Program-made: the position numbers and the translations under genes | Source: Candidatus Micrarchaeota archaeon | GTDB lineage: Archaea; Micrarchaeota; Micrarchaeia; Micrarchaeales; CABMGC01 | Reading direction: 5' to 3' | DNA: 64,000 nt | Assembly: GCA_021852055.1 (NCBI GenBank) | Contig: JAJZOD010000003.1 | Coordinates: 82,846-146,845, forward strand | Shown: positions 1-64,000 of the stretch, one piece after another | How positions within the stretch are numbered: the first letter of the stretch is position 1 | How the letters are laid out: every line of letters starts with the position of its first letter | Notes under the pieces: generated by a model | What the model saw: the letters and a program-made list of their open reading frames with translations, nothing else | Told to the model about the DNA's origin: nothing | Databases searched by the model: none

Positions 1-1
1 A

Positions 2-3000
2 GGAACAGGCAGCACCAGCAGCGTAACAACAGGAGACCTTCAGAACGGCCTTGAAGGACCGGTGCCTCCAAATGCAACCAGCAACAATTCTACAGTCAAA
101 GTGCAGCTCCAGTACTCTGCAAGTTCGCCATCAATAACAGCAACATACGAAGCAAGCACAGGCAATGTGATAGTAACGGGCAGCGGCTTCACCCCCGGGG
201 GCTCGGTCAGCATATCAGTCAGCTCCACATCCGGCACAAGCCTTGCAACTGTAAGCACAACAGCCAGCTCTGCTGGCGATATTAACTCTCAGATACCTGT
301 GTCATCTTACAGCGTAGGCAACCTCGATATCTCCGCAATAGACGTGAAAACGTTTGCATTTAGCAACACCGCAGAGGTTTCTATTACCAGCTCTCCTCCT
401 TCCTCGTTAAGCATAACAGCAACATACGAAGCAAGCACAGGCAATGTGATAGTAACGGGCAGCGGCTTCACACCCGGAGGCTCGGTCTCACTTGCATTCA
501 ATATTAACCACCAGATAGGCAGTACGACGACATACACAACTACTGCGGATTCAAGTGGTGGCATAAACTTCCAAGAGCCTGCTGCAAAACAGCCAACTGC
601 TTATATCTATTACATCGAAGCTACTGATGTACAAACAGGAAGCACAAGTGCAGAAGCGTCGGTAAATGTGCCGGCAATAGTCATACCAACAATGTCACTA
701 ACTGCATCTTATGACGCTGCTGCTGGCACTATCTCAGTCAGCGGCTCCGGCTTCACTCCCGGAGGCGCGGTGAATGTGCAGTTGTTCCTGAGCAGCTCCA
801 ACAGCTTCGTGAGCAGCGTCGCTGCAGTTGCAGGCTCAGATGGAGACTTCACAACTTCAATAAACGTAAACAGCCAGGAAACAAGCGCAATAACGTACTA
901 CGTCATGGCTACAAATAAAGACACAAATGCTGCAGCAAAAAGCGGCTCGGTCACAGTGCCTGCTGCTGCCCAAAACCCAGAGAACATAAACGCAGTATAT
1001 AACGAGCAACTTGGTGCAGTGGTTGTCACAGGCTCCGGCTTCAACATCAACACCAAAGTAACAGTAAGCTGCGTTGTATTATACGGCACTAACCCTGCTC
1101 CATCCTCTGTCTCAGATGCATGCACTGCAACTACACAGTCAAATGCCACAGGCGGCATAAATGTTACCCTTCCTCCAATGAGTCCATCGCCAAACTATTA
1201 CATATACGAGAACATATACGCGTTGGAGATAAACAGCCAGGGTGTATCGTTCGGTCCCGGAGCCTCAACACACATTACAATACCACAAAGGAGCGCAGGA
1301 ACAACTGCTTTGATAAAGCTTGAGAATACCAATGCAAACGGCATCTGCTCCAATGTATCCTGCTTCCAGCTTACATACAGCCAGCCAAGCCAGCTCAGCA
1401 GCCTGCAGCTGCAGGACATAGCTGCATCGCCGAGCGGCCAGCAGGTCTATATTACCGGACAGTTCGCAAGCGGCATATACGTAATGAGTGGCAATGATCT
1501 CTCGCTGCAATCAACAATCCCTCTCACGTTCTCTGCAAGTTCCGGCACTACAACGAATATTGGCAGCATAACTCCGGCTAATCTGAACATTACATACTGG
1601 CTTGCAAACAACGGGCTCTACAACCAGTCTATCTCTTTCACAAAGCCTGGCAGCCAGTACATAACTGGAGGCTCCGGCTTCGACCAGGCATATTTCCACC
1701 ACCCGCTCGGCATAGCTGATGTGAATGGGTACCTATACGTGCTTGACGACTGGAAGGGTATAGTAAGCAGCTCGGATGCAAATGCAAACAGCGGCACCTC
1801 TACAAGCGGTATATTCTTCAATATAGTAATGCTAAGGGTCCTAAACTCAACAGGCTCAAACGTGCCTATACAGCCTACATTCTTCAATGACATGTACAAC
1901 AATATCGCCTGCACGCCTACTGGCTACCTTGCAACCCACCAGAACACCTGCATACCAAGCACAACCCTACAGAATGTAAAGAACAGCGACTGGTGCACAG
2001 TCAACGAGCAAACAGGCCAGGCGTGCTCCATAGCGCCCATATCAGGTTCGTGCACTTTCTCATCGTTAGGCAGTGCAATAGCAGGCAGTTTCACCGGTGG
2101 TGGAGTCAACTATGCAGAGTACCAGTGCATAAGCACGGGCTCCCTTTCATCAAATTACACCTCGCTTGCTACAGGTTCAGGCTCATACAACAAAAACGTA
2201 TATCCCCCTTATGGCTGGGTAATTTCTGCAAACATAACCGGCGTAAGCAACGGAGCCGTAGGCCAGTCCTATAGCTTATGCTCGTCATTCAGCTGCACGA
2301 AGAATCCGACACAGCTTCTAGGCGGGGCAAACTCCTACCTGGAGGGATATGCGCCTGTAGGTCCACAGCTGCGTGCAGTCGGAAGCTGCAGCAGAGCAGG
2401 GGAATGCAACGCCTTTGAAACAATCTACAGCCCTGGCTTCTCAGTCAACTACAACAACACTGCTGTTATACTGTTCCCCAATTCAACAAACAGCAACAGC
2501 GCCCATGGGACAGATGAAGGCTTAGACAACTGGGGCGAGATACTCATCGCAAACATAAACTGGCAGAACTATACTAACTTGTTTTCGGGAATCACCAACT
2601 ATACCTGTTATGTAAAAGGCGAGGAGAACGGCAATCAGAATGTCTGCGGCGGAAAGTTTGTGAACGACCACTACTATTACACGTACAACAGCCTAGTCGA
2701 CAGCTTTACTGCGCCGATATACCTGCTTGGAGATCCGTTCAAGTATTACGAGAATCTTGGAACATCGCCTGTTCTGGGCTTTGCAAACCAGTTCTACTCA
2801 ACATACAACAACGGCAACCAGGGTTCTGGTTCCGGTTCGCCGCAAAGCCAGATATCTTCACAGTGCACGCAGCAGGTCCAGTCCGGTAGCATACCGACGG
2901 CATGCCTGGGGGCCAGCGGAACGCCTCCTACCCCAAGCCTGTCCGGCCTAAGCCTTGGCACTACAACTGGCCAGCTCGCAGTACCAATACTTTCTACGCC

Positions 3001-4738
3001 TCTGCTTCAGAGCAGCGTCAGCGGCGTAGTTCTTGTACCTTACACATACAGTGGTACTCTTGTGCAGAACTGGAGGGACTTCCAGCTCTTGTTCGGCGGA
3101 TACGGATGCCCCGGAAGCCTGCCCGACTGGCCTACAGTTACAACAAACAAGATAGAGTACACTTATCAGGAAGTGCCTGTATCGTCGAAGCCTACTCCTC
3201 TGGCAGCAAACATAGAGGGCGGCGATACATACATCGGTTATAGGGACGCGCTGGGCAGCGACATATACATGCCGAACCTGTCGGATTTTGGCGTATCGCT
3301 GCCTCCGCAGGTCCTGTTCAATGTGTCGAGCAACAGGGTTTTCGGAAACATATACATAAACCTGACAAACAACAAGACTACAAACAAACAGACGCTGCTT
3401 AATGCCACTGAAAGGCTCGAATACGTAGTGAATACATACAGCATAGGGCAGTACATGAAATTCCAGAGCATAAGCTCTGTGCCAGTAGGCCCATATTACG
3501 GCACACAGTACGCTGCAAGGCTTCAGAACAAGCCTAGTACCAATATAGCAACAGGCTTAAACTACACCCAGCTGCCTTCCGGAGGCTCTGGTTTTGTCTA
3601 TCTTAACCTTTTCAATATCTATAAGCAGTTTGTCTGGCAGAGCCCTCTAAACCTCTATATAAACAGCACAGCCCAGGGCCTGCCTTATGGGTACAGGCGC
3701 CTGATTTATGTATATCAGGACAGGTTCAACAACACCATATTCATGCCATTGGACGCTGACATAGCTAAGTTCACTGTCATCAACATGAGCGTAATCCCGA
3801 GCATAAACCCGACAAATGCAAACCAGACAACACTGCAGATAAACGGCACTGTAGGCTACTACCAGTTCAGCAACAACGGCCTTGTGTTCGAGCCGCTTAC
3901 GGGCAACAGCCTGTACCTATACTACAACACCAATCTCAATTATATTGATTATCCTCCGACTACAGATGCGTTCCATGCAACTGCGTGCGCCTTCGGTTCT
4001 CCTGTAAACAAATTCATCCAGACCCTCACATGCAACCTTGCAAATCCTATAAATTCACCGCAATCTGCAACTGCCAATATAGTGACATACAGCCCGCAGT
4101 ACAATGCACAGGGCGCATGCAACCCAGCAAACGTACTTCTGCCTCCAGTAAATTACAACTGCAATGTGTACAACAGCGGCAAGCAGTGCAGTACAGGCCC
4201 TTACGGCCAGCGCGAATACTGCGTAGGGCTGGATTCACAGGGCGATGGCATATGCACCAGCCAGGTGGGTCTTATAGGCGTAGTGCCTACAAATGCGCTT
4301 GGGTACTTCTCGACAAATATAGTGGCTTGCGGAATAGCCGATGTAAACATACAGGCAAACTTCTATGGCTCGCCGCCTCCGGAGCCTGTCAATGCCACAC
4401 AAGCGCCTTTGGGCATGGCTGCAAATGTCGCAATTCCAGATACGGGCGTGCCTCTGCCAGGGACAAACTTCCAGCACCCTACGCAGATCACATTCCCTGT
4501 TGACAACTACACATGGCTGAACAATGACACCATAGTACAGGCCCAGATAGGCCTTTGGGAGCTAGCTTACGGCGACATTCAGGCCCTCGAGGTTATAGGG
4601 CTGATTTCGTTAGTCGGTGCTGTAATAGCCGCAAAGCTCATATTAGAGTCCCGAAGCAAAACCAGAAGGAAAAGCGTTAAAAATAGAATAAGAAAACCAG
4701 AGAGAACAAGCCATAGAAACCGTAGAAACAATAAATAA
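2..4738 (+). CDS. Giant surface (S-layer/adhesin-like) protein, 5'-truncated by the window edge. Has tandem Ig/IPT-like domains, an NHL-like segment and a C-terminal TM anchor with a basic tail
   Basis: The reading frame is open from nt 2 with no upstream stop. The motif TGSGFTPGG recurs four times in the first ~350 aa. Composition is N/S/T/G/Y/C-rich with many N-x-S/T sequons. The C-terminus LISLVGAVIAAKLIL is followed by RSKTRRKSVKNRIRK. Confidence 0.8.
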   Translation, partial: GTGSTSSVTTGDLQNGLEGPVPPNATSNNSTVKVQLQYSASSPSITATYEASTGNVIVTGSGFTPGGSVSISVSSTSGTSLATVSTTASSAGDINSQIPVSSYSVGNLDISAIDVKTFAFSNTAEVSITSSPPSSLSITATYEASTGNVIVTGSGFTPGGSVSLAFNINHQIGSTTTYTTTADSSGGINFQEPAAKQPTAYIYYIEATDVQTGSTSAEASVNVPAIVIPTMSLTASYDAAAGTISVSGSGFTPGGAVNVQLFLSSSNSFVSSVAAVAGSDGDFTTSINVNSQETSAITYYVMATNKDTNAAAKSGSVTVPAAAQNPENINAVYNEQLGAVVVTGSGFNINTKVTVSCVVLYGTNPAPSSVSDACTATTQSNATGGINVTLPPMSPSPNYYIYENIYALEINSQGVSFGPGASTHITIPQRSAGTTALIKLENTNANGICSNVSCFQLTYSQPSQLSSLQLQDIAASPSGQQVYITGQFASGIYVMSGNDLSLQSTIPLTFSASSGTTTNIGSITPANLNITYWLANNGLYNQSISFTKPGSQYITGGSGFDQAYFHHPLGIADVNGYLYVLDDWKGIVSSSDANANSGTSTSGIFFNIVMLRVLNSTGSNVPIQPTFFNDMYNNIACTPTGYLATHQNTCIPSTTLQNVKNSDWCTVNEQTGQACSIAPISGSCTFSSLGSAIAGSFTGGGVNYAEYQCISTGSLSSNYTSLATGSGSYNKNVYPPYGWVISANITGVSNGAVGQSYSLCSSFSCTKNPTQLLGGANSYLEGYAPVGPQLRAVGSCSRAGECNAFETIYSPGFSVNYNNTAVILFPNSTNSNSAHGTDEGLDNWGEILIANINWQNYTNLFSGITNYTCYVKGEENGNQNVCGGKFVNDHYYYTYNSLVDSFTAPIYLLGDPFKYYENLGTSPVLGFANQFYSTYNNGNQGSGSGSPQSQISSQCTQQVQSGSIPTACLGASGTPPTPSLSGLSLGTTTGQLAVPILSTPLLQSSVSGVVLVPYTYSGTLVQNWRDFQLLFGGYGCPGSLPDWPTVTTNKIEYTYQEVPVSSKPTPLAANIEGGDTYIGYRDALGSDIYMPNLSDFGVSLPPQVLFNVSSNRVFGNIYINLTNNKTTNKQTLLNATERLEYVVNTYSIGQYMKFQSISSVPVGPYYGTQYAARLQNKPSTNIATGLNYTQLPSGGSGFVYLNLFNIYKQFVWQSPLNLYINSTAQGLPYGYRRLIYVYQDRFNNTIFMPLDADIAKFTVINMSVIPSINPTNANQTTLQINGTVGYYQFSNNGLVFEPLTGNSLYLYYNTNLNYIDYPPTTDAFHATACAFGSPVNKFIQTLTCNLANPINSPQSATANIVTYSPQYNAQGACNPANVLLPPVNYNCNVYNSGKQCSTGPYGQREYCVGLDSQGDGICTSQVGLIGVVPTNALGYFSTNIVACGIADVNIQANFYGSPPPEPVNATQAPLGMAANVAIPDTGVPLPGTNFQHPTQITFPVDNYTWLNNDTIVQAQIGLWELAYGDIQALEVIGLISLVGAVIAAKLILESRSKTRRKSVKNRIRKPERTSHRNRRNNK
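134..486 (+). repeat. Two near-identical 74-bp segments (134-207 and 413-486) spaced 279 bp (93 codons) apart inside the surface-protein gene
   Basis: A 59-nt core (ataacagcaacatacgaagcaagcacaggcaatgtgatagtaacgggcagcggcttcac) is identical in both copies and there are 2 mismatches in the next 15 nt. Both encode SITATYEASTGNVIVTGSGFTPGGSVS. Confidence 0.9.
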
Positions 4739-4771
4739 ACAAAAGCCTGTTCCTAACCCTGCGACGGACGT

Positions 4772-4897
4772 TTAACTCTCATCGTCGTCGACGTCTTCGT
4801 CCCAGTCCTCTTCATCGTCGCCTTCCTCATCCTCATCGAAGTCGTCATCGTCTTCGTCTGCAGGTTTCATTTTTGTCTTTGTATCCTTATCTGCCAT
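4772..4897 (-). CDS. Candidate 41-aa extremely acidic small protein (MADKDTKTKMKPADEDDDDFDEDEEGDDEEDWDEDVDDDES)
   Basis: ATG at 4897-4895 and TAA at 4774-4772. A GTGAT Shine-Dalgarno-like motif lies 4 nt upstream of the ATG. The plus-strand frame over the same bases has no start codon. The ORF is too short for the ORF track. Confidence 0.35.
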   Translation of the reverse strand: MADKDTKTKMKPADEDDDDFDEDEEGDDEEDWDEDVDDDES

Positions 4898-5049
4898 ATT
4901 ATCACAGCTTTAAGCCTTTAGGCAAATACCTAATATCAGAAAACTATTTAAATGTATTTGTCAACTTTGGCTTTAGTGCGATATGCGCCCAATCCGGCAT
5001 CCAAGCAAACATCTATTTAGTTATTTCCAGCATTTGATATTGCGATAGA

Positions 5050-5955
5050 ATGGCAGCCAAACCACAAGCCGTATCAACAAGTGGGCACTCAAGGAGGAAT
5101 ACGATAGCAATAATACTGGTGGCGCTGTCAGTTTTTGTAGGATTGTACATAATAACAAAGTATACTGGCTTTGCGCCAAGCACAAATTCGCAGGAGATAG
5201 CGCTCAGCGCAATAATAGGCATACTCGGCATTGAAGTTCTGGGATTTATAATCTATATGTACATGAAGGGGTCATTAAAGGAGGAGGAAGCCAGCACGCT
5301 GAGGAATCTTTTCCGTATAATAGGCTACACTATTCTTGTAATATTCCTGTTCTCGCTGCTTTCAATAAACATCACTGGCCTGCTGCTGACAACGGGCTTT
5401 CTCGGCATAGTACTGGGTCTTGCAGCCCAGTCAACGCTCTCAAACTTTATCTCAGGAGTGTATCTGCTTTCAAGCAAGGCATTCGAACCAGGAGACAGGG
5501 TTGTAATACACACCTGGCAGTATACAATGCAGCCGCAGAGCTACCCACATGACAAATTTGTTCCTGGCTTTTCCGGGAAGATCAAGAACATCGGGCTTTT
5601 GTATACAGAGCTCACCAACGATGAAAGTGTACCTGTCTACATGCCAAACAGCATAGCAGCAAGCGCCCTCATACTCAACTACGGCCGCGCAAAGGAGGAG
5701 TTTGTAAACTTATTGTTTGACATGCCTGTATCAGTGCCATTTGAAAATGTCAAGAAGCGCATACAGGAAGTCCTCAAATCTAAGAAGGTGACTAATTACA
5801 AGATAAATATGGAGTACCTGCATAATGACATATATGTTGTAACTGTACGCATGGAGTGCGAGTTTCAGGACAGGAGGCAGCTCCGCTCGGAAATATACCA
5901 GAAGATAGTCACCGACATCCAGCGCAGCCCAAAAAGGCATGATAAAAAGCAATAA
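5050..5955 (+). CDS. Small-conductance mechanosensitive channel (MscS family)
   Basis: N-terminal TM helices plus the pore-helix-like motif GLAAQSTLSNFISGVYLLSSKAFEPGDRV. Confidence 0.8.
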   Translation: MAAKPQAVSTSGHSRRNTIAIILVALSVFVGLYIITKYTGFAPSTNSQEIALSAIIGILGIEVLGFIIYMYMKGSLKEEEASTLRNLFRIIGYTILVIFLFSLLSINITGLLLTTGFLGIVLGLAAQSTLSNFISGVYLLSSKAFEPGDRVVIHTWQYTMQPQSYPHDKFVPGFSGKIKNIGLLYTELTNDESVPVYMPNSIAASALILNYGRAKEEFVNLLFDMPVSVPFENVKKRIQEVLKSKKVTNYKINMEYLHNDIYVVTVRMECEFQDRRQLRSEIYQKIVTDIQRSPKRHDKKQ

Positions 5956-5997
5956 GCAGGATTTAATATCTTTGCAGCTTATTACTAAGCTTGTCAT

Positions 5998-6109
5998 GGG
6001 CTCGTAGCGCAGTGGCAGCGCGCCCGCTTTGCAAAACTTCTTGGAAAGAAGTTTTATCAAGAAGAACCAGAAAAGCGGAAGGTCGCGGGTTCGAATCCCG
6101 CCGAGTCCA
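5998..6109 (+). tRNA. tRNA-Ala(UGC) with a 40-nt intron at the canonical 37/38 position (intron 6034-6073). CCA is not encoded
   Basis: Manual cloverleaf. Acceptor GGGCTCG/CGAGTCC includes the G3:U70 Ala identity pair. D arm GCGC-AGTGGCA-GCGC. Anticodon arm CCCGC-TTTGCA[intron]A-GCGGA, with a C27-A43 mismatch. Variable loop AGGTC. T arm GCGGG-TTCGAAT-CCCGC. Discriminator A. Confidence 0.85.
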
Positions 6110-6142
6110 TAAAACTTCTTGGGAAGAAGTTTTATCAAGAAG
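6033..6142 (+). repeat. 32-nt hairpin-containing repeat, once inside the tRNA-Ala intron (6033-6064) and again immediately 3' of the tRNA (6111-6142)
   Basis: aaaacttcttggaaagaagttttatcaagaag versus aaaacttcttgggaagaagttttatcaagaag, with one substitution in the hairpin loop. The 10-bp stem is AAAACTTCTT/AAGAAGTTTT. Confidence 0.9.
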
Positions 6143-6176
6143 CTGAAGGAAATTTAAGTGACAAACGCGCAAGCGG

Positions 6177-6210
6177 GTCTGGGTGCGATTGCGGTTTCAA
6201 AGCCGAATCC
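6177..6210 (+). repeat. Left copy of a 34-bp perfect direct repeat (gtctgggtgcgattgcggtttcaaagccgaatcc)
   Basis: Identical to 10724-10757. The 3' part gccgaatcc resembles the tRNA-Ala T-loop/stem segment ttcgaatcc. Confidence 0.9.
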
Positions 6211-6309
6211 CATCCCCAATTTTTTACTGTGGTATTTGTTCTTTAGTAATGAACAATAGTGTTCATTGGTAATGAAAACATTTAAATATCTTAGGCTCTA
6301 AATGAAATC

Positions 6310-7530
6310 ATGATACTAAAAGAAACACTTAGACAGATAGTCAAAGCTCAGAGGAAAGACTTAGAATCGTTCAGCTACGGGGTAGAAAGGGAAGAGTTGA
6401 ATGAGATAAAACTCAATATGCATTACGCATTGATACTATCAGGTATAAGGCGATGTGGTAAGAGTACTCTACTTCACCAATTGCTTAAAAAGCTTCCAAA
6501 TTTCTATTATCTAAACTTTGAGGACACACGGCTAGATAGCTTTCAAGTTGAGGATTTCGAAAAGTTAGATGAAATCTTCAAGGAAGATTACGGTGAATCC
6601 GAATATTATCTTTTCGATGAAATACAGAATATTTATAAATGGGAGCTTTTTGTAAGATCCAGACTAGACAAACAGAAGAAATTTATTATTACAGGCTCTA
6701 ACGCTTCACTTTTAAGTAAGGAGCTTGGTACTAGACTCACGGGCAGACACATCAACATGGAACTGTTTCCATTCTCCTTTATGGAGTCGCTTTCTATGAC
6801 TAAGGTAAAGGCAAGCGCAACTTCATTCTCAGAATACTTAAGAAGCGGAGGGTTTCCAGAATATCTGAGATATAAAAAACAAGAAATACTGCGCGAGTTA
6901 TTAACAGACATAATACAAAGAGATATTATAGTAAGACACAAATTGCGCGATTCTAAAACAGTAAAGACACTTGCGTTATATCTGCTTAGTAACACGGGCA
7001 ACGAGTTTTCATATAATAACCTTAAGAAGATGTTCAATCTGGGATCAGTGAATACCGCAATAGCATTTGTTTCTTATTTTGAGGACAGCTACCTTCTATT
7101 TACTGTGCCAAAGTTTGATTACTCGCTTAAAAAACAGATAGTTAATGCCAAAAAAGTATATTCTATAGATAATGGTCTTTCTACCTCAAATTCAGCTTCG
7201 TTCTCTTCAGATTTAGGAAGGATGTTAGAAAATTCTGTATTCTTGCATCTTCGTAGGAAATATAAAGAAATATTCTACTTCAAAGGAAAAAGAGAATGCG
7301 ATTTCTTAGTAAAGGAGCAAAGCAAGATAAAAATGGCAATACAAGTCTCGTATGAGCTAAACGAAGGAAACAAACAGAGAGAATTTGACGGACTTCTTGA
7401 AGCTATAAAAAAGTTTGATTTGGCAGAAGGATTAATACTTACATTTGATCAAGAAGACAAATTCGAGATTGAGGGAAAACACATAATAGCAAAACCGGTT
7501 TGGAAATGGATGCTAGAAAGCAATTTGTAG
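6310..7530 (+). CDS. AAA-superfamily ATPase of the AAA_14/DUF4143 type
   Basis: Walker A motif SGIRRCGKST and Walker B-like motif YYLFDEIQ. Length (~400 aa) and a C-terminal region (ECDFLV) are typical of the archaeal DUF4143 ATPase family. Confidence 0.75.
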   Translation: MILKETLRQIVKAQRKDLESFSYGVEREELNEIKLNMHYALILSGIRRCGKSTLLHQLLKKLPNFYYLNFEDTRLDSFQVEDFEKLDEIFKEDYGESEYYLFDEIQNIYKWELFVRSRLDKQKKFIITGSNASLLSKELGTRLTGRHINMELFPFSFMESLSMTKVKASATSFSEYLRSGGFPEYLRYKKQEILRELLTDIIQRDIIVRHKLRDSKTVKTLALYLLSNTGNEFSYNNLKKMFNLGSVNTAIAFVSYFEDSYLLFTVPKFDYSLKKQIVNAKKVYSIDNGLSTSNSASFSSDLGRMLENSVFLHLRRKYKEIFYFKGKRECDFLVKEQSKIKMAIQVSYELNEGNKQREFDGLLEAIKKFDLAEGLILTFDQEDKFEIEGKHIIAKPVWKWMLESNL

Positions 7531-7791
7531 TGTATGAAAGTGAAAAAAGAGATTAAAATTGTTTTGCCTATAAGTCCGTGTTCAAAAGAAATATCTCCAA
7601 TTTGGATTTTACCGAGTACACAAACCTTTTTGGAAATGTTTGGCGAAAACACTGGGTGCGGTTACAGCTAGATTTACACCGTATCTGTTTATATTTCTAA
7701 ACGCGGTGTAATCTGTGTGCGAAGACACAGATGTTCGCATTTTCCGAAATATGATCTACGGTGTCTTGAATGGCTAGAAAAATAGACGACA

Positions 7792-7853
7792 GGGCTCGTG
7801 AGCGCGTTCCGTTCGCAACAGAAAGGTCGCGGGTGCGATCCCCGCCGAGTCCA
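7792..7853 (+). pseudogene. Decayed 62-nt copy of tRNA-Ala. Both acceptor strands and the T arm are kept, while the D and anticodon arms are deleted
   Basis: GGGCTCGTGAGCGC...TTCGCAACAGAAAGGTCGCGGGTGCGATCCCCGCCGAGTCCA aligns to both ends of the 5998-6109 gene and keeps the last bases of its intron (CAGAA). It is followed by a third copy of the trailer hairpin (7855-7876). Confidence 0.75.
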
Positions 7854-7878
7854 TAAAACTTCTTAAAAAGAAGTTTAT

Positions 7879-8511
7879 TCAATATGGATTACTTAGTTTG
7901 CCAGAATCTGCCAAAAGCTTATATTTTTTTACAAAATTAAGTACAGATTTGGAAGTGTGCTTATCATACACCTTTAGGTATTTGTGCACTTTTTTGATTT
8001 CTATGGACCGCAAAAGTCCATCATAGTTCTGAGGAGGTAACTTTACTTTGTAATAGAACAGGTCTATTAACGTCTTCTCTGGATCTGAAACTGGCAATTT
8101 TAACACACCGTAATTTATTATATCAAACCCAAAAAAGTATCTTGTTGGCATATGGTGCACAAATATAACATCTTTAGGATCGTCGAATATTGTCGTACGG
8201 TTTGAACGTATTTTTTTTATTGTGAGTATTTCTGGTCTAGAATTCTGTATCCAAAGATCCCTTAATGTTAGTGCAGATAGCAACCCATAATAAAAAGGTG
8301 TATACGCAAACCCCGATACCATATCATTCTTTTTAAATGTATATACGCTTTTTTTCAATGAATACAAATCACCATTACTTTTCATGTATGATAAGATTCT
8401 CGTAAGATTTGATGATTTTATCCTCTTATTGCTGAAGTATAGTCTAAGGTCTCTGTGTGTGAAAACTGGATAATCTGAAAAATGCCTGGTTATTTCATTA
8501 ACTATTGTCAT
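7879..8511 (-). CDS. abiEi: AbiEi-like antitoxin/transcriptional regulator (COG5340-type, N-terminal wHTH)
   Basis: The N-terminal pattern ...PVFTHRDLRLYF...LTRILSYMKSNGDLYSLKKSVYTF and the C-terminal pattern ...LPVSDPEKTLIDLFYY are typical of AbiEi. It overlaps the adjacent nucleotidyltransferase gene by 14 nt. Confidence 0.65.
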   Translation of the reverse strand: MTIVNEITRHFSDYPVFTHRDLRLYFSNKRIKSSNLTRILSYMKSNGDLYSLKKSVYTFKKNDMVSGFAYTPFYYGLLSALTLRDLWIQNSRPEILTIKKIRSNRTTIFDDPKDVIFVHHMPTRYFFGFDIINYGVLKLPVSDPEKTLIDLFYYKVKLPPQNYDGLLRSIEIKKVHKYLKVYDKHTSKSVLNFVKKYKLLADSGKLSNPY

Positions 8512-9187
8512 TTATCCACTCCTTAAGTCTGTTTATCATTAGTTCAAACGATGGCGGCAGACCTGTTATTATCAAGTGATCCAGACTTGAGATATCTGAA
8601 GGGGGATTATTTTCTATCTTGGCAACCAGATTCTTTATTTTTTTAACAGTTTTATGGTCAGCCTTTTTTATTAACGAAACCAAATACCACATGTCATATA
8701 AGTCATGGGCTTCTGGATGCTTGAAGCCATCCTCATCATTAAGCTTATCTTCATATGCTACTATTTTCTCCTCCAATAAATCTACTGGGCTAAGAGATAG
8801 TACCACAATTTTGCTTTCATCAATCTTTGAATAGTCAGCGTGTATGCCTTTCTTATACTTAAAATTTATATCGATCTTCATTTTTGTGCCAACTAATTCG
8901 ACAATAAAATGCATTGTGTCATTTGACCTGCTGTATCCTTTTTCCTTAATCACAAACCCATTTTCTTGCAGAAACTTAGAAACTGCTCGGTATTCTTGCA
9001 TCTTTTCCGAAACTGTTTTCACTTTCATATAAAAATCAAGATCCCTCGAAAATCTGTTCCCTGAATAGCAACGCCATATTGCTGTTCCACCATGAAACAC
9101 GAGATTCGTATATCTACTGTATAATATCTCAATTAGTATATCTTCAAGTTTTGCTTTTTCAACTTGTGCTGGGTCTCTTAAGTTCAT
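8498..9187 (-). CDS. abiEii: AbiEii/AbiGii-family nucleotidyltransferase toxin (type IV TA / abortive infection)
   Basis: Motif FHGGTAIWRCYSGNRFSRDLDFY matches the family signature GGTAL..Y...RFS.DLDF. Size is 229 aa. Confidence 0.75.
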   Translation of the reverse strand: MNLRDPAQVEKAKLEDILIEILYSRYTNLVFHGGTAIWRCYSGNRFSRDLDFYMKVKTVSEKMQEYRAVSKFLQENGFVIKEKGYSRSNDTMHFIVELVGTKMKIDINFKYKKGIHADYSKIDESKIVVLSLSPVDLLEEKIVAYEDKLNDEDGFKHPEAHDLYDMWYLVSLIKKADHKTVKKIKNLVAKIENNPPSDISSLDHLIITGLPPSFELMINRLKEWINDNS

Positions 9188-9208
9188 AATATCATTAACT
9201 ACACTTTA

Positions 9209-9224
9209 TTACATATTTATGTAA
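9209..9224. promoter_or_regulatory. Perfect 16-bp palindrome TTACATATTTATGTAA 22-37 nt upstream of the abiEii start. Candidate autoregulatory operator overlapping the promoter
   Basis: The inverted repeat is read directly from the sequence. AbiEi proteins are known to autoregulate through promoter inverted repeats. Confidence 0.35.
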
Positions 9225-9281
9225 TAATATACATTTATATAACTGTATGTTAAAACAAACCGTTGTAGCTTTATCCGAAAG

Positions 9282-9712
9282 TCATAGACAACTTAAGAAT
9301 ATTATACCCAGTAGGACTTTTTTGATATAATGTTCGCCAATAAGTTTCGTCTTTCCGTATAGCGTTGGTGGGTCTTGATTTACACCGAGTGTAGAAATAT
9401 ATAGTACCTTAGAATTAATCATGTTTGCAGCCGTAACCACGTTTTTGGTTCCTTCAGAATTAATTGCGAGGGCACTTTTAGGATATTCTTCACATACTTT
9501 CCTACTTGGAATTGCAGCAGCATGTATAGTTAATTCCGGCCTTATGGTTAAGAAAGCTTGAACAACCGCTTCCTTATTAGTAATGTCCAGTTCTATTAAT
9601 TCATTGAATAATTTGTTTTTCTGAAATGTGCCAATTAATTCATAGTGCTTGCTTAGGTTCGTGAATATGCTTGCGCCTACATACCCGTTGCTCCTGTAAC
9701 TAAGATCTTCAT
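9282..9712 (-). pseudogene. Frameshifted and 3'-truncated NAD-dependent sugar reductase/epimerase (RmlD / dTDP-4-dehydrorhamnose reductase-like)
   Basis: The minus strand reads MKILVTGATGM* and then, after a -1 shift, GYVGASIFTNLSKHYELIGTFQ...IHAAAIPSRKVCEEYP...STLGVNQDPPTLYGKTKLIGEHYIKK. This contains a Rossmann GxxGxxG and a YxxxK. It ends after ~140 aa, against ~280 aa expected. Confidence 0.7.
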
Positions 9713-9713
9713 T

Positions 9714-10574
9714 CTAAAACTTTGTTTGATTTATATCTATGACAATTGGTGCGTGGTCACTCGGAGGCTCAAGGTTTTCTATAGGGACGCGCTCTTCTTT
9801 GTCTACCCATATCCGATCTACCAGACCTAGAATACCTTTGTCACCTAGGACTAAATCGAAACGCAGACCTTCGTCACGGTTAAATCCATCACGCATGTAA
9901 GGCCACCATGTGAAAACACGCTCTTGGGTTTTTGTTCGGAGTATGTCTTGAAGCCGTGTTCCTTGAAGTCTCTTTAGCCAAGCTCTTTCTTCTGGAGTAC
10001 AATGGATCCGGTCCTTAAGTCCTTCTGGATCCCATACGTCGCAATCGTCTGGAGCAACATTAAAATCACCCACAATAAGAAGAGGAGGAGTTCGAGGGAG
10101 ATGTTGCAGCCAATCTCCAAAAGTTTCCATCCAACGGCCTTTAAGCAGGAATTTATCGCTAGTTCTGTCGTCTCCGTTTATCACATAAGCATTAACCAAT
10201 CGCACTCCTCCAATACACGCCGATATTACTCTGGCTTCATCAGACGCAGGATCTTTTGGAAAACCACGCAAAACTTCAGAAAACTCTAGATTATTTTTCA
10301 TTTCATCCACCGTGGAAAGCTTGCTTTTAGGAAAAGCCGTTAAATTGTGTTGTTTAGCTTGACCACGAATCAGGATTGCCACACCATTATAGCTAGTTTG
10401 GCCGTAAAGTATTGAATAGTAACCTGCAGTGCTCAATTGGGCTTCAGGAAAATCTTTGTTAGCTACCTTAGTTTCTTGCAAGCACACCACGTCCGGTCTA
10501 TGGCGTTTGACTAAGGCCAAAAACCTAGGTAGTCGTGCTCGGATAGAATTTACATTCCAAGAGATAATGCGCAT
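9714..10574 (-). CDS. xth: Exodeoxyribonuclease III (AP endonuclease, EEP fold)
   Basis: MRIISWNVNSIRARL...VVCLQETK...GDFNVAP...SDHAP, the full ExoIII motif set. Confidence 0.9.
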   Translation of the reverse strand: MRIISWNVNSIRARLPRFLALVKRHRPDVVCLQETKVANKDFPEAQLSTAGYYSILYGQTSYNGVAILIRGQAKQHNLTAFPKSKLSTVDEMKNNLEFSEVLRGFPKDPASDEARVISACIGGVRLVNAYVINGDDRTSDKFLLKGRWMETFGDWLQHLPRTPPLLIVGDFNVAPDDCDVWDPEGLKDRIHCTPEERAWLKRLQGTRLQDILRTKTQERVFTWWPYMRDGFNRDEGLRFDLVLGDKGILGLVDRIWVDKEERVPIENLEPPSDHAPIVIDINQTKF

Positions 10575-10723
10575 AAGTAGTATTTGTAGTAATTATTTAT
10601 TAAAAGGGTGGTGCCGAATCCCGCGTCTTCATATGCATGGGCTAGACATGACCCTGCTCACCCATTTTTCTTCCGATTTCCTTACTGATGTATCTAAAGC
10701 AACGTATTTTACAAGTTTGAAAA

Positions 10724-10757
10724 GTCTGGGTGCGATTGCGGTTTCAAAGCCGAATCC
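10724..10757 (+). repeat. Right copy of the 34-bp perfect direct repeat
   Basis: Identical to 6177-6210. Another fragment, gccgaatcccgcg (10613-10625), resembles the tRNA-Ala T-arm 3' half. Confidence 0.9.
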
Positions 10758-10838
10758 GAAACATCTATAAAAAGTCCCTGTTGCCATATAAGGGTTTAAA
10801 TACTCGTTGAACCTAATTAATGGTTGATAGGTGATAAG

Positions 10839-11015
10839 ATGTCCAAAAAATTTGCATGCAAGGATATAGGTATATCGTGTGGTTTTGAAGCACGTGCAGG
10901 CTCTGAAGCAGATCTGATGAAGAAGATAGCTGCTCATGCCAAAAAAGCGCATAACATGTCTGAGATAGACTCAGCTACAATGGCAAAAGTAAAAGCAGCT
11001 ATAAAAGAAGCCTAA
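10839..11015 (+). CDS. DUF1059-family small protein
   Basis: MSKKFACKDIGISCGFEA... The ATG at 10839 is preceded by AGGTGAT. The ORF-track start at 10824 is a TTG. Confidence 0.6.
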   Translation: MSKKFACKDIGISCGFEARAGSEADLMKKIAAHAKKAHNMSEIDSATMAKVKAAIKEA

Positions 11016-11120
11016 AGTTGCAAAGCATGCGTCAAAGTAAGCGGTATGCTGCAATACCACAGATATGATTTTAGTGTTAGCTTGGCCTTTCTTATTCAAT
11101 TAAAATGTTCAAAATCAGTT

Positions 11121-11669
11121 TTACATCTTTGAGAATGTAAGCATGTAATGCGTTCCGATGTTCTGCTTCTTAATGAGATTGAACCTTTGTTTCTCCATCT
11201 TTTCTATTACATCTTCTTCGGAGAATCTTATCTTAACCGGAGGCCCAAATGCAGTTTCCTCCTTCTTCCAGTCAAGGTCTATAAACTTGCCATTCTTCTT
11301 CAGAACCCTGCCTATCTCACTTTCATATCCCAATGGAACATCATGGAATGAGTTTGCTGCAAACACAAAATCCATACTGCTGTCTTTAAACGGCAATCTG
11401 TCACGCGGCGCTTTGATTATCTTTATGTTTTCGAGCCCTGCCAGGTTTGTGTTCATTGCTGCTATTGCGTTATCAGACACATCAACGCAGTACAGGTTCT
11501 TGGCATAGCCTCCGAGTATTCTTGAGAACCTTCCGCCTCCTGCCCCCAAGTCTATGCCGTCCAAAAGACTGATATACTCCTTATCATCTTTTATTGCGTC
11601 TATGAACTGTTTTTCTACTTCTGTAACCTTCAAAAAATTATGCATGTGCATGTTTCCGCCGTTGTCCAT
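11121..11669 (-). CDS. Class I SAM-dependent methyltransferase
   Basis: Motif I is DLGAGGGRFS and there is a downstream acidic loop CVDVSD. Confidence 0.75.
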   Translation of the reverse strand: MDNGGNMHMHNFLKVTEVEKQFIDAIKDDKEYISLLDGIDLGAGGGRFSRILGGYAKNLYCVDVSDNAIAAMNTNLAGLENIKIIKAPRDRLPFKDSSMDFVFAANSFHDVPLGYESEIGRVLKKNGKFIDLDWKKEETAFGPPVKIRFSEEDVIEKMEKQRFNLIKKQNIGTHYMLTFSKM

Positions 11670-11729
11670 GAAATCACTATAATGCTATTACATATGCAAA
11701 GAAATAAAATAACGGACCTCTAATTTACT

Positions 11730-12248
11730 ATGGATGATTTTATGAGCATAGGCATTGGAAAGGATGCGCCAAAGAAGGTTAACGCCTTTATAGAGATACC
11801 AAAAGGGAGCAATGTCAAGTATGAGCTTGATGAGGAAACCCAGATGATAAAGGTAGACAGGATACTCCATACCTCTATGGTATATCCATACAACTACGGG
11901 TTTGTTGCAGGTACAAAAGGAGAAGACGGCGACCCGCTTGATATAATGGTGATAAGCACAGCACCGTTTGCAACTGGCACGTTTGTTGCTGCAAAACCAA
12001 TAGGAAACCTGCTTATGAAGGATGAGGAAGGCATAGATACAAAGGTTATTGCAGTGCCTACTGAAAAGGTGGACCCTGATTTTGGAAAGATTAATGACAT
12101 ATCAGAGCTCGGAGAACACACAAAGAACATGATATCGCACTTCTTCTCCTATTACAAGAGCCTTGAACCTGGCAAGTGGGCTGAAGTATCTGGCTGGGAA
12201 GGTGCAGAAAAGGCACAGGCACTCATCAAGAAGTCGGCAAAAGGCTGA
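11730..12248 (+). CDS. ppa: Inorganic pyrophosphatase (family I)
   Basis: FIEIPKGSNVKYELD...YPYNYGF...GEDGDPLD...DEEGIDTKVIAV. Confidence 0.9.
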   Translation: MDDFMSIGIGKDAPKKVNAFIEIPKGSNVKYELDEETQMIKVDRILHTSMVYPYNYGFVAGTKGEDGDPLDIMVISTAPFATGTFVAAKPIGNLLMKDEEGIDTKVIAVPTEKVDPDFGKINDISELGEHTKNMISHFFSYYKSLEPGKWAEVSGWEGAEKAQALIKKSAKG

Positions 12249-13034
12249 TTACCTTACTGAGAAAGGACCTGCGGGCAGATGCTGCATGATATAATCTACA
12301 TCATCATATCCGAGCTTTTTTGCTATAAGCTTGGCTGCATCGGATTTCTTCATCTTGCCAAGAGATATGCCAACAAAATCATTTATTCCGCGGTTTTCAC
12401 AGGCTGTGAGCGGTGCAATGCATGCAACCTTGCGCTTCTTGCCTTCTGCGCCAAGCTCTTCCATGAAAGCGCACAACCCTAAGGGCGTATTCTTGTACCA
12501 TTCACGCTCGCCTTTCAGTACGAAACTGCCCTTTCCTAATGATCCTGAGTTTCTTGACTTTGTAACCTGCCCGCGATCCAGTGCGTATACATCTACAGTG
12601 GTCTGCGAGTTGTCCCACGCTTTTGAAAACGATGCTGAAAGCTGTGCGGCTTCCTCCCTGTCTTTCCTGCCTGAACCCTTTCCGTCCTTAAGTATTACAA
12701 CCGAGGCGCCGAATATATCTGCATGGAAGAACAGGTCCGCTTCTGCGAAGTGCTTTGAGTTCAGCTCCTCGTTCTGGTCTGCGCTCCTTCCCCCTATAGC
12801 TAGAAGCCCAGAGCTTGTGAAGAACCAGTTGAACTTCTCGAACCACTCCCTCCTCTCCAAGGTCTTCATCTTTTTCTGCTTCTCCTGCTGCTCCTCTACC
12901 TTTGCAAATTTCGCCTTAAGCTCTTCAGCAGACAACCGCGCTCCCTCTGCCTTAGCCTTTGCTTTTTTTGATTTCTCAAAATACGATTGTGCGTTCTCCT
13001 GCGCACTCTTAGTGAAGTCTATTACAACATCCAT
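12249..13034 (-). CDS. NFACT-R/DUF814 domain protein (Rqc2/Tae2-related RNA-binding domain)
   Basis: N-terminal coiled coil, then ADLFFHADIFGASVVILKDG, which is typical of DUF814. Confidence 0.55.
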   Translation of the reverse strand: MDVVIDFTKSAQENAQSYFEKSKKAKAKAEGARLSAEELKAKFAKVEEQQEKQKKMKTLERREWFEKFNWFFTSSGLLAIGGRSADQNEELNSKHFAEADLFFHADIFGASVVILKDGKGSGRKDREEAAQLSASFSKAWDNSQTTVDVYALDRGQVTKSRNSGSLGKGSFVLKGEREWYKNTPLGLCAFMEELGAEGKKRKVACIAPLTACENRGINDFVGISLGKMKKSDAAKLIAKKLGYDDVDYIMQHLPAGPFSVR

Positions 13035-13053
13035 GCCCCTGCCCAGATGGGAG

Positions 13054-13254
13054 TCATGCCACGACTCCTATTATGATAGATATTACAAATCCAACTATAC
13101 CGAGAAGTATAGTTCCCAAAAGCACAACCTTCATGGTTCTCATGAATGCATCTGTTCCGGGTTTGTAGCTTACGCTCATCACGTGCTTTGAATTGGATAT
13201 AAAGCCCCTCAGGCGCTGAATTATGTTGATGTTCATAATACAACCAATACGCAT
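13054..13254 (-). CDS. secE: Protein translocase subunit SecE/Sec61-gamma. The true start is possibly the internal Met at 13236
   Basis: ...SYKPGTDAFMRTMKVVLLGTILLGIVGFVISIIIGVV has a single C-terminal TM helix. It sits immediately downstream of ftsZ, as in many archaea. Confidence 0.7.
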   Translation of the reverse strand: MRIGCIMNINIIQRLRGFISNSKHVMSVSYKPGTDAFMRTMKVVLLGTILLGIVGFVISIIIGVVA

Positions 13255-13310
13255 TGACTATAATATACTTGGCAGCTAGCATTAAAAAGGCTTTCTATAC
13301 AGTTGCGTTA

Positions 13311-14399
13311 TTATTCACTGTCATCAAAAATCTTGTCAAGGTCAAGATCTCCGGAGCCGCTGCCGCCTTTTCTTAAATTCAGATTCGAATAGTCTGCAAA
13401 TTCTACGCCGCCCATTACAACCATGACCTTGACTGCGCTTTTCTGCATTGATGCATCAATGCGGGCGCCCCATTTCATCATGGCGTCCTCACTTATCCTC
13501 CCTGCAACCTCCTGGAATACCTTCTCTGCCTCGCGTAGCGTTAGGTCTTCTCCTCCCACTATGTTTACAAGGGCTTTTTTAGCTTTAGACAAGTCTACAT
13601 CAAGAAGCGGAGAGTTAAGCGTATTGTTTATGGCTATGGATGCCCTGTCGCTTGTTTGCGTCGAGTTCGCCTCGCCTATGCCTATCACTGCATAGCCGGA
13701 GTCCTTGAGAACACTCCTGAGGTCGGCAAAATCAAGGTTGACCATGCCTGGTTTGGTGACCATCTCAACGATGCCTTTTGTTGCGTTTGCAAGCACTTCG
13801 TCGCTTATCCTGAAGGCCATATTGAGCGGCAGGTCAGGGGCTACAGCCAGCAACTTGTCATTAGGTATTATTATTGTAGTATCTGTTACCCTTTTTAATT
13901 TTGAAAGGCCCTCAAGCGCATTACGCATGCGTGCCTTGCCTTCGCTTGAGAACGGGAGCGTTACAATGGCAACTGTAAGTGCGCCTGCCTCTTTCGCCTC
14001 ATGCGCTATTATGGGTGCAGAGCCGGTCCCTGTGCCACCTCCAAGCCCGCATGTTATAAACACAAGCTGCGAGCTTTCAAGCACATGGCGTATCTCATCC
14101 TTGCTCTCTACGGCAGACTCCTCACCCATTTTCGGATCAGAGCCTGCTCCAAGGCCTTTTGATACCCTCTTTCCTATAAGCACCTTCCTGTTTGAACGCG
14201 TTTTTGCAAGATGCGATGCATCTGTGTTCATGGCTATAAGCGTAGTGCCATCTATGTTGAGCTCTGATACCCTTGATATGGTGTTCGAGCCGCTCCCTCC
14301 GGCACCTACTATGCATATCTTCGGCTTGGCAGACTCTATAAACTTGAGAAGCTCTTCATCATCCTGTGATATCACTGCATTGCTAATTACATCAGACAT
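13311..14399 (-). CDS. ftsZ: Cell division GTPase FtsZ
   Basis: Tubulin signature GGGTGTGSAP, plus NTDA and VGAGGSGSN motifs. Confidence 0.95.
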   Translation of the reverse strand: MSDVISNAVISQDDEELLKFIESAKPKICIVGAGGSGSNTISRVSELNIDGTTLIAMNTDASHLAKTRSNRKVLIGKRVSKGLGAGSDPKMGEESAVESKDEIRHVLESSQLVFITCGLGGGTGTGSAPIIAHEAKEAGALTVAIVTLPFSSEGKARMRNALEGLSKLKRVTDTTIIIPNDKLLAVAPDLPLNMAFRISDEVLANATKGIVEMVTKPGMVNLDFADLRSVLKDSGYAVIGIGEANSTQTSDRASIAINNTLNSPLLDVDLSKAKKALVNIVGGEDLTLREAEKVFQEVAGRISEDAMMKWGARIDASMQKSAVKVMVVMGGVEFADYSNLNLRKGGSGSGDLDLDKIFDDSE

Positions 14400-14501
14400 T
14401 TCGTCGCCCTGTTAATATTTATTAGCAAAAACATAAAAAGATTGCTGACAACGGCGTGCCTCCTCTATAATAGCAATTAATAGCAATTCGCATGACTGCA
14501 T

Positions 14502-15116
14502 TCATGGCGGACTTATGAGGTGCGACGATATGGCTGCGCTGCCTATGTAGCCTGCAAGAAGGCTTGCAAATAAGAGCACTATCCAGAAAAGCGCAATAAG
14601 AATGTACCAGCCTATCCAGGGATTCTTCTTAAGCCCTGGAAGGCGCTCGACTACAAGTGCAACAGGATATGAAAGAATGCCGGTAACTCCATACAAGAAG
14701 TATAAGCCAAGCAACGCCATCGGCGCGCTTGTCAAGCCTATGCCATATCCCTCTATGCCATATATGATTACCATCACGCCTACAAGCAGGCCGAGGAAGC
14801 CTACATACTCAAGCCTGACGTTGTATCTTACAGACAGCGCAAATCCCATCAGGAGTATGCCGAACGAGATAAACGGGTCGTAGAATAATATGTTGTAGCT
14901 GCCTGGAAGTGGCCATGTGAACTGGCCCCACAAGCCCACAATCAGCATATACGCCCCTATCAAGCCCAGCGGAACGCCTGCACTGCGCAGATAAACCCCA
15001 AAATCTTTTTTGTTTTTCCTGTAAGCCATATACACCGATGATATCGTATAAAGCAGGATGAAGCCGGCAAAGCTGAGCATGAACAGCGAGTATGCAAGGT
15101 TGTCTATAAATGCCAT
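14502..15116 (-). CDS. Integral membrane protein (about 6 TM helices, possibly DUF981-like)
   Basis: Hydrophobic helices run throughout. No catalytic motif recognised. Confidence 0.5.
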   Translation of the reverse strand: MAFIDNLAYSLFMLSFAGFILLYTISSVYMAYRKNKKDFGVYLRSAGVPLGLIGAYMLIVGLWGQFTWPLPGSYNILFYDPFISFGILLMGFALSVRYNVRLEYVGFLGLLVGVMVIIYGIEGYGIGLTSAPMALLGLYFLYGVTGILSYPVALVVERLPGLKKNPWIGWYILIALFWIVLLFASLLAGYIGSAAISSHLISPP

Positions 15117-15270
15117 ATCCTCTGATTTATGATTAATCAGATATATTTATAACTTTTATGGTATGCAGTTCTATGCCTTTCCGAAACTCGGCTACGCTGC
15201 ATCATCTGCAAATTTATGTAAATTTACGCAGTGTTTATTAATTTTAACATGTAAAGACGTATGATAAATC

Positions 15271-16332
15271 ATGGATATTGATGAGCGGATAGAGATAATA
15301 CGCTCCGAACCTACCGAGGAGATAGTTACTGACCAGGATCTGAGAACAGTGCTTGAAACAAAAGCGCATCCTAAACATTACATTGGCTTTGAGATAAGCG
15401 GCATGCTGCACATAGGCCATGTGCTTGTGGTCGGTAAGAAGATAAACGACCTTGAAAAGGCAGGTGTGCAGACCCAGATACTCATAGCAGACTGGCACAC
15501 TGTGGCGAACCAGAAGCTCGGCGGAGACTGGGAGCGCATTAAAAAAGCTGCCGAGTTTTACAAGAGAGTGTTCAGTTTTGTGTGCCCGAACTCAAAGATT
15601 ATACTCGGCTCTGATCTTTACCACAACAACAACGAGTACTGGAAGGATGTCATGAAAATTTCAGCAAAGACAACCATGGCCCGGGCCACGCGCACTCTCA
15701 TAATTCAGGGCCGGAGCGAGAAGGACACGCTTCATGTGTCGCAGTACATTTATCCTATGATGCAGGTTGCCGACATAAAGGCGCTCGATGTAGACATATC
15801 GCATGCTGGAATGGATCAGCGCAAGGTCCATATGCTTGCGCGCGAGGTGTTCGGAGAGCTGCATGACAAGCGGCCGCTTGCGCTGTTGCATACGCATCTG
15901 CTGCAGTCGCTTCTCGAGCCTCAGAAACTGAACGAGAGCGCGACAAAAGAGGAGATAGCAACTGCAATGAAGATGAGCAAATCAAAGCCAGGCTCCGGAA
16001 TAAACATCCTTGCAGGAAAGGAAGAGATCAAGCGCATAATCTCCGGAGGCTGGTGTCCTGAGGGTGTCACAGAAGGCAATCCGATACTGGGCCTGTGCAG
16101 GTATGTAATATTCCCCCACCTCAAGACAATGAAGATAGAGCGCAGCAGCAAATACGGCGGCGACATCGAATTTTCATCCTACAGGGACCTAGAAGAGTAC
16201 TTCGCCGGGAAGAAGCTGCATCCTGCTGATCTTAAAAGTGCTGTCGCATCGTCCATGATTAAGATTATCTCCCCAATATCTGACAGGTTCTCCGGAGAAA
16301 AAGAGGAGCTGGGGCGCCTTTTTGCTGTCTGA
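15271..16332 (+). CDS. tyrS: Tyrosyl-tRNA synthetase (class I)
   Basis: HIGH motif (LHIGH), KMSKS motif, and GMDQRKVHMLARE matching archaeal TyrRS GMEQRKIHMLARE. Confidence 0.8.
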   Translation: MDIDERIEIIRSEPTEEIVTDQDLRTVLETKAHPKHYIGFEISGMLHIGHVLVVGKKINDLEKAGVQTQILIADWHTVANQKLGGDWERIKKAAEFYKRVFSFVCPNSKIILGSDLYHNNNEYWKDVMKISAKTTMARATRTLIIQGRSEKDTLHVSQYIYPMMQVADIKALDVDISHAGMDQRKVHMLAREVFGELHDKRPLALLHTHLLQSLLEPQKLNESATKEEIATAMKMSKSKPGSGINILAGKEEIKRIISGGWCPEGVTEGNPILGLCRYVIFPHLKTMKIERSSKYGGDIEFSSYRDLEEYFAGKKLHPADLKSAVASSMIKIISPISDRFSGEKEELGRLFAV

Positions 16333-16384
16333 TGCCTCGCATTTATTTTAGCAGTCATCTGCTTCTCGCAGTGCAAATTACATT

Positions 16385-16585
16385 AATGTGCAAGCCTGGC
16401 AGCATATCCAAAAGCCAAGTGCAGGCAGGAAAAGGCACGCCGGGATTGGGACTTTCACAACCTTTAGTTTTAATCAAACTTTCCCTAAAAGCCTGTTTTG
16501 AACCCAAAAGGCCCGAAGGCCACCAGATCTCGAGTTTCGCCGCGCACACTGGCGCGATACCTGGTTCTGCCATCCCGGCTCAAGA
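16385..16585 (-). ncRNA. Candidate structured non-coding RNA of unknown class. Strand is tentative
   Basis: The gap between tyrS and the next gene is 311 nt with no credible ORF. Minus-strand structures are a GGCC-UUCG-GGCC hairpin (16510-16521), a CGCGC/GCGCG hairpin (16541-16556), a 7-bp helix ACCAGGU/AUCUGGU (16559-16565 with 16522-16528) and a long-range 8-bp helix GCCGGGAU/AUCCCGGC (16572-16579 with 16439-16446). Confidence 0.3.
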
Positions 16586-16643
16586 ATAATTGGCAAACAA
16601 ACCTTATTAATCTTGTCTTGGCGTATCTTTAGACTGTGCGGAT

Positions 16644-18092
16644 ATGAAGAAAAACGTAAGCAGGACAAATAGGACAAATGCCTTAGATGCTATAATAATC
16701 ATCATTCTGCTGATACTTCCTATAATGACTTTCTATGCCATACTTAGCATACAAGGGCCCTCATGGGATATTACTGCAAGATACCTGAATGGGAAGACGC
16801 TGCTTAATTTTATAGCCGGCGGAGCACACAAAGGAAATGCATTTGCTGGCGAGTACTCAAACAATCTTGCTTATTATTTCGAGCCTTACCGTGAACCGCT
16901 GAGCACGCCTATATTTGCGGTTATTGATGCAGTCTCTTCGGATTCTATCCTTGTTTATATAATCCTGATTTTTGTGGCTTATGCTGCAGTTGTGTGGAGG
17001 CTCGGAAAGGAGCTCAATATAGACACAGTAACCATCCTTGCAGCCATGACTGGACCATACGCTGTATTTTTCTTTTTTGTGCCGAACGGTGGCGAGGGGC
17101 TCGCAGTCATATTCGTGATTCTTGGTATCATATACCTCCTCAAAAAGAATCCAGTATCCGGCCTGTTCTTCGGCATCGCAGTGCTCGGAAAGTATCCTGC
17201 ACTAATACTTCTGCCTATACTTATTTTGCTGTGGAATAAGAAGAAGTTTGCCATAGCAGCCATCCTTGCTGCTGCTCCTATCGTGGCATGGGGTGTTATA
17301 GACTGGGGGCTCTATGGCGTGCCATTCTACAGTTATCTTGCATCAATATCCTATGCAAATGTTGCCTCTGCGCCATCTTATATAAGCTGGTCAGCAGTCA
17401 TCGGTGTTATTGCCTACCCTGTTGTGTTCGCATGCATTGGCATTGCCGCAATTTTTGCCTGCAGAAAGCGCATAAGCCTGTTCTTCAATTATAAAAGCTA
17501 TATAAATTACAAAGCAAAGGTATTTGCCGTATTAGTTGTGCTTTCGCTGCTGGGTTATGCTGCAATACTTCCGCATAATAATGCATTCACGCAGGCGAGG
17601 TATGGTTTCCTGCTGGCAGCAGCGCTCATGGCTTCCTCTGCAGTTATAATGGGGCGGGCCGTCCTCACAGTTTACAAGGTCAAATACGCTGCAGCAGCAT
17701 TTGCCATTGCAGTACTTTTGGGTTATCTCGTGTATTCGTCATTTATTCTCAATACAGCCCAGCTTAAATATTATAATCCAGGAAACAAAGCAAGCATATA
17801 TGCTTATTCTGAAAACGTACTCAGCAGTTTCGGCTTCAATAATTGCAGGGTAGTCTCAAATGCATGGATACCAATGCTGTATTCGGGTTACGATGCATAC
17901 TCCCCATACATATTTTATGGTGATATGGAGCAAGAGCACTACCCTGTTGTAGTATTCAACTACACTGGAGTGTCAATGGGCAGCACCAGGTACCTGCCGC
18001 TTCTAAAAAACGACACTAAAGCGTATTCCGGAGCCAACTTTACGATTTATCTACCAAAAGAGGCATCATGCTACAACTACACCGAACAATAA
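16644..18092 (+). CDS. Polytopic membrane protein, possible GT-C-type glycosyltransferase
   Basis: More than 10 predicted TM helices followed by a C-terminal soluble tail. It lies adjacent to a processive GT2. Assignment rests on architecture only. Confidence 0.4.
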   Translation: MKKNVSRTNRTNALDAIIIIILLILPIMTFYAILSIQGPSWDITARYLNGKTLLNFIAGGAHKGNAFAGEYSNNLAYYFEPYREPLSTPIFAVIDAVSSDSILVYIILIFVAYAAVVWRLGKELNIDTVTILAAMTGPYAVFFFFVPNGGEGLAVIFVILGIIYLLKKNPVSGLFFGIAVLGKYPALILLPILILLWNKKKFAIAAILAAAPIVAWGVIDWGLYGVPFYSYLASISYANVASAPSYISWSAVIGVIAYPVVFACIGIAAIFACRKRISLFFNYKSYINYKAKVFAVLVVLSLLGYAAILPHNNAFTQARYGFLLAAALMASSAVIMGRAVLTVYKVKYAAAAFAIAVLLGYLVYSSFILNTAQLKYYNPGNKASIYAYSENVLSSFGFNNCRVVSNAWIPMLYSGYDAYSPYIFYGDMEQEHYPVVVFNYTGVSMGSTRYLPLLKNDTKAYSGANFTIYLPKEASCYNYTEQ

Positions 18093-18188
18093 AAACAGCC
18101 AAATTTTACGGCTGCATAACACACAGCTGCACAGGATTTACGCTGCAGCATCCGCATTCCTTCTGCAGGCAATGCCAATATATTTATA

Positions 18189-19823
18189 TTGTTGGATAAT
18201 AAGATTTATCTGAAGCCGATACTGGCTAAAATTAAGCCTACTGATACCATGAAGAACATAAACGCTGACTACATAACACGCCTGTTTTCAGTTGTGCTAT
18301 TCGCATTCCTTACAATATTCGGGGCATTTTTCTTTGTATATCTTGTTATATACGCGCACAGCCTTTACAGCTACCTGCTCGCATTCTCATATCTTATTTT
18401 AATGCTGATATCCGGCTTCTTCAACATATTCACTGCATATGCATATTACCGCTCTTACTTCTATTACAAGTATCTTGACGGTATAAAGAGAAAAATTTCA
18501 TATTCTGCAGATAAAAAAAGCGTGCAAAACAAACCAAGCGTTGCAATAGTAATGTCAACTTTCAATGAAGACACCTCAGTAGTTAAAAGAAACCTCCAAC
18601 GTCTTCTTAAATTAAATTACCCTAAGGAAAAGCTGGCCTTTTATCTGCTTGATGATTCTACCGAGCCTACAATAATAACAGAGATGCGCAGTTTCTGCGG
18701 GAAGTTAGGCATAAAATACATACACCGGCAAAAAAGGCGCGCATACAAGGCCGGCGCGCTGAATAATATGCTCAAGTACTCAAAAGAAGACCTGATAGCC
18801 TACTTCGATTATGATGAGTATCTTGTAAACTTGAACTTTGTGCAGGATCTCGTGCCATATTTTGCAGACAAAAAGCTTACCTACATACAGACGGAGAAAA
18901 GCTACGCAAAGGGCAACTTCTTCTCAGACACAGTCGCACTTATAGACGGCTTCTTTTTCAAGTTCGTCCAGCCGGCAAGGGCTCTTGATAATACGGCAAT
19001 ATTTGCAGGTTCGTGCGGTATTATACGCAGGAAGCATCTGGTCGCAATGAAAGGATTTCCCGAATACATAACAGAAGACTCCTTCTTCAGTTTTGAGACT
19101 GATATGAACGGCTACAAAAGCCTTTATCTACCAAAGGTATACGCATTGGGCAAGCCAATAACAACATTTACTGAACTGGTCAGGCAGCAGTGGAGGTATA
19201 ATTACGGCGGAACCCAGTTTATAAGTTACTTTGCCGAAAGGCTGCGCCACAGAAACAAAGAGCGAAAGGTCTCAAGGCTTTCGATAGTGGATTACGCAAT
19301 GCACGGCTTCGGCTTAAACTATATATCGGTCATAGCAATAATATTTACTATCTTCTCCATACTGGTAACATTTTCACAGCTTCCTATAGTGAGTGTCAGC
19401 ATAAGCCAGCTGTTTCAGCCAAGCCTCATAAACCTTGATTTGGAGATATTCGGCATGGGTGTACTGTTTGCGTCTGTGTTAATGCCGATGATGCTCACAA
19501 AGATATACTTCGGTTCGTTCAAAAAAGGCATAATGTTCTTCTTCCTAACGTTTGCCCTGGTATTCGTACGGGCCAAGGCAGCCGCTGCAGCCGTATTCAA
19601 GACAAGCAGGAAGATAGTATGGGATAAAGATTCAATTAACGGAAACTACGGAAAGTTTGTATATGCATTTAGAAACTCATTGGCTGAATCGTCTTTCTCC
19701 CTCATATTAATGCTTCTGGGCGCTATGGCCATGGTAATAGGCAACCTGTTCGGCGGCTTCTGGCTTCTGTGGTATGCTGCCCTATACCTGATGACACCGT
19801 TAATGTTCTATAAATACGGCTGA
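18189..19823 (+). CDS. Membrane-embedded processive family-2 glycosyltransferase (cellulose/chitin-synthase-like)
   Basis: VAIVMSTFNE, DDST, an FDYDEY acidic motif, the QxxRW signature (RQQWRY) and flanking TM helices. The 18189 start is TTG and the first ATG is at 18249. Confidence 0.75.
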   Translation: MLDNKIYLKPILAKIKPTDTMKNINADYITRLFSVVLFAFLTIFGAFFFVYLVIYAHSLYSYLLAFSYLILMLISGFFNIFTAYAYYRSYFYYKYLDGIKRKISYSADKKSVQNKPSVAIVMSTFNEDTSVVKRNLQRLLKLNYPKEKLAFYLLDDSTEPTIITEMRSFCGKLGIKYIHRQKRRAYKAGALNNMLKYSKEDLIAYFDYDEYLVNLNFVQDLVPYFADKKLTYIQTEKSYAKGNFFSDTVALIDGFFFKFVQPARALDNTAIFAGSCGIIRRKHLVAMKGFPEYITEDSFFSFETDMNGYKSLYLPKVYALGKPITTFTELVRQQWRYNYGGTQFISYFAERLRHRNKERKVSRLSIVDYAMHGFGLNYISVIAIIFTIFSILVTFSQLPIVSVSISQLFQPSLINLDLEIFGMGVLFASVLMPMMLTKIYFGSFKKGIMFFFLTFALVFVRAKAAAAAVFKTSRKIVWDKDSINGNYGKFVYAFRNSLAESSFSLILMLLGAMAMVIGNLFGGFWLLWYAALYLMTPLMFYKYG

Positions 19824-19832
19824 GGCTGTGTT

Positions 19833-20147
19833 ATGCTATACATCAAACTGTACGAAACAGAAAAAGGAAGCATAGTAGCCCTGTGCGATGAAGGTCTTCT
19901 GGGGAAGAAGTACACAGACAAGCGCACCGGTGCAGAGCTTGATCTTAATAAGTACTCGGACTTTTATAAAGGCGACCTTGTCAATGCAGAGGAGGCAAAG
20001 CGAATAGTCTCACAAGAGTACATCTATTCTGCAAATGTGGTCGGCAATGAATCCGTAAGCCTTATGGTCGATGTTGGCCTTGCAGCAAGTGATGAGATAA
20101 AAATTATCGCCAAAGTCCCCTCTCTCCATATATATCGCCTGCTGTAA
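19833..20147 (+). CDS. DUF424-family protein
   Basis: MLYIKLYETEKGSIVALCDEGLLGKKY... matches the DUF424 pattern. The last 9 codons lie within the 37-bp repeat. Confidence 0.55.
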   Translation: MLYIKLYETEKGSIVALCDEGLLGKKYTDKRTGAELDLNKYSDFYKGDLVNAEEAKRIVSQEYIYSANVVGNESVSLMVDVGLAASDEIKIIAKVPSLHIYRLL

Positions 20148-20152
20148 TTATG
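20116..20152 (+). repeat. Left copy of a 37-bp imperfect direct repeat (exact 23-bp core atatatcgcctgctgtaattatg at 20130-20152)
   Basis: Aligns with 23706-23742 at a constant offset of 3590 nt with 3 mismatches. It covers the DUF424 C-terminal codons PSLHIYRLL and the stop codon. Confidence 0.9.
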
Positions 20153-20366
20153 CCTTAGCCTTTCACTGCGCTGGGTCAAAGTAGCTTTGACATAATAATT
20201 TAGTAAGAGTTTAAGATTGCTACGGGCAAATTTTGTCATTCGATGACAATCATCAGGAAACTGCAAAACGCACGAAAATTCTGCCGTCGAAGCCGTAAAA
20301 TTTTTGAACTGTTACGCGCTCACGGAAACCTTATTATCCTTTGCTATCTGAGAATAAAACAGTAAG

Positions 20367-21107
20367 GTGTTAGATATGGCAGACATAGGAAGAGTGAAGA
20401 CCGGAATACCGGGATTCGATGAACTTGTGGAAGGCGGAATACCAAACGGCAGTTTCGTAGTCGTGACTGGCGGCCCCGGAACAGGCAAGACGATACTTGG
20501 CCTGCAGTTCCTCGAGAATGGGATAAACCAGTACAAAGAGAAGGGAATTTTCATCAGTGTAGAGCAGTCGAAACCAGAGATACTCCGCCAGGCAGGGCAG
20601 TTCGGCTGGAACCTTGGGAAGATGGAGAAGGAAGGGAATCTTCGCATAATAATCCTAAGCACGCGCGACCTCTTCGATGCCTCAGAGGTCGAGAAGGTGA
20701 TATCCGCTATAAGGGAGGACCACTACTCAAGGGTCGTTATCGACAGCATCACCTCGTTCGTGATGACACCGCCGTCTCCCTCGACTGTAACACATAGCAT
20801 ATCCAACAAACAGGATGTCGGTGCTTTCGGCGAGCTGAGACGCGCCAGTGCAGCGATGCTCATAGACAGGATAAAGACAAGCGGAGTTACTGCATTGGGC
20901 CTTGCACAAAAGGTGGACGGCATGCCAGGATTGACAGCCGACACAATAAGCGAGTTCAAGGGCGACGGGCTGGTAATGTTATCCATTGTGGAAACAGGAG
21001 GAGATGTAAGTCGCATCCTGAAGGTGCTTAAGATGAGGAGTTCGAACAATGATCTTAATACCAAAAAATTCTCCATCAAGAAGGGCACCGGGATTGTTAT
21101 AGAATAG
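20367..21107 (+). CDS. Single-domain KaiC/RadA-like (RecA-superfamily) ATPase
   Basis: IPGFDELVEGGIPNGSFVVVTGGPGTGKT (Walker A) and VVIDSI (Walker B). Size is 246 aa. Confidence 0.85.
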   Translation: MLDMADIGRVKTGIPGFDELVEGGIPNGSFVVVTGGPGTGKTILGLQFLENGINQYKEKGIFISVEQSKPEILRQAGQFGWNLGKMEKEGNLRIIILSTRDLFDASEVEKVISAIREDHYSRVVIDSITSFVMTPPSPSTVTHSISNKQDVGAFGELRRASAAMLIDRIKTSGVTALGLAQKVDGMPGLTADTISEFKGDGLVMLSIVETGGDVSRILKVLKMRSSNNDLNTKKFSIKKGTGIVIE

Positions 21108-21119
21108 AGTGTTGTCTAG

Positions 21120-22238
21120 ATGCCTGCACTGGATAGGGTTAAAGATTTCTTTATAAAAAACATCTTGATACCTAAAGTATTCCGAATAGATATCCCAGGG
21201 TATGTGGCAGGCAAGTTTTATACGATAGAAGGGCAGTCGGTATTTGTAAGAAATGTTTTTGTTCCAGAAACGTTCTTCATTAAATTGGAGCATCTGGTGA
21301 TAAAAGAGATGGGTGCGGAAGGTGTGATTCAGTTATACCGCATCGGGAAGCAGTTTGGATACAGATTCTCACAGACGAACAGATTTCCACTGGACAATCC
21401 TGCCAAGGCTATTGTACTGGTTGCAAGCTTCTTTGAAACCTTATACGCAGATTCAATAAAATCCAAAGTAGATATACCTAACAAGATACTAGTACTGGAT
21501 ACTAAAGGATTAGTCATAACCCGAGAAAATGGCGGAGGTTACATTCTCACAATCGGCGGCTGTGCAGGAATCTGGGGTTATTTAGTGGGGGATTACTCTG
21601 TCGAGTGTTCTTCACGAAAGATAGGGAATGAAGAATACGAGTTGGTAAGTGCCGCTCCCAGCGTATTGGAGAAGGAACATCTTGATATTGTACGCTGTAT
21701 TGAGAAGCCGCAGAAGTTAAATGTAACAAGTTACAATTTATATAATCAGCCCCCTCTGGAGATTTCTGAAACGGCCCCCACCATAGATAAACTCATGACC
21801 GAGTCAGGCGTAATCTCTTATAAAGGAGGGAGGCTGCATTTATCAGTGTCAAATGTTAGATTTATTCCGATAGAGATATCCTTGCTGTCAGAAGTAAGCA
21901 TCCTTCCGGCAAAATTTGTTTCTAAGGCGGCTTATGATTCCTTCTACGAAATTGGTAAAAATACAACCAAACAGAAGGATCCATACTTGTTCATAGCTGA
22001 ATTGTTAACTGCATTTGGATTTGGAATAGTGGATGTCATAGTAAAAAAGAATAGCAGAGTCTTCAACATGAGAGGCTATCCCTATCTCACGGAAGCTTAT
22101 AAAAACACGGATTTCTCTTTCATAACAAGCATTTTGCGCGGATTTTTGGATGGAAATACACTGGAGACCCATTCTGCAGTTGGTGTATCCTCAAAAATAT
22201 CTGGTAACATGTTTATACTTACAATAGAGATTAAATGA
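21120..22238 (+). CDS. Uncharacterised 372-aa protein with two V4R-like (4-vinyl-reductase / hydrocarbon-binding) halves
   Basis: The N-terminal half reads ...VPETFFIKLEHLVIKEMGAEGVIQLYRIGKQFGYRF...GGCAGIWGYLVG. The C-terminal half reads ...FIPIEISLL...AAYDSFYEIGKN...ELLTAFGFG. This is pattern resemblance only. It starts 12 nt after kaiC-like and overlaps the next gene by ATGA. Confidence 0.4.
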   Translation: MPALDRVKDFFIKNILIPKVFRIDIPGYVAGKFYTIEGQSVFVRNVFVPETFFIKLEHLVIKEMGAEGVIQLYRIGKQFGYRFSQTNRFPLDNPAKAIVLVASFFETLYADSIKSKVDIPNKILVLDTKGLVITRENGGGYILTIGGCAGIWGYLVGDYSVECSSRKIGNEEYELVSAAPSVLEKEHLDIVRCIEKPQKLNVTSYNLYNQPPLEISETAPTIDKLMTESGVISYKGGRLHLSVSNVRFIPIEISLLSEVSILPAKFVSKAAYDSFYEIGKNTTKQKDPYLFIAELLTAFGFGIVDVIVKKNSRVFNMRGYPYLTEAYKNTDFSFITSILRGFLDGNTLETHSAVGVSSKISGNMFILTIEIK

Positions 22239-23107
22239 ATAACAGACTAAAAGGCGTAAGAGAGGCATTCAATCTACCAATATTGTTAGTTGTGGTTCCA
22301 ACAGTTGCATTAGGCTTTCTCGCAGGAGGATCTACAAACATTCTCCTTCTGCTCGACTCTTTAGCTTTGATTGTGCTGATGAGCATCAGTGCGAATGTAA
22401 TAAACAACTATGCGGATTGGGATATAGACATAATGAATAGGAAACGCAATATTATGCACGAAACATGGCGTCGGAACGAGCTTTTGGCGTTTTACCTTAT
22501 TCTGTTAGTTGTACTCTTTGTGATTGCCTTCCTGTCAAATGCAAGCATGTATCTTTGGATAACGGTAGTCTTACTGGTTATTCTTGGTATATGCTATTCA
22601 ATCACCATCAGACTGAAGAACATTGTCCCGCTGAATTACATTGCAATAGCCGGTGCGTATGGTTTCCTGTCTTTTTACATGGGCTTTTTCGCATCTTCTT
22701 TCTCTTCATCCAAGTTCTGGTTGTGGATACCGGTGCCACTGTTCCTATTTGCAATGGATTTGGGGTATTCAATAACTAAGGATTACAGTGATGTGATTGG
22801 GGATAAGGCATACGGCAAGAAAACGCTACCTCTGGTAATAGGAAAATCCGAATCCGTGAAGGTGCAAACGGTAATTATTACAATTGCGTATGTGTTTTTG
22901 TTCCTGTTAATACTATTTGGCAAGTTGAGTTATGCATTTTCAGTTCTATTTCTGTCTTATCTATTTGCACTTTATATACTCTGGCAAACCAGATCTACAG
23001 ATAACAATAAGCTCCTTCGAAATGCACATCTTGAGGCTCAGCTTAATGGATTGTTAGCAAGATTCATAATGATTACGATACTTTTACTTGCTCTTGCGGA
23101 AATCTAG
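22235..23107 (+). CDS. UbiA-family aromatic/isoprenoid prenyltransferase (about 8-9 TM helices)
   Basis: First Asp-rich motif NNYADWDID. Second motif KDYSDVIGDKAYGKKTLP. Confidence 0.8.
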   Translation: MNNRLKGVREAFNLPILLVVVPTVALGFLAGGSTNILLLLDSLALIVLMSISANVINNYADWDIDIMNRKRNIMHETWRRNELLAFYLILLVVLFVIAFLSNASMYLWITVVLLVILGICYSITIRLKNIVPLNYIAIAGAYGFLSFYMGFFASSFSSSKFWLWIPVPLFLFAMDLGYSITKDYSDVIGDKAYGKKTLPLVIGKSESVKVQTVIITIAYVFLFLLILFGKLSYAFSVLFLSYLFALYILWQTRSTDNNKLLRNAHLEAQLNGLLARFIMITILLLALAEI

Positions 23108-23249
23108 CTCTGCACGGTTTCACTACTTGTAGTTATTTGGGGGTCAGGTAAATCTCCTCCGGCAAGACTCTCTGCCTCGAAAGATGCAAACCCCACTATA
23201 AGCGGTTGGGAGATTTCTCCGCACTAAATTAATTGGTCTGTTGATAGTC

Positions 23250-23700
23250 CTAAGTTATTTCAACTGAAGGGCATCGTAGCAGTGCTGTTTATCTGATTCC
23301 TATTTTCAATCACGATGGCTTTGTTTTCATATTGCCATAATGCTGTATAGGTTTCCTACGCTTTCTTTCACTGTCGTTCCAATACCTTCGTTTAGTACCA
23401 CAAACACAAGTTGTGTGTTTACCCTCTTCGCCTTATCCACTCCCTTCTCCAACTCTTCTCTCATCGCATTCGTCTGTCATTCGTAAATGGTCAGACTGCC
23501 AGTATCCTATGCTATCCTCCTCCTTGCTTTTATCGCGCCAACATGAACCAGTTCTTATCCAAATCGACAAACGCGAAATTACCTTTATCCTGCACCATGA
23601 GAATCGCCTTGCGCATAGGTCTTTGTGCTCCTCGCCTACTGCGAGAACTCCCATCTTGCGATCATGCGGTCGGGATCTATCACGTTAAGTCTCTTCACCG
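23250..23700 (-). pseudogene. Frame-disrupted gene remnant(s) of unknown family at the right end of the insertion
   Basis: Minus-strand fragments in three frames are separated by stops: MRKAILMVQDKGNFAFVDLDKNWFMLAR*, ...NAMREELEKGVDKAKRVNTQLVFVVLNEGIGTTVKESVGNLYSIMAI* and ENKAIVIENRNQINSTATMPFS*. Confidence 0.3.
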
Positions 23701-23705
23701 TCAAT

Positions 23706-23742
23706 TTCCCTCCCTCCACATATATCGCCTGCTGTAATTATG
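23706..23742 (+). repeat. Right copy of the 37-bp imperfect direct repeat
   Basis: See 20116-20152. It lies about 50 nt from the convergent NAC gene stop. Confidence 0.9.
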
Positions 23743-23793
23743 TCTTCTGCCCAGGCTATACGCTACAATGGGTCAAAAAATATCGGCAAGGCA

Positions 23794-24138
23794 TCATGAA
23801 AGCTTTAGTATAGCATCGGCTATGTTCCCACGAGCTTCCTCGAGTGCCTTTCTGGATTTTTCTTCATCTGCGCCTGTTTTCTCCATAACTATCTTTACAT
23901 CGTCCTCGCTTATTTCTACTGCAACCTTGTCTACGTGGCTTACAGAACCGCCTGTTATACTGAACGTTGTTGTGCCCTGCACTTCTATAAGCGTTACCGA
24001 AGGGCCCTCTATAACTATATCGCCGTCAGCACTGCTTATGGTTACCTTGTCTGCGGGTATCTCCGTGCTCTTCATGCCCATGCTGTCCATCATCCTCTTC
24101 AGCGCCCTAGGGTCCATATTAGGCATCATAAAAATCAC
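23794..24138 (-). CDS. nac: Nascent polypeptide-associated complex protein (archaeal NAC, NAC + UBA domains)
   Basis: NMDPRALKRMMDSMGMK...VIEGPSVTLIEVQG...EDDVKIVMEKTGADEEKSRKALEEARGNIADAI. Confidence 0.85.
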   Translation of the reverse strand: MIFMMPNMDPRALKRMMDSMGMKSTEIPADKVTISSADGDIVIEGPSVTLIEVQGTTTFSITGGSVSHVDKVAVEISEDDVKIVMEKTGADEEKSRKALEEARGNIADAILKLS

Positions 24139-24185
24139 TACATTAATTCCTATTTATTGTGCATCTACAATTATAAATAAGTTGT

Positions 24186-24491
24186 TTGCCTGTTATATAC
24201 ATGCGGGAAAACATCGGCAAGGCGAGCTTCAAGGTGCCTAAGGGAAAGCTGATTACTGCAAAGGTTGTTTACGGAAGCGAAATAAAGAGGGTTGAACTTA
24301 CAGGCGATTTTTTTATACATCCAGAAGAAGGTCTGTCTGTGATAGAGTCTTCAATTGAAGGAATGCCGTCCAATGCCCCTGAGGAAGATGTAGCTGCAGA
24401 AGTACAGTCTGCAATGGACGCAAACATGGTTCAGGCTATAGGGATAGATGCTTCTTCAGTTGCAAAGGTTGTAAAAAAGGCTATGGCATGA
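24186..24491 (+). CDS. lplB: Lipoate-protein ligase C-terminal-domain subunit (LplB-type, stand-alone)
   Basis: A 101-aa protein overlapping the lplA start by 4 nt. The pattern KVPKGKLITAKV...I..V.LTGDFFIHPEE is typical of the LplA C-terminal domain. Confidence 0.65.
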   Translation: MPVIYMRENIGKASFKVPKGKLITAKVVYGSEIKRVELTGDFFIHPEEGLSVIESSIEGMPSNAPEEDVAAEVQSAMDANMVQAIGIDASSVAKVVKKAMA

Positions 24492-25231
24492 AATGGCGCG
24501 TAATAAGCCTAGAAGAGCACGATGCTTTTTCCAACATGGCTATAGACGAGACTATTATGGCGCGGATTGCAAATAAGGAGGCCCACCCGACAATCCGGTT
24601 CTACACCTGGGAGCCCGGTGCTGTTTCAATAGGCAGATTTCAGAGCATGGCCGATGAAGTAAATCTCGAAAGGTGCAGGTCCCTCGGCATAGATTATGTG
24701 AGGCGCATAACAGGCGGAGGAGCTGTGTATCATTCCCATGGCGGCGAGATAACCTACAGCCTGATAGCGCCAGAGAAGCTTTTCAGCAAAGGCATACGGG
24801 AAAGCTACATGGAGATATGCTCTTATGTAATAAAAGGGCTCGAGGTTCTCGGAATCCATGCGGATTTCGCTCCGATAAACGATATATTAGTCAATGGCAG
24901 GAAGATATCTGGCAGTGCGCAAACAAGACGCCAGGGCGTACTGCTGCAGCACGGCACAATCCTTTACAAGCTAGATATACACGAAATGTTTTCCCTTCTT
25001 AACGTGAGCAGCGAGAAGATCTCCGACAAAGCTATAAAAAGCGCCGAGGACAGGGTCACATGCGTAAGCGATATTGCCGATGTCAGCCTTGAAGGGCTCT
25101 ACAAAGCCCTTTTATCAGGCTTTACCTCCGGCATAGACTATGAAATATCTAACCTTAGTAAGCAGGAGATTGATGATGCATCAGACCTCTCTGCATCGTA
25201 TAAAAGCGCGCAATGGAACATGATGCGATAG
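24488..25231 (+). CDS. lplA: Lipoate-protein ligase A catalytic subunit
   Basis: RRITGGGAVYH and GRKISGSAQ (catalytic Lys), within a BPL/LPL catalytic domain. Confidence 0.85.
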   Translation: MKWRVISLEEHDAFSNMAIDETIMARIANKEAHPTIRFYTWEPGAVSIGRFQSMADEVNLERCRSLGIDYVRRITGGGAVYHSHGGEITYSLIAPEKLFSKGIRESYMEICSYVIKGLEVLGIHADFAPINDILVNGRKISGSAQTRRQGVLLQHGTILYKLDIHEMFSLLNVSSEKISDKAIKSAEDRVTCVSDIADVSLEGLYKALLSGFTSGIDYEISNLSKQEIDDASDLSASYKSAQWNMMR

Positions 25232-25296
25232 GCTGCCTGCGCGGTGTTGAATTTCGATTCTATATAACTGCACGTTTCAGATAAACATACGCATAG

Positions 25297-26307
25297 CTAA
25301 GCTTTTTTGATGTCGCTTTCAACCATCAGCTTCACAAGCTCCTCAAATGTGGTTTTAGGCTTCCATCCCAGCAGCCGTTTTGCCTTGCTGTAATCAGCGA
25401 GCATATTGTCGGCTTCAAGAGGCCTGAAGAACTTGCTGCTCACGCTTACTACCTCCCTGCCGTTGTAAAATCCCTTTTCGTTCATGTCATTGCCTTTCCA
25501 TTCTATGTTCATGCCGGCAACTTCAAAAGCGCCTTCAACAAAGTCCCTTACTGTATGCAGCACGCCTGTTCCAAGTACAAAATCATCTGGCTCCTTCTGC
25601 TGCATCATCAGCCACATGCCTTCAACATAATCCTTTGCATATCCCCAGTCTTTTCTTGCATTCATGTTGCCAAGTTCGAGTACCTCCCTGCTGCCATTAT
25701 GCATCCTTGCAGCTGCAAGGCTTATCTTTCTTGTGACGAATTCCGGCCCGCGCACCTCGCTCTCATGGTTGAAAAGTATTCCATTAGCTCCAAAGATTCC
25801 GTAAGCCTCGCGGTAATTCTTAGTAAGCCAGTAACCTGCAAGCTTGCTTATGGCGTAAGGGCTCCTTGGGTGAAATGGCGTGCTCTCATCCTGCGGGACC
25901 TTCTCTGCAGTGCCATAAAGTTCGCTTGTCCCAGCAAAATAAAACCTGCTTTTAGGAGAAACCTCCTTTACAGCATTTACTATGTTCAGCGTACCTATTA
26001 TGTTGGTTTCAAGCGTAGCCTGCGGATTATGGAAGCTGTAGCCTACGAAGCTCTGCGCTGCGAGGTGGTATATCTCATCCGGTTCAGTGGCCTTGATGAC
26101 GTTGTTTATGAACTGTGCATCCGTCACATCACCGTGCTCCAGCTTTATCCTCTGGACAGTCTCGCGCGGCAGCATTTCAAGAGTTCCGAGCCGCATGTCC
26201 CTGTTCCTTCTGACTATGCCTGTAACGTCATAGCCCTTATCAAGCAGAAACTGCGCCATGAAGTATCCGTCCTGGCCTGTTATCCCTGTAACTAAAGCTT
26301 TTTTCAT
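25297..26307 (-). CDS. gmd: GDP-mannose 4,6-dehydratase
   Basis: MKKALVTGITGQDGYFMAQFLLDKGYDVTGIVRR...SELYG...YAISK...NHESE.RG. Confidence 0.9.
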   Translation of the reverse strand: MKKALVTGITGQDGYFMAQFLLDKGYDVTGIVRRNRDMRLGTLEMLPRETVQRIKLEHGDVTDAQFINNVIKATEPDEIYHLAAQSFVGYSFHNPQATLETNIIGTLNIVNAVKEVSPKSRFYFAGTSELYGTAEKVPQDESTPFHPRSPYAISKLAGYWLTKNYREAYGIFGANGILFNHESEVRGPEFVTRKISLAAARMHNGSREVLELGNMNARKDWGYAKDYVEGMWLMMQQKEPDDFVLGTGVLHTVRDFVEGAFEVAGMNIEWKGNDMNEKGFYNGREVVSVSSKFFRPLEADNMLADYSKAKRLLGWKPKTTFEELVKLMVESDIKKA

Positions 26308-26497
26308 GATATCCCTTAAATTATTGTATATAATTCCTAATATATAAGTTTTAGGATATGTATTCTATTAACATCCATAATTATTATAATTTGCGTGGAT
26401 GCGTGATAAGGCGTGCTACGGGCGCTGCCCTTGGGATAAGAGCGTAATTACCTATTTTTGTATGTGTCGCCTCATTTTAGGTTCAGCGGCAATACAT

Positions 26498-27616
26498 CTA
26501 TCGAAGAAGTTTTTTGTAGAATCTTCCAACATCCTGAATATAAAATGCCTCAAGGTTCTCCTTGTTTCTTATATACCTGCCTTTATCCCTGCTTCTTATT
26601 ATCTCAAGCGCTTTCTTTGCCATATCCTTTTCAGGCACAACTACGCACATGCTCTTCGCCTCATCGGATATCGGCGAGCCTTCCGGAATGAGAACCGGTG
26701 TGCCGACTGCAAGACTCTCAAGCGTTATTATGCTTAGCCCTTCTCTCTCAGACATATGCAACAGCAGCGAGGATCCTGCAAGTTTGTCGTAAAGCCTTGC
26801 CTTGTCTTTGTAAAACCCAGCAACACTAACATTCCTCTCCAGTGAAAGGCCTCTTATGTCGCGTTCTATGCTTTTCTTCTCAACGCCATCGCCTATTATC
26901 AGGCCTTTTACGCTGCTGTCCATTTTGATTATATCAGACATTATCCTGAGCCATTTGTCAATCCTCTTCTCCTTGATGAATCTGCCGGAGAAAATTACCA
27001 CTTTTTCACGTGCAGTGCCCCCTGCATGTTTTGCCTCAAGCTCTTTTCTGTCTAATATCGGTGCAAACACCAATATGCTACCTGCAGGTATGCCTCTTTC
27101 TTTCAAGGTATCCGCTATCCTTCCAAAATCTGCTATGTACCTGGCGGAATTTGATTTTATAAGAATATCCGAGTACCATCCTGCAATGCGCCCAAGTACC
27201 GGCCCGAGATAATCAACCCAATACCTTCTATCCCATACCTCGTCAAATCTTACCACCAGCTTGCATCTTCTGGCAAGCCTGTAGGTTCGTATGCCCAGCA
27301 GGTGCAGCACAGGAAACTCGTCTGTTATTATTGCATCGAACTTATACCTGAAAATGTTCATCGCATACAACGAAAACACAACCGCTTCACGTACCGAGCG
27401 CCTGCCGTGCCTGTATACATTTGTTTCACTTGCATCTCCATACGCGTGATATCTTACCCCGTTGTGCACGAACTCGCTCTGCATTCCAGGCCATTTAAGC
27501 GTGAAGAAGTGCACTTCATGCTCCTTTGCGAGCTCCTCTGCCTCGATGGCCATTATGTGTTCTATGCCTCCTTTATGCCATGGATACGGCACATCGTAGA
27601 CGAATGCTATTTTCAT
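26498..27616 (-). CDS. Glycosyltransferase, GT4 (group 1) family
   Basis: GT-B architecture with the C-terminal EGLSIITLESLAVGTPVL E-x7-E-type motif. Confidence 0.75.
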   Translation of the reverse strand: MKIAFVYDVPYPWHKGGIEHIMAIEAEELAKEHEVHFFTLKWPGMQSEFVHNGVRYHAYGDASETNVYRHGRRSVREAVVFSLYAMNIFRYKFDAIITDEFPVLHLLGIRTYRLARRCKLVVRFDEVWDRRYWVDYLGPVLGRIAGWYSDILIKSNSARYIADFGRIADTLKERGIPAGSILVFAPILDRKELEAKHAGGTAREKVVIFSGRFIKEKRIDKWLRIMSDIIKMDSSVKGLIIGDGVEKKSIERDIRGLSLERNVSVAGFYKDKARLYDKLAGSSLLLHMSEREGLSIITLESLAVGTPVLIPEGSPISDEAKSMCVVVPEKDMAKKALEIIRSRDKGRYIRNKENLEAFYIQDVGRFYKKLLR

Positions 27617-27690
27617 TAATTATCCCCTTCAAGCCCTAACCATCAATTCCCTGTTTTTTGACTTTCCATGTTCCACTTTTAGAAATAACC

Positions 27691-27724
27691 ACATACTTTG
27701 ATCTATAACATACTTTGATCTATA
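27691..27724. repeat. Perfect tandem duplication, 2 x 17 bp (acatactttgatctata), upstream of the GT4 gene
   Basis: Read directly: 27691-27707 equals 27708-27724. Confidence 0.9.
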
Positions 27725-27739
27725 TGCATATTTAACTAG

Positions 27740-28273
27740 TCACTTATGGCCTATCCTCTCTAAGACGAAATCCACGCGCTTCGATACCGGTAGCTTGGGT
27801 ATGGATACAACATTATACCCTGATTCTATATACGCCTCTTTCATAAACTCGGAAAGCCTGGAAGCTACGCTGAAAGGCTCCTTCCTCTCGGAATCAGTTG
27901 CATAAATCTCCTTCCATGGTTCTGTAAAGAATACTTCCTTACTGAAGCGGTACTTGCTTATGGCTTCAGATATGCCCTCAAGCACAGGCACTCCGGAGTG
28001 TTTCAGGTAGCCAATATTATCCACGAAGCTCCTGTCAAGGAACCATGTCCCGTCCTTTGCTGCAAGGTACTGTTTGACCTGCCTGTCCAAAAGCAGTTTG
28101 TTGAATGCCAAAATATCGCGCCATGGCAGAGCAGGGCTGTCAATCTCTATAAGCTCCTTTATGAGCAAACGGCTCTCTTCAGGCAGGCACCTGAATCCGC
28201 GCCTCTCAAGTTCTGTTATTATTGAAGTTTTGCCGCCTCCTGGCGCTCCTGTTATTACAAAAACATTTTTCAT
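27740..28273 (-). CDS. P-loop ATPase / nucleotide-kinase-like protein (AAA_28-type)
   Basis: MKNVFVITGAPGGGKTS is a Walker A motif at the N-terminus. Size is 177 aa. Confidence 0.6.
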   Translation of the reverse strand: MKNVFVITGAPGGGKTSIITELERRGFRCLPEESRLLIKELIEIDSPALPWRDILAFNKLLLDRQVKQYLAAKDGTWFLDRSFVDNIGYLKHSGVPVLEGISEAISKYRFSKEVFFTEPWKEIYATDSERKEPFSVASRLSEFMKEAYIESGYNVVSIPKLPVSKRVDFVLERIGHK

Positions 28274-28280
28274 CGCATCC

Positions 28281-29537
28281 TCATGTGCCTGTTTTCCAGC
28301 TTGACAGATACTCTATCTGCTCTTCTGTAAGCTTGTCTATAGAGATTCCCATAGCTTCAAGTTGCAGCCTAGAGATGTCATCATCAATGCTTTCCGGAAG
28401 GAGCACAACTTCTGCACCTAGTTTGCCCTTGTTTTTAACAAGGTATTCGCATGCAAGCGCCTGCCCTGCAAAGCTTGTTGCCATGACTTCGCTTGGATGC
28501 CCTTCTGCAGCTGCAAGGTTCACCAATCTGCCTTCCCCACACACATAGATCTTCCTGTCACCGAGTCCGTATTCATGGAAGTTTGGGCGTATCTGCCTTT
28601 TGCTGAAGTCTTTCAGCGATGCCATGTCTATTTCAACATCAAAATGTCCCGAATTTGCAAGTATTGCGCCGTCTTTCATCTTTTTCATATGCTCAAGGCG
28701 TATAACATTCTTGTCTCCTGTGACTGTCACGAATATGTCTCCCAGGCCTGCCGCGTCATCCATCTTCATCACCCTGAACCCGTCAAGTGCCGCCTGGAGC
28801 GCCTTGAAGTTGTCTACCTCTGTAACTATGACGTTCGCGCCCATGCCTTTGGCCCGCAGTGACACTCCCTTGCCGCAGCTCCCGTAACCTGCTACCACAA
28901 AGGTTTTGCCTGATATGAGGGTTGCGCTTGCGCGGATCAGGCCGTCGAGCGTTGACTGCCCTGTGCCATAATAATTATCAAGGAGATGTTTTGTCTTGTT
29001 GTCGTTTACTGCAATCACTGGATACTTCAGTGCATCTGCCTTCTTCATTGAATGAAGCCTTATTATCCCTGTGGTAGTTTCTTCGCATCCGCCTATTATC
29101 GAGCTTATCTGGCTAGGATACTTCTCATGAATCCTTGTTACTAGGTCGCAGCCGTCGTCTATTGTAATTGTTGGTTTTTCCGATATGACTTTATCCAAAT
29201 ATCTGTAATAATCCTCTACACTCTCCCCCCTGTAACCGTAGACCTTGACTCCTTCCTCGGCCAGGGCCGCAGCCACGTCATCCTGCGTTGAGAGCGGGTT
29301 GCAGCTTGCTATTGCCACATCCGCTCCTCCAGCGCGCAGAGCCTTTACGAGCACCGCAGTTTCCTTTGTAAGGTGGAGCGCCATGCCTACTGTCATGCCT
29401 TTGAACGGCCTCTCCTTCGAAAATCTATCCCTGATCTTGGTCACTATCTCCATGCGTTTTTCAGCGAGCTCTATGTTGAGCCTGCCCTGTTCTGCCAGCT
29501 TAAGGTCTTTTACTTCGTATGTGCTGCCTTTGTCCAT
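28281..29537 (-). CDS. ahcY: Adenosylhomocysteinase
   Basis: 418 aa, with VAGYGSCGKG NAD-binding loop, DDGCDL and HFDVEID motifs. Confidence 0.9.
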   Translation of the reverse strand: MDKGSTYEVKDLKLAEQGRLNIELAEKRMEIVTKIRDRFSKERPFKGMTVGMALHLTKETAVLVKALRAGGADVAIASCNPLSTQDDVAAALAEEGVKVYGYRGESVEDYYRYLDKVISEKPTITIDDGCDLVTRIHEKYPSQISSIIGGCEETTTGIIRLHSMKKADALKYPVIAVNDNKTKHLLDNYYGTGQSTLDGLIRASATLISGKTFVVAGYGSCGKGVSLRAKGMGANVIVTEVDNFKALQAALDGFRVMKMDDAAGLGDIFVTVTGDKNVIRLEHMKKMKDGAILANSGHFDVEIDMASLKDFSKRQIRPNFHEYGLGDRKIYVCGEGRLVNLAAAEGHPSEVMATSFAGQALACEYLVKNKGKLGAEVVLLPESIDDDISRLQLEAMGISIDKLTEEQIEYLSSWKTGT

Positions 29538-29589
29538 ATAATCACATAAATATATACATTTTATAAGGTATCAAATCAATGTCTGTCGA

Positions 29590-30312
29590 TTATGTTTTCC
29601 TAAGTTTTGCATAATACTCGGACGCTTTTAGCAACGAATCAAAGCTTCCAACATCAGACCAGAAGCCCTCTACCATGACAACTCTCAAAAGTCCATCATT
29701 CATATACTCTTTGTTCACGTCAGTGAGTTCTAGTTCACCTCTTGGGCTTTCCTTAAGCTGCCTTATGCGCTTAAAAACGTCGTTGGGGTAAATGTATAAT
29801 CCCGTAAGAACAAATTTTGATTTTGGATTCTCTGGCTTCTCTTCAATACTTATGACTTTATCATCCTTATCAAGCTCAACGACGCCAAACAACGATGGAT
29901 TATCGCTTTCTTTTACAAATATATACGCATACTTATCGGTGAAAGCTCCCCCTGGAATCTCTGCGGAGCTAAATACATTATCGGCAAGTATCACAACTAC
30001 TTTCTCTTTTCCAAAGAATTCTTCTGTCTGCAACAGTGCATGGGCAGTACCGCGGGGTTTGTTTTGCACCCTATACGTTAATGTAAGTTCCGGTCTCGCG
30101 TATACCTCGAGAAATCTTATAAAATCCTCAAGATGATCCTCACCTGTGACTATACAGACATTATCCACGCCGGATTTCTTGAGCGTATCCAACGGATATG
30201 TCACCATTGGTCTATCAAATACAGGAAGCAAACTCTTGTTAGTTACATATGTAAGCGGTCGTAGCCGTTTGCCCTCGCCTCCGGCAAGTATGGTACCCCT
30301 TCTGTTTGCCAA
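29590..30312 (-). CDS. Sugar-1-phosphate nucleotidylyltransferase (short form, RmlA/GlmU-N-like)
   Basis: ILAGGEGKRLRPLT signature. Confidence 0.8.
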   Translation of the reverse strand: MANRRGTILAGGEGKRLRPLTYVTNKSLLPVFDRPMVTYPLDTLKKSGVDNVCIVTGEDHLEDFIRFLEVYARPELTLTYRVQNKPRGTAHALLQTEEFFGKEKVVVILADNVFSSAEIPGGAFTDKYAYIFVKESDNPSLFGVVELDKDDKVISIEEKPENPKSKFVLTGLYIYPNDVFKRIRQLKESPRGELELTDVNKEYMNDGLLRVVMVEGFWSDVGSFDSLLKASEYYAKLRKT

Positions 30313-30392
30313 AAAACTACCTAATATATTATTACAGGCAAGATATTAAAGTGCTTTGCATGAATAAATAATCTGTCAAAATTTGTGATGTA

Positions 30393-31436
30393 ATGCAGAA
30401 ACTCTCTGTGCTCATAATGACTCGGAATAATACCAAGACAGCTATAAATCTAATTGAAGATCTGAAAGACATTGCAGACGAGTTTGTAATTATAGAAAGC
30501 AGTGAAGGAAAAGATAAAAATCTAATAAAGAAATATTCCTTAAAAAACAGAAAAGTCAGTATATACGATTCAGTAGCCCTTGGATATCAAGATCCATTGC
30601 GCATGTATGGTCTTAGCAAATGCGAAAACGAATGGGTTCTTCATCTGGATGTTGACGAGAGACTTTCATCTAGCCTAAAAACGGGACTTAAAAGTATGAT
30701 AAACACTCAAAAAGTGAGTGCATTCTCATTCAGAAGATACGAACACGTAGAAAACAATAACCATCGCAGGACTTCATTCTTCACTTGGCAGGTGCGTTTG
30801 TTTAAAAAGAGCAAGATAGTTTTCCATGGATTAATACACGAAGCCCCAATTATAAACGGCCATATCTATTATATAAAAGACAAAGAAAAATATGTCGAAC
30901 ATGTAGAAGAGTTCAAGGTATCCGGCCCGAGAGAGTATTCAATAATGCACAAGCTGGATAGATTATCCTATGCGGCATATAATGATGCCATGTTGGAATA
31001 CTTGGCAAAATTTACAAAAACTGACAAGAAGAAAATCAAAAAAACATTTGCAGGTAGAGTACTTATATCCCTAATTCTACTATATGAGCGGATAACCTTA
31101 AAGAAATATGACAAAGAGATAAGTAATTTTGACTATTTTTTTTATAATCTATTCAAGAGCGTAGGATACGCTATTATGATGAAAAGCCCTATGGCATTTA
31201 TAAGATCTTTCGAAAATGCAACATACGAGTCCCGGCGCATAAAAGAATGGAGGCGCGAGCCCGATGCCAAAGAACTATTTGAGTTATCTAAAATTATACG
31301 AAAAATCGGGATAATAAAGTTTCTAAATCTAGATAAGGAGGAAACTGTAAAAATAATATACAACAAATACAAAGGCAAAAAACAGGGGATATCCTTATTA
31401 CTTCATCTCCTTATTGAACAATATAAAAAACAATAA
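30393..31436 (+). CDS. Glycosyltransferase family 2 with a helical C-terminal extension
   Basis: LSVLIMTRNN... and an LDVDERL (DxD-like) motif. Confidence 0.65.
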   Translation: MQKLSVLIMTRNNTKTAINLIEDLKDIADEFVIIESSEGKDKNLIKKYSLKNRKVSIYDSVALGYQDPLRMYGLSKCENEWVLHLDVDERLSSSLKTGLKSMINTQKVSAFSFRRYEHVENNNHRRTSFFTWQVRLFKKSKIVFHGLIHEAPIINGHIYYIKDKEKYVEHVEEFKVSGPREYSIMHKLDRLSYAAYNDAMLEYLAKFTKTDKKKIKKTFAGRVLISLILLYERITLKKYDKEISNFDYFFYNLFKSVGYAIMMKSPMAFIRSFENATYESRRIKEWRREPDAKELFELSKIIRKIGIIKFLNLDKEETVKIIYNKYKGKKQGISLLLHLLIEQYKKQ

Positions 31437-31452
31437 AACAAACTTAGTAAAA

Positions 31453-32424
31453 TCAATTCAAAGAATGCAATGTCATTTCAGACCCCTTTTTTCTATATAT
31501 ATTATAGCCTTCAAAAATAGCCCGAAAGGTGACGCTAACTCTCCACAAGATTCTATCTTTGAGTCTAAGGCTTGATAATTTTCTTTGCCGGGTACTGCTC
31601 TCTATTGAGAAAATTGCGCTGAATAATATTATAAGTAGCGCCTCAAATCTCTTTACAAAACCAAAATTCTTGAAGATAAAATAAACCCAGTTTTTCTGGT
31701 TATTCTCAAAAAACCTGTCTCGTGCGCTCTTCTTCGGAGAATTGACATGCGTATAACCCTCCAAATGTGTCAGACTTACTCTGCCATCATACATTACTGA
31801 AAAACCGCTCTTCCTTGCTCTCACACAATAATCCGTATCCTCAAATCCAAATTTTAAATTTTCATCAAACAATCCAATTTTGTTTATGAGTTCCTTTTTC
31901 AATAAACACATAGCTGCAGTAGACGCCTCCACTTCTTCAATTTTATTATACTGACCTTTATCGATTTCACCCCTACCCCTGCTTCTGGGAGCAATGCCTA
32001 TTATCCCTCCTGCTTGTTGTATCCTACCTGTCGGATAACGCAGTTTGCACGTAAGTATTCCACAATGCTTATGACTTTCTGCTGTAACTACAAGTTCTCT
32101 CAACCAGTTCTTATTTTCAGCAAAAACGTCATTGCTAAAAAGAACCACGTAATCTGGGTTGTATTTGTGTATAGCATAAAAAATGCCCTTGTTGTTGACG
32201 TACGAAAAGTTATATACATTATTCTCTAACCGTAATAAATCACATTTTGCAGATTTTATGACTCGGAGTGAATCATCAGTAGAGCCATTGTCAACAACTA
32301 TAATTTTAAGATTGTTGTAATTTGTCTGTAGCAATCTTTTAAGGCTCTCCTGCAATATCCCTTTTCCGTTGAATTTCCTTTCCATGCCGTTATAGTTCAG
32401 CAAGATTATGGCGACTCTCTTCAT
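31453..32424 (-). CDS. Glycosyltransferase family 2
   Basis: VAIILLNYNG...VVDNGSTDDS...FGFEDTDYC. Confidence 0.8.
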   Translation of the reverse strand: MKRVAIILLNYNGMERKFNGKGILQESLKRLLQTNYNNLKIIVVDNGSTDDSLRVIKSAKCDLLRLENNVYNFSYVNNKGIFYAIHKYNPDYVVLFSNDVFAENKNWLRELVVTAESHKHCGILTCKLRYPTGRIQQAGGIIGIAPRSRGRGEIDKGQYNKIEEVEASTAAMCLLKKELINKIGLFDENLKFGFEDTDYCVRARKSGFSVMYDGRVSLTHLEGYTHVNSPKKSARDRFFENNQKNWVYFIFKNFGFVKRFEALLIILFSAIFSIESSTRQRKLSSLRLKDRILWRVSVTFRAIFEGYNIYRKKGSEMTLHSLN

Positions 32425-32495
32425 TATATCGTTACTGATTCTTCGCTAACATTTAAATATTTGGTAAGTCATCTATAAGTAAGTACGGTATAATT

Positions 32496-33752
32496 ATGGT
32501 CATAGCTAAAGAGATAAGTAGCTGTAGGATCTGTGGCTCAAAGGCACTTATAAGAATATTGTCGCTGGGCAACCAATGCGTTACTAACTTTCTCGATAAT
32601 TCAAACGAAGAGGTATACAAAGCACCCTTAGAGCTTGTATTATGTGATCCAAAATCCGGTGGGTGCGGTTTGCTGCAATTGAAGCACACATTTGATCATG
32701 ATCTATTATACAAAAAGTATTGGTATCAATCCGGCATAAGTACTACGATGGTCAGGGCGTTGTCCAATATAGTTGAAAGTGCAGAAGACATAGTAGTTCT
32801 AAAACCTAATGATATAGTCCTTGATATCGGGTCTAATGATGGTACCCTTCTAAAGCAGTATAAAAACAACGGAATAATTCGTATAGGGTTTGAGCCATCA
32901 AATCTGTGGCAGATAAGCAACAACGATGGCATAGAAGTAATCCACAATTACTTCAATTCAGCTGATTTTAATAGCCGATTCCCCTACAAGAAAGCAAAAA
33001 TTATCACAAGCATAGCTATGTTCTACGATTTGGAGAATCCCAGTCTGTTTGTTGAAAATATTAAAGAGTGCCTAGATTCTGACGGCTTATGGATTATACA
33101 GATGAATTATCTTGGCCTAATGTTAGAAAACAACACCTTTGATAATATAAGCCACGAGCATCTTGAATACTATTCTCTCGGAACGCTTGAGTATTTATTG
33201 AAAGCGCATAATCTTTCGGTGAAAGATGTATTGTTGAATGATGTCAATGGAGGCAGTTTTAGAATATATGTGACTCACAGCTCTTCCAAGCTTAGATTTC
33301 CTGAAGGGTCAGAATCCCGTATTACTGCCCAGAGAGAATACGAACGCTCTGCAGGATTCAATAATCCAGAGTCATATCACAAGTTTGCTGAGCGTATTAA
33401 AAACATCAAGAACCAACTTCTGCAATTTCTCAACTCTGAGAAGAATAATGGCAAGATCTCATATATTTATGGGGCGTCGACTCGTGGCCTTGTCCTTCTC
33501 CAATTCTGCGGTATAGATAATAAGCTAATAAAGTTCGCAACCGACAAGAATTCAGAAAAGTGGGGAAAATATATAGCAGGTACCGGTATTAAAATATTGC
33601 CAATTGATGAATATAGAAAAAATAAACCCGACTATTTATTGGTTTTGCCATATCAGTTTATAGACGAAATAGCCGAACAGGAAGCCAATTTTCTAGACGA
33701 TGGTGGGAAACTCTTAATAGCAATACCCTCACTAAAGATAATAAGTAAGTAG
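32496..33752 (+). CDS. NDP-hexose C-methyltransferase-like enzyme (N-terminal Zn ribbon + SAM MTase + C-terminal C-MTase domain)
   Basis: CRICGSKALIRILSLGNQ (Zn ribbon), LDIGSNDG (motif I), 418-aa architecture of the TylC3/Coq-like sugar C-methyltransferases. Confidence 0.65.
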   Translation: MVIAKEISSCRICGSKALIRILSLGNQCVTNFLDNSNEEVYKAPLELVLCDPKSGGCGLLQLKHTFDHDLLYKKYWYQSGISTTMVRALSNIVESAEDIVVLKPNDIVLDIGSNDGTLLKQYKNNGIIRIGFEPSNLWQISNNDGIEVIHNYFNSADFNSRFPYKKAKIITSIAMFYDLENPSLFVENIKECLDSDGLWIIQMNYLGLMLENNTFDNISHEHLEYYSLGTLEYLLKAHNLSVKDVLLNDVNGGSFRIYVTHSSSKLRFPEGSESRITAQREYERSAGFNNPESYHKFAERIKNIKNQLLQFLNSEKNNGKISYIYGASTRGLVLLQFCGIDNKLIKFATDKNSEKWGKYIAGTGIKILPIDEYRKNKPDYLLVLPYQFIDEIAEQEANFLDDGGKLLIAIPSLKIISK

Positions 33753-33762
33753 TTGATACTTT

Positions 33763-34731
33763 ATGAAAAAGATTTTGATAACTGGTGTAACAGGCTTCAT
33801 AGGCAGCAATCTGGCCAAGAATCTCACTATGCGTGGCTATGAAGTTATCGGTATAACCAAGTATTCATCGAGCAGGGACTCTGGGGCTCTTGCAGGATAT
33901 CTTGATGGTGTAAAAGTACTTACCTGTGATATAACTGATTTCCATTCCGTTTATCAAACTATCAGAAGCGTAAATCCGGATGCTGTAATACACCTGGCAG
34001 CACTCAGTGCTGTACACGGTTCATTCGAGAAGCCGATATTTTATACGCAGACGAACCTAATCGGCACTATGAACATAGTGCACAGCATTCTTGATCTTCC
34101 AGACTTCAAGTCAAAGAAATTATTATTCGCTTCCTCCGCGTTAGTTTACGGGATACAAGAAAATAAGGCAATAAATGAAGAAACTCCTCTGCTCCCGCTG
34201 AATCCATATTCTCTAACCAAAGCAACAATGGATTTATACTTAAGAAACATTAACAAAATATATGGGCTGAAAACTACCTCTATACGATTTGCTAATACCT
34301 ACGGGAGAACACTGAACAACGAGTTCTTTATAGAACATACCATATCCTCAATGCTGAAAAATGAGAAGATATACTTGGGCAATCCTGATACTGTAAAAGA
34401 TTATATGTACGTTTCTGATCATGTCAATATATACATAAATGCCTTAGAAAGCGACAAAGCAGGGGGAGAAGCATTCAATGCAGGAACCGGTGTGGGTGTA
34501 ACAAATAAAGAAATAGTATTCAAGCTTGCTGATATAATAGGCTATGATAAGGGCAATATCATACTCGGTCAGTTTCCTCCAGGATATCCTAGCAGACCAC
34601 AAGCTGCAAACGAACCATTTATAATACTTGACATAACAAAATCAAAAAGAATGTTAGGTTGGGATCCGAGGGTAAGCCTTGACGAAGGTCTCAAAATGTG
34701 CGTCAAGTTTTGGAAAGAGAGAATAAAGTGA
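33763..34731 (+). CDS. NAD-dependent nucleotide-sugar epimerase/dehydratase/reductase (extended SDR)
   Basis: ITGVTGFIGSNL and the catalytic YSLTK (YxxxK). Confidence 0.85.
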   Translation: MKKILITGVTGFIGSNLAKNLTMRGYEVIGITKYSSSRDSGALAGYLDGVKVLTCDITDFHSVYQTIRSVNPDAVIHLAALSAVHGSFEKPIFYTQTNLIGTMNIVHSILDLPDFKSKKLLFASSALVYGIQENKAINEETPLLPLNPYSLTKATMDLYLRNINKIYGLKTTSIRFANTYGRTLNNEFFIEHTISSMLKNEKIYLGNPDTVKDYMYVSDHVNIYINALESDKAGGEAFNAGTGVGVTNKEIVFKLADIIGYDKGNIILGQFPPGYPSRPQAANEPFIILDITKSKRMLGWDPRVSLDEGLKMCVKFWKERIK

Positions 34732-34733
34732 AA

Positions 34734-35450
34734 CTAAATCTGCATCCACGTCTGTGGTATTTTTTCAGCCTCCTTCACGTCCTTCGGTGTGTTAATGCTT
34801 ATCCATTCCTCATCTCCTGAAATCATTTTGCCTTTTATCTTTCCGCTATTTATCAATTCAGCAAATGTTGTATTCTCTATGGATCCGCTGCTTGGTATAA
34901 AATCTATTATTTTCTTATCGAATATGTAAACGCCTATGCTTATCGGTATGGCATTAAGTTTCTTTCCATACTCAAAGCTTGTTACTGTATTTGAAGAATC
35001 GAATTTGACTACGCTGAATCTACATGGGAACGGTGACAAAGCCATGGTGACTATCGGCTTATATTTAAAATATAGTGCTTTCATATTCTCAAGATTAAGG
35101 TTTGTTAGTTCATCTCCATTCATTGCAACAAACGCATCATCTTTCACAAACCGTTTTATTGCAAGTCCAAAAGCCTCAGCGGTACCTCCCTCTATAGTAT
35201 GTTCGCTTATGTCGACTTCTAATCCGAAGTTGTCGTTCTCCTTCATATACTCGTAAATTTTTTCTTTTTTGTATGACACCCCCAAGACCAAATGCGTTAT
35301 ACCATATTTCTTGAGCCATCTAATTATCCAATAAAGGAGTGGTTTTCCACTGACTTCTACGAGTGTTTTCGGCATGTCTTTTGTGAGCGGGGCAAGTCTG
35401 GATCCTTCACCACCAACTATTACGACTGCTGTTCTTATCTCAAAAATCAT
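34734..35450 (-). CDS. Sugar-phosphate nucleotidylyltransferase
   Basis: VVIVGGEGSRLAPLTKDMPKTLVEV. Confidence 0.8.
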   Translation of the reverse strand: MIFEIRTAVVIVGGEGSRLAPLTKDMPKTLVEVSGKPLLYWIIRWLKKYGITHLVLGVSYKKEKIYEYMKENDNFGLEVDISEHTIEGGTAEAFGLAIKRFVKDDAFVAMNGDELTNLNLENMKALYFKYKPIVTMALSPFPCRFSVVKFDSSNTVTSFEYGKKLNAIPISIGVYIFDKKIIDFIPSSGSIENTTFAELINSGKIKGKMISGDEEWISINTPKDVKEAEKIPQTWMQI

Positions 35451-36528
35451 GACAAATCGCCTTGATTATTCTAATACCAGCCTTTCCATCTCCAAAAGGC
35501 ATACCCCAGTCTGTATTCTTCCTTAACATTTTTGTTCCAAATTTATTTATTAGTTTTGGATTTGTTCCTACAAGTGCATTAGAGCCAACTTCGATAGTTT
35601 CTGGTCTTTCCGTATCGTCCCTCAAAGTTATGCATGGCACTTTGAGTATGCATGCTTCCTCCTGCAGACCACCTGAGTCAGTTAATATAAGACTTGCATT
35701 TGCTTCAAGTTGTAAGAATTCGATGTACCCTACTGGCTCTATGGTTTTTATGCATTCTGGCAACTTCAGCCTTAATCTACTGATCATCTTTAACGTCCTA
35801 GGATGTGCTGGAAACACTATTGGCATCTTAACATTTTTATGCAGAAGCGTAATGCCCTTCAGTATACTGCTAAGTCGTTTCTTGTTATCAACGTTCTCCT
35901 GTCTATGCATTGTCAGGAGCATGTAATTTTTTCTGACTAATTCTAGCTCTCTCAATGCAGACGCACGCCTTTTAGCGATTTTTATGTTATTAAGTACCGC
36001 ATCTACTACTGTGTTTCCTGTTACAAGGATCTTCTTAGGATCTATACCTTCTTTGATAAGTTGTCGCCTTGCATTCTTCGTAGGCGCAAATAGATAGTCG
36101 GATATGTGATCCACTAATATCCTATTGAGCTCCTCTGGCATATACCTATTAAAGCTCCTTATCCCTGCCTCTACGTGACCTATTCTTATGTGGAGCTTTC
36201 CGGCAGCCAGTGAAGCTGCGAGCACTGTATTCGTATCACCTTGCACCAAAACAACATCTGGTTTCTCCTTCATTAATACCTGTTCTATTTTTACTAACAT
36301 CCTGCCTGTCTGGTCTCCCTGAGTACCGGATCCTATCTTCAAGTTGTATTTTGGCTTTTTAAGCCCAAGTTCCTTGAAGAATATACCATCCATATTATAT
36401 GAATAATGTTGCCCTGTATGCAGCACGAAGTGGTTCAATCTCTGCTTAACTAACTCTTTTATTATAGGGCTCATTTTTACTATCTCTGGTCTTGTACCAA
36501 CAACTATGCAAACTTTCATACCATCCAT
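35440..36528 (-). CDS. wecB: UDP-N-acetylglucosamine 2-epimerase (non-hydrolysing)
   Basis: VGTRPEIVKMSPI...VQGDTNT...HVEAGIRSF...SDSGGLQEE. Confidence 0.9.
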   Translation of the reverse strand: MDGMKVCIVVGTRPEIVKMSPIIKELVKQRLNHFVLHTGQHYSYNMDGIFFKELGLKKPKYNLKIGSGTQGDQTGRMLVKIEQVLMKEKPDVVLVQGDTNTVLAASLAAGKLHIRIGHVEAGIRSFNRYMPEELNRILVDHISDYLFAPTKNARRQLIKEGIDPKKILVTGNTVVDAVLNNIKIAKRRASALRELELVRKNYMLLTMHRQENVDNKKRLSSILKGITLLHKNVKMPIVFPAHPRTLKMISRLRLKLPECIKTIEPVGYIEFLQLEANASLILTDSGGLQEEACILKVPCITLRDDTERPETIEVGSNALVGTNPKLINKFGTKMLRKNTDWGMPFGDGKAGIRIIKAICHDF

Positions 36529-37599
36529 CTACAATATTGATTTATATGCCTGTATGGTCTTCTTTGCTACAGAGTCCCATGTGAAGTTCTCAAGTATGTG
36601 ATTCTGAAGCTTGTCACTTCTTGGACGTTCATACGCAGCTACTATAGCCTTTCTTATGCTACTTATGCTGTAAGGATCAAGATAGTCTGCAAATTTGCCG
36701 AAGTATTCGTCTGTGCCACCTATTTTTGTTATTGCAATGTTCGCACCGGCAAGGCCTCCTTCAAGTGCCGAGAGACCCGGAGTCTCATAATAACTTGGCA
36801 AAACAACCACCTTTGCGGCCTTATAAGCGGACTTAAGCAATCGTGAAGCATGATCCATAGGTCCTATGAACTTGACCTTCTTATTCGAAATGGCCTTACA
36901 TGATTTGTAATATGCCTCTTCCGCCACAGAACCTACTATCACGAGTTCCGTGTCGAGTCCTGAAGTCTCAAACGCCTTTATCAGCTTTAACAGGTTCTTC
37001 CTCCGTTCGATTCTTCCAACAAACAGTATGAAGTTCTCAATACCAAACTTCCTCCTGAATAACTCCCTATTTCCATCTTTGAATTCATTATCTACCCCAT
37101 TCGGGACAACTGAAAATCTATTGTGCCTTATATCAAAAACGCTCTTTATAATTTTTCTCTCTTCATCGGTATTTGGGAGCACCATATCACTGGTCTCGAA
37201 CAGAAGTTTCAGATATGATGGTCCGTACATTGGTATGCTGTTACCTATTCTTATTGCCATCTTGTTTATCGGGTTTATCTTGAGCACATTCAATGCGCGT
37301 GTTTTGTATACTGGAAGCCAGAAAACCGAAGACACAACGACCTTTGTGTTCTTCTTCGCCTGTTCAGCCAGCGAGTAAGCATCCATGGGGAAAACAGACG
37401 GAGCAAATATATGCAAAATATCATATTTGGAAATATCCTTTACACGCTTATCCAAGAGTTTTACGTTTACTCCTAGTTTCTTCAAGCTCTCTATGGTTCT
37501 CTCAGCCTGTACATCGCCACCTCCAATCATATTAAAGGAGTATGATTTCGTAGCTACAAGAACATTCATAGATACACGCAATTCAAATTTGTTGTGCAA
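36529..37599 (-). CDS. Glycosyltransferase, GT4 family
   Basis: GT-B fold pattern, with C-terminal ...VVLPSYYETPGLSALEGGLAGANI. Confidence 0.75.
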   Translation of the reverse strand: MHNKFELRVSMNVLVATKSYSFNMIGGGDVQAERTIESLKKLGVNVKLLDKRVKDISKYDILHIFAPSVFPMDAYSLAEQAKKNTKVVVSSVFWLPVYKTRALNVLKINPINKMAIRIGNSIPMYGPSYLKLLFETSDMVLPNTDEERKIIKSVFDIRHNRFSVVPNGVDNEFKDGNRELFRRKFGIENFILFVGRIERRKNLLKLIKAFETSGLDTELVIVGSVAEEAYYKSCKAISNKKVKFIGPMDHASRLLKSAYKAAKVVVLPSYYETPGLSALEGGLAGANIAITKIGGTDEYFGKFADYLDPYSISSIRKAIVAAYERPRSDKLQNHILENFTWDSVAKKTIQAYKSIL

Positions 37600-37713
37600 G
37601 ATTATAATTTATACTCTTTCAACAGTTCCTTATAAATCCCTATCCTAAATATTGATAGCTGCAGATACCGAGCACCATAAGTTATTAGATTCTACTTTTC
37701 TAATACCTTTGAT

Positions 37714-38778
37714 ATGATGAGAGTTGCTTTTTTAGGGCTTAAAGGAGAGTTTGATCCGGAACAAAATGGAATATCGCATCGATACACCAGAGAACTTTAC
37801 TCAAGCGTATCAAAAGCAAAATTCAAGAACAAAGATGTGCAAATAGACGCTGTGGAAATACCACTAAACCCAATTCTAGGGGCAGGTTTATCGTTTTTTG
37901 CAAATACTCTTATCAAAAACTTTGAAGGATACGACATTATACACAATATAAACTTCAAGCCTTGCATTCCTATTCTAAAAAGGAAAGCGGTATTTCTAAC
38001 AACCGCCCTTGATTTTCAACCTCTGCTTTACCCAGATCTAAAGCGGAAATTTAGTGTGAATCTTAAGACCTGGCTTTGGATGCGATTGGTAGTCGAGTTC
38101 GGTCTTAAAATGGCACTAAAATCAGACTACATGATAACGATATCAACGCAAACAAAGGAAGAAGCAATAATCTTGGGATATGACAAGAATAAAATTTTTG
38201 TTGTAAATATCGGGATAAGTCCAAAGTTTATAAGGACTCCAATAAAAAGTAACAAAAATAAGAAGTTTCTTGTGGGATATATCGGTAGCTTTGCACCACA
38301 CAAGAACACGATAATGTCTATAGCTGCATTTAAAAAAATACCTGACAAAGATATGCGCTTTGAAATTTGGGGGCATTCAAAATACTGGTATGAAACACTT
38401 AAAAAAAGCGCAAGCGATGATAAACGTATAGTATTCAAGGGCTTCGCTCCAGAAAAAGATATAGTTAGCATATACGACTCGTTCGATGTTTATATTCATC
38501 CTGTTCTACACTGTGGGTTTGAAATGGAGATTCTAGAAGCGCAGGCACGTGGACTTCCGGTCGTGATATACAAAAAAGGAAAAGTCCCAAAGGAAGTGCG
38601 AAAATATTGTCTAGAAGCAGAAGATGTTGATCAAATGGCCAAGATTCTTATAGATTTGAAGGAAAATGGTTACAGCGAGAAGCTAAGAAAAGAAGCCATG
38701 TTATATGCAAGAAGCTTTACCTGGGAAAAATGTGCGAATGAGACAATAAACGTTTATAGAAAGATAATAAATCATTAA
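37714..38778 (+). CDS. Glycosyltransferase, GT4 family
   Basis: C-terminal ...YIHPVLHCGFEMEILEAQARGLPVV (E-x7-E). Confidence 0.7.
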   Translation: MMRVAFLGLKGEFDPEQNGISHRYTRELYSSVSKAKFKNKDVQIDAVEIPLNPILGAGLSFFANTLIKNFEGYDIIHNINFKPCIPILKRKAVFLTTALDFQPLLYPDLKRKFSVNLKTWLWMRLVVEFGLKMALKSDYMITISTQTKEEAIILGYDKNKIFVVNIGISPKFIRTPIKSNKNKKFLVGYIGSFAPHKNTIMSIAAFKKIPDKDMRFEIWGHSKYWYETLKKSASDDKRIVFKGFAPEKDIVSIYDSFDVYIHPVLHCGFEMEILEAQARGLPVVIYKKGKVPKEVRKYCLEAEDVDQMAKILIDLKENGYSEKLRKEAMLYARSFTWEKCANETINVYRKIINH

Positions 38779-38811
38779 AGCAATATATACATTGCTTATG
38801 TCAGTGGTTAA

Positions 38812-39993
38812 ATGGAGAGAATATATATCGGGGTCGGAGATCTGCAACTCACAAGAGAGGATAAGGATGCAGTGAACAAAGTACTAGATAGTAATAGACT
38901 ATCATACGGGCCTGTATCAAAAGAGTTTGAAAGAGAATTTGCCAAATTTCACGACTCTAAATTTGCGATATTTACTAATAGTGGGACTAGTTCGTTGCAT
39001 ATCGCACTTGCAGCACTGAAAGAGAAATACAATTGGGAATCCGGCGATGAAGTCATAGTTCCTGCAGTAACGTTCATCGCTACCTCTAATGTAGTTCTTC
39101 ACAACAACATGATGCCTGTATTTGTTGATGTTGAAGAAAATACATTTAATATAGATCCTCAGAAGATTGAAGAAGCCATAACTTCTAAAACAAGAGCAAT
39201 AATTCCAGTACATCTTTTGGGACTTCCCGCAGATATGGATCCTATATTAAAAATAGCCAAAAAGTACAATCTTCATGTAATAGAAGATTCCGCAGAGACA
39301 ATGTTTGCTAAGTATAAAGGAAAAACAGTTGGTTCTTTCGGAGATATAGGCTGTTTTTCCACTTATATCGCGCACTACATAGTTACTGGCGTGGGCGGAC
39401 TTAATACGACTTCAGATCCCCAGATCGCAACAATGTTACGAAGTCTAATGAATCACGGAAGGGACTCAATATACATAAGTATAGATGATGATAATATTGA
39501 TGACGAGGAAAAATTCAAGGAGGTAATAAGCAAGAGATTCAAGTTTGTTACTTTAGGGCATAGTTTTAGATCTACGGAGATTGAAGCAGCTCTTGGCCTT
39601 TCCCAACTAAAAAGAAAAGACCAGATAATAACTAGGAGGAAGTATGTCGCCGCAAGATATCTCAAAGGCCTCGAAGATCTATCTGAGCATCTTCAATTCC
39701 AGCAAACGCCTCTGGACAGAGAGAATGTTTATATGCTCTTCGGGATAGTGCTAAAAGATGGTGATAAGACTGAACTCATTAACTATCTTGAAGAAAATAA
39801 TATTGAGACAAGAGATCTCCTGCCGCTGTTGAACCAACCAGTCTACAAACGGATCTTTGGTGACAAAGAGAACGATTATCCAGTCGCTAAGAAACTAAAT
39901 AGAAGCGGATTTTATATCGGATGTCATCAATATTTGAGCGATGAAGACATAGACTACGTAATCAATAAGTTCCATCAGTTCTTCAAAAGGTAA
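38812..39993 (+). CDS. DegT/DnrJ/EryC1/StrS-fold PLP/PMP enzyme with His in place of the Schiff-base Lys (ColD/E1-like sugar 3-dehydratase candidate)
   Basis: GDEVIVPAVTFIATSN, IIPVHLLG and EDSAETMFA motifs. The canonical FSF...K..T.GEGG reads FSTYIAHYIVTGVGG here. Confidence 0.7.
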   Translation: MERIYIGVGDLQLTREDKDAVNKVLDSNRLSYGPVSKEFEREFAKFHDSKFAIFTNSGTSSLHIALAALKEKYNWESGDEVIVPAVTFIATSNVVLHNNMMPVFVDVEENTFNIDPQKIEEAITSKTRAIIPVHLLGLPADMDPILKIAKKYNLHVIEDSAETMFAKYKGKTVGSFGDIGCFSTYIAHYIVTGVGGLNTTSDPQIATMLRSLMNHGRDSIYISIDDDNIDDEEKFKEVISKRFKFVTLGHSFRSTEIEAALGLSQLKRKDQIITRRKYVAARYLKGLEDLSEHLQFQQTPLDRENVYMLFGIVLKDGDKTELINYLEENNIETRDLLPLLNQPVYKRIFGDKENDYPVAKKLNRSGFYIGCHQYLSDEDIDYVINKFHQFFKR

Positions 39994-39997
39994 GCGT

Positions 39998-41299
39998 ATG
40001 CAACCAAAAAGAGAACTTGCGGTTATATGGTTCGGTCCTATATACGGGACCGGAGGCTACAGTTCAGTTTCAAGGGCCTATATAATGGGTTTGATTAAGG
40101 CAGGCGTAAAAATAAAAGTCTTGAACTACGGAGACAACGAAAAGGACAAACTGAGCACTAAAGTCCGGAAAACTCTTGAGAGCCACGAGGGCACTGTGAT
40201 AAGAAACTACGATAAAAAGATTCTAGTCCTTCATCAGACCCCAGATAACGCATCGGGAATAACCTTTAGCGGGATTGATTATACGATATGTTTGACTATA
40301 TTCGAAACAGACAAGATTCCTAAAAACTGGGTAGGCATATGTAACAGCAAACGGATTAACGAGGTATGGGTCCCAACTAAATTTAATATAGAAACCTTCT
40401 CAGAATCAGGTGTAAAGAAAGAAAAACTTAGGATTCTACATTATGGATTAGATGCAAGCAAGTACAAGCCAAAGTCATTATCACAGAATAAAGTCTTTCG
40501 CATACTTTACATAGCAGATTTGACTGAAAGGAAAAACATACCGCTGCTGATAAAAGCATTTAACGAGGAGTTTTGCGGCAAAGAAAATATCGAGCTTTTT
40601 TTGCATATAACTAGCAACAATGTCTTGGCTATTGAAGAATTTGTCAAGATCAATGCGGAACAAATAGAAAGCAGCCACATAACACTAAGCACACAAAAAT
40701 TATCCGAGAAAAAGATACACGAACTAATAAAGTCAGCAGACCTTTACATTTCTGTAGATCGGGCGAACGGTTGGGGGATGCCTTGCATGGAAGCGATGGC
40801 TATGGGGGGCTTAGCCGCTACAGTGAATTGGAGTGGATCTACAGAGTTTATGGATAAAACAAATAGCCTCCTGCTAAATCCAAATAGACTTGAAAGAGCA
40901 AGTCCTGAATCAACGCTCACAAGCCCTTTATACATAGGACACAAGTGGGCGCATGTTGAAATTGGCGAAATTAGGAGAGTCTTAAGATATGCGCATGCTA
41001 ATTATAATAAAACCAAGGATATCAGAAAGAAAGCATTAAACGACATAAAAACGAGGTTTAGCTCAGATATTGTAACAAAAGAGATGATACGCGCACTGAA
41101 CTCTGTAGATGTCTCCAATAAAGCTGGATGTGATATGGTGTTAAAACCCTATTCTAAAAACAAAATAGGCTTAAACGCTGTAAGAAATAACTTCAGATTC
41201 AACCTAAATTACTTATTAGAGTATCATTCAGCTAGATTCTTTCTTAGGACGATAAATTCTATAAAAACGAAAGCAATCAAAATACTGAGCCCCAAATAA
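39998..41299 (+). CDS. Glycosyltransferase, GT4-like
   Basis: GT-B pattern with ...YISVDRANGWGMPCMEAMAMGGLAA. Confidence 0.6.
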   Translation: MQPKRELAVIWFGPIYGTGGYSSVSRAYIMGLIKAGVKIKVLNYGDNEKDKLSTKVRKTLESHEGTVIRNYDKKILVLHQTPDNASGITFSGIDYTICLTIFETDKIPKNWVGICNSKRINEVWVPTKFNIETFSESGVKKEKLRILHYGLDASKYKPKSLSQNKVFRILYIADLTERKNIPLLIKAFNEEFCGKENIELFLHITSNNVLAIEEFVKINAEQIESSHITLSTQKLSEKKIHELIKSADLYISVDRANGWGMPCMEAMAMGGLAATVNWSGSTEFMDKTNSLLLNPNRLERASPESTLTSPLYIGHKWAHVEIGEIRRVLRYAHANYNKTKDIRKKALNDIKTRFSSDIVTKEMIRALNSVDVSNKAGCDMVLKPYSKNKIGLNAVRNNFRFNLNYLLEYHSARFFLRTINSIKTKAIKILSPK

Positions 41300-41340
41300 C
41301 TAAAAAAGGCAGTGCCTTCTTCCCTCTGTGCCTACGTTAC

Positions 41341-42258
41341 TTATTTGGGAAGGTGCTGTGATTCAGTTTCGAGTGTAAACCCTTCATTCCCAGCGCACAA
41401 TACTCTGGGCTTTTTGTCCCTTAGGATTACGAAGCCGCTGCATACCTGCATGGGCTTTCCCAGCCTTATTTTGTAGTCGTTGCCGTTCTTCGATATCTTA
41501 CACGGAGCCACTCCGAACCCGGACACCATGGTATACTGTGTGTCTTCAGAGAACTCTCCCCCCAATGGATTGAATGAAAGCTTCGCTGTAAGCTCTTCAA
41601 CCATGCCGATGCGCTCCTTCGCGAGCACCTCGCCCTTCTCAACTTCTTTTTCGTCAATGCCCTTCACAGCCAGGCCAACCCTTGCGCCTGCAGTAGCGCT
41701 GTCGCAGTCCTCATCCTGCACCTGTATCGAGCGCACCTGCAGCCTCTTCCCGTGCTGTGTGACAAGCTCGTCATGTTTCTTAATCACGCCGCTCAAGGCT
41801 ATTCCCAGCAGTACAGTCCCAACCCCTTTAACCGGAAATGACTTGTCTACATCTATTACTGGATCTCCGGAAGCGCTCTTCGCCTGCGCAATTGTATCAA
41901 GCTTCTGGAGGATATCCTCCTTTTCTACAAGCTCATAATCAAGGCCTAGTTTGCCTACGATGCCTGACACGTCATTTTCTTTTGTAATAAGAACTCTCTT
42001 CTTCAGCAGTGAAGCTGCGATTACCGCCTCGCCGAATGTTGAATCAAGATTTTTAGTGCTTATCACTGCGACATCGCATACTGTGAGTATCTCTCCTATG
42101 GCGTAGAACTTCTCCTCCAGATTTGAGGGCGCGAGTATGGTTAGCACAGTCTCGCCTTCGCGCCTATTGTAAAAAGTTATGCCGTTCACGCTGCCTTTTT
42201 TCCCAAGCCATGATGCGAGCTCAGGATCATTAGGCACAGCGGCAACCAAGTATCTCAT
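41341..42258 (-). CDS. EF-Tu/SelB-like protein with a degenerate G domain (keeps the beta-barrel domain 2)
   Basis: The domain-2-like segment is FPVKGVGTVLLGIALSGVIKKHDEL...GKRLQVRSIQVQDEDCDSATAGARVGLAVKGI. The N-terminus lacks GxxxxGK[ST], DxxG and NKxD. Confidence 0.55.
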   Translation of the reverse strand: MRYLVAAVPNDPELASWLGKKGSVNGITFYNRREGETVLTILAPSNLEEKFYAIGEILTVCDVAVISTKNLDSTFGEAVIAASLLKKRVLITKENDVSGIVGKLGLDYELVEKEDILQKLDTIAQAKSASGDPVIDVDKSFPVKGVGTVLLGIALSGVIKKHDELVTQHGKRLQVRSIQVQDEDCDSATAGARVGLAVKGIDEKEVEKGEVLAKERIGMVEELTAKLSFNPLGGEFSEDTQYTMVSGFGVAPCKISKNGNDYKIRLGKPMQVCSGFVILRDKKPRVLCAGNEGFTLETESQHLPK

Positions 42259-42318
42259 ATACTGCTTATTTATGCAAAGAAGGTTTATAATTCCACTGCA
42301 GCGCGCCTATGCTCTGCC

Positions 42319-43515
42319 TCAGAATGTCCTGTATTTACCAAGCGCTATATTGTTTGTAAACTCTCCTATATTGTCTAGAAATCCATCTGCAATGTACGCA
42401 GCTTTAGGTCTGAGCGCTTCAAACTCCTTCTTGCCTGCTACTATGTTGATATTAAGGTTGTGCGGCTCGCTTATAGGCTTGCCTATCTGCGACAATATTG
42501 CAATATCGCACTCCTTAATGCCAGGATACTCTGATGTAATCTGCTTTGCGAGCTCTGTTGCAAGTATGTTGTATATCTTTCCTATGTGGCTTACTGGATT
42601 CTTTCCTGCAGCAGCCTCAAGGCTCATGTGCCTGAACGGGGTTATGAGGCCATTCACCCTGTTTCCTCTGCCAACGGAGCCATCATCGCCTGCCTCGCAG
42701 CTAAGCCCTGTTTTGGTTATATACACTTCCCCACCCTCTTCCGGATCTCCAGTATTAATGTGCACCTTCACTATTTTGTTGGTTGACTTGCGCGCATTTT
42801 TTATTATATCCTGCGCTATCTTCGCCTTGTATGCTTTGTACTCTTCCAGATCCTTCACATTCTTCGCTACAAAGGCTATCGCAACAGTAAGCGTTATTGC
42901 GTCATTCTCACGCATGCCCATTACCTTTATGTCCTCGCCTACTGCAGGAACCTTTTTTTTGTATTCTTTCGAGTTCAGGTAGTTCTCTGTTGCAAGAACC
43001 AGCCTTTCTGTATCAGTAAACGGCGCAAATCCTATGCCGAATGATGTGTCGTTTGCCAGCGGCACCTTGCTGCCCCTGCTGAAAATGTGCCCAAGATCTG
43101 CGCTACCTTCAGCTACCTTGGGCCGTATCAACACTTCGTCATCGACTTCCAGGAACCTCGTATTCTCTTTAAGGTACTTCCTGGCAGTCTCCTCTGCAAT
43201 GCCGTTCACGTCAATCTCGCGGCCGTTTGTGCCCCTGGATGCCCTGCCGGTTACTATAACTTCTATCCTTTTTGTTATGATCCCGTGTCCGAAACCCACC
43301 CTTGATGCACCGCCTATTATGAGACCCTTGTCAACATTATGGTGCAGTATTGACCCAAACTCTTCAATATACCTTTTTGATAGTGAAACACTTGTTGCAT
43401 CAACAATTCCATCTATAAGGCTGTCAGGATGCCCAAGCCCCTTCCTCTCTACATATTCGGTGCCCTGTTCGCTAACCGGAACCACATCAAGCCTGCCTAC
43501 TGATATATTCGACAT
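42319..43515 (-). CDS. mat: Archaeal-type S-adenosylmethionine synthetase
   Basis: ERKGLGHPDSLIDGI, and the ~400-aa length of archaeal MAT. Confidence 0.9.
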   Translation of the reverse strand: MSNISVGRLDVVPVSEQGTEYVERKGLGHPDSLIDGIVDATSVSLSKRYIEEFGSILHHNVDKGLIIGGASRVGFGHGIITKRIEVIVTGRASRGTNGREIDVNGIAEETARKYLKENTRFLEVDDEVLIRPKVAEGSADLGHIFSRGSKVPLANDTSFGIGFAPFTDTERLVLATENYLNSKEYKKKVPAVGEDIKVMGMRENDAITLTVAIAFVAKNVKDLEEYKAYKAKIAQDIIKNARKSTNKIVKVHINTGDPEEGGEVYITKTGLSCEAGDDGSVGRGNRVNGLITPFRHMSLEAAAGKNPVSHIGKIYNILATELAKQITSEYPGIKECDIAILSQIGKPISEPHNLNINIVAGKKEFEALRPKAAYIADGFLDNIGEFTNNIALGKYRTF

Positions 43516-43648
43516 GTTTATACCCGCTTTTTCTTAAGTTGCGTTAAGGTCTGTTTTGAACAGGAAGCTATATAAATACTTTTATCTTATAATAAATACA
43601 TTAATAAAAATTACTATTGGTAATATATAAAATCAATAATGTGGCATT

Positions 43649-44245
43649 ATGCATACTCAGATTGAAAGCCTGGAGTCTGTTTCCTCTGCTATACGCACCG
43701 GCCGGAAAGCAGCGGGGCTGAGCCAGGGCGAGCTTGCAAAGAGATGCGGCCTTAGCCAAAGCATGATATCAAGGCTGGAAGGCGATATCAAAAAACTCAA
43801 TCCAAGCTATGCCGTAGTATATGGTGTATTTTGCAGATTGTCAGATGCAATTGCGTCCTCGGACAAGCAGAGCATGCTGATGAAAACCGCAGCAGAGGTA
43901 ATGCACCGCAACGTAGTAGTTCTAGATGTCCACGACAGCATAGACAAAGCTATACGCATAATAAAAAACCATGACTTCGCTTATATACCTGTAGTTGACG
44001 GCACCGGTGCAGTTGTCGGGACAGTGTACCAAAAAGACTTGCTTGACATAGCAACCCAAAAAACAGGCACGGTTTCAAAGATAGAGGTAAACAGCATAAT
44101 TGCGCCGCCGCTGCCGCAGATAGACGGTAATACACGCGTGGCATCCATCAAGCCGCTTCTTGAGGCTTTCGGCTCTGTGCTGGTCATGCGCCGTGGCAGG
44201 CTCATAGGCATAATAACTGCATATGATGTGCTGCAGCTTTTCTAA
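43649..44245 (+). CDS. XRE-type HTH + CBS-pair regulator
   Basis: LSQGELAKRCGLSQSMISRLE (HTH), followed by two CBS motifs. Confidence 0.75.
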   Translation: MHTQIESLESVSSAIRTGRKAAGLSQGELAKRCGLSQSMISRLEGDIKKLNPSYAVVYGVFCRLSDAIASSDKQSMLMKTAAEVMHRNVVVLDVHDSIDKAIRIIKNHDFAYIPVVDGTGAVVGTVYQKDLLDIATQKTGTVSKIEVNSIIAPPLPQIDGNTRVASIKPLLEAFGSVLVMRRGRLIGIITAYDVLQLF

Positions 44246-44287
44246 ATGCACTAATGTGTGGAAGCTAAGGCATCAAAAGTAGCGCTT

Positions 44288-45331
44288 TCAAAGTTTAAAT
44301 GCGGCAGCCACAAGTATAGGGAATATTATGGATGCCTCGCCCCATACCTTTACGTCAGTTTTGCCTGCTGATGCCTTGCCCCAGCTTTTGGCTTCCTCGG
44401 TATTTGCACCTGCATTGCTGCCCTCCTCTTCATGCCCTGTATTTATGTAAACAGTGTAATCTGCGCCTTCCCTAAGCATCATCGCATTCATTATATGGTG
44501 CTTCGGGACACTGCCTCCAAGTATTATGGCTCCTGTCTTTTCGGCATTTAGGACGGCATCATAAATAACCTCCACCTCCCTGCACAGGTCTATGTCAAAT
44601 TCCCTGTGCTTCTTTCTGAAGAAGTAAATATGGTCGCCTATGGCGCCATCGGCAAGTGGCACGCACAGGAGCGGTATCTTATTTTTATAAGCCCAGTATG
44701 TAAAGCTCTGCTCCTTGTTATCCACGTTCTCCATAGCCCTGCCTATCTCCTCTACAAATTCAATGCTGTTGCATGCTCTGCCTGTTGTTTTCTGCCTTGC
44801 ATACGCAGCCTCAAGAGGAGTTTCCATGAACTTCTCAAACCAGATGTACCTCTCATTGGGTACGAATATGTTCCCGCTCCTGTTTACTCCCTTTTCCCTT
44901 AAAAAAGCTCCATCTGCATCAAATGATCCGTGCAGGAAACTGCCGTGGGTCTTTATAATATCTTCTTCAAGGCCTCCAGTAGTTGTTACAAGGAAGTGCA
45001 CAAGCCTGTTCTTTACCAGATACGTAATTACGTCGCGCAGGCCGCTGGTTGTTATGTTTGACGTAAACCCTAAGAAGATCATTGCATTGTTCCTGCGCAT
45101 CTCCTTTACAAGGTCTATCGCCACGGCAAGGTTTGTTGCCTGGAAACCTGTGCCTTTATATGCTGCAAAAAACTCCCTGATGTCGAATTCCCCCTCGAAA
45201 TCGTAACCCTGTACCTTCCCTGAGCCAAGCTCAACGCTCTTCTTGAACAGCGATTTCTTGGGATCTATCTCTTTAATATAACCACTAATTGAAGACGCTG
45301 GCATAGCAGCGTGCAGCTCTCGTTCATACAT
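44288..45331 (-). CDS. dhys: Deoxyhypusine synthase
   Basis: 347 aa with FLGFTSN..TSGLRD, GGLEEDIIK and ILGGSVPKHH patterns. Confidence 0.85.
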   Translation of the reverse strand: MYERELHAAMPASSISGYIKEIDPKKSLFKKSVELGSGKVQGYDFEGEFDIREFFAAYKGTGFQATNLAVAIDLVKEMRRNNAMIFLGFTSNITTSGLRDVITYLVKNRLVHFLVTTTGGLEEDIIKTHGSFLHGSFDADGAFLREKGVNRSGNIFVPNERYIWFEKFMETPLEAAYARQKTTGRACNSIEFVEEIGRAMENVDNKEQSFTYWAYKNKIPLLCVPLADGAIGDHIYFFRKKHREFDIDLCREVEVIYDAVLNAEKTGAIILGGSVPKHHIMNAMMLREGADYTVYINTGHEEEGSNAGANTEEAKSWGKASAGKTDVKVWGEASIIFPILVAAAFKL

Positions 45332-45360
45332 CAGCTTTACAGATATAAAAAGTATGCTGT

Positions 45361-45897
45361 TCAGCAGCTGAGGAGTGAAATTACATTGTAGCCATGCAGC
45401 TTGCTTCGGCCATCTAAAGCCTTTAGTTCAACAACAAAAGCCATTCCTGCGACAACGCCTCCGGCCTTTTCAACAAGCCTTGCAGCTGCAAGCGCAGTGC
45501 CCCCAGTTGCAAGAAGGTCGTCAACTATGAGTATAGCGCTCCCTTTTTCTAAAGCATCAGTATGAATGTCAAGCGCTGCTGAGCCGTACTCTAGCGAGTA
45601 CTCCTCGGATATTACGCTGTAAGGCAGCTTGCCTTTCTTTCTTGCAGGTATAAAGCCCTTCCCAAGCCTGTAAGCAAGCGCGCTTCCAAAGATGAAACCC
45701 CTTGCCTCTATCCCAATCACATAATCAAAATGCATGCCTGATACTGATTTAACTAACATCTCCACCGATTTCTTGAAAGCACCCCCGTCTTTGAGCAAAG
45801 GCGTAACGTCCTTGAATATTATGCCCTGCTTTGGGTAGTCCTTTATGTCGCGTATCCTGCTGAGCAGTTCATCTGCGTTGTTTCTGCTTATCGACAT
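45361..45897 (-). CDS. apt: Adenine phosphoribosyltransferase
   Basis: PRPP-binding loop ILIVDDLLATGGT, plus DYPKQGIIFKDVTPLL. Confidence 0.9.
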   Translation of the reverse strand: MSISRNNADELLSRIRDIKDYPKQGIIFKDVTPLLKDGGAFKKSVEMLVKSVSGMHFDYVIGIEARGFIFGSALAYRLGKGFIPARKKGKLPYSVISEEYSLEYGSAALDIHTDALEKGSAILIVDDLLATGGTALAAARLVEKAGGVVAGMAFVVELKALDGRSKLHGYNVISLLSC

Positions 45898-45974
45898 TTC
45901 GAAACGCCACTTTAAGCTATTTATACCTATTCATATAAACTTTACTATATAAATATGCTGTAAGGCAGATTATT

Positions 45975-46673
45975 ATGGCCGCAAGAAACGTCCCGAAGTC
46001 AATTGCACTTATACCAGATGGCAACAGGCGCTGGGCACGTGCTCATGCCTTCTCAATGTTTCAGGGTTACAGTTTGGGAGTCAAGAAGTTCATAGAGTTT
46101 TCAGAATGGTGCAAGGAGTACGGAATAAACAGTATAGCCGTATGGGCATTTTCAACAGAAAACTTCTCAAGGGACAGCCGCGAGGTGAAGACGCTGTTCA
46201 GCATATATACACGCATGGCAAAGGACAAGAGCATATTAAAAAGGCTGCACAAGAACCGGACCAGGCTGCGGATTTTAGGCAACAAAAAGATGCTTCCTAA
46301 GGATTTACTCAGTGCGCTACAGAAGATAGAGCGCGAGACCAGGGTGTACAAGGACAGGGTAATAAACATGCTTCTCGGTTACGGCGGCAAGGACGACATA
46401 CTGCATGCTGTCAGAATGTTATCAAAAGCGCCAGTCGAAGCAAAGCAGATAAACGAGGCATTTTTCAGGAAGTTTCTTATCACCAACGCAATGCCCGAGA
46501 TTGACCTTGTAATACGCACATCAGGAGAACAGCGATTATCCGGTCTGCTGCCCTGGCAGACAAGTTATTCTGAGCTTTACTTCACAAAGAAGCTCTGGCC
46601 TGACTTTACTAAAAAGGACCTGGATGCGGCGCTCTTAGATTACAATGAAAGGCAGCGCCGTTTCGGAAGGTAA
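45975..46673 (+). CDS. uppS: cis-Prenyltransferase (undecaprenyl/dolichyl diphosphate synthase)
   Basis: IPDGNRRWA...FSTENF.R...IRTSGEQRLS. Confidence 0.9.
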   Translation: MAARNVPKSIALIPDGNRRWARAHAFSMFQGYSLGVKKFIEFSEWCKEYGINSIAVWAFSTENFSRDSREVKTLFSIYTRMAKDKSILKRLHKNRTRLRILGNKKMLPKDLLSALQKIERETRVYKDRVINMLLGYGGKDDILHAVRMLSKAPVEAKQINEAFFRKFLITNAMPEIDLVIRTSGEQRLSGLLPWQTSYSELYFTKKLWPDFTKKDLDAALLDYNERQRRFGR

Positions 46674-46681
46674 GTGTTTCG

Positions 46682-48526
46682 ATGCCTGATGGAAGACGGG
46701 ACGTTACCCATTTTACCAGATATTTCAGATTAGATGCTCCAAAGGCACAGTATCTTGCGCTTGTTATAATTCTTCTTGGAATCATTGCTGGCATAGCGAT
46801 GGAGCTTATTCTCCATTCAACATACAGCCAAGGCACTGCGCTTTCAATCATATACGGCGCCAGTTCAGGAATAGTTGTCATATCGCTGCCTGCAATACTC
46901 ACAGCCCTGCTTTTAAAAGGAATGCGACGAAAGCTTAAGCTCAAACACAGCTTTGTCGCAGTGCTTGCCATAACAACAGTGTACTGCCTATTTCTTATTA
47001 TAATGTCAGCAGTTTTCAGGTTTACCCATAACTATGCCCTTGCATATCTTGTGCTTCTGCTCAGCAATGCAGGCATATACGGATACTGGTTCATGATAAA
47101 TCGCGTTGTGCTAAATCAACGGAAGAGCCAGGTGCTTACTGCTGCAGTACAACCCATGCTTAATATACTCCTGTATCTGCCTGCTAGCCCATATCTTCTT
47201 GCAATTCAGATACCTGTAAATGTACTGCTAATCAAACTTTGGGCTGGGATGCTGGTGTTTATGTTTTGCGGTTATGCCATTCTCTATGTAATGGACAGGC
47301 CTGCAAAGCGCCAGCTAAATTTTAGCGGGGTTGATCTTATGTCCAGCATGATACATCAGTGGCTTTATGACGCTAATATAAGCAAAAGCAATGATGCACT
47401 TGAAGGCTCCGGAGTCAAAAGGGACGTTCCTGTGCAGATGCTTTCGATCTTCAGCAATGGCACTCCGAAAGCTGTTTTCGTCAAGCCTGAGATACATTAT
47501 GGGCCCATAAAAGGCGTAGGCGGCAGTGCAGCTACAGAGTACATCGGAGCAGGCATACTATGCGAGGGCGCGGTGCCCTTTGTAATGCACGGCCTTGTTA
47601 ACATAGAGGACAATCCCATAAGCAACAGCCAGATACCGCAAATATCAAAGGCAGTCGCAAAAAGCCTAGGAGCTCAGCGCACAAAAGCATCAGCTGCGTA
47701 CGGTTCCATAGGCACCGGCAGCTCCGGCCCGTGCACTGCCACAGCCATCCGTGTAAATGATTCATGCATAGTAGTACTTACCAAGGCGCCTATGATAACA
47801 GAAGATATAAACAGGGATGTCGGTATAAGCTTTACCGAGATTGCAAAAGGCTATGTCAAGAATGCCATAGTAATAGATGCACACAACTCTAGATTCGAGT
47901 CTGCACCTGCCGATGAGCTTCTAGGCGTATACAAGGACAGCAAGTACGTGGCCATGTATAAAAATGCCATAACATCTGCAATGAAGTCTGTGTCAACAGG
48001 CAGGCAGCAGCGCCTTATGTTTGGCAGTGCATCGGCGCCGACTGAGAGCAAGCCCAAAGCCAGGGACATCGGCAACGGCCCTCTTAGCGCATGCGTGTTT
48101 GCATACGGCAGGAAGCGCTTCTGCATGGTTTATTTTGATGCAAACAACATGCTACCCAGTTTCCGCTCTGAAGTTCTGAAACACATAAAAAACAAGTTCG
48201 GAATAGATGCCGAGCTGTGCACTACCGATACACACGCAGTAAACACGCTATCGCTTCCTGCAAGCAATGTCTTGGGGAGGGAGACAAGGCCGAGTGCGGT
48301 GTTGCCCGTGATAGATGCACTTATAACAAAATCGCTGTCCTGCATGAAACCTGTGCATGCGTCATATTCAGAGCCTACACTTAAAAATTTCAAGGTGTGG
48401 GGCAAAGGGTCCGAAGATCTTATGATAAAGGTAAGCCGTGATGTGATCCATACTGGAAAGCGAAGGCTGCCTCTGATAATAACGGGATTCTTCATACTTG
48501 CAATGTGGATAATATACGTGGCGTGA
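46682..48526 (+). CDS. Large membrane protein (N-terminal multi-TM region, soluble domain, C-terminal TM helix), possibly DUF2070 family
   Basis: Architecture only. It starts 9 nt after uppS, and the next gene starts 2 nt after it ends. Confidence 0.45.
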   Translation: MPDGRRDVTHFTRYFRLDAPKAQYLALVIILLGIIAGIAMELILHSTYSQGTALSIIYGASSGIVVISLPAILTALLLKGMRRKLKLKHSFVAVLAITTVYCLFLIIMSAVFRFTHNYALAYLVLLLSNAGIYGYWFMINRVVLNQRKSQVLTAAVQPMLNILLYLPASPYLLAIQIPVNVLLIKLWAGMLVFMFCGYAILYVMDRPAKRQLNFSGVDLMSSMIHQWLYDANISKSNDALEGSGVKRDVPVQMLSIFSNGTPKAVFVKPEIHYGPIKGVGGSAATEYIGAGILCEGAVPFVMHGLVNIEDNPISNSQIPQISKAVAKSLGAQRTKASAAYGSIGTGSSGPCTATAIRVNDSCIVVLTKAPMITEDINRDVGISFTEIAKGYVKNAIVIDAHNSRFESAPADELLGVYKDSKYVAMYKNAITSAMKSVSTGRQQRLMFGSASAPTESKPKARDIGNGPLSACVFAYGRKRFCMVYFDANNMLPSFRSEVLKHIKNKFGIDAELCTTDTHAVNTLSLPASNVLGRETRPSAVLPVIDALITKSLSCMKPVHASYSEPTLKNFKVWGKGSEDLMIKVSRDVIHTGKRRLPLIITGFFILAMWIIYVA

Positions 48527-48527
48527 C

Positions 48528-49445
48528 ATGGCATATACAACAATAATACTTTACATAATTGCGCTTGCCTTAGTAGCGTACAAGGCTGTGTCAGTAAAGG
48601 ACACAAAGGAGCTCCTGCTGTTCATGGCGTTACTTGTTGCATCGTGGCTGCTTTTCAATTACGAAGGCTATTCAGCAATCACGACGACCCTTCTAAGCGG
48701 CTTTATAATATTCAATGCCATTACCTCATTCTACGGCAAGGCATGGGGCAGCGCATTGCTTCTCCTTGCTGCATACTACCTTTTTGCAACTTGGGGAATA
48801 AGCACAGGCATTGTCCTTCAATCTGCAGTTATAGGTGCACTGAGCACCACGCGCATGTATTCCAAATCCAAGCACAGAAAAGCAGAGGCTAAAGTTGAGA
48901 ATATGCGCAACATCTTTCAGATAGCTGCCGGAATATTTTTCATACTGCTATTTATATTTGTACAGCAGCAGTACGCATCGATACTGCTTCTGCTCGTATT
49001 CATGGCCGGCGTAGCCATAAGCAACTATACAATGAGCTCCAAAAACGGCGGCGTGTTCGATGTCCTCTCGCGTATGGAGCGGGAAGGCTTCGATTTCGGG
49101 CATGGCGCATTTTGGCTCGGGGTAGGTGCGCTTTTTGCTGCAGCATTCCTTAATGCGAATATGGTGCTTGTTGTGTTTTCTGCAATATTCTTCGGGGACT
49201 CATTTTCTACAATACTAGGGGTGCACTACGGCCATGTAAAACTGCCGTACAACAAAAAGAAAAGCGTGATAGGCACTGCCTCATATTTTGCCATAGTGCT
49301 TCTAATGTCATTTCCTATACTCTCCTACTTGGCATTGCCTGTTGCTGCTCTCGCTGCACTAGTTGAAAGCCTGCCGATACCTCTGGATGACAACTTTGAT
49401 GTTTCACTTGTGCTTTCAATAATTCTGCAGCTATTTTTGGTATAG
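48528..49445 (+). CDS. Polyprenol (dolichol) kinase / CTP-dependent CdsA-superfamily membrane enzyme
   Basis: FFGDSFSTILGVHYGHVKLPYNKKKSVIGTASYF matches the GDxxAxxxGxxxG...K.S.EG motif of dolichol kinase/CdsA. Confidence 0.6.
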   Translation: MAYTTIILYIIALALVAYKAVSVKDTKELLLFMALLVASWLLFNYEGYSAITTTLLSGFIIFNAITSFYGKAWGSALLLLAAYYLFATWGISTGIVLQSAVIGALSTTRMYSKSKHRKAEAKVENMRNIFQIAAGIFFILLFIFVQQQYASILLLLVFMAGVAISNYTMSSKNGGVFDVLSRMEREGFDFGHGAFWLGVGALFAAAFLNANMVLVVFSAIFFGDSFSTILGVHYGHVKLPYNKKKSVIGTASYFAIVLLMSFPILSYLALPVAALAALVESLPIPLDDNFDVSLVLSIILQLFLV

Positions 49446-49478
49446 AAAAGCACATCAGCAACGGTTACATCCAGTGCA

Positions 49479-49501
49479 TTTATTTCAGAGCCTGAAATAA
49501 A
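49479..49501. terminator. 10-bp-stem hairpin with T-rich arms between convergent genes. Possible bidirectional terminator
   Basis: TTTATTTCAG-agc-CTGAAATAAA gives an oligo-T run on both strands (TTTATTT on plus, TTTTTATTT on minus). Confidence 0.3.
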
Positions 49502-49611
49502 AACAACGTTCTGCCTTGGATATGTGACTGATCCATAATGTTTACTGGCAGAAGCAAAACAAGAAAATAATAAGGCATATGCCTGCAACCAGCATCTGTG
49601 ATGGAATGCAG

Positions 49612-50130
49612 CTACACTCTCCTCCCGCGCCTTCCGCCGGGCCTCTTTGTAGTGTCTGTAGGCATCGGTGTAACGTCCTCTATGCTCCCTATTCTGAAGC
49701 CTGATCTCGCAAGCGCTCTTACTACTGCCTGTGCTCCATGCCCGGGCGTTTTAGAATTATGGCCTCCGGGCGCCCTTATTTTAATATTTATGTGTGTGAC
49801 TCCTTTTTCTATTGCTGTTGCAGCAACCTTATACGCAGCCTGCGTTGCCGCATACGGCGAACCCTCTTCGTGATCTGTATCTACAACCATACCTCCGCTG
49901 CCTATGGCTATAGTTTCAGCTCCCGACAAGTCTGTAAGCGTTATTATTGTGTTGTTTTTGCTTGAGTATATGTGCGCAACGCCCCATCTCGTGCCTTTCT
50001 GTTTGTACTTCTCCTGCGCAGCCGCAACAACATTCTCGTAAGACACTTCGCTCTTTTTGGTCTGCTGCTGCTCCGTCTTTCCTTGTTTTTCTGTCTTTTT
50101 CTGTTTCGGTGCGCCTTTTTCTTTCGCCAT
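49612..50130 (-). CDS. rps11: 30S ribosomal protein S11 with a ~45-aa Lys/Gln-rich N-terminal extension
   Basis: [20 protein letters not shown]...[23 protein letters not shown]. Confidence 0.9.
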
Positions 50131-50139
50131 TAAATCACA

Positions 50140-50709
50140 TCATGCTCCAGTAACTGCCTCCCCTGTTTCTGCGTGCGCAGTATTGTGCTCTGCAGTCTGT
50201 GCCTGTGTTTCTGGGGCCGCCTGCTGCACGAACTCTATCTTAATCGGTTTGTAATATGATATCTCGCTTTCTTCGTCCCTTTTTACTATGTATCCAGGAC
50301 TTCTTACCTTTCTGCCATTTATGGCTATAAATCCGTGCGCTACAAGCTGCCTTGACTGCCTAAGGGTCTTTGCCATGCCTTTCCTGTAAACAACAGTCTG
50401 CAGCCTTCGTTCAAGAAGCGCTTCAGGCTTTATTACAAGTATGTCGTCAAATGCCGCACCGTCGCTGACTATGCCTTGCCTCGCAAGCCTTGCTACTATA
50501 TCCTTTCCTACGTTGTCAGCGGCACTGCCTGAAAGCACATCCCTGATGTGCCTTCTTATGCGCCGTATCTCGCTCGCTGCTTTCCACAGTTCGCCTAAAT
50601 TCTTAAGTCCGTAATTATCGCGCAGTTTGTGCTCCTCCTCTATTCTCTGCTTGTTCCACATGGCCGATGGCCTTTCGTATTTCTTCCTTGTTCTTTTAGG
50701 CGATCCCAT
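50140..50709 (-). CDS. rps4: 30S ribosomal protein S4 with a C-terminal low-complexity tail
   Basis: MGSPKRTRKKYERP... plus an S4 RNA-binding domain (LQTVVYRKGMAKTLRQSRQLVAHGFIAINGRKV). Confidence 0.9.
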   Translation of the reverse strand: MGSPKRTRKKYERPSAMWNKQRIEEEHKLRDNYGLKNLGELWKAASEIRRIRRHIRDVLSGSAADNVGKDIVARLARQGIVSDGAAFDDILVIKPEALLERRLQTVVYRKGMAKTLRQSRQLVAHGFIAINGRKVRSPGYIVKRDEESEISYYKPIKIEFVQQAAPETQAQTAEHNTAHAETGEAVTGA

Positions 50710-50713
50710 TTAC

Positions 50714-51343
50714 TCACTTTGACTCTTTTGCCGAAGCTGCAGCAGGTGCAGCCGCTGCAGGCTTGGCCTCTTCAGAAGGGCCTTTTGCCTGCTTAAGCCC
50801 TGCTCCCTTGCCCTTATCCTCAGCTTTTCCTGGCACTGCAGGCTGTTGTGCTGATTTCTTCATAACTCCGATAGTGGTTCCTGTCCTGCCAGTGTTTCTC
50901 GTGCGCTGTCCTCTTGCGCGCTGGCCGTACTGGTGCCTTGTCCCGATCCACGTCTGTGTTTTTATGCCCATGTCTATATCCTGCCTTGTTTTCACTATTA
51001 AATCTGTTCCTGCAACGTGCATATCCATCCCTGTCTCCAGGTCTCTGCGTCTGTTGAGCATATAAGCAGGCACACCTGACTTTGCCGGCTCTTTTATCAA
51101 ACCTTCAAGCTGTGCAACCTGCGTATCAGAAAGCGCACCGAGCTTGGTATCTTCAGGCACATTGTATGTGGCAGCGTAGCCTTTTGCAATAGCGCTCGCC
51201 ATGTTGTATCCTATGCCTTTTATCTGCATAAGTCCGCGCATGACGTTGTAGTTGCCGTTTATGTCGCGCCCTGCCATTCTAATTATGCTTGACTCTACCT
51301 TCTCTCTCTTCTGCTCCTTGCCTTTCTGTTCTTTATTATCCAT
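50714..51343 (-). CDS. rps13: 30S ribosomal protein S13 (start re-assigned to Met22 of the ORF-track model) with an Ala/Lys/Pro-rich C-terminal tail
   Basis: IIRMAGRDINGNYNVMRGLMQIKGIGYNMA... The upstream 21 codons of the ORF-track model overlap a tRNA-Ser 3' exon and intron. A TATA box lies between the tRNA and the ATG at 51343. Confidence 0.85.
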   Translation of the reverse strand: MDNKEQKGKEQKREKVESSIIRMAGRDINGNYNVMRGLMQIKGIGYNMASAIAKGYAATYNVPEDTKLGALSDTQVAQLEGLIKEPAKSGVPAYMLNRRRDLETGMDMHVAGTDLIVKTRQDIDMGIKTQTWIGTRHQYGQRARGQRTRNTGRTGTTIGVMKKSAQQPAVPGKAEDKGKGAGLKQAKGPSEEAKPAAAAPAAASAKESK

Positions 51344-51358
51344 TATTGCACCAATGCC

Positions 51359-51367
51359 TTTTATAAA
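51359..51367 (-). promoter_or_regulatory. TATA box (TTTATAAAA on the minus strand) about 16-24 nt upstream of the rps13 ATG, implying a leaderless or near-leaderless transcript
   Basis: Read directly from the sequence. It sits immediately 3' of the tRNA-Ser discriminator base. Confidence 0.5.
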
Positions 51368-51496
51368 CGCCAGGGCTGGGATTTCCACAAACTTCTGCAT
51401 ATGCAAAAGTCCATTTTGAACCCAGGTGGCTCATAGAGCCATACGCTTCCGGGTATGTTTCCAGGCGTACGCATTACCGGATTCTGCCACCCTGGC
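51368..51496 (-). tRNA. tRNA-Ser(GGA), class II, with two introns: 11 nt at 37/38 (51448-51458) and ~33 nt inside the T-loop (about 51382-51414)
   Basis: Manual parse: GCCAGGG-TG-GCA[GAATCCGGTAA]TGC-G-TACGC-CTGGAA[ACATACCCGGA]A-GCGTA. The variable arm is T-GGCTC-TAT-GAGCC-AC. The T arm is CTGGG-TTCAAA[ATGG..hairpin..GGAAA]T-CCCAG. Then CCCTGGC-G. All four stems are fully complementary once the inserts are removed, and the mature length is 85 nt. Confidence 0.75.
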
Positions 51497-52136
51497 AAGT
51501 TCATCTATTAATTATACTTCTCAATATTTAAAAGTACGTATGTTAGTATTGACCCTAATTATATGTGACATCCTCCCACTGATAAATCGTGTGGGCTTCT
51601 CAAGTGAAACATGAATATAAAATTATCTGCAAAAAGGTATATATATGTTTGTAACTGTTTGCAACAAAATCTTATTATACGGCGGGACACGTCGAAATCT
51701 ACGATCAGGGAGATTTTGTAAGACCTCAATTCCATGAGGCAATTTTTGCTGAACTGAGAGCATACCACGTGAAACATGGTTTGATGCCATTTTCTCCAGA
51801 ATGGAAAAAGGGAATTTTCCTAGATGAAGATTCGTCTAATGATTCTAGGCTACTATTTATACAGTTCGCTTTCATCCCACCTATAAATGATGTGTGATTT
51901 CCAGCTCACTTTGTTAAATCTTACTTTTGCCGTCTCTGCCAAAAATTCTAGCATCTAAACGGTCTTGTTGTGCTGCTTGATAATACCTCCTCTTCCTATT
52001 TCACTCAGTTTCCCAGCCTTTTTGGCAGATTCGGAGTTTTTAACAAGTTCTTCCAGTGCATCTAATAAGATGTTGTTAAATGCATATTAAATAAATTAAA
52101 ATAAAAAACAATAAAAAGATAACACAGTCCGCAGTA

Positions 52137-52316
52137 CTAATTTCTTTGCTCTATTGCTGCTGCCAACTGCTCCTCCTTAAGGTCTGCACACACGTTGCAT
52201 GACGCAACATGTTCCTTTGCCTTGGCAATGACTTCCTCCCTTGCATCAGATGCAAACTGGAAGTCGCAGTTCTTTCCTGCTTTCCTCGCGGAAAAGCTGT
52301 ATTTTCCTTCTGTCAT
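52137..52316 (-). CDS. DUF1059-family small protein (second paralog in the window)
   Basis: MTEGKYSFSARKAGKNCDFQF...AKEHVASCNVCADL. The ORF-track start at 52343 is a TTG and the first ATG is at 52316. Confidence 0.55.
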   Translation of the reverse strand: MTEGKYSFSARKAGKNCDFQFASDAREEVIAKAKEHVASCNVCADLKEEQLAAAIEQRN

Positions 52317-52357
52317 TTCATCACTATCCTGCTTTTGTTGCAAATGTTATTTATAAT

Positions 52358-52397
52358 ATATGAAATAATTTCATATGTAAAGTAAACATATGTTTAC
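52358..52397. promoter_or_regulatory. Two perfect palindromes in the divergent DUF1059/arsR intergenic region. Candidate ArsR-family operators
   Basis: ATATGAAAT-A-ATTTCATAT (52358-52376) and GTAAACATATGTTTAC (52382-52397). Confidence 0.4.
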
Positions 52398-52495
52398 GCA
52401 GATAAACGAAATGCATGCTGCAAAACGCCTGCAAACATAACCTTTTTAGCTATTATCAAATAAGTATTTACTGGAATCTATCCGGAGCTGTTTAA

Positions 52496-52906
52496 ATGAA
52501 AGACATTGCAACTTTATTTTCAGATGCTTTTGGCAGCAAAAGCCGGTTCAAGATTCTGGATGTTCTTGCTAGCAGGCAGTACTCGGTAAACGACATAGCG
52601 CGTATCTCCGGCCTAAGCCAAACTAACGTTTCGCATAATCTCCGACTGCTATCTGACTACAAGATAGTCAACCAGAAGGTAATCGGGAAATCACACATAT
52701 ATTACATAAATGACAACCTAGAAGGATTTGTGGTGTCTGTGCTAAAAAATGCCAAAAAGCACGAAAAAGCGCTCAAGACTACTGCCATACTGGCGTTTGC
52801 CGTGGTCCTTGCGACAAAGCCCTTACTTACTCATGAGGTCGGCACATTTACCTATCAGTCTTCGTTTAGCCTTTTCAGTACATTCAGGCTAATTCTGTTC
52901 AACTGA
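52496..52906 (+). CDS. ArsR/SmtB-family wHTH regulator with a hydrophobic C-terminal segment
   Basis: RFKILDVLASRQYSVNDIARISGLSQTNVSHNLRLLSDYKIV. Confidence 0.8.
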   Translation: MKDIATLFSDAFGSKSRFKILDVLASRQYSVNDIARISGLSQTNVSHNLRLLSDYKIVNQKVIGKSHIYYINDNLEGFVVSVLKNAKKHEKALKTTAILAFAVVLATKPLLTHEVGTFTYQSSFSLFSTFRLILFN

Positions 52907-52971
52907 CCTCTTTTAGCTTTATGCATCTTATTTAGCTTAGCTATTTATTCTTTTAAGTATTATAGCGATTT

Positions 52972-55368
52972 ATGGATCGCAGCCATTATACGAATATGAG
53001 CGCGGGCGAGGTTTTCAGGGAACTTCAGTCAGGGAAAAACGGCTTGTCAGAAAAGGAAGCGGAGAAAAGGCTTTTGGAATCCGGATATAATGAAATAAGC
53101 GATGCAAAACAGAGTGCTGTGCTGAAATTCATAAGCAAGCTTTACGGTCCTGTGCCTCTATTGTTGTGGGCGGTCCTAATCCTATCCTATGCACTGGGGC
53201 ACTTCAAGGATTTCGTCGTTGTTCTGGTGCTGCTGATATTCAACGCCACAGTAGGCTTTTTGGAGGAGCACAAAGCAGACCATTCCATAGAGATGCTCAA
53301 AAAACGGCTGAGCACAAACGCGAGGGTTCTGCGCTCCGGTTCCTGGGTGTCAATACCATCCAAATTTCTTGTAAAAGGCGATGTCATAAGGGTGCGCATG
53401 GGCGATGTAATCCCTGCAGACCTTAAAATTCTTGAATTAGAGGCACTCCAGGTAGATGAGTCTGCGCTTACAGGGGAATCGCTTCCTGTGCGCAAACAAG
53501 CGGGCAATATAGCATATGAAGGATCAGCAGTAAAAGCAGGCGAAGCTACCTGCATGGTAATCGCAACGGGCAACAGCACATTTTACGGGAAGACGGCTGC
53601 ACTTGTAAAGATTGCAAAGCCGAAGCCCCATCTCGAAAAGGTAATACTCAAGATAGTGAAGTACCTAATAATTGCGGATTCGGTAATCATCGCAGTAATG
53701 TTTATCTTCGGCATAATCCTGTTTAACGTAAGCCTTTCGACACTGCTGCCTCTTCTGCTTGTCGTCCTTATAGCCTCTGTCCCTGTAGCATTGCCTGCTG
53801 CATTCACCGTGTCCATGGCTCTTGGCACAGAGTATCTTGCAAAGCATTCAATACTTGTCAGGAAGCTTGATTCTATCGAAGGTGCAGCTACGGCAAATGT
53901 GCTGTGCCTAGATAAGACAGGCACGCTGACAGAGAACAGGATAGTTGTAAAAGATATAGTTACGTTTGGCTGCAGTGAAGACGACGTAATAATGTACGCT
54001 GCCGAAGCCTCGCGTGCAGAAGACAATGACGTCATAGACAATGCAATATTAAAATTTGCAACAGAGAAGAAAATCAGGATAAGCAGGCAGCTGTCGTTCA
54101 GCCCTTTTGATCCCTCAACAAAAAGAACCGAGGCAAAAATCACCGGCGGCGGATATCTTGTGACAAAAGGCGCCACCATAGCTGTCGGCAGGCTGTGTAA
54201 ATTAAGCAGGACCGAGCGGGCTGATTTTGAAGGTGCAGTGGAACGGTTGTCGAAGCAGGGCTTCAGAAGCCTCGCCGTAGCAACTACGCACAACAACCGC
54301 AACAAATACAAGCTTGTAGGCATAGTGGCACTATATGATCCACCACGAAAGGATGCAAGGCTTTTCATAAACGAGCTTGAAAAGCTGGGAGTGAAGACAA
54401 AGATGCTCACGGGCGACAATATTGCAGTAGCAAACCAGATGGCATATGAACTGGGATTTAAGGGCAGTATAGTGGCAATGAGCGACATCAAAAAACTAAA
54501 TGACAAGCAGCTGTTCAAAGCCGTAGAGGAGGCAGACGGATTCGCAGACATATACCCGTCCGACAAGTACAACATAGTAAAGGCGCTCCAGAATAACGGC
54601 CTTTCTGTAGGTATGACTGGCGACGGAATAAATGATGCCCCTGCACTAAAGCAGGCAGAGGTAGGCATTGCAGTTTCCAATGCCACTGACGTGGCAAAAA
54701 GTGCAGCCGCACTTGTGCTCACTAAAAATGGCATAGGTGTCATAGCCGAAGCCGTAAAAGAGAGCCGGAGAACGTTTGAGCGTATGATGACTTATACCCT
54801 TGCAAAAGTAGTAAAGGTATTTCAGATAATCGGCACCATAGCCGTCATTTTCATAGCTTTGCATGGCTTTATAGCCATAACTCCATTCCTGCTAATACTT
54901 CTGATATTTACAAATGACATTGTAAACATTGCCATCTCTACAGATAATGCCAATTATTCAAAGAGCCCAGATGTGTGGAACATAAAATCCATAGTGTACT
55001 CCTCTGCAATAATCGGAGTCCTACTTCTTATAGAGACTCTCGGCGTAGCCCACGCCTATCTGTACCAGCTGGGCCTCACTGCAGCAGGGTTTCAGACCGC
55101 CATGTTCCTCTTTCTAGATGTTTCAGACAAATTCACAGTATTCAATGTCAGAAGCAGGAGGTATTTTTGGGATATAAAACCGAGCAGGGCGCTTTTAGTC
55201 TCGTCAATTTCTGGAGCTGCAGCAGGCATACTGATATCCTATTACGGAATACTCGTCCAAGGCATAAGCCTCCAGGCCATAACACTTATACTTATATCTG
55301 CTGGATTGTTTTTCATAATAAATGATTATGTGAAATCCCTGGTATTCAAAAAGCTTGGAATATACTGA
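52972..55368 (+). CDS. P-type ATPase, plasma-membrane H+/cation-pump-like (P3A-like)
   Basis: CLDKTGTLT phosphorylation site, TGES, MLTGD and MTGDGINDAPALKQAEVGIAV motifs. 798 aa. Confidence 0.85.
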   Translation: MDRSHYTNMSAGEVFRELQSGKNGLSEKEAEKRLLESGYNEISDAKQSAVLKFISKLYGPVPLLLWAVLILSYALGHFKDFVVVLVLLIFNATVGFLEEHKADHSIEMLKKRLSTNARVLRSGSWVSIPSKFLVKGDVIRVRMGDVIPADLKILELEALQVDESALTGESLPVRKQAGNIAYEGSAVKAGEATCMVIATGNSTFYGKTAALVKIAKPKPHLEKVILKIVKYLIIADSVIIAVMFIFGIILFNVSLSTLLPLLLVVLIASVPVALPAAFTVSMALGTEYLAKHSILVRKLDSIEGAATANVLCLDKTGTLTENRIVVKDIVTFGCSEDDVIMYAAEASRAEDNDVIDNAILKFATEKKIRISRQLSFSPFDPSTKRTEAKITGGGYLVTKGATIAVGRLCKLSRTERADFEGAVERLSKQGFRSLAVATTHNNRNKYKLVGIVALYDPPRKDARLFINELEKLGVKTKMLTGDNIAVANQMAYELGFKGSIVAMSDIKKLNDKQLFKAVEEADGFADIYPSDKYNIVKALQNNGLSVGMTGDGINDAPALKQAEVGIAVSNATDVAKSAAALVLTKNGIGVIAEAVKESRRTFERMMTYTLAKVVKVFQIIGTIAVIFIALHGFIAITPFLLILLIFTNDIVNIAISTDNANYSKSPDVWNIKSIVYSSAIIGVLLLIETLGVAHAYLYQLGLTAAGFQTAMFLFLDVSDKFTVFNVRSRRYFWDIKPSRALLVSSISGAAAGILISYYGILVQGISLQAITLILISAGLFFIINDYVKSLVFKKLGIY

Positions 55369-55400
55369 ATACTACTGAATATTAAAGGCGCGGCCTGGCA

Positions 55401-56651
55401 CTATTTCTGTTGCTTATTTTTGAGTAGAATCGGATACAGAAGCCCGCCAAACATCTGGATCAGCCCTCCAACAAACAACGGCAGAGGCAGTGCAGCCTCT
55501 ATGAGATATCCGCTAAGGCCGCTACTAGTCTGTGCGAAGTTCAATGCAAGGTTCTGCACGCTTGTAGCAGTGCCGTAATCCTCTCTGTCCAGGCCGTTAA
55601 TGCTTACTGTGCTTATAGAAGAGGATCCAAAACCCGATATAAATGACCTGCATGAATACAGCAATGAAGCCAGAAAAAGCAGAGGCAGGAAAACCATGAT
55701 TCCGTAATACTGCATTGCAAACACAACTCCGAGTAATATAAGAAAAGCGCCGTTTAGAAATCTAGTAAGCGATGCTATCCTGATCATCATCGTGCCTTTT
55801 ACATACCTTCTTGAAAGGTACGACCCAAGAAGCGTGGCCAGGTATGCCGGTATGTATATTATGCCTATATACAGTGCAGTTGTCTGCTCTGTCAGTTTGA
55901 ATGCAATCGCAAAAAGAAGAGGCAAAAGCGGCAGCGATATTCCAAGTGCAGAGCCGCTGATTGCGTTGAGAACTACGATTTTCGACATATACCTGAAGCT
56001 TACTCCCTTCATCACCTTTGTAGATTTTACCGGCGTAGGTGCTTCTTCCAGGAAAATAAGGCTTATGAGCGAGACCATGATAAAAACCGCAGCAACGCCG
56101 AATAGCACCCTGAAAGCGGCGACAGTACCTACATATGGTTGTATATATGACTGACTTACAAGAACCAAAGCGCCTATTATGCTCGCTACAGAAGCAGCCA
56201 TTACAAGCACGCTGAATTTTCTTACCCTTATGTTGTTATCAGGATAGTTCCTTGCAATCAGTGCAGTCATGCCTGGGGAGAATGTGCCGCGCATGCCTCC
56301 TGCAATGCCTCCTATGCCGGCTATAATCACGCCAAGGGTTACAATGGCTGTGTTCGGCGTCGCAAAAAGCAGCATCGAGCCGACAAGCGGCGGAATTTCT
56401 CCTAGTATGAGCGCTTTTCTGTAGCCGTGCCTGTCCCCAAAGGTTCCAAGGCTTATTGAAAGCACAGCAGAGAAGACCATAACTCCCGCATATATTATTC
56501 CTATGCTTGTTATGCTGATATGAATGCTGTTCAAGTATATCGGTGCAGCCAGTGTCATGAATATCAGGGCAACGCTCCTGAATATCCGCGAGTACAAAAG
56601 AAACTTAAATCCGAAATCCTTTTTCATAGAAACACTGTCAAGTAAAGCCAA
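55401..56651 (-). CDS. Major facilitator superfamily transporter
   Basis: About 12 TM helices, with a GDRHGYRK-type loop between TM2 and TM3. Confidence 0.75.
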   Translation of the reverse strand: MALLDSVSMKKDFGFKFLLYSRIFRSVALIFMTLAAPIYLNSIHISITSIGIIYAGVMVFSAVLSISLGTFGDRHGYRKALILGEIPPLVGSMLLFATPNTAIVTLGVIIAGIGGIAGGMRGTFSPGMTALIARNYPDNNIRVRKFSVLVMAASVASIIGALVLVSQSYIQPYVGTVAAFRVLFGVAAVFIMVSLISLIFLEEAPTPVKSTKVMKGVSFRYMSKIVVLNAISGSALGISLPLLPLLFAIAFKLTEQTTALYIGIIYIPAYLATLLGSYLSRRYVKGTMMIRIASLTRFLNGAFLILLGVVFAMQYYGIMVFLPLLFLASLLYSCRSFISGFGSSSISTVSINGLDREDYGTATSVQNLALNFAQTSSGLSGYLIEAALPLPLFVGGLIQMFGGLLYPILLKNKQQK

Positions 56652-56683
56652 ATAAGACTGTCAAATAAAGCATTAAATGCAAT

Positions 56684-56758
56684 CGGGCCCGGTGGGATTT
56701 GAACCCACGACTTAAAGGTTAAAAGCCTTCCACTCTAGCCAAGCTGAGTTACGGACCC
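56684..56758 (-). tRNA. tRNA-Lys(UUU), intronless, 75 nt
   Basis: GGGTCCG-TA-ACTC-AGCTTGGCTA-GAGT-G-GAAGG-CTTTTAA-CCTTT-AAGTC-GTGGG-TTCAAAT-CCCAC-CGGGCCC-G. Confidence 0.9.
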
Positions 56759-56806
56759 ATTTTTATAGTTTTTATAGTAGTTCTGACTGACTTAATATAA
56801 AATCCT

Positions 56807-57811
56807 TTACTTTTTTTCAGATGTAAAGCCATTTTTTATATGGTCTATTATATTCTGCACCGCAGCGTCAAGATTTGCGATTTTTTTACCATATGCGCCT
56901 GCAGCACACGGATGCCCGCCTCCTGTTCCATTTATAATATCCCCTACCTCATTCATTATCCTGCCGAGATTTATAGACAGCTCCTTGTCAAGCGGAGATC
57001 TGAGCCTTGCGGATATTGTCACCTCCTTTTCTTTTAAGGACCAGAATACTGATGCGTCAGCGCCTATCCTGAGAGCAATCTCAGCCGAAGTATTTGCCTG
57101 GAATTTAGCCTCTCCATATAAAAGCAGGTATCTGCCGCATTCATCGATTCTCGCAGAGAACAGGTCCTTCATTATCCTGCTTCTTATATCTGGAGATGCG
57201 GCCATGTGCTCAGTGCTCACTATCTCTGTATAAATTTTGCCTGACACTTCAAGAAGCTCAGATATCTGCCTGAACATGAGTGGATTCGAGTTCTGAAAAT
57301 CAGCAGAGTCAGATACGATGCCGCTTATTAGAATCTGCGCTGTTTGCTTGCTTATCCTTGTGCCGCTTGATTTTAATACGTCGCATACAATACTAGAAGC
57401 TGAGTTGTACTCCTCGCTGTTGAATACCCTTATCTTGTTGCCGTATTCCGGCTGCTCCGGCAGCGCATGATGGTCTATGAACAGCACCTCGCCGCTGAAA
57501 TTCATGAGCTTCTCCTCAAACCTGCCCATTATCTCAAACCTGTTTGCATCAGACACTATCACAAGGTCTATACCTTCAGGAAACACCGAATCTATTTCAA
57601 TGTCGTATGCTGCATCCTGCAGCATCTTCTTTGCGTTGTTTGTTATATAGTCTGGCGCCATTATGACTGATTTTGGAAAAAGCTGTGAAAGTCCGACAGC
57701 AGAAGCCACTCCGTCCCTATCTCCTATGCTGTGGAATGTCAGCAAGATGTTTTTTTCTTTGCTTTTCCAGAGAAATTCCAGAAGGTCACTATATGACAGG
57801 AAGCCATACAC
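56807..57811 (-). CDS. DHH/DHHA1 phosphoesterase (RecJ/NrnA-like)
   Basis: DRDGVAS, VSDAN, FIDHH and GGGHPCAAGA motifs. Confidence 0.8.
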   Translation of the reverse strand: MYGFLSYSDLLEFLWKSKEKNILLTFHSIGDRDGVASAVGLSQLFPKSVIMAPDYITNNAKKMLQDAAYDIEIDSVFPEGIDLVIVSDANRFEIMGRFEEKLMNFSGEVLFIDHHALPEQPEYGNKIRVFNSEEYNSASSIVCDVLKSSGTRISKQTAQILISGIVSDSADFQNSNPLMFRQISELLEVSGKIYTEIVSTEHMAASPDIRSRIMKDLFSARIDECGRYLLLYGEAKFQANTSAEIALRIGADASVFWSLKEKEVTISARLRSPLDKELSINLGRIMNEVGDIINGTGGGHPCAAGAYGKKIANLDAAVQNIIDHIKNGFTSEKK

Positions 57812-57815
57812 TCTC

Positions 57816-58169
57816 TCACTGCTGTTTGTACAGCTGCGTAAGCTTTTCGTTGAGCTGCTTCTCCCTTGCCTTTACTTCAGTATACTGCTTATTGAAAGAC
57901 TGGAGTCTTGCAGTTGTAAGCGAGTATCTGTCCTCTATGTCAGCCAACGCCTTCTCCTTTGTCGTTTCAACTATCACGCCACCTATGCTAAAGTAGACCT
58001 TTCCCGAAGCCTTTCCAAGCTCCTCCTTTGCTTTTTCCATCTCTGCTTTCTGCGCCTGAAATTGCTCTAGCTGTATAGCAAGAGTACGTAGCTGTTCCTG
58101 CGTTGACTGGTAGTCTCTCAGGAGTTTTTCTACTTCCTGTTCTGGTTGTGGTATCCCTGGCTGTGCCAT
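57816..58169 (-). CDS. pfdB: Prefoldin beta subunit
   Basis: 117-aa coiled-coil/beta-hairpin/coiled-coil layout, with ...GKVYFSIGGVIVETTKEKA... Confidence 0.8.
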   Translation of the reverse strand: MAQPGIPQPEQEVEKLLRDYQSTQEQLRTLAIQLEQFQAQKAEMEKAKEELGKASGKVYFSIGGVIVETTKEKALADIEDRYSLTTARLQSFNKQYTEVKAREKQLNEKLTQLYKQQ

Positions 58170-58233
58170 AATATCATCATTTAACTATAACCGCAAAATG
58201 CTAATAACTTAACGATTACGGGATGCATAATTA

Positions 58234-58446
58234 TCAATGCGTATCCTGCGGCCTACTTATCGCAAACCTGTTGTGAATTCTATGCAATTTACGGCATTCT
58301 CTATGCAGCATGTGTATTTCAGCTGCCAATGCCTGCGGCACATCTGGCAGTACCGTTTCAAAAAATTCACTACGTTGCTCTCTAATCATATTCTTCAATT
58401 CCGAATACATTTTCTTAATCTTGCCGCTTCTATTCATCATAAGCAC
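58234..58446 (-). CDS. Hypothetical 70-aa helical basic protein
   Basis: ORF only. It lies between pth2 and pfdB on the same strand and no family was recognised. Confidence 0.35.
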   Translation of the reverse strand: MLMMNRSGKIKKMYSELKNMIREQRSEFFETVLPDVPQALAAEIHMLHRECRKLHRIHNRFAISRPQDTH

Positions 58447-58526
58447 AGTTTATTTAACAAATTAAACAGAACCAACAGAACCCATATATAATTATTTATT
58501 AATCTACGTTAATCTATAATTTAAAT

Positions 58527-58886
58527 CTAAAGCAGCTTCAATGCTGATGTGAAAAAGTCTATCTCCTTTGCTTTCCACGGGCCTACTCCGAGTGCTGTTA
58601 CTGTGCCGGGTGGCACCTGCGTAAGCCCTGCGTCTGTCACGAGTGCGCACGGAAACCCTTTATACTTGAATGCTTCATTCAGCTTCCTCAATGCCTTTTC
58701 ATCATTGACTTTAAGCACTATTTTTTTCTCTCCCGAGGCAAGCCACTCCTTTGCTACGCCTTTGTCTATTTTCTCCGCTTCAAAATAACTCATTAAAGAT
58801 GCGTGCGCTACCTGTGCTGCAAGTTTTCCAGTGCCCAGGTCAAGATCCTTCCTTACTATTATTGCCTGTTTTATCTCATCTGCCAT
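58527..58886 (-). CDS. pth2: Peptidyl-tRNA hydrolase, archaeal Pth2 type
   Basis: MADEIKQAIIVRKDLDLGTGKLAAQVAHAS...DAGLTQVPPGTVTALG. The start was moved to the Met preceding the conserved core. Confidence 0.85.
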   Translation of the reverse strand: MADEIKQAIIVRKDLDLGTGKLAAQVAHASLMSYFEAEKIDKGVAKEWLASGEKKIVLKVNDEKALRKLNEAFKYKGFPCALVTDAGLTQVPPGTVTALGVGPWKAKEIDFFTSALKLL

Positions 58887-58963
58887 AAGAAGCCACCTCT
58901 TGAAAATCCACAATCAAAGACCATGACGCCACCACAGAGCAAAGAGCAATTATAATATTGTAT

Positions 58964-59016
58964 TTATAAATACTCTAATTATAAATACTCTAATTATAAA
59001 TACTCTAATACTCTAA
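58964..59016. repeat. Tandem repeat of 3 x 15 bp (ttataaatactctaa) plus a partial unit, each carrying a TATA-like TTATAAAT, between divergent pth2 and priS
   Basis: Perfect copies at 58964-58978, 58979-58993 and 58994-59008. The partial unit tactctaa is at 59009-59016. Confidence 0.9.
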
Positions 59017-59040
59017 AATATAAATCATTGCAGTGATTCA

Positions 59041-60213
59041 TTGGAGCTTACTCGTGAGCAGGGATACACGGCAGCCTTGAAACTCTTCAGCGAATACTAT
59101 CAAAAGCAGGACGCATCCACGCTGTCTCCCGGCAAAACAAACATGCGCGAATTCGGCATAGGAGACTTTGAGCGTAAGATAAAATTCAGGCACATGGAGT
59201 TCAAGGATAATTCCGAGCTCAAAAACTATCTCTCTACAAAAACGCCTGCGTTTGTCTCCTGTTCAACTGCATACTACGCACATCCAAGTTTCAGGCCGAT
59301 GGAAAACAAGGGCTGGCTAGGCTCAGAACTTGTATTTGATATAGATGCTACAGACATCCGTTTGGATTGCCAAAAATCGCATGGAACTTCCTGGGTCTGC
59401 GACAACTGCCTTACAAAAGCCAAAGAGGAGACCATAAAACTTATAGACGAGTTCCTTGTGCCGGATTTCGGATTTTCAAAGAGCGATATAAAAATAAACT
59501 TCAGCGGCAACAGGGGCTATCACATCCACATAGACAATGAGTCAGTCCTTAATCTTGACTCAAATGCAAGAAAGGAGATAAGCAGCTATATAACTGGCGC
59601 AGGGATAAGCTTCGACGATTTCTTCAATACAGAAGAGATAGGTGGCGGGAAGCGGATTAAACGGCTTACTGGCCCAAAGCCTTCAGACCCGGGGTGGCGC
59701 GGAAAGATAGCAAGAAACGTAATAAAGGACATGGAAAAAGGGCCTGAATACCTTATTTCAACTGGGATAGATAAAAAGACAGCAAGAAACCTATACAACA
59801 AAAGGGCGCTGATAGAGATGGGAATCAACAACGGCAACTGGGATATAGTGTATATAAAGGACAAGGCCCAGTTCTGGTCCGAAGTTATAAAAAATCGTGC
59901 AGTTGCCCAATCTGATAAGATAGATGAGAACGTGACAAACGATACCGGACATATGATACGCTTACCAGGCACAATACACGGCGGCACAGGCCTGCTTTCA
60001 AAACGCGTGAGCATGAGCGAGCTGCAATCTTTTGATCCCATGTCGGATGCCATAGCTCTTCATGGGGAGACGATTAAAGTAAAGGCAAATGCAAGAAACA
60101 TCCTTATCATGAAAGGCGAAAGCTTCGGGCCGTTCTCAGATGAGGTTGCAGATCTGCCTGTTTACGCTGCCATGTACCTCTTCTTAAAAGGAGCTGCGGT
60201 GTTGTCTGCATAA
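59041..60213 (+). CDS. priS: DNA primase small (catalytic) subunit PriS
   Basis: ELVFDIDA, SGNRGYHIH and a Zn-knuckle CQKSHGTSWVCDNC. The TTG start is preceded by GTGAT. Confidence 0.9.
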   Translation: MELTREQGYTAALKLFSEYYQKQDASTLSPGKTNMREFGIGDFERKIKFRHMEFKDNSELKNYLSTKTPAFVSCSTAYYAHPSFRPMENKGWLGSELVFDIDATDIRLDCQKSHGTSWVCDNCLTKAKEETIKLIDEFLVPDFGFSKSDIKINFSGNRGYHIHIDNESVLNLDSNARKEISSYITGAGISFDDFFNTEEIGGGKRIKRLTGPKPSDPGWRGKIARNVIKDMEKGPEYLISTGIDKKTARNLYNKRALIEMGINNGNWDIVYIKDKAQFWSEVIKNRAVAQSDKIDENVTNDTGHMIRLPGTIHGGTGLLSKRVSMSELQSFDPMSDAIALHGETIKVKANARNILIMKGESFGPFSDEVADLPVYAAMYLFLKGAAVLSA

Positions 60214-60427
60214 CCAAACATACGCATGTTCTGCTCTTCTGCAGTGTTTTGATCGCTATAACTGCTTTGTTGCTCGGTTGGCGATAGATATATAAATTAA
60301 TTATGCTAATATTCTACCTATATTCTAAGCAAGAGTGCCTCCAATTTTGGAGGAAGCGTTATCCATTCTGGCGTAGCGTACTTCAGAATATCCACGTTCA
60401 GCAATGCACGGCATTAACGGTATTTCA

Positions 60428-61006
60428 ATGGGCGCATATAAATACATAAAAGAGAACTTCCAGAAGGAGTACAGCGAGCGCAGCGAGCTGTACAGGAGCA
60501 ATGTATCTGCCTGGAGAAAAGACGCGGCAGTTGTCAGGCTTGAAGCGCCTACAAACATTGCGCGCGCGCGCGAACTCGGATACCGCGCAAAGCCAGGCGT
60601 AATAATCGCCAGGGTAAGGACGTCCAAAGGCATGTCAAAAAGAATAAAACCGCGAGGCGGCAGAAAACCCTCAAAAAGCGGACGTTTCTTCTCATACGTA
60701 AAATCACTGCAGTCAGTTGCTGAAGATCGCGCTGCGAGGAGGTACTCCAATGCAGAAGTGCTAAATTCATATTATATAGGAGAAGACGGAAAATACAAGT
60801 TCTTTGATGTTATTCTATTGGACAGGTCACACAGCGCCATAACAAGCGATCCCATATACAACGGCATAATAAACTCCAAAGGCAGGTCGTTCAGGGGGCT
60901 TACAAGCTCAGGCCTCAAGCATCGTGGCATAAGGTACAAAGGCAGGGGCGCTATAAACAACAGACCAAGCGTCAGGGCTTCACACAGAGGAGTAAAAGTA
61001 ATATGA
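60428..61006 (+). CDS. rpl15e: 50S ribosomal protein L15e
   Basis: MGAYKYIKENFQKEY...RLEAPTNIARARELGYRAKPGVIIARVRT. Confidence 0.9.
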   Translation: MGAYKYIKENFQKEYSERSELYRSNVSAWRKDAAVVRLEAPTNIARARELGYRAKPGVIIARVRTSKGMSKRIKPRGGRKPSKSGRFFSYVKSLQSVAEDRAARRYSNAEVLNSYYIGEDGKYKFFDVILLDRSHSAITSDPIYNGIINSKGRSFRGLTSSGLKHRGIRYKGRGAINNRPSVRASHRGVKVI

Positions 61007-61030
61007 GTTTGAGCTATAAGGTATGATTTT

Positions 61031-61303
61031 ATGTTTAATTCATCTATATCAATAAATGCCGGCCATGAAATTGACTATTCAAAAATAGTAGGCAGAAAGC
61101 TCTCCTACACCAATGCAGAAGCAGAGATGCACGCAGCAAAGGACGGCATAAAGATAGATTTTGTTGCAGATGATGCAAAATCGCTTCTAAGTTCAATGGG
61201 TAGCGTAATAAAACAGTTGACAATAGTTGAGAATACGCTTGCAATAGCAGAAAAGCTTGAAAAATCTGCGCCGCACAAAACTGAAAAAAGGGCTGTTAAA
61301 TGA
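61031..61303 (+). CDS. Small protein, possibly a KEOPS Pcc1-like subunit
   Basis: 90 aa. ...DGIKIDFVADDAKSLLSSMGSVIKQLTIVENTL resembles the Pcc1 pattern (..I.F.A.D...LRA..NS.......). Confidence 0.4.
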   Translation: MFNSSISINAGHEIDYSKIVGRKLSYTNAEAEMHAAKDGIKIDFVADDAKSLLSSMGSVIKQLTIVENTLAIAEKLEKSAPHKTEKRAVK

Positions 61304-62256
61304 GAAAAGGATCTTTAGAGTATTGGCCGCACAGGCGTGCGAAAAAACTGATGCCGAGGGTCAGAAGCGCACTGCAGACACAAGAAAAAAGCATGCTCGG
61401 ATTTGTAGCTTTCAAGGCAGGCATGACACATGTAATGATGATTGATGACACTGAAGGTCCTGCAAAGGGCACCGAGGTTGCGCGTGCAGTTACAGTCCTA
61501 GAAGTGCCAAAAGTACAGATTTACGGAATACGGCTTTATAGCATGGGCTACTCCTATAAACATTCTGCAGGCGAAATATATGATTCTGCAGCTGCAGCAA
61601 AAGTGGGCATAAAAACCATAAAGAATAATGACATTTCACAGTTCAAATCAAAACCAGATAAGCTTCATGATGTAACGCTGCTTGCGTTCCTAGATCCTGC
61701 AGCTTTGGGTTTCGGAAACAAGCGCGTTATGAGATTTGAGGTTCCTGTAGGCGGCAAAGACAGCGCAGAGAAACTTTCCTTTGCAGAAGGCGTTCTTGGG
61801 AAAGAGGTAAAGATATCAGAGTTCATAAAGCCAGGGGATTATATTGATGTAACAAGCATAAGCAAAGGCAAGGGCTGGGCTGGGGTCATAAAACGTTTCG
61901 GTGTTTCAAGGCAGTATAGAAAAGCTACAGGAAAAGTGCGGCACGTAGGAACTCTCGGAGCATGGCACCCTCCAAAGGTAATGTTCGGAGTGCCTCATTC
62001 GGGCCATATGGGCTACAACTACCGTACAGAGATAAACAAAAGAGTGCTTAAGGTCGGCACAAATGCTGATGCAGCGGCAATAAACATAAAAGGCGGATTT
62101 CTAGGATACGGCTTAATAAAGAATGATTATATACTTATAGACGGATCAATACCAGGAGTCGCAAAGCGCCTTGTTAGGATAAGGAAGGCGATAAGAAATA
62201 ACTGGGCAGTAAAGCAGCCGCAGCTAAACTACGTGTCTCTTGAGTCTAAACAGTGA
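61300..62256 (+). CDS. rpl3: 50S ribosomal protein L3
   Basis: GSLEYWPHRRA...FKAGMTHV...SKGKGWAGVIKRFG. Confidence 0.95.
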   Translation: MRKGSLEYWPHRRAKKLMPRVRSALQTQEKSMLGFVAFKAGMTHVMMIDDTEGPAKGTEVARAVTVLEVPKVQIYGIRLYSMGYSYKHSAGEIYDSAAAAKVGIKTIKNNDISQFKSKPDKLHDVTLLAFLDPAALGFGNKRVMRFEVPVGGKDSAEKLSFAEGVLGKEVKISEFIKPGDYIDVTSISKGKGWAGVIKRFGVSRQYRKATGKVRHVGTLGAWHPPKVMFGVPHSGHMGYNYRTEINKRVLKVGTNADAAAINIKGGFLGYGLIKNDYILIDGSIPGVAKRLVRIRKAIRNNWAVKQPQLNYVSLESKQ

Positions 62257-62261
62257 TATTT

Positions 62262-63074
62262 ATGGAAGTCAAAGAAGCAGATGTGTACGCAATCGATGGC
62301 AGCGTTGCAGGAAAGATGACGTTGCCAGGCACATTTTCAAAGGAGTTCAGGAAGGACATTGTTCTCCGTGCAATACTCAGCGAACAGAGCGCAATCTACC
62401 AGCCACAGGGTCACAGCGTTATGGCCGGATTCAATACCACTGCAATATATGTAGGTAAATATTCTGGTTACCGCAGAGGCAGGCACATGGGAATTGCGAT
62501 TAGACCTAGGCAGAAACTAGGTGGAGGTGCCATGGGCGATGTACGCAGGATACCTTCAAGCGTTAAAGGCCACCGTGCGCATCCCCATAAGATAGAAAAG
62601 AGGATTACGGAGCAGATGAACAGGCGCGAATATATCCTTGCAATTGAATCGGCTATCGGCGCATCGACAAACACTGAAGCCATATCTCAAAAACATGTTA
62701 TTGAAAAGCGCGGCACTCCGTTTATAGTAGAGGACAAAATAGAACAGGTAAACAAGACAAAGGATCTTATAAAAATACTTGGTGCACTTGGAATATCGAA
62801 AGATATGGAGAGATCGCATAAGCCGCATCTGAGAAAAGGGGCTGCAAGGAAATCATCAAAGCGGCACTTCAGGAACAGCGTGCTCATAGTAGCCAAGAAT
62901 GCGCATAACATAACCAAGGCAGGCAGGAATATAGCTGGTGTTGATGTGTGCAGCATAAATTCCCTGACGGTTTCAAAATTATCACCAGGCGCGCTTCCGC
63001 GGCTGATGCTTTGGAGCAAGAGCGCAGTTGAAGGCGTAGAGCAGGAACTCAAAAAACAAGAGGTAAGTAAGTGA
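62262..63074 (+). CDS. rpl4: 50S ribosomal protein L4
   Basis: ...QPQGHSVMAGFNTTA...GRHMGIAIRPR... The ATG at 62262 is preceded by AGTGAT. Confidence 0.9.
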   Translation: MEVKEADVYAIDGSVAGKMTLPGTFSKEFRKDIVLRAILSEQSAIYQPQGHSVMAGFNTTAIYVGKYSGYRRGRHMGIAIRPRQKLGGGAMGDVRRIPSSVKGHRAHPHKIEKRITEQMNRREYILAIESAIGASTNTEAISQKHVIEKRGTPFIVEDKIEQVNKTKDLIKILGALGISKDMERSHKPHLRKGAARKSSKRHFRNSVLIVAKNAHNITKAGRNIAGVDVCSINSLTVSKLSPGALPRLMLWSKSAVEGVEQELKKQEVSK

Positions 63075-63325
63075 ACAACCTACTGCAGTATCCGATAGCA
63101 ACAGAAAAGGCATTAAACATGGCAGAGAGAGGCAACACTATAATATACGTTGTGAATTTCAACGCAGCCAAAAAGGACATAAAGAAGGAGTTTGAGGATA
63201 CGTTCAAGGTAAAAGTCGAACGCGTCAATACTGTAATAATGCCAGAGAACGTCAAGAGAGCGTATATAAAACTGAAGAAAGAGTATCTGGCTGGAGACAT
63301 AGCAAAGAGGCTGAAACTAGTATAA
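63071..63325 (+). CDS. rpl23: 50S ribosomal protein L23
   Basis: LQYPIATEKALNMAERGNTIIYVVNFNAAKKDIKKEFEDTFKVKVERVNT. Confidence 0.9.
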   Translation: MNNLLQYPIATEKALNMAERGNTIIYVVNFNAAKKDIKKEFEDTFKVKVERVNTVIMPENVKRAYIKLKKEYLAGDIAKRLKLV

Positions 63326-63333
63326 GTGATTAA

Positions 63334-64000
63334 ATGGGAAAAAGACTTAAGCAGCAAAGAAGAGGAAAGGGCAGCAATGCATACCGGAAACCTCCAAACC
63401 GCTTCAAAGCTGATGTCATGTTTACAAACAGGCCTGGCAAATATATCGGTGAGGTAATAGAATTCATAGATGACCCAGGGCATACGGCTCCGCTTATGCG
63501 GATACGATATGATGATTACACCGAGAACATACTCATAGCGCCAGAAGGCATAAAAATCGGCGACAAGATACAGGAAGGTACGGGCGCTTCACTATCCTTG
63601 GGTAGTGTGCTGCGGCTCGGCGACATACCAGACGGCACGCCGATATACAATATAGAGTCAAAGCCAGGCGATGGCGGCAAGCTTACGCGCGCAGCAGGCA
63701 GCTATGCAACAGTAGCAGTGCATTCAGGCAATACTGTTACTGTTTTATTGCCTTCCAAACATTCAATGGATTTTAGCAATGCATGCAGGGCCGAGATAGG
63801 TGCTGTAGCAGGAGGAGGAGCAAAAGCAAAGCCCATAATGAAAGCAGGAAAGAATTTCTACATAAAGCATGCAGTAAACAGGACATGGCCTACAAACCGC
63901 GGAGTAAAGTCAAATCCTGTGGACCACCCATTCGGAGGCAAGCAGCATCACAAGGGAGCATCAAGCATGACTTCCAGAAATGCACCTCCTGGAGCGAAGG
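63334..64000 (+). CDS. rpl2: 50S ribosomal protein L2, 3'-truncated by the window edge
   Basis: MGKRLKQQRRGKGS...GKLTRAAGSYATV...NPVDHPFGGKQHHKG. The frame is open to nt 64000. Confidence 0.95.
   Translation, partial: MGKRLKQQRRGKGSNAYRKPPNRFKADVMFTNRPGKYIGEVIEFIDDPGHTAPLMRIRYDDYTENILIAPEGIKIGDKIQEGTGASLSLGSVLRLGDIPDGTPIYNIESKPGDGGKLTRAAGSYATVAVHSGNTVTVLLPSKHSMDFSNACRAEIGAVAGGGAKAKPIMKAGKNFYIKHAVNRTWPTNRGVKSNPVDHPFGGKQHHKGASSMTSRNAPPGAK

Follow-up and report, generated by a model that had tools for sequence, protein, structure and literature searches.

The window, as we call the whole 64-kb stretch of Micrarchaeota DNA that was analysed, carries a tRNA-Ala(UGC) gene interrupted in its anticodon loop (Table 1). 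Rfam placed the tRNA at 5998-6109 with 56.9 bits (gathering score 29) and with an insert of 42 nt where the model has 2 positions; this insert and manual numbering confirmed the 40-nt intron that a preliminary description of the DNA had located in the gene. The gene was assigned to tRNA-Ala(UGC) because the manual cloverleaf contained U8, A14, G18G19, G3:U70, A73 and the anticodon UGC. When the intron was taken out, the exons formed a canonical cloverleaf with a 7-nt loop (UUUGCAA) and with G3:U70 and A73 in place, although the exact cut may move by 1 nt either way because runs of A lie beside both junctions. A default ARAGORN run missed the gene, and ARAGORN -i reported a tRNA-Cys(gca) at 5997-6110 in the wrong register, with G at position 8. 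We rejected this call on register and isotype and adopted the Rfam alignment and manual numbering, because ARAGORN either missed or misregistered the gene. Upstream of the gene, TTTAATAT is a putative promoter; for comparison, the ATPase gene at 6310 carries TTTAAATA 29 nt before its ATG. Downstream, a T6 run probably ends the tRNA transcription unit, to judge from its sequence. Part of the conserved 48-nt block that lies before this run recurs at 10724-10754 in the window, and the block is also found 3' of tRNA-Ala(CGC) in locus L221. The tRNA-Lys gene of the window has a different small hairpin and a T-rich trailer.

Table 1. Features of the tRNA-Ala(UGC) locus and of the downstream pseudogene, in window coordinates.
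Feature	Position	Strand	Details and evidence
TATA-like box TTTAATAT	5962..5969	+	36 nt upstream of tRNA position 1; read from sequence; putative promoter
5' exon of tRNA-Ala(UGC), positions 1-37	5998..6033	+	anticodon TGC 6030-6032; Rfam and manual cloverleaf
Element copy 1	6033..6064	+	stem 6033-6042/6046-6055, loop GGA 6043-6045; covariance model R1, 52.9 bits
40-nt intron, canonical 37/38 position	6034..6073	+	Rfam insert; orthologous introns in L045 and L053
CAGA, 3' strand of the 4-bp H helix	6068..6071	+	pairs with tRNA positions 32-35 (UUUG, 6028-6031); manual pairing and ViennaRNA evaluation
3' exon, positions 38-73	6074..6109	+	Rfam; CCA not encoded
Element copy 2, 3' trailer	6109..6142	+	12-bp hairpin 6109-6120/6124-6135; R1, 52.8 bits
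Conserved 48-nt block	6160..6207	+	blastn, L008 tail against window
T6 run	6220-6225	+	sequence read; 85 nt beyond the hairpin
tRNA-Ala(CGC) pseudogene	7792..7853	+	Rfam, 32.2 bits; 10-nt D-arm deletion, C30:A40 mismatch
Element copy 3	7855..7882	+	loop AAA; R1, 30.9 bits, partial, model positions 3-30

The intron consists almost wholly of a hairpin element (copy 1), whose stem is followed at 6056-6064 by the tail ATCAAGAAG, as seen by pattern matching and folding. The repetition of this sequence in the trailer, reported earlier, was reproduced: the 32-mer matched at 6033-6064 with no mismatches and at 6111-6142 with one, against no matches in 100 shuffles, and a further match to the hairpin core lay at 7857-7875 (three matches versus 0.04 expected). 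Several details nevertheless had to be amended. The trailer copy is present, but it does not follow the discriminator base directly, since T6110 lies between A6109 and the repeat. The hairpin also stood, whereas the TTTTATC described as following it is not a unit: TTTT is the 3' strand of the stem, and it is ATCAAGAAG that comes after. Copy 2 has the loop GGG and the tail CAAGAAG at 6136-6142. Its hairpin was extendable to 12 bp by folding, then taking in A73, and was present in the minimum-free-energy fold, and the L062 gene has this element conserved in its own trailer. The third copy retains an intact stem but is partial (30.9 bits with R1, against about 53 for the others), its tail having been replaced by the 3' end of a 210-aa gene that converges on it from the minus strand (stop codon 7879-7881). 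The decayed tRNA-Ala next to it is indeed a pseudogene, of tRNA-Ala(CGC) rather than a copy of the UGC gene, as identified by alignment with the intact Ala(CGC) genes of L072, L110, L106, L204 and L221. Its anticodon-stem change is G-to-A, and L062 carries a more decayed homolog in the same relative place. All three copies in the 64-kb window are located in or beside tRNA-Ala genes, copy 3 being the one at the pseudogene.

These copies belong to a family. The element is about 36 nt long and comprises a 10-bp stem, (N)AAACUUCUU/AAGAAGUUU(N'), a free loop of 3-5 nt and the tail AUCAAGAA. Exact-pattern scans found it in MAGs of Micrarchaeota, Aenigmatarchaeota, Woese-, Pace- and Nanoarchaeota and in metagenomes; as copies were gathered by exact patterns, family divergence and copy numbers are lower bounds. 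Among the matches listed by a scan for the bare hairpin, most were chance terminator-like bacterial hairpins, and matches were kept only if they had the tail. With R1, at least about 95 full-length copies were found in 545 kb of element loci, a density of about one copy per 8-kb locus, and the 64-kb window holds three. A viral scan gave 34 matches, none with the hairpin, and in it no link to viruses was found. Compared with Rfam families other than tRNA, the element had no match, whether at the gathering score or with E allowed up to 1. The literature searched on DPANN tRNA introns and on MITEs yielded no description of the element, and the motif string was not found in the papers searched.

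The suggestion that the hairpin is under selection was supported by covariation at the closing pair, which our search patterns left unconstrained. Among 75 copies this pair was UA in 43, AU in 13, GC in six, CG in four and GU or UG in three, with six unpaired, so that all four Watson-Crick types were represented. Scan 1 was run without the tail in its pattern and scan 2 without the 5' strand, and each of these parts was conserved in the copies recovered with the pattern built on the other. Stem and tail are constant in sequence while loops and nearby intron sequence are free to vary, and both are kept across phyla and among tRNA-Thr introns with diverged exons, loops and 3' parts. This constancy looks like purifying selection on a cis function rather than neutral junk. 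Moreover, the tail covaries with the stem (CUUCUU/AAGAAG/CAAGAA versus CUUUUU/AAAAAG/CAAAAA; nine variants, no counterexamples). A triple helix of the purine motif, with the tail mirroring the 3' strand, was fitted by two variants (AAAGAG stem, CAGAAA tail) but was countered by L072, which has the same tail with a standard stem, and by a geometry that clashes with the paired AAA/UUU base of the stem. Mismatches of the G:U type outnumbered A:C by six to two, numbers too small to separate selection at the RNA level from selection at the DNA level. A CRISPR-like solitary repeat, a C/D or H/ACA guide RNA, a K-turn, an uptake sequence and a recombinase core site were judged on sequence alone and dropped, as the boxes, arrays, copy density or spacer geometry that define them were absent.

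About half of the family is found at tRNA genes. Among the matches listed, about 44 of 85 non-redundant copies adjoin or interrupt a tRNA gene; anticodon-loop introns contain about 25 of them (Thr-UGU/CGU, Ala-UGC/GGC, Arg-UCU, Asn, Cys and others), D-loop introns of tRNA-Glu another two (L113 and L159) and a T-loop intron of tRNA-His a single one (L216). Element-bearing introns occur in at least nine tRNA species, and at least nine copies lie in tRNA trailers, starting 0-2 nt past the discriminator base. Most other copies are intergenic and often begin at a stop codon: among the matches listed, 15 of the non-tRNA copies start no more than 3 nt from a stop codon on the same strand. Flanking genes are mostly co-oriented with the copy (17 versus 4 upstream, 16 versus 7 downstream), and the tRNA-associated copies are all sense, except for one antisense member in each inverted pair (L069 intron, L021 trailer). 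An mRNA intron at the ends of these ORFs was rejected, the downstream ORFs being complete, independent genes. The intron had been described as holding a copy of the tRNA's own trailer hairpin, which is not what the distribution shows, for the same family element is present in the introns and trailers of other tRNAs and beside protein genes across DPANN phyla. This comes close to the dispersed repeat unrelated to tRNA processing that the preliminary description had named as speaking against its own reading.

The order of parts in the gene (5' half, hairpin, short spacer, 3' half, hairpin) had also raised the idea that two split tRNA half-genes had fused, each retaining its trailer hairpin, and the presence of the element at the ends of independent genes would suit such a history. 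The split tRNA genes of Nanoarchaeum equitans (Randau et al., 2005, via PMC4033280) resemble our case in that they too are from DPANN and that RNA beside the exon ends forms a relaxed bulge-helix-bulge for the splicing endonuclease. However, the halves described here are contiguous, with one upstream promoter, no complementary leader and trailer and no half-genes. Instead of Nanoarchaeum-type leader-trailer complementarity, the intron folds on itself and its sole pairing with an exon is the 4-bp H helix. Introns of at least nine tRNA species contain the element, including some in the D loop and the T loop, and the ortholog in L062 is without an intron. Among the element loci there was no isolated half-gene; L087, considered as a tRNA half, was rejected as the end of a protein-coding ORF. 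The two exons lie 40 nt apart in one gene, and the lone TATA-like sequence in the intron, TTTTATCA, begins 22 nt before the 3' exon, compared with 29-36 nt at other genes of the window. The intron-less ortholog, the D- and T-loop introns and the lack of leader-trailer complementarity argue against the fusion, which we consider extremely improbable.

We then consider the splice motif, which had been described as something other than a textbook bulge-helix-bulge. Pairing and folding indicated that this holds for the 5' side alone, as the 3' half is textbook: the 3' splice-site bulge has 3 nt (A6072, A6073 and A6074, the last being position 38) and is followed by anticodon-stem positions 39-43. 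When the pre-tRNA-Ala was folded against a strict hBHBh', the 5' splice site had no 3-nt bulge. If the hairpin stands beside the splice site, h' and H are 12-14 unpaired nt apart on the 3' strand, and an alternative pairing to the tail gives a 5 by 3 internal loop. Because the 5' side is without the strict 3-nt bulge, the motif was classed as the relaxed hBH type. The minimum-free-energy fold of the window's pre-tRNA (-44.8 kcal/mol) uses other pairings than the bulge-helix-bulge model (-38.2) and joins CUUCUUGG with UCAAGAAG. In all 24 of the element-bearing anticodon-loop introns analysed, a 4-nt stretch pairs with tRNA positions 32-35 in the geometry seen in the window's gene, giving the hBH half. 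These positions pair with the 4 nt before the last two intron bases at 4/4 in 19 of the introns and at 3/4 in the rest, and this pairing is achieved by many differing sequences. The offset from the hairpin to the 5' splice site differs by several nucleotides among introns, so that the hairpin is not a cleavage ruler. The epsilon-2 endonuclease of ARMAN-2, a Micrarchaeon, cleaves hBH motifs in vitro (PMC3239211), and DPANN endonucleases with L2 or L3 loops accompany disrupted tRNA genes (PMC5829648).

The element might instead combine an intrinsic-type terminator with a TATA-like TTT(T/A)ATCA promoter for downstream sequence in an intergenic terminator-promoter cassette. The hairpin is followed by U3-U4, the TTT(T/A)ATCA sequence resembles the local TATA boxes TTTAATAT and TTTAAATA, a trailer start predicted about 30 nt past the TATA would fall at 6160, the onset of the conserved 48-nt block, and the tRNA-Lys gene, with its differing small hairpin and T-rich trailer, can be counted on the same side. 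As a terminator, however, the element has only two G-C pairs among the ten of its stem and a short U run; it fell short of an intrinsic terminator as defined by a G+C-rich stem and a U run of at least 5, a terminator scan gave no flag, and the true T6 run sits further downstream at 6220. An efficient terminator within the intron would also abolish the tRNA, and terminators have no need of a conserved stem sequence. Termination was rejected as the main role on the scan and the T6 run. The tail fares no better as a promoter: the distance from the TATA-like start to the ATG ranges from 12 to 68 nt and is mostly 18-26 nt, against 29 nt for a leaderless gene of the window, and its spacing to starts and to the 3' exon does not fit the 29-36 nt of other window genes. 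We rejected a promoter role on this spacing and regard the cassette as a whole as improbable.

Presence/absence polymorphism was observed at three orthologous sites. In strain L008 the intron is present and the trailer copy absent, while L001-L006 have the trailer copy; L062 shows the reverse, with a trailer copy but no intron in its tRNA-Ala(UGC) ortholog. The third case is L182, where the element interrupts rpoE' behind its third codon and has a copy of ATGTTCAAG on either side, and the site is empty in four related lineages (seven contigs, L284-L290; 84-92% protein identity). The L182 copy is a lineage-specific insertion with target duplication. At least one copy is therefore a clean insertion (L182), and there is one strain-level loss, that of the L008 trailer. 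Flanking direct repeats were found at L172 (13 nt), L166 (8-10 nt) and L182 (9 nt or more), with arms that are not abutted. They were clear in 3-5 of 82 copies, and as the overall length distribution of these 82 was near null, target-site duplication was not supported as a general trait of the family.

Apart from the hairpin, whose arms could serve as inverted repeats, the element lacks classical terminal repeats. In other respects it resembles REP/BIME sequences and MITEs: it is a short, imperfect and extragenic palindrome, often placed at gene 3' ends, single or in inverted pairs (L021, L069), dispersed, and polymorphic among strains. REP sequences are species-specific and tied to RAYT transposases, and MITEs have terminal inverted repeats and short, regular target duplications. 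The element, in contrast, is conserved across phyla, has an asymmetric conserved tail, no known transposase and irregular, rare flanking repeats, and sits in tRNA genes as a spliceable intron.

The conservation of stem and tail invites a reading in which mobility is secondary or absent and the element acts in cis as an RNA module kept by purifying selection, namely a processing, stability or protein-binding hairpin marking the 3' boundary of the RNA upstream of it (tRNA, 5' exon or CDS). Introns and trailers would then be mere places of expression, as for the C/D box sRNA carried by the archaeal tRNA-Trp intron (mentioned in PMC12558985). Both introns are conserved beyond the splice motif, but ours has no C or D boxes and no apparent guide function, and the element also occurs outside introns. 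In favour of a cis module are the invariance of stem and tail beside variable loops and adjoining intron sequence, the covarying closing pair, the sense orientation of tRNA-associated copies save for members of inverted pairs, and the orientation that copies mostly share with their neighbours. The same holds for their starts, which follow position 37, the discriminator base or a stop codon by 0-3 nt, and for the covariation of tail and stem, which suggests an alternative helix or tail docking such as the CUUCUUGG/UCAAGAAG pairing of the minimum-free-energy fold. On the other hand, the trailer copy is dispensable in strain L008, and with about one copy per 8-kb locus and three in 64 kb the element is no general gene-end signal. 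The variable offset to the 5' splice site deprives it of a role as cleavage ruler, the L182 insertion within a gene start seems accidental, and the G:U and A:C counts (6 versus 2) leave the level of selection, RNA or DNA, undecided. Overall, we find a cis module without substantial mobility somewhat unlikely.

How the window's own intron acquired its copy is a separate matter. Between the intron copy and its own trailer 1 of 34 columns differs, and the distance to the trailers in L204 and L221 is equally 1, whereas 5-7 columns separate it from the orthologous Ala-UGC intron copies of L045 and L053; only 2.9% of family pairs are as close as this intron and trailer. Because the intron copy is so unusually near to tRNA-Ala trailer copies, it may plausibly have come from a trailer by local copying or gene conversion. 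In a stronger form of this account the intron arose, or was overwritten, by a purely local duplication or gene conversion of the gene's own trailer into the anticodon loop, with the wider family irrelevant here, and the intron copy does belong to the trailer subtype, with an A-U closing pair, a GGR loop and the tail AAGAAG. Three observations weigh against it. In the related Micrarchaeota L045 and L053 the tRNA-Ala(UGC) gene also has an intron with the element, at an identical position, and as they share it the intron predates this lineage; the Ala(CGC) trailers of L204 and L221 are as close as the gene's own; and a 3-nt deletion with one compensating change would also convert an L045-type junction. 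A purely local origin or overwriting of the intron is a real possibility, to which we give less than even credence.

Spread of related sequences among tRNA genes has precedents. Sequence-related families of tRNA introns in Thermoproteales have been attributed to 'large-scale intron transposition' (Fujishima et al., 2010, summarised in PMC4033280). As there, similar introns occur in different tRNA species and positions together with broad-specificity endonucleases, and late gain by sequence spread is the common theme. Unlike the Thermoproteales families, the present element is from DPANN and has a defined hairpin and tail common to several phyla, and it also occurs in trailers, in spacers and beside protein genes, in one case with a target duplication, features that PMC4033280 does not report for those families. 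For the tRNA-Thr of Caldiarchaeum, intron gain through integration of a mobile element has been described, involving a 1.8-kb recombinase element (PMC3293823). That gene has tRNA fragments nearby and a recombinase-bearing insertion, and its structure varies in the population; at the window's locus, too, DNA varies between strains, L008 has an integrase fragment and the Ala(CGC) pseudogene lies just downstream. The intron described here differs in being a 36-nt hairpin repeat common to many tRNAs.

Together, these data lead us to favour, with moderate confidence, the reading that the gene contains a spliceable intron made of a mobile, REP/MITE-like hairpin element, and not the remains of fused split-tRNA halves. 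What was established directly is the gene model, the family to which the element belongs, the pairings, the conservation of the H helix and the polymorphisms in presence or absence; splicing, a mechanism of mobility and any function of the element we infer as follows. The splicing endonuclease most likely cuts the pre-tRNA at 6033|6034 and 6073|6074, guided by a relaxed bulge-helix-bulge that would consist of the anticodon stem, the 4 bp formed by CAGA with positions 32-35, and a 3-nt AA|A bulge; on the 5' side cleavage would fall at the foot of the element hairpin, and the exons would be ligated once the intron is excised. Copy 2 would be the trailer element that Micrarchaeota tRNA-Ala genes usually have, and would be discarded with the 3' trailer. 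The element itself may be a small, non-autonomous, REP/MITE-like mobile repeat that persists where it is harmless, past gene ends, in spacers, and in tRNA genes if spliced out, a rescue that would need sequence 3' of the purine-rich tail able to pair with the exon. The covariation of tail and stem is a counterpoint to this account, as a passive repeat fails to predict it. Further counterpoints are the constancy of stem and tail across phyla, the irregular 5' splice site, a minimum-free-energy fold that departs from the bulge-helix-bulge model, the small number of copies with clear flanking repeats, and the lack of classical terminal repeats and of a linked transposase.

The origin of archaeal tRNA introns is debated, with remnants of split genes on one side and late gain from moving sequences on the other, and the evidence for late gain has so far been the similarity of introns within one crenarchaeal order. 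An element found in three settings, in tRNA introns, after tRNAs and beside protein genes, is a concrete candidate for a sequence that turns into an intron and may show how such introns arise. More tentatively, and short of even confidence, we propose that the roughly 36-nt hairpin found across DPANN is a repeat that still moves, or did so until recently, and gives rise to a tRNA intron when it lands in a tRNA loop. A landed element would be rescued by a broad-specificity endonuclease once 4 nt beyond the purine-rich tail can pair with the exon; at other sites it would become a piece of a gene end or spacer. The element causes standard tRNA finders such as ARAGORN to miss or mis-assign genes, and model R1 can flag them. 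We offer it as an explanation of the frequent disruption of tRNA genes in DPANN archaea, and if the mobile-intron reading is true, it would provide a sequence-defined vehicle for the late gain of archaeal tRNA introns.

The tRNA-Ala(UGC) gene of the window carries a BHB-type intron that is predicted to be spliced and is built from a hairpin element conserved in DPANN archaea; the trailer contains this element a second time. The gene and its intron, which bear out the preliminary description, were identified from the Rfam alignment, in which the anticodon loop holds a 42-nt insert against 2 model positions, together with manual numbering (U8, A14, G18G19, G3:U70, A73 and anticodon UGC). ARAGORN in default mode did not call this gene; with introns allowed, its tRNA-Cys(gca) call was one base out of register and was rejected.

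Coordinates of the tRNA genes, intron and repeats (window positions unless a locus is named)
Feature	Position	Strand	Remarks
tRNA-Ala(UGC)	5998-6109	+	Rfam tRNA match, 56.9 bits (gathering score 29)
tRNA-Ala(UGC) intron	6034-6073	+	40 nt, canonical 37/38 position
tRNA-Ala(CGC) pseudogene	7792-7853		10-nt D-arm deletion, one stem mismatch
31-nt direct repeat	6177-6207 and 10724-10754		two ends of low-G+C stretch
tRNA-Arg(UCU), 83-nt intron with two opposed element copies	L069 3590-3747	-	

As had been noted, a 32-nt sequence at 6033-6064 recurs in the trailer at 6111-6142 with one mismatch, and shuffled sequences gave no matches. One base separates the trailer copy from the discriminator, which it was said to follow directly, and the TTTT read as following the hairpin belongs to the stem. 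A third occurrence of the hairpin core, at 7857-7875 (3 matches in the window against 0.04 expected), has lost the tail; the decayed tRNA-Ala before it is indeed a tRNA-Ala pseudogene, but it derives from tRNA-Ala(CGC) rather than from the UGC gene. The three window copies score 52.9, 52.8 and 30.9 bits with a covariance model of the element, and a search of the window with this model found no others. About 150 nt 5' of the pseudogene (window 7617-7853) are 86% conserved in another Micrarchaeota species (L062 7040-7252), where a tRNA-like remnant, more decayed still, occupies the matching relative place. It is odd for a dead tRNA and its upstream region both to be conserved; the locus may function as a tRNA-like unit or mark where a mobile element ends. 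Elsewhere, the trailer of tRNA-Lys(UUU) (56640-56683, minus strand) contains an unrelated small hairpin (GCATTTAATGC) and then TTTATTT, which suggests that tRNAs in this genome are commonly followed by a hairpin and a T-rich stretch.

The sequence had been taken for the tRNA's own trailer hairpin, a view that we abandon because copies occur across DPANN phyla, in many tRNA introns, in trailers and at the ends of protein genes. A hairpin pattern scan of a genome collection returned, among the matches listed, many chance bacterial hairpins and a coherent set from DPANN MAGs (Micrarchaeota, Aenigmatarchaeota, Woese-, Pace- and Nanoarchaeota); in the DPANN set, (A/U)AUCAAGAA comes after the hairpin, although this lay outside the search pattern. 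A metagenome scan with the 3' strand and tail gave at least 121 matches, at least 39 of them with a matching 5' strand, again outside the pattern; in the viral scan, 0 of 34 matches had one. The 75 distinct copies aligned from the matches listed share an invariant stem core, with a free loop of 3-5 nt and a variable closing pair (UA 43, AU 13, GC 6, CG 4, GU/UG 3, unpaired 6). The covariance model built from this alignment detected at least about 95 full-length copies in the 545 kb of loci listed, usually one per locus. No Rfam family covers the element, its sequence was not found in the literature searched, and as far as could be checked it is previously undescribed.

Among the matches listed, tRNA genes host about 44 of 85 non-redundant copies. 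About 25 of the listed copies lie in anticodon-loop introns (Thr(UGU/CGU), Ala(UGC/GGC), Arg(UCU), Asn(GUU), Cys(GCA) and others); tRNA-Glu has an element-bearing D-loop intron in two cases, and tRNA-His an element-bearing T-loop intron in one. A few copies lie in spacers 5' of tRNAs, and at least nine sit directly 3' of the discriminator of tRNA-Ala(UGC, CGC, GGC) or tRNA-Val. All listed tRNA-associated copies are sense, except the antisense members of inverted pairs at two loci, L069 and L021. In the L069 intron, a sense CUUUUU/AAAAAG variant is accompanied by an antisense standard copy, and their tails can pair together. At least 15 non-tRNA copies start no more than 3 nt from the stop codon of an ORF on the same strand, and the genes flanking the listed non-tRNA copies are mostly co-oriented. 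On an Aenigmatarchaeota contig (L015), an Rfam match to RT-16 RNA (RF03019, 67.4 bits; 5165-5292, plus strand) was seen a few kb from a tRNA cluster bearing two element copies.

The splice pairing had been described as not a textbook bulge-helix-bulge, which applies to one side of it. The 3' half is textbook: CAGA at 6068-6071 is paired with UUUG of positions 32-35, and the 3-nt bulge A,A|A38 lies between this helix and the anticodon stem. Cleavage on the 5' side would fall at the base of the 10-bp hairpin, with 12-14 nt between hairpin and H helix on the other strand, and this irregular 5' side makes the motif a relaxed hBH; in the minimum-free-energy fold of the pre-tRNA, CUUCUUGG is paired with the tail UCAAGAAG instead. 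The H helix recurs in all 24 anticodon-loop introns analysed: positions 32-35 pair with the 4 nt just ahead of the final two bases of the intron (4/4 in 19 introns, 3/4 in the others), and the 3' strands of this helix vary with the anticodon loop (CAAG, CGGG, CAGG, GAAG, GAGG, GCGG, GCAG, CAAA, CAGA). Because the pairing is kept although the sequences differ, the comparison lends strong support to a real hBH splice motif in element-bearing introns. Such substrates are cut in vitro by the epsilon-2 endonuclease of ARMAN-2, a Micrarchaeon (PMC3239211), and disrupted tRNA genes are associated with extra-loop DPANN endonucleases (PMC5829648). A fused pair of split tRNA halves, the other origin proposed for this layout, finds no support: the element is also present in D-loop and T-loop introns, tRNA-Ala(UGC) has no leader-trailer complementarity, its intron contains no promoter at a workable distance, and no half-genes were found among the loci listed.

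An identical neighbouring MscS-like protein is encoded on nine contigs, and all of these that reach tRNA-Ala(UGC) carry the same intron. The trailer copy is dispensable, since in the same-species contig L008 a different trailer without the hairpin precedes a 48-nt block shared with the window and, after it, an integrase-like fragment. The window most likely derives from a Micrarchaeota genome: it matches the Micrarchaeota MAG L035 at 85% identity over 1.4 kb, and L062, L072 and others have counterparts of its tRNA, trailer and pseudogene regions. The intron copy is of the tRNA-Ala-trailer subtype. It shows 1 differing column when aligned with its own trailer or with the trailers of L204 and L221, against 5-7 columns with the orthologous intron copies of L045 and L053; among the matches listed, 2.9% of family pairs are as close as intron copy and trailer. 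Intron gain by duplication of flanking sequence is partly supported, in a weaker form. The intron itself is older, being shared with other Micrarchaeota; local gene conversion from a trailer copy would be the simplest account of the likeness, and a plausible one.

The DNA 3' of tRNA-Ala(UGC) differs between strains (L001, L002, L003). The gene lies upstream of a low-G+C stretch (0.36-0.37 at 6001-10000, against 0.46-0.50 at 1-6000 and 0.47 from 12001 on) encoding an AAA_14/DUF4143 ATPase, an AbiEii toxin and an endonuclease/exonuclease/phosphatase family protein. A conserved block 3' of the trailer (6160-6207, CAAGCGGGTCTGGGTGCGATTGCGGTNNNAAAGCCGAA), 31 nt of which recur 4.5 kb downstream, is also present in L008, L221 and L003; in L008 and L221 conservation extends beyond the block, and in L008 this longer region adjoins the integrase-like fragment. 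The block resembles an attachment site for an element integrating downstream of tRNA-Ala. Toxin-antitoxin-type genes abound in the region 3' of the ATPase gene (locus ~12500-14500), a strain-variable hotspot with three gene sets on the three same-species contigs L001, L002 and L003 (a GTPase and others; a 210-aa gene and AbiEii; a 72-aa gene and a PIN-domain gene). At the window start, a very large ORF (62-4738, plus strand, 1558 aa in the window) extends to at least 3348 aa on longer contigs (L001 1-9689) and has no Pfam match at all.

We favor the interpretation that the hairpin element is a REP/MITE-like repeat that is tolerated where insertion is harmless and that splicing removes from tRNAs. 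Mobility is indicated by the L008 polymorphism, by the L062 ortholog, which has the trailer element but no intron, by the inverted pairs, and by direct repeats of 8-13 nt flanking copies (L182 720-800, L166 ~1940-2020, L172 ~1145-1215). In L182, the element follows codon 3 of rpoE', ATGTTCAAG is repeated on its far side and the gene restarts intact; the element is absent from this site in four related lineages (seven contigs, 84-92% protein identity). The flanking repeat of both L182 and L166 takes in the start codon of the downstream gene along with its first codons, so that the gene was rebuilt after insertion, leaving a 3-codon mini-ORF upstream. A function in cis is a less probable but arguable alternative: stem and tail are identical where exons, loops and the remaining intron have diverged, copies sit very regularly right where the upstream unit ends, and stem and tail change in concert (CUUCUU/AAGAAG/CAAGAA versus CUUUUU/AAAAAG/CAAAAA or CUUUU/AAAAG/CAAAA), in nine variants with 0 counterexamples (L021, L069, L242, L248, L046, L097, L211, L129, L189). 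Further CAAGAAA-like repeats often lie 3' of the tail (L086, L027, L225, L040), and the covariation could mean that an alternative helix forms, that the tail docks on the stem, or that a binding site is repeated. The element is a defined candidate for a sequence that becomes an archaeal tRNA intron.

Follow-up and report, generated by a model that had tools for sequence, protein, structure and literature searches.

Archaeal integrases of the SSV type (type I, "suicidal") are known from the integrated elements SSV1, pTN3 and pT26-2 (PMC8371274, also PMC7253208), and PF16795 marks all known suicidal integrases (review PMC8371274). The same review describes tRNA-gene islands with tandem accretion (PMC8371274). 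The locus analyzed here lies in a 64-kb stretch of Micrarchaeota DNA (64,000 nucleotides, the window) and shares several features with SSV-type systems. First, a tRNA gene is targeted, and an att site identical to the tRNA lies within the integrase reading frame. Second, the body of the integrase gene is found 3' of the tRNA after integration, with a short N-terminal piece and the promoter side at the other end. Third, integration appears to have occurred in tandem, with decayed int(N) and int(C) relics, and excision would need a related integrase in trans. Compared to SSV-type integrases, however, the family found here matches PF00589 only and not PF16795, its hosts are Micrarchaeota MAGs and not known hyperthermophiles, its att is at the very 5' end, preceded by only about 14 codons, and its start codon is putative and the gene may survive integration. 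As in the pNOB8-type or classical arrangement, in which attP lies outside the gene, the integrase gene adjoins the reconstituted tRNA on the same strand; the family would be pNOB8-type if translation starts after the tRNA-like core, but its Ala-type ORFs, unlike pNOB8-type genes, are open through that core.

Tandem accretion at tRNA genes is represented by bacterial tRNA islands and by fossil integrated elements in Sulfolobus genomes. As in such genomic or defense islands, an element boundary carries a repeat of the tRNA 3' part, new arrivals would push older ones, the cargo comprises toxin-antitoxin and defense genes, and the region is AT-rich and differs in presence or absence between strains. 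In contrast to them, the most conspicuous repeat here is a conserved piece of an integrase gene and not an att site, and it is this piece that sets the bounds of the population indel. A lambda-like attP has arm-type integrase-binding sites. Similarly, a short motif is directly repeated here on either side of the core, twice upstream and twice downstream, at fixed distances; unlike the lambda arrangement, the candidate motif resembles the T arm of the core, there is no distinct arm-type sequence, and the integrase reading frame takes in two of the copies.

With a probability of roughly 0.7, the locus is a fossil tandem array of at least four elements integrated at tRNA-Ala and reshaped by recombination between integrase relics. 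This kind of system is already known; the lineage is new, and the integrase family lies outside the SSV family. Elements would have integrated successively at tRNA-Ala(UGC), with every newcomer displacing older ones rightward. The resulting order would be tRNA-Ala, the first 105 nt of a young integrase gene, the ATPase element (with a right-end module and attR of its own), a 25-nt hairpin relic, the AbiE cassette, truncated rmlD and xth (probably brought by a further element) and, joined to host DNA, the 34 bp that remain of the oldest integrase gene. We infer this sequence of integration events; what is observed is the anatomy of the locus, its homologies, the alleles in the population and where the junctions lie.

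Features of the locus and its tRNA gene

All features reported in the initial annotation are present at the coordinates given there. Those considered here, from the left to the right host flank, are as follows.

5050-5955, +: MscS-type channel gene, left host flank (PF00924, 1.2e-09)
5998-6109, +: tRNA-Ala(UGC), exons 5998-6033 and 6074-6109 (Rfam RF00005, 56.9 bits)
6034-6073, +: putative tRNA intron, a near-copy of element hairpin H plus the start of the integrase leader
6110-6214, +: integrase-gene 5' relic, 105 nt, collinear with the integrase ORFs of L013, L012 and L011
6177-6210, +: left copy of the 34-bp direct repeat, beginning with motif GTCTGGGTGCG, native integrase sequence on both sides
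6310-7530, +: AAA_14/DUF4143 ATPase, intact ORF (AAA_14 2e-35, DUF4143 1.6e-21, PADLOC PDC-S01 6.7e-114)
7623-7791, +: conserved right-end module, motif CACTGGGTGCGG at 7650-7661, putative integrase start codon at 7770
7792-7853, +: tRNA-like sequence with a CGC anticodon arm and no D arm (Rfam 32.2 bits, gathering score 29)
7854-7878, +: 25-nt relic of hairpin H (-7.0 kcal/mol, z -4.8), ending at the AbiEi stop codon
7879-8511, -: AbiEi (PADLOC 5.5e-13)
8498-9187, -: AbiEii (PF08843, 2e-14)
9268-9713, -: rmlD-like pseudogene, N-terminal half only (PF04321, 9.6e-17)
9714-10574, -: xth, exonuclease III family, intact (PF03372, 5.4e-24)
10613-10625, +: candidate att-like relic GCCGAATCCCGCG, read from the sequence (nhmmer E = 2.9, not significant alone)
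10724-10757, +: right copy of the 34-bp direct repeat, fused rightward to host DNA (GAAACATC...)
10839-11015, +: DUF1059 gene, right host flank (PF06348, 5.6e-21)

The MscS-type protein is identical on nine contigs, and its gene adjoins tRNA-Ala in every strain with this left flank. On the other side, the gene order after DUF1059 (methyltransferase, pyrophosphatase, NFACT-domain protein, SecE, FtsZ) is constant across strains in nine contexts. The tRNA-Ala(UGC) gene, which probably represents attB/attL of the array, carries a 40-nt insert at position 37/38 in the anticodon loop. Its cloverleaf is present in the MFE fold (z -3.5); ARAGORN in bacterial mode did not call a tRNA-Ala(UGC) at 5998-6109.

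Intron gain via an integrating element has been described for the tRNA-Thr of Caldiarchaeum (Sugahara et al. 2012, PMC3293823). As in that case, close strains differ in tRNA introns at the integration locus, and the intron may be brought in by the part of the reconstituted tRNA that the element supplies. Here, in contrast, the putative intron copies the element's own hairpin directly 3' of the tRNA (6033-6065 and 6111-6143 are identical at 32 of 33 positions, at a spacing of 78 nt), a link at the sequence level that is absent from the Caldiarchaeum case. The tail of the intron, GAACCAGA, is similar to the integrase leader of L012.

The integrase family and its attachment region

The integrase family comprises 526 homologues, with PF00589 as the sole Pfam match and with invariant catalytic residues R150, H268-x-x-R271, H295 and Y304; the element family is widespread in Micrarchaeota. 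Elements at tRNA-Ala in L013, L023, L025 and L029 carry HerA/FtsK-like, methyltransferase, SIR2, GmrSD and AbiE cargo, and tRNA 3' repeats at 9914-9938 and 20073-20097 delimit an element in L028. Many called integrase N-termini are translated 3' parts of tRNAs.

The layout of the attachment region is fixed. Upstream lies the right-end module, with a hairpin and two copies of (G)TCTGGGTGCG, followed by about 150 nt that hold the putative integrase start. Downstream follow the core, which resembles tRNA-Ala, in many cases a hairpin, then a leader that varies, the conserved block GTCTGGGTGCGATTGCGG..., one more copy of the motif and then the remainder of the PF00589 tyrosine integrase. None of the Ala-type members examined has its ORF interrupted within the tRNA-like core, so that an element integrated at the tRNA has the body of its integrase gene on the tRNA side and its module, with the putative start, at the opposite end. 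In L013, neither ATG nor GTG occurs from the tRNA to codon 78, and the conserved protein sequence starts earlier than that codon. In the tRNA-Val subfamily an ATG lies just 3' of the tRNA, and integration may therefore not split the integrase gene.

Copies of GGGTGC[AG] are found at fixed positions in every attachment region. The most conserved DNA of the first ~440 nt of the integrase region is CAAGCGGGTCTGGGTGCGATTGCGG, with a pairwise identity of 0.94-0.98 compared to 0.36-0.5 for the leader, and conservation is equally high in a second block near nt 440-500. The T-arm-like motif GGGTGCG recurs over the attachment region, and most rearrangement junctions lie at its copies. Motif copies or the tRNA-3'-like end GCCGAATCC mark several of these junctions, including 34 bp/GAAAC, 34 bp plus CATC/ATPase and xth side/GTCTGGG, and in L032 the module motif is fused to a T arm. 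These positions suggest that the motif copies may be integrase-binding or secondary crossover sites.

Integrase relics and attachment sites between the flanks

The 105 nt directly 3' of tRNA-Ala consist of hairpin H (6110-6143; -9.9 kcal/mol, z -3.96), a variable leader (6144-6176), the conserved 34 bp and CATC. The hairpin had been taken for a tRNA trailer; it belongs instead to the 5' region of an integrase gene, collinear with the ORFs listed above, and residues 16-60 of the L013 integrase match window 6079-6213 (tblastn, E = 4e-20). The rest of this gene, beyond 6214, is deleted.

The 34-bp repeat is exact at 6177-6210 and 10724-10757, as first reported, and no third copy occurs in the 64 kb with 3 mismatches allowed. 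The idea that it is a common short repeat of the genome, or a product of chance, has a practically negligible probability: the expectation from 100 shuffles is 0 copies, and in the species-representative genomes searched the 27-nt core occurs in only three others, once each and always in-frame within an integrase ORF 3' of tRNA-Ala (L013, 336 aa; L012 and L011, both truncated). Judged by these homologies, the two repeats are probably pieces of two tandem integrase genes and not att sites of one island. As a side observation, the 34 bp encode the Cys-rich SGSGCDCG, and their conservation could act at the protein level.

The repeats and the fragment at 10613-10625 had also been read as relics of the tRNA-Ala T arm, which would make the 34 bp degenerate tRNA-Ala 3' halves, direct att relics of integrations into the tRNA gene, unrelated to the integrase gene. 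There are resemblances of this kind, as GGGTGCGATT equals the T-stem/loop of the L012 tRNA-Ala, GCCGAATCC is similar to GCCGAGTCC of the acceptor 3' strand, and the 34-bp copies rank next below the true tRNAs in the profile search. However, their E-values with the tRNA-Ala 3' profile in the window (5.9 and 9.1, and 2.9 for the fragment) are not significant, the 34 bp sit 67 nt 3' of the tRNA-like core, they are in-frame within integrase ORFs in three genomes, their conservation extends over several integrase subfamilies, and the true att repeats of the elements are the tRNA copies themselves. We regard this origin of the repeats as very unlikely. The fragment begins with the 10-mer GCCGAATCCC (10613-10622), which also ends the 34-bp repeat, and is possibly one more att-like relic.

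Several tRNA 3'-half relics had been proposed, and of these only the one at 7792-7853 is statistically solid (nhmmer with the tRNA-Ala 3' profile, E = 8e-11). Its 3' part and the hairpin are 87% identical over 60 nt to 6079-6138, and a D-armless form like it occurs at L028 9877-9938. It is tRNA-like, as its earlier description as a decayed tRNA copy implied, but its identity is more probably that of the right attachment site (attR) of the ATPase element. The adjoining module at 7623-7791 is presumed to be the integrase promoter side of attP. Window 7623-7853 matches L028 9708-9938 (86%) and L028 19866-20098 (81%), 48 of the 50 nt at 7770-7819 are identical to the L028 junction, and copies of the module in L025 flank an AbiE cassette. 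The pseudo-tRNA is read in one frame (..PPSP) and the left relic in another (..PAES), which assigns them to different elements. The 25-nt hairpin relic at 7854-7878 would mark where another, older integrase gene began; it is missing in L012 and L025, where AbiEi directly adjoins the att copy. The right 34-bp copy appears to be the sole remnant of the oldest integrase gene, and a possible decayed module hairpin before it shows weak similarity (p = 0.025-0.43).

The initial annotation concluded that no integrase survives. No functional integrase is present, but traces remain, namely the 105 nt after the tRNA, the putative start and about 13 codons with the 230-nt right-end module before the pseudo-tRNA, the 25-nt hairpin relic and the right 34-bp copy. 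The term fossil island holds for the fossil state; the locus combines the remnants of several elements and contains an internal attL/attR pair, rather than being one att-bounded island. The successive integrations proposed earlier are supported.

Structural alleles and cargo

Among strains with flanks 98.6-100% identical there are at least six structural alleles, and the locus is a true integration hotspot, as had been suggested. A search of the synteny for empty sites found them, between flanks 99% identical, in L015, L016, L018 and L019, which retain the tRNA, the hairpin, one 34-bp copy and DUF1059. The MscS-DUF1059 gap there is 336 nt, that of the window shortened by exactly 4,547 bp, the distance from one repeat to the other. 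In L009 the repeat is followed by an integrase pseudogene, in L004 a different attR is followed by VapBC, and L014 and L017 carry radical-SAM/RmlD/xth ahead of the right repeat. L032 contains the block interior (6219-10723, 97.2% identical) in another context with neither 34-bp copy. The fusion of the right 34-bp copy to host DNA also occurs in the empty-site alleles and in L014 and L017.

Since the 34-bp copies are direct repeats, recombination between them removes exactly 4,547 bp and leaves one relic. The leaders of the empty alleles vary (that of L015 has 8 differences from the window in about 25 nt, and that of L021 is a third type), and the junction 34 bp/GAAAC is identical across empty alleles despite these leader types. 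Such leader swaps would be the expected product of integration followed by relic-to-relic deletion. The common empty-allele leader differs from that of the window, so neither allele derives directly from the other. The empty alleles would have arisen by deletion between tandem integrase relics and not by insertion.

The same indel could be read as one integrase-less mobilizable island of 4.5 kb with the 34-bp repeats as its attL and attR, a circle with a 34-bp attP that an integrase supplied in trans inserts into a resident integrase relic. Alleles either have or lack the block, with precise ends at the repeat, the flanks switch exactly at both 34-bp edges, and the 34 bp start with the conserved motif and end in the tRNA-3'-like GCCGAATCC, which resembles a 12-13-nt core common to L011 and tRNA-Ala. 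The interior found as a unit in L032 would also fit a block moving as a unit, but neither 34-bp copy accompanies it there and its left neighbor is a tRNA 3' relic. Furthermore, the block is composite, with its own internal attL/attR pair and right-end module; genomes with an intact integrase carry one 34-bp copy only and have elements bounded by tRNA repeats; and the leader beside the left copy differs between empty and filled alleles, whereas simple insertion at the 34 bp leaves it unchanged. No circular junction was found, and a search for a free circular element gave none. A mobilizable island is thus an unlikely account.

An assembly artefact, in which an AbiE-bearing variant of a mixed population was joined to an xth/DUF1059-bearing variant and the two repeats never shared a chromosome, is scarcely credible. 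The matching MAG GCA_027363675.1 does break at window 9597-9632, with inverted 141-nt duplications at the contig ends there, and xth is common to several variants. However, L034 (6943-10357) and L035 (7150-9789) cross this breakpoint at 99.8-99.97% identity, 6219-10723 is contiguous in L032, the rmlD reading frame continues over the break, and the xth-34bp-DUF1059 link is found in L001, L014 and L017.

Within the tandem array, the ATPase would be the cargo of the ATPase element and a candidate single-gene defense system; it also occurs in L002-L007 and L032. It matches the PADLOC model PDC-S01, itself a candidate system only, over its full length. As in known AbiE systems (type IV toxin-antitoxin, abortive infection), AbiEii, a nucleotidyltransferase with a GGTA...DLD motif, and its partner AbiEi form an overlapping pair. 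The cassette with its promoter spans 7879-9260 (- strand), with the inverted repeat TTACATA-TT-TATGTAA in the promoter at about 9207-9222. Unlike the known AbiE and PDC-S01 systems, both occur here in an archaeal context, and their function is putative. An AbiE cassette 81-87% identical in protein lies directly after an att relic in L025, and a more distant pair (38-43% identical) occupies the equivalent position in L012. The matches to defense-gene models in the PADLOC check agree with the earlier description of the cargo as defense-type and suggest a role in defense for the ATPase and AbiE.

The AbiE cassette meets the rmlD pseudogene at about 9268. Compared to the intact 277-aa gene of L014, rmlD is truncated and has two 1-nt deletions. 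The gene xth is missing in the empty-site alleles and found in L014, L017 and L032. The ATPase and AbiE genes had been noted as AT-richer than their neighbors, and the composition profile bears this out: 6216-9267 has 34.4% GC, below every other 3-kb window in the 64 kb (minimum 35.7%, mean 43.8%), and a tetranucleotide distance of 0.40 compared to a maximum of 0.366 elsewhere. The truncated rmlD and xth, at 40.9% GC, lie in the variable block despite their host-like composition.

The tRNA-Ala locus and its cargo

The tRNA-Ala locus is a real and well-supported integration hotspot that carries a fossil tandem array. All features named in the initial annotation (tRNA, hairpin, repeats and gene calls) were found there, and its idea of a hotspot with a fossil island was right in outline; the hairpin and both 34-bp copies are reassigned here as integrase-gene relics, and the pseudo-tRNA as an attR.

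Features of the tRNA-Ala locus, from left to right
5050-5955: MscS-type channel gene, left flank
5998-6109 (+): tRNA-Ala(UGC), Rfam 56.9 bits, with a 40-nt insert at position 37/38
6110-6143: hairpin
6144-6176: variable leader
6177-6210 and 10724-10757: 34-bp repeat GTCTGGGTGCGATTGCGGTTTCAAAGCCGAATCC, exact in both copies
Within 6216-9267: AAA_14/DUF4143 ATPase, also a PADLOC PDC-S01 match (6.7e-114)
7623-7791: right-end module
7792-7853: pseudo-tRNA
Behind the pseudo-tRNA: AbiE genes
Next to the right: RmlD fragment, N-terminal part, truncated and with two frameshifts
Before the right 34-bp copy: xth, gene call upheld
10839-11015: DUF1059 gene, right flank

ARAGORN in bacterial mode missed the tRNA-Ala because of its insert. 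The hairpin 3' of the tRNA has a 12-bp stem (-9.9 kcal/mol, z -3.96), and the 34 bp folded as RNA showed nothing unusual (z -0.29). No third copy of the 34-bp repeat occurs in the 64 kb with up to 3 mismatches allowed (chance expectation 0), so that it is not a common dispersed repeat there. The AT-richness ascribed to the island was borne out for 6216-9267, which at 34.4% GC is richer in AT than any other 3-kb part of the window and also has the highest tetranucleotide distance, but not for rmlD'-xth, which is host-like at 40.9% GC. Part of the tRNA is repeated at the element ends (6079-6138 versus 7823-7882, 87% identical). Read from left to right, the locus runs from tRNA-Ala through a young integrase relic, the ATPase element (including module and attR), the hairpin relic of 25 nt at 7854-7878, the AbiE cassette, rmlD'-xth and the right 34 bp into host DNA.

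The cargo matches AbiE and a PADLOC candidate system, and its predicted function is defence. AbiEii (PF08843/DUF1814, 2e-14) lies beside AbiEi in one operon, and the two genes overlap by 14 nt. A PADLOC scan of the ATPase and AbiE proteins, which had been proposed as defence-island cargo, matched all of them to defence models (AbiEii, 8.9e-17; AbiEi, 5.5e-13); the ATPase match to PDC-S01, only a candidate family, is full-length (model PDLC04787, residues 24-404 on profile positions 10-409 of 412). An AbiE cassette lies directly behind an att copy in another element-bearing contig, L025, as well (81-87% protein identity), and a more distant pair (38-43% identity) has the same position in L012, a contig whose integrase lies between two tRNA-Ala copies. 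The inverted repeat TTACATA-TT-TATGTAA in the AbiE promoter (9207-9222) is conserved in L025 (~15085-15105) and is a candidate operator for AbiEi.

Integrase-gene relics and the right-end module

In a scan of one genome per species, the 27-nt core of the 34-bp repeat was found in 3 genomes (2 labelled Micrarchaeota and 1 Marsarchaeota), one copy each. All 3 copies lie in-frame within a tyrosine-integrase ORF directly 3' of tRNA-Ala(UGC or CGC) or of its last 12-13 nt. The window and these genomes share the order of tRNA 3' end, hairpin, ~33-nt leader and 34 bp, after which the integrases continue with CATCAAGCC..., and the integrase of the relative L013 aligns with window 6079-6213 (E = 4e-20). 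The shared order and this alignment identify 6110-6214 as the first 105 nt past the att site in an integrase gene, the rest of which was deleted; only ~35 N-terminal codons are left in the window. The hairpin and left 34 bp as a tRNA trailer were ruled out by the collinear integrase ORFs in the 3 genomes. The proposal of several tRNA-half relics was dropped because an nhmmer tRNA-Ala 3' profile gave significant matches in the window only for tRNA-Ala, the pseudo-tRNA and tRNA-Lys, and none for the 34-bp copies or 10615-10624.

The tyrosine recombinase itself (PF00589) was found in relatives only. The L013 integrase (336 aa) matches PF00589 at profile positions 3-169 of 172 (1.1e-11), and catalytic R150, H268, R271, H295 and Y304, including the H-x-x-R motif, are invariant among 21 sequences. 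The family comprises 526 homologues, many of whose called N-termini are tRNA 3' parts translated in either the ..AGANPAES.. or the ..RFPPSP.. frame, and more distant members read through tRNA-Leu or tRNA-Val. The ORF is open across the tRNA-like core in four integrase contigs (L011, L012, L013 and L023) and in many database members. At the tandem junction of the element contig L028 (20010-20200), a putative ATG and ~14 codons precede the core, in-frame with the next integrase; in the tRNA-Val subfamily, an ATG stands right behind the tRNA. Intact elements lie at tRNA-Ala(CGC), adjoining a CCA-adding-enzyme gene, and carry HerA/FtsK-like ATPases, methyltransferases, SIR2, GmrSD, HNH and AbiE; the L028 element is flanked by tRNA 3' repeats (9914-9938 and 20073-20097) ~10 kb apart.

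The 27-nt core had no match in viral_contigs or metagenome_contigs, and no integrase relatives were found in viral_contigs with a single protein and then the 21-sequence alignment as queries; thus, no free circular element was found in these collections. Phage and plasmid collections gave only distant bacterial tyrosine recombinases (25-28% identity). A second conserved DNA block, ~440-500 nt after the tRNA (L013 ~6440-6500, encoding FESRELVVKTEKAMTLDTLL), is 0.9-0.96 identical across subfamilies, and the truncated integrases of L011 and L012, which belong to separate genomes, stop at one and the same point just past it.

On the right side of the ATPase element, 7623-7853 matches both element right ends of L028, with 86% and 81% identity, and weaker copies of the module flank the AbiE cassette of L025. 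The 230-nt module closes with a putative integrase start (ATGGCTAGAAAAATAGACGAC..., at 7770), a region 48/50 identical to L028 that leads into a tRNA-like sequence without a D arm, a form also seen at L028 9877-9938. The pseudo-tRNA is thus an attR. A module with a putative start before a tRNA-like core points to an SSV-type layout, in which the integrase body would lie behind attL and the putative N-terminal piece and promoter side ahead of attR. The putative N-terminal piece in the window is in the ..PPSP frame and the 6110-6214 relic in the ..PAES frame, so that the two come from different elements.

The right-end module begins, just ahead of GTCTGGGTGCG, with the hairpin type that also follows the tRNA (AAAACTTTTTACGAAAAGTTTTATCAAAAA; L028 9664-9697 and 19822-19857; L025 ~13500 and ~15150). 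The hairpin thus recurs as a building block in three settings, namely after the tRNA, at the module start and in the putative tRNA intron. A further genome has a fossil tandem array as well: in L025, downstream of an intact element, an AbiE cassette and a PadR/YgaP cassette are flanked by three module copies (13537-17132).

Population alleles and the 4,547-bp indel

Contigs with alleles of the locus were obtained from exact-protein look-ups, and their flanks are 98.6-100% identical to the window. The block is present in some close relatives and absent from others between conserved flanks: six contigs with flanks 98.7-99.7% identical to the window have an empty site, and a block conserved in place throughout the relatives, which would have spoken against an island, is not what was found.

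Alleles of the tRNA-Ala locus (L numbers denote database contigs)
a: L015, L016, L018 and L019, with a decayed form in L021 and L022; MscS, tRNA, hairpin, leader, one 34-bp copy, DUF1059 (empty site)
b: L003, with L001, L034 and L035; arrangement as in the window
c: L009; variant trailer and repeat, then an integrase pseudogene
d: L004; ATPase element, then a different attR and VapBC
e: L002; diverges directly behind the ATPase gene
f: L014; other tRNA-Ala allele (19-nt intron), hairpin, leader, radical-SAM, intact RmlD, xth, right 34 bp, DUF1059
g: L017; intronless tRNA-Ala, deletion derivative of allele f
h: L032; window 6219-10723 at 97.2% identity in another context, without a 34-bp copy

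To the left of the block in L032, a tRNA 3' relic is joined to a shortened form of the right-end module; a membrane protein and an ABC transporter lie to the right. In L014, the 462-aa gene at ~6433-8055 reaches further upstream than called and contains a CxxxCxxC radical-SAM motif (RCPVGCKDC); it forms one module with RmlD and xth that is truncated in the window and L017. Inverted duplications of 141-165 nt close some short-read contigs (L001/L020, window 9457-9597 inverted; L007 7779-7943), and the MAG GCA_027363675.1 breaks at window 9597-9632, within the rmlD fragment common to several variants. Real inversions were rejected for L001 and L007, as these ends are seen only at short-read contig ends; they are read as assembler artefacts at a population branch point.

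The left 34-bp copy has native integrase sequence on either side, and the right copy has non-integrase sequence (xth side) on its left and host sequence on its right. The right-copy junction, GAATCC/GAAAC, is common to the empty alleles, L014 and L017. Among flanks that are 99% identical, the empty alleles have at least 2 leader types and the left relic of the window a third; the L015 leader has a 3' end that resembles the L011 integrase, and L021 has a further leader type and a decayed repeat. The MscS-DUF1059 spacer of allele a is 336 nt, the window minus exactly 4,547 bp, a figure that would suit a rival explanation in which the block was excised as a unit, as one integrase-less mobilisable island with the 34-bp copies as attL and attR; its hypothetical circle junction would be ...TTTGAAAA + 34 bp + CATCCCCAATT.... 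Simple insertion into, or deletion from, the common empty allele was rejected, however, since the leader beside the repeat differs at 8 of ~25 nt between L015 and the window.

Relic-to-relic deletion is the simplest reading of how the empty alleles arose. An old integrase relic ending in the 34 bp would adjoin DUF1059, and each incoming element would add a direct repeat of this conserved segment. A crossover between the 34-bp copies would remove the newcomer and everything between them, and its hairpin and leader would remain. The window would be the state before such a deletion, a direction of change that we infer. The likeness to the module hairpin of 45 nt upstream of the right repeat is marginal (p = 0.025-0.43) and was kept as tentative only.

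T-arm-like motif, tRNA intron and known systems

Every attachment region examined has the motif GGGTGC[AG], mostly (G)TCTGGGTGCG, at set positions: the right-end module contains two copies, the T arm of the tRNA-like core a third, and the integrase 5' region a further two, of which the first opens the 34 bp. Within the first ~440 nt of the integrase region, no DNA is more conserved than the block CAAGCGGGTCTGGGTGCGATTGCGG (pairwise identity 0.94-0.98, four-fold degenerate positions included; neighbouring leader, 0.36-0.5). The 34 bp end in GCCGAATCC on the 3' side, and their junction with host DNA and that of the 34 bp plus CATC with the ATPase region are both found there. This end is like the acceptor 3' strand GCCGAGTCC, the sole tRNA sequence present ahead of the L011 integrase. 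The junction of the xth side with GTCTGGG lies at the motif, and in L032 the module motif is fused to the T arm at GGGTGCG. Given the fixed positions, the conservation and the junctions at the motif, we propose with moderate confidence that integrase binds the T-arm-like copies or uses them as secondary crossover sites, or that they are at least short repeats prone to recombination. Alternatively, the conservation could act at the protein level through a Cys-rich motif, or the junctions could stem from ordinary short-homology deletion. Compared with the T loop of the target tRNA, the motif is suggestive of covariation in the tRNA-Leu subfamily (L036) but not in the tRNA-Val subfamily (L038).

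The putative tRNA-Ala intron (6034-6073, 40 nt) is 32/33 identical to the element hairpin at 6111-6143, and its tail GAACCAGA resembles the leader of the L012 integrase. This identity, the most unusual by-product of the locus, would fit an intron that came with the element-derived half of a reconstituted tRNA, a model of delivery proposed previously (PMC3293823). The insert lies at the canonical position; the MFE fold of the pre-tRNA has a 6x7 internal loop and an intron helix, and a canonical bulge-helix-bulge was not found in it. The ARMAN-type endonuclease tolerates relaxed splice motifs (PMC3239211). Three tRNA-Ala(UGC) alleles (L014 6243-6333, L017 2873-2944 and window 5998-6109) have three left flanks and one right flank (99.2-99.8% identical), and their introns are an unrelated 19 nt, none and 40 nt, respectively. 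This pattern suggests chromosome rearrangements or allele replacement at the tRNA.

The system is of a known kind; its lineage, its integrase family and the proposed role of the relics as deletion anchors are new variations on it. Like the SSV-type ("suicidal") elements of Sulfolobales and Thermococcales (PMC8371274, PMC7253208), it has a tRNA target, an att within an open reading frame, putative split remnants at both ends, tandem accretion and fossilisation. The mark of suicidal integrases is Phage_integr_3 (PF16795), superfamily 25_02 (PMC8371274). Unlike these, the Micrarchaeota family has no PF16795 match: a Pfam scan of the L013 integrase at E <= 0.01 gave PF00589 alone. The closest solved structure is XerA (4a8e, 6.7e-8), and the search against solved structures gave no clear match to the SSV1 integrase. 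Judged by sequence, the Micrarchaeota integrase is not a member of the SSV-type family.

Our joint reading, to which we give a probability of about 0.3, is that a large Micrarchaeota PF00589 family may have evolved the attP-inside-gene ("suicidal") architecture independently, apart from the SSV/pTN3/pT26-2 lineage. The T-arm mimics GTCTGGGTGCG of its attachment region would serve as integrase-binding and secondary crossover sites, and old integrase relics would act as anchors that precisely delete new elements, so that cycles of integration and cleansing would leave only a swapped leader. The 40-nt tRNA-Ala intron would be element-delivered, since its sequence copies the hairpin of the element itself.

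These observations have several implications. First, the locus records island turnover in populations of an uncultivated small-genome DPANN archaeon, with defence genes (AbiE, VapBC and a candidate ATPase system) gained and lost at one tRNA gene in at least 6 alleles of near-identical strains. Second, short exact repeats around an island can be integrase-gene relics and need not be att sites, and such relics make an island deletion-prone. Third, if integration truly splits the gene of this family, the suicidal architecture extends beyond hyperthermophiles and is not monophyletic. Fourth, the intron-hairpin link opens the long-standing idea of archaeal tRNA introns made by mobile elements to direct testing; if the joint reading is true, this tRNA-Ala would be a sequence-level example.

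Elsewhere in the window, 51682-51852 (+) gave weak tblastn matches (E = 0.004-0.03) to the catalytic C-terminal region of this integrase family. The surrounding 700 nt have no long ORFs and adjoin a ribosomal-protein-like gene, and the matches may mark another integrase relic or be due to chance. A long stretch at ~30000-41000 has a GC of 0.345-0.40 against a window mean of 0.435 and may be a second foreign region. In the left flank, 62-4738 encodes a giant Ser/Thr/Asn-rich surface-type protein (3348 aa in relatives), and its gene has internal 75-nt repeats at 134-208 and 413-487.

Follow-up and report, generated by a model that had tools for sequence, protein, structure and literature searches.

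The question raised by this locus is what occupies the gap of 311 nt (16333-16643) between tyrS and an open reading frame of 482 amino acids in the 64-kb stretch of DNA analysed here (the window). The source of the window is an uncultured archaeon of the Micrarchaeota (DPANN), and the best relatives of its TyrS are all found in Micrarchaeota MAGs. The two genes that border the gap are as follows.

15271-16332, plus strand, TyrS (PF00579, E 5.5e-33)
16644-18092, plus strand, 482-aa ORF without a Pfam match, regarded as a membrane-protein gene in the initial annotation

The initial annotation, made from the sequence of the window, described the gap as GC-rich, devoid of a plausible ORF and packed with helices, and proposed that it encodes a non-coding RNA which might be a reduced or divergent version of a universal RNA, or something new. 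The composition is indeed unusual, with a GC content of 0.505 in 16400-16599 compared to 0.31-0.375 in the spacer before tyrS. Two mechanical ORFs, of 85 aa on the plus strand and 72 aa on the minus strand, cross the gap; these are judged to be non-coding because homologous copies differ in length by numbers that are not divisible by three, in agreement with the view that no plausible ORF is present. When the whole gap is folded, neither strand is better than shuffled sequence (z about -1). A core of 145 nt (16438-16582), on the other hand, folds on the minus strand with -54.3 kcal/mol (z -2.81, none of 200 shuffles being as good); the z-score of its plus strand is -2.36. The presence of a UUCG tetraloop and of G-U pairs, together with the lower fold energy, indicates the minus strand. 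The feature itself was found to occupy 16438-16579, and the part of the originally proposed interval from 16385 to 16437 falls outside it. A scan of the locus for sigma-70 promoters and intrinsic terminators was uninformative for an archaeon. Searches with Rfam, carried out on the whole window and, with relaxed filters (E <= 10), on the gap, returned no credible family at the locus, where the only two matches had E above 1 and are attributed to chance.

The identity of the core becomes apparent from comparison with other Micrarchaeota. The tyrS-flanking DNA of 80 genomes was searched with the gap sequence. In seven Micrarchaeota genomes, 16438-16595 is matched with 79-89% DNA identity, although their TyrS proteins are only 61-79% identical, and weaker matches are found in three more genomes (L002, L003 and L005). 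The copies in these last three are plain cloverleafs that lack both inserts described below and contain a single canonical intron at 37/38; they are recognised by the Rfam tRNA model RF00005 with 46.4-46.8 bits, compared to a gathering score of 29. In its ends, D arm and CUCGAGA anticodon loop the window copy is identical to these, but extra sequence is present in the anticodon stem and in the T-loop. A tRNA-Ser(CGA) gene is thus found near tyrS in ten related Micrarchaeota genomes. The distance is not constant, and the element is a unit of its own rather than an appendage of tyrS, because it lies 0.7-1.7 kb away from that gene in L004, L009 and L011.

Based on this comparison and on the evidence presented below, the minus strand of 16438-16579 is interpreted as a functional class II tRNA-Ser(CGA) gene with two introns, a reading to which we assign a probability of about 0.94. 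The proposal of a non-coding RNA gene on the minus strand is thereby borne out, in the form of a tRNA gene, by conservation, covariation and strand signals. The predicted features of the gene and its surroundings, with the evidence or position for each, are listed here.

16438-16579, minus strand, tRNA-Ser(CGA) gene, 142 nt (ARAGORN on the spliced product, threading, orthologues, covariation)
16549-16579, minus strand, exon 1 (invariant or nearly so in 8 genomes)
16536-16548, minus strand, intron 1, 13 nt, UGUGCGCGGCGAA, between tRNA positions 30 and 31 in the anticodon stem
16497-16535, minus strand, exon 2 (ARAGORN on the spliced product, comparison of copies, covariation)
16452-16496, minus strand, intron 2, 45 nt (ACAGGC...GUGAAAG), between T-loop positions 59 and 60
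16438-16451, minus strand, exon 3 (compensatory changes in the T stem and at acceptor pair 7:66)
16604-16611, minus strand, TATA-like A/T box ATTAATAA, candidate promoter, centred about 28 nt upstream of the mature 5' end
16430-16433, minus strand, T-run UUUU, candidate archaeal termination signal, 5-8 nt past the discriminator

The three exons (31, 39 and 14 nt) would together form a mature tRNA of 84 nt, for which CCA is not encoded. Exon 1 contains the 5' strand of the acceptor stem (GCCGGGA), U8, G9, the D arm (GCAG-AACCAGGUA-UCGC), G26 and nucleotides 27-30 (CCAG). Exon 2 starts with A31 and continues through the anticodon loop CUCGAGA, with the anticodon CGA at 16530-16532, the stem strand UCUGG, a U, the variable arm, UU, the T stem strand UUGGG and nucleotides 54-59 (UUCAAA). 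U60, the 3' strands of the T stem (CCCAA) and acceptor stem (UCCCGGC) and the discriminator G73 are contributed by exon 3. Splicing out intron 1 restores a perfect CCAGA/UCUGG anticodon stem. In the window copy 24 of the 25 cloverleaf pairs form, the acceptor stem having 7 bp, and the universal bases U8, A14, G18 G19, U33, G53, U54 U55 C56, A58 and C61 are all present (11/11). The D stem of this copy is weak, with two Watson-Crick pairs, one G-U pair and one A.C mismatch. A long variable arm, a serine anticodon and discriminator G73 are identity features of serine tRNAs, and the product was assigned to the class II serine tRNAs because it has a long variable arm, the anticodon CGA and G73.

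Some of the helices noted in the initial annotation find their place in this cloverleaf. The GGCC stem capped by UUCG on the minus strand (GGCC-UUCG-GGCC, 16510-16521) is the serine variable arm. The long-range pairing of 8 bp, GCCGGGAT/ATCCCGGC (GCCGGGAU/AUCCCGGC), is located at 16439-16446 and 16572-16579 with 125 nt between its arms, and corresponds to the acceptor stem plus one adjacent pair. The remaining two helices can likewise be drawn on the sequence, but are not conserved and do not represent functional pairings. One of these, the CGCGC/GCGCG hairpin, is absent from homologs and competes with a conserved CGCC/GGCG helix at intron 1. The other, a helix of 7 bp that surrounds this hairpin (ACCAGGU/AUCUGGU), would pair the D-loop with the 3' strand of the anticodon stem, and is mismatched without compensation in L004, L009 and L011.

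The A/T box upstream of the gene is a near-palindrome that also lies about 35 nt upstream of the divergent membrane-protein ORF. Comparable A/T boxes are present at about -28 in L001 (TTTTTAAA) and L009 (ATTAATAT). The A/T box, as a putative promoter, and the T-run are consistent with archaeal transcription of the gene.

The gene is not visible to standard tools in its genomic form. With unspliced genomic sequence, Rfam RF00005 gave no match at the gathering threshold nor at E <= 10, and ARAGORN did not detect the tRNA-Ser(CGA) gene in the window and 10 loci, either with or without intron mode. Removal of one insert alone was not sufficient to obtain an ARAGORN call. The covariance models miss the gene because they were built for one insert in the anticodon loop, and the two inserts found here sit outside that loop. 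The spliced 84-mer, by comparison, is identified by ARAGORN as tRNA-Ser(cga) over [1,84], the anticodon being placed at linear position 35 because the D-loop has one extra base. The same splicing rule yields tRNA-Ser(cga) in 11/11 homologous loci. No ARAGORN call was obtained from any of 1000 shuffles, or from the plus strand when treated likewise.

ARAGORN tolerates a 13-nt deletion almost anywhere, and a 45-nt deletion within about 6 nt. Since it is permissive about where the 13-nt deletion is placed, it does not on its own fix the junction of intron 1, and exhaustive threading in 8 genomes was therefore used to place the junctions. For each genome, all two-deletion products of suitable length, which number 54,000-106,000 distinct sequences, were threaded onto a fixed cloverleaf and the 11 universal bases, for a maximum score of 36. 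The predicted product scores 34-35 and is unbeaten in 8/8 genomes; the score of the window product is 35, made up of 24 pairs and 11 bases. CCAGA-CUCGAGA-UCUGG is the sole anticodon arm that occurs among the top threading solutions in all 8 genomes. The uninterrupted orthologues in L002, L003 and L005 also fix the position of intron 1, the predicted junction of which thus rests on comparison and threading.

The two-intron arrangement is found in a group of eight genomes (the window, L001, L004, L006, L009, L011, L016 and L018). In their exons, the members of this group differ at 6 or fewer of 84 positions. The introns differ in sequence and also in length, intron 1 ranging from 11 to 15 nt and intron 2 from 14 to 45 nt; in L004 intron 2 measures only 14 nt, and in L009, L016 and L018 its sequence is different. 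The discriminator is G73 in 11/11 copies, and the CUCGAGA loop is invariant. Covariation was analysed in an alignment of 7 distinct spliced sequences, with partners slid by 1-3 columns and 500 shuffles as controls. Standard pairs are formed in 95.4% of the alignment cells, compared to 27-52% for slid partners, and the covariation score exceeds that of 500/500 shuffles. Compensatory double changes occur at 7 pairs, namely acceptor pair 7:66 and two pairs each in the anticodon stem, the variable arm and the T stem. The variable arm, for example, occurs in the compensatory forms GGCC/GGCC, GGCC/GGCU and UUCC/GGAA. Only 2 Watson-Crick pairs of the D stem are invariant across the alignment. Both conservation and covariation in the relatives are therefore strong, and support the tRNA cloverleaf.

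The predicted junctions coincide with motifs of the kind used in archaeal tRNA splicing. In the window copy, intron 2 displays a strict 3-4-3 bulge-helix-bulge (hBHBh'), in the order T stem, 3' bulge AG^U, UUCA/UGAA helix, 5' bulge AA^A and intron-intron helix. The central helix is formed by U54-A57 (UUCA) with UGAA of the intron, and the bulge on the 5' strand is A58 A59 ^ A. This helix is fully paired in 5/8 copies, including that of the window, with one mismatch in L001 and two in both L016 and L018. Intron 1 has the relaxed hBH or bulge-helix-loop form instead of the strict bulge-helix-bulge. Here, CGCC of the exon pairs with GGCG of the intron, the 5' cut (AG^U) would fall in the loop, and the 3' cut reads AA^A. 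The CGCC/GGCG helix and the GGCGAA 3' end are invariant (8/8 copies) and the 5' cut reads AG^N, whereas the remainder of the intron varies in sequence and length, giving a loop of 4-8 nt. The lower helix of intron 1 is poor and, should UCG pair with CGA, the 3' cut would be placed in a bulge of about 5 nt. For both introns, the junctions demanded by the tRNA product lie two bases past the 4-bp helix on each strand; this agreement of the cut register between the introns was not built into the prediction.

Of the other explanations for the locus, the one that survives best is decay, in which case the sequence would be a tRNA-Ser pseudogene that contains insertions and is no longer processed or used. 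We consider this improbable. The failure of standard detectors and the A.C mismatch in the D stem are what might be expected from a decaying gene, and the window does contain one clearly aberrant tRNA-like sequence (7792-7853). However, weak D stems comparable to that of the window copy are documented in functional tRNAs of ARMAN-2 (PMC3239211), and across 8 genomes, with TyrS proteins of 61-79% identity, the exons have hardly changed, whereas the inserts change freely and the stems change by compensatory pairs. Moreover, the helices of the splice motifs (CGCC/GGCG in 8/8 copies, UUCA/UGAA-type fully paired in 5/8) and the cut register have been kept, as has the upstream A/T box, and the 11/11 universal bases are intact.

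It is even less probable that the locus encodes a novel structured RNA, or a reduced or permuted RNase P RNA, acting as an unspliced molecule of ~145 nt with GAAAGUCC words as its functional core. This idea could draw on the folding of the core, which is better than that of shuffles, on the fact that no Rfam family claims the locus, and on a P4-like pairing that GAAAGUCC could, on reading the sequence, form with upstream CAGGCUUUU. The initial annotation had drawn attention to two words on the minus strand that recall the CR-I motif of RNase P. Both words, GUGAAAGUCCC and AGGGAAAGUUU, are present as described, but they are unconserved, and searches for RNase P and SRP, including SRP helix 8, gave no model match even at E <= 10. 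The first word spans an intron-exon junction: its first 7 nt close intron 2, and U60 and CCC of the T stem complete it. The second belongs to the variable interior of intron 2 and does not occur in the other seven copies. Amongst the 8 copies, the GAAAGUCC-type ending is kept in the window, L001 and L009 only; L011, L006, L004, L018 and L016 read GGAAAUCC, GAAAAUCC or GGACAAUCC in its place. The resemblance to RNase P is coincidental, because the words lie in the unconserved intron 2 or at its 3' junction. Likeness to archaeal RNase P RNA (types A, M and T) is confined to a word of 7-8 nt (GAAAGUCC versus CR-I/P4), for which the only GGCUU-like partner sits 5' of the word and within the same intron, the wrong order for P4; the locus does not belong to that family or function like it. 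In L004, the intron that holds the words has shrunk to 14 nt. Conservation at the locus coincides exactly with the tRNA exons, neither the CGCGC/GCGCG hairpin nor the 7-bp helix is conserved or shows compensation, and orthologues without the inserts are plain tRNAs. The expectation of a reduced or divergent universal RNA, or of something new, was thus correct in that a universal RNA is disguised here, but this RNA is tRNA and nothing about it is new.

Very little can also be said for a cis-regulatory element on the plus strand, whether a structure in the 3' UTR of tyrS or a leader or riboswitch of the membrane-protein gene. The locus is suitably positioned between two plus-strand genes, and its plus strand does fold better than shuffles, but the fold is 10 kcal/mol weaker than that of the minus strand, which is the only strand to have the conserved G-U pairs and the UUCG loop. 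In addition, the separation from tyrS by 0.7-1.7 kb in L004, L009 and L011 argues against such an element, and the tRNA accounts fully for the sequence.

Equally implausible is a different splicing of the same precursor, in which UGUGCGC would be kept as the anticodon loop and CGAAACUCGAGAU removed, resulting in a product that resembles tRNA-Arg(GCG). Although this product threads as well as tRNA-Ser(CGA) in the window and in L001, it can arise only where the intron reads UGUGCGC, and the top solutions of L011, L009, L004, L018 and L016 do not include it. By contrast, ACUCGAGAUCUGG is invariant in 8/8 copies, the uninterrupted orthologues have the CUCGAGA loop, and the long variable arm and G73 are features of serine tRNAs. 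A C/D-box guide RNA inside intron 2 was also considered and rejected, as inspection of the sequence revealed neither a C nor a D box, and the intron is unconserved.

A pathway for expression of the tRNA-Ser(CGA) gene can be proposed, in which the starting point is what the compared sequences display (the gene, its exon/intron boundaries, the splice-site motifs, and their conservation and covariation), and in which transcription, the enzyme, ligation and charging are inferred. The precursor would be transcribed from the A/T box about 28 nt upstream. Each exon-intron junction could then fold into a motif of the bulge-helix-bulge type, as the geometry of the sequence allows, and a broad-specificity tRNA splicing endonuclease, as expected for this lineage, would cut two bases into each bulge. 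The three exons would be joined by an RNA ligase, after which the 84-nt tRNA would gain CCA and be charged with serine by way of its long variable arm and G73. Neither a splicing endonuclease (tRNA_int_endo) nor an RtcB ligase domain was detected by Pfam among the 30 window ORFs that were scanned.

Disrupted tRNA genes are well documented in the same phylum. In Ca. Micrarchaeum acidiphilum ARMAN-2, 56% of the tRNA genes are disrupted, and both 59/60 introns and two-intron genes occur (Fujishima et al. 2011, NAR 39:9695, PMC3239211). For example, pre-tRNA-Cys(GCA) has a 13-nt hBH/BHL intron at 59/60, and pre-tRNA-Pro(GGG) has two T-loop introns at 53/54 and 59/60; in vitro, the epsilon2 endonuclease of this organism cleaves a strict BHB substrate as well as a BHL intron of 13 nt (PMC3239211). 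Substrates of these two classes, strict BHB and BHL, are also used in a 2025 structural study (PMC12397907). The window gene resembles those of ARMAN-2 in its insertion at 59/60, in having two introns, in its weak D stem, and in being missed by ordinary finders. It also combines one strict hBHBh' motif with one relaxed hBH/BHL motif of 13 nt. It differs in that it is a Ser CGA gene interrupted at 30/31 together with 59/60, in a different uncultured genome, and in that cleavage has been shown in vitro for ARMAN-2 substrates and is predicted for the window gene.

Positions 30/31 and 59/60 are both among the known intron positions of archaeal tRNAs (Yoshihisa 2014, PMC4090602), and tRNAs with multiple introns have been described in Thermoproteales and other Crenarchaeota (Sugahara et al. 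2008, Marck and Grosjean 2003; reviewed in PMC4090602 and PMC4033280). The crenarchaeal genes are similar in that they have non-canonical introns at 30/31 and 59/60, up to three introns per gene, and BHB, HBh' and hBH motifs, and in their reliance on a broad-specificity endonuclease. Their enzyme, however, is a heterotetramer, (alpha-beta)2, whereas the epsilon2 type is described in Micrarchaeota, a DPANN lineage. The canonical intron at 37/38 follows the same splicing chemistry and BHB logic, and in L002, L003 and L005 it is found in the same gene at the same locus. It is absent from the window gene, in which the anticodon stem and the T-loop are interrupted instead. A canonical 37/38 intron is present elsewhere in the window, in tRNA-Ala(UGC) at 5998-6109. 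In summary, mechanism, positions and lineage are all precedented, and what is specific here is this gene in this genome, where standard annotation does not report it.

A covariance model was built from the spliced tRNA and used to search the window and related loci. A second hidden gene, independent of the first and built alike, was identified in this manner and speaks for the reading of the first as an interrupted tRNA gene.

51368-51496, minus strand, second hidden gene, best read as tRNA-Ser(GGA) (58.9 bits with the spliced-tRNA model)

This gene, which lies just upstream of an S13-S4-S11 ribosomal protein cluster, is of class II and has G73. Its anticodon loop reads CUGGA.., and it is interrupted by 33 nt at 59/60 and by 11 nt at or adjacent to 37/38. 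Between the two serine genes of the window, the 59/60 introns have end sequences in common, which hints at common descent or transposition. A 59/60 intron is also found in a tRNA-Leu(CAA) gene that lies downstream of tyrS in L020 and L022.

The distribution of introns at the tyrS-linked locus raises the question of their history. In a quick neighbour-joining tree of TyrS, which was made without support values, L002, L003 and L005 are placed as sister to L006 and are nested in the eight-genome two-intron clade. Upstream sequence is shared between L006 and these three genomes, and an A/T-rich putative promoter sequence is common to L006 and L003. We tentatively suggest turnover of introns in place at one orthologous locus, an idea with rather less than even odds. 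If this is true, one lineage has lost two non-canonical introns and carries a canonical one, along with about 14 mostly compensatory changes in the exons, and the locus would offer a datable case for gain, loss or movement of archaeal tRNA introns. Such turnover could have occurred by recombination with a copy of the spliced tRNA or by gene conversion from a different gene.

The locus does not reveal a new class of RNA or a new mechanism, and its use is mostly practical, in the correction of annotation. Both the Ser(CGA) and the Ser(GGA) gene are missed by Rfam/Infernal at the curated threshold and by ARAGORN, including ARAGORN with the intron option. Serine tRNAs will therefore be listed as missing when this genome and its relatives are annotated automatically, and such reports feed mistaken ideas of reduced translation machinery or incomplete genomes in DPANN archaea. 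For the study of splicing, the two-intron group supplies eight natural variants of a strict BHB plus relaxed BHL substrate for an endonuclease of the epsilon2 type. The picture of heavily disrupted tRNA genes obtained for ARMAN-2 is thereby extended to at least ten further uncultured Micrarchaeota.

A second class II tRNA gene in the window was detected with the tRNA-Ser model built from the spliced Ser(CGA) tRNA, and was called neither by Rfam at its gathering threshold nor by ARAGORN.

51368-51496, minus strand: class II tRNA gene, tRNA-Ser model, 58.9 bits

Because it is class II and has the acceptor stem GCCAGGG/CCCUGGC, G73, and an anticodon loop CUGGA.., from its sequence this gene reads best as tRNA-Ser(GGA). 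Two introns are predicted in it, one of 33 nt at 59/60 and one of 11 nt at or beside 37/38. At its ends, the T-loop intron resembles intron 2 of the Ser(CGA) gene. The tRNA gene itself is located immediately upstream of an S13-S4-S11 cluster.

Intron-bearing tRNAs, or matches of this kind, are also found in tyrS-flanking loci from other genomes.

L020 4264-4361, plus strand: tRNA-Leu(CAA), A73, long variable arm
L022 4213-4312, plus strand: tRNA-Leu(CAA), A73, long variable arm
L015 1-134, minus strand: tRNA-like match with a 63-nt insert near the anticodon
L046 1658-1797, minus strand: 140-nt tRNA-like match with a large insert, 29 bits

Both tRNA-Leu(CAA) genes are located directly 3' of tyrS and have a T-loop intron of 13-16 nt at about 59/60; in these two Micrarchaeota, the tyrS-adjacent slot is occupied by a tRNA other than Ser(CGA). 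The L015 and L046 matches are probably additional intron-bearing tRNAs.

Elsewhere in the window, a tRNA gene and a tRNA-like sequence flank an ATPase gene.

5998-6109, plus strand: tRNA, canonical-position intron of ~40 nt
6310-7530: AAA_14/DUF4143 ATPase
7792-7853, plus strand: 62-nt tRNA-like sequence, Rfam 32 bits
8498-9187: AbiEii toxin homologue

The first was labelled Cys(gca) by ARAGORN in intron mode, but tRNA-Ala(UGC) is the better fit to its G3:U70, its variable loop of 5 nt, and its UUUGCAA loop. The tRNA-like sequence lacks a D arm; its T-loop (UGCGAUC) is aberrant, its anticodon loop resembles that of Ala(CGC), and its acceptor stem and 3' flank (ATAAAACTTCTT) are identical to those of the tRNA at 5998-6109. 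Together with 6110-9190 it may represent either an integrated element in which a tRNA end has been duplicated or a tRNA pseudogene.

Close to the Ser(CGA) gene, a near-palindromic A/T box (TTATTAAT, 16604-16611) is positioned ~28 nt 5' of the minus-strand tRNA and ~35 nt 5' of the plus-strand ORF starting at 16644, and could constitute a single divergent promoter region common to both. Genes for sugar modification and glycosyltransferases form a long cluster at 25297-41299, with GDP-mannose dehydratase, several GT4 enzymes, UDP-GlcNAc 2-epimerase, a DegT aminotransferase, and a C-methyltransferase; additional GT2 and unannotated membrane ORFs occupy 16644-19823.

Three orthologous tRNA-Ser(CGA) genes in other tyrS-flanking loci contain the canonical 37/38 intron only, and were compared with L006 4064-4203.

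L002 4089-4211, minus strand: tRNA-Ser(CGA)
L003 4103-4225, minus strand: tRNA-Ser(CGA)
L005 4102-4224, minus strand: tRNA-Ser(CGA)

Since these three sit within the clade bearing the 30/31 and 59/60 introns in a quick TyrS NJ tree, and have upstream sequence in common with L006, the comparison suggests that two introns have been lost, and a different one is present, at the same tRNA-Ser(CGA) locus.
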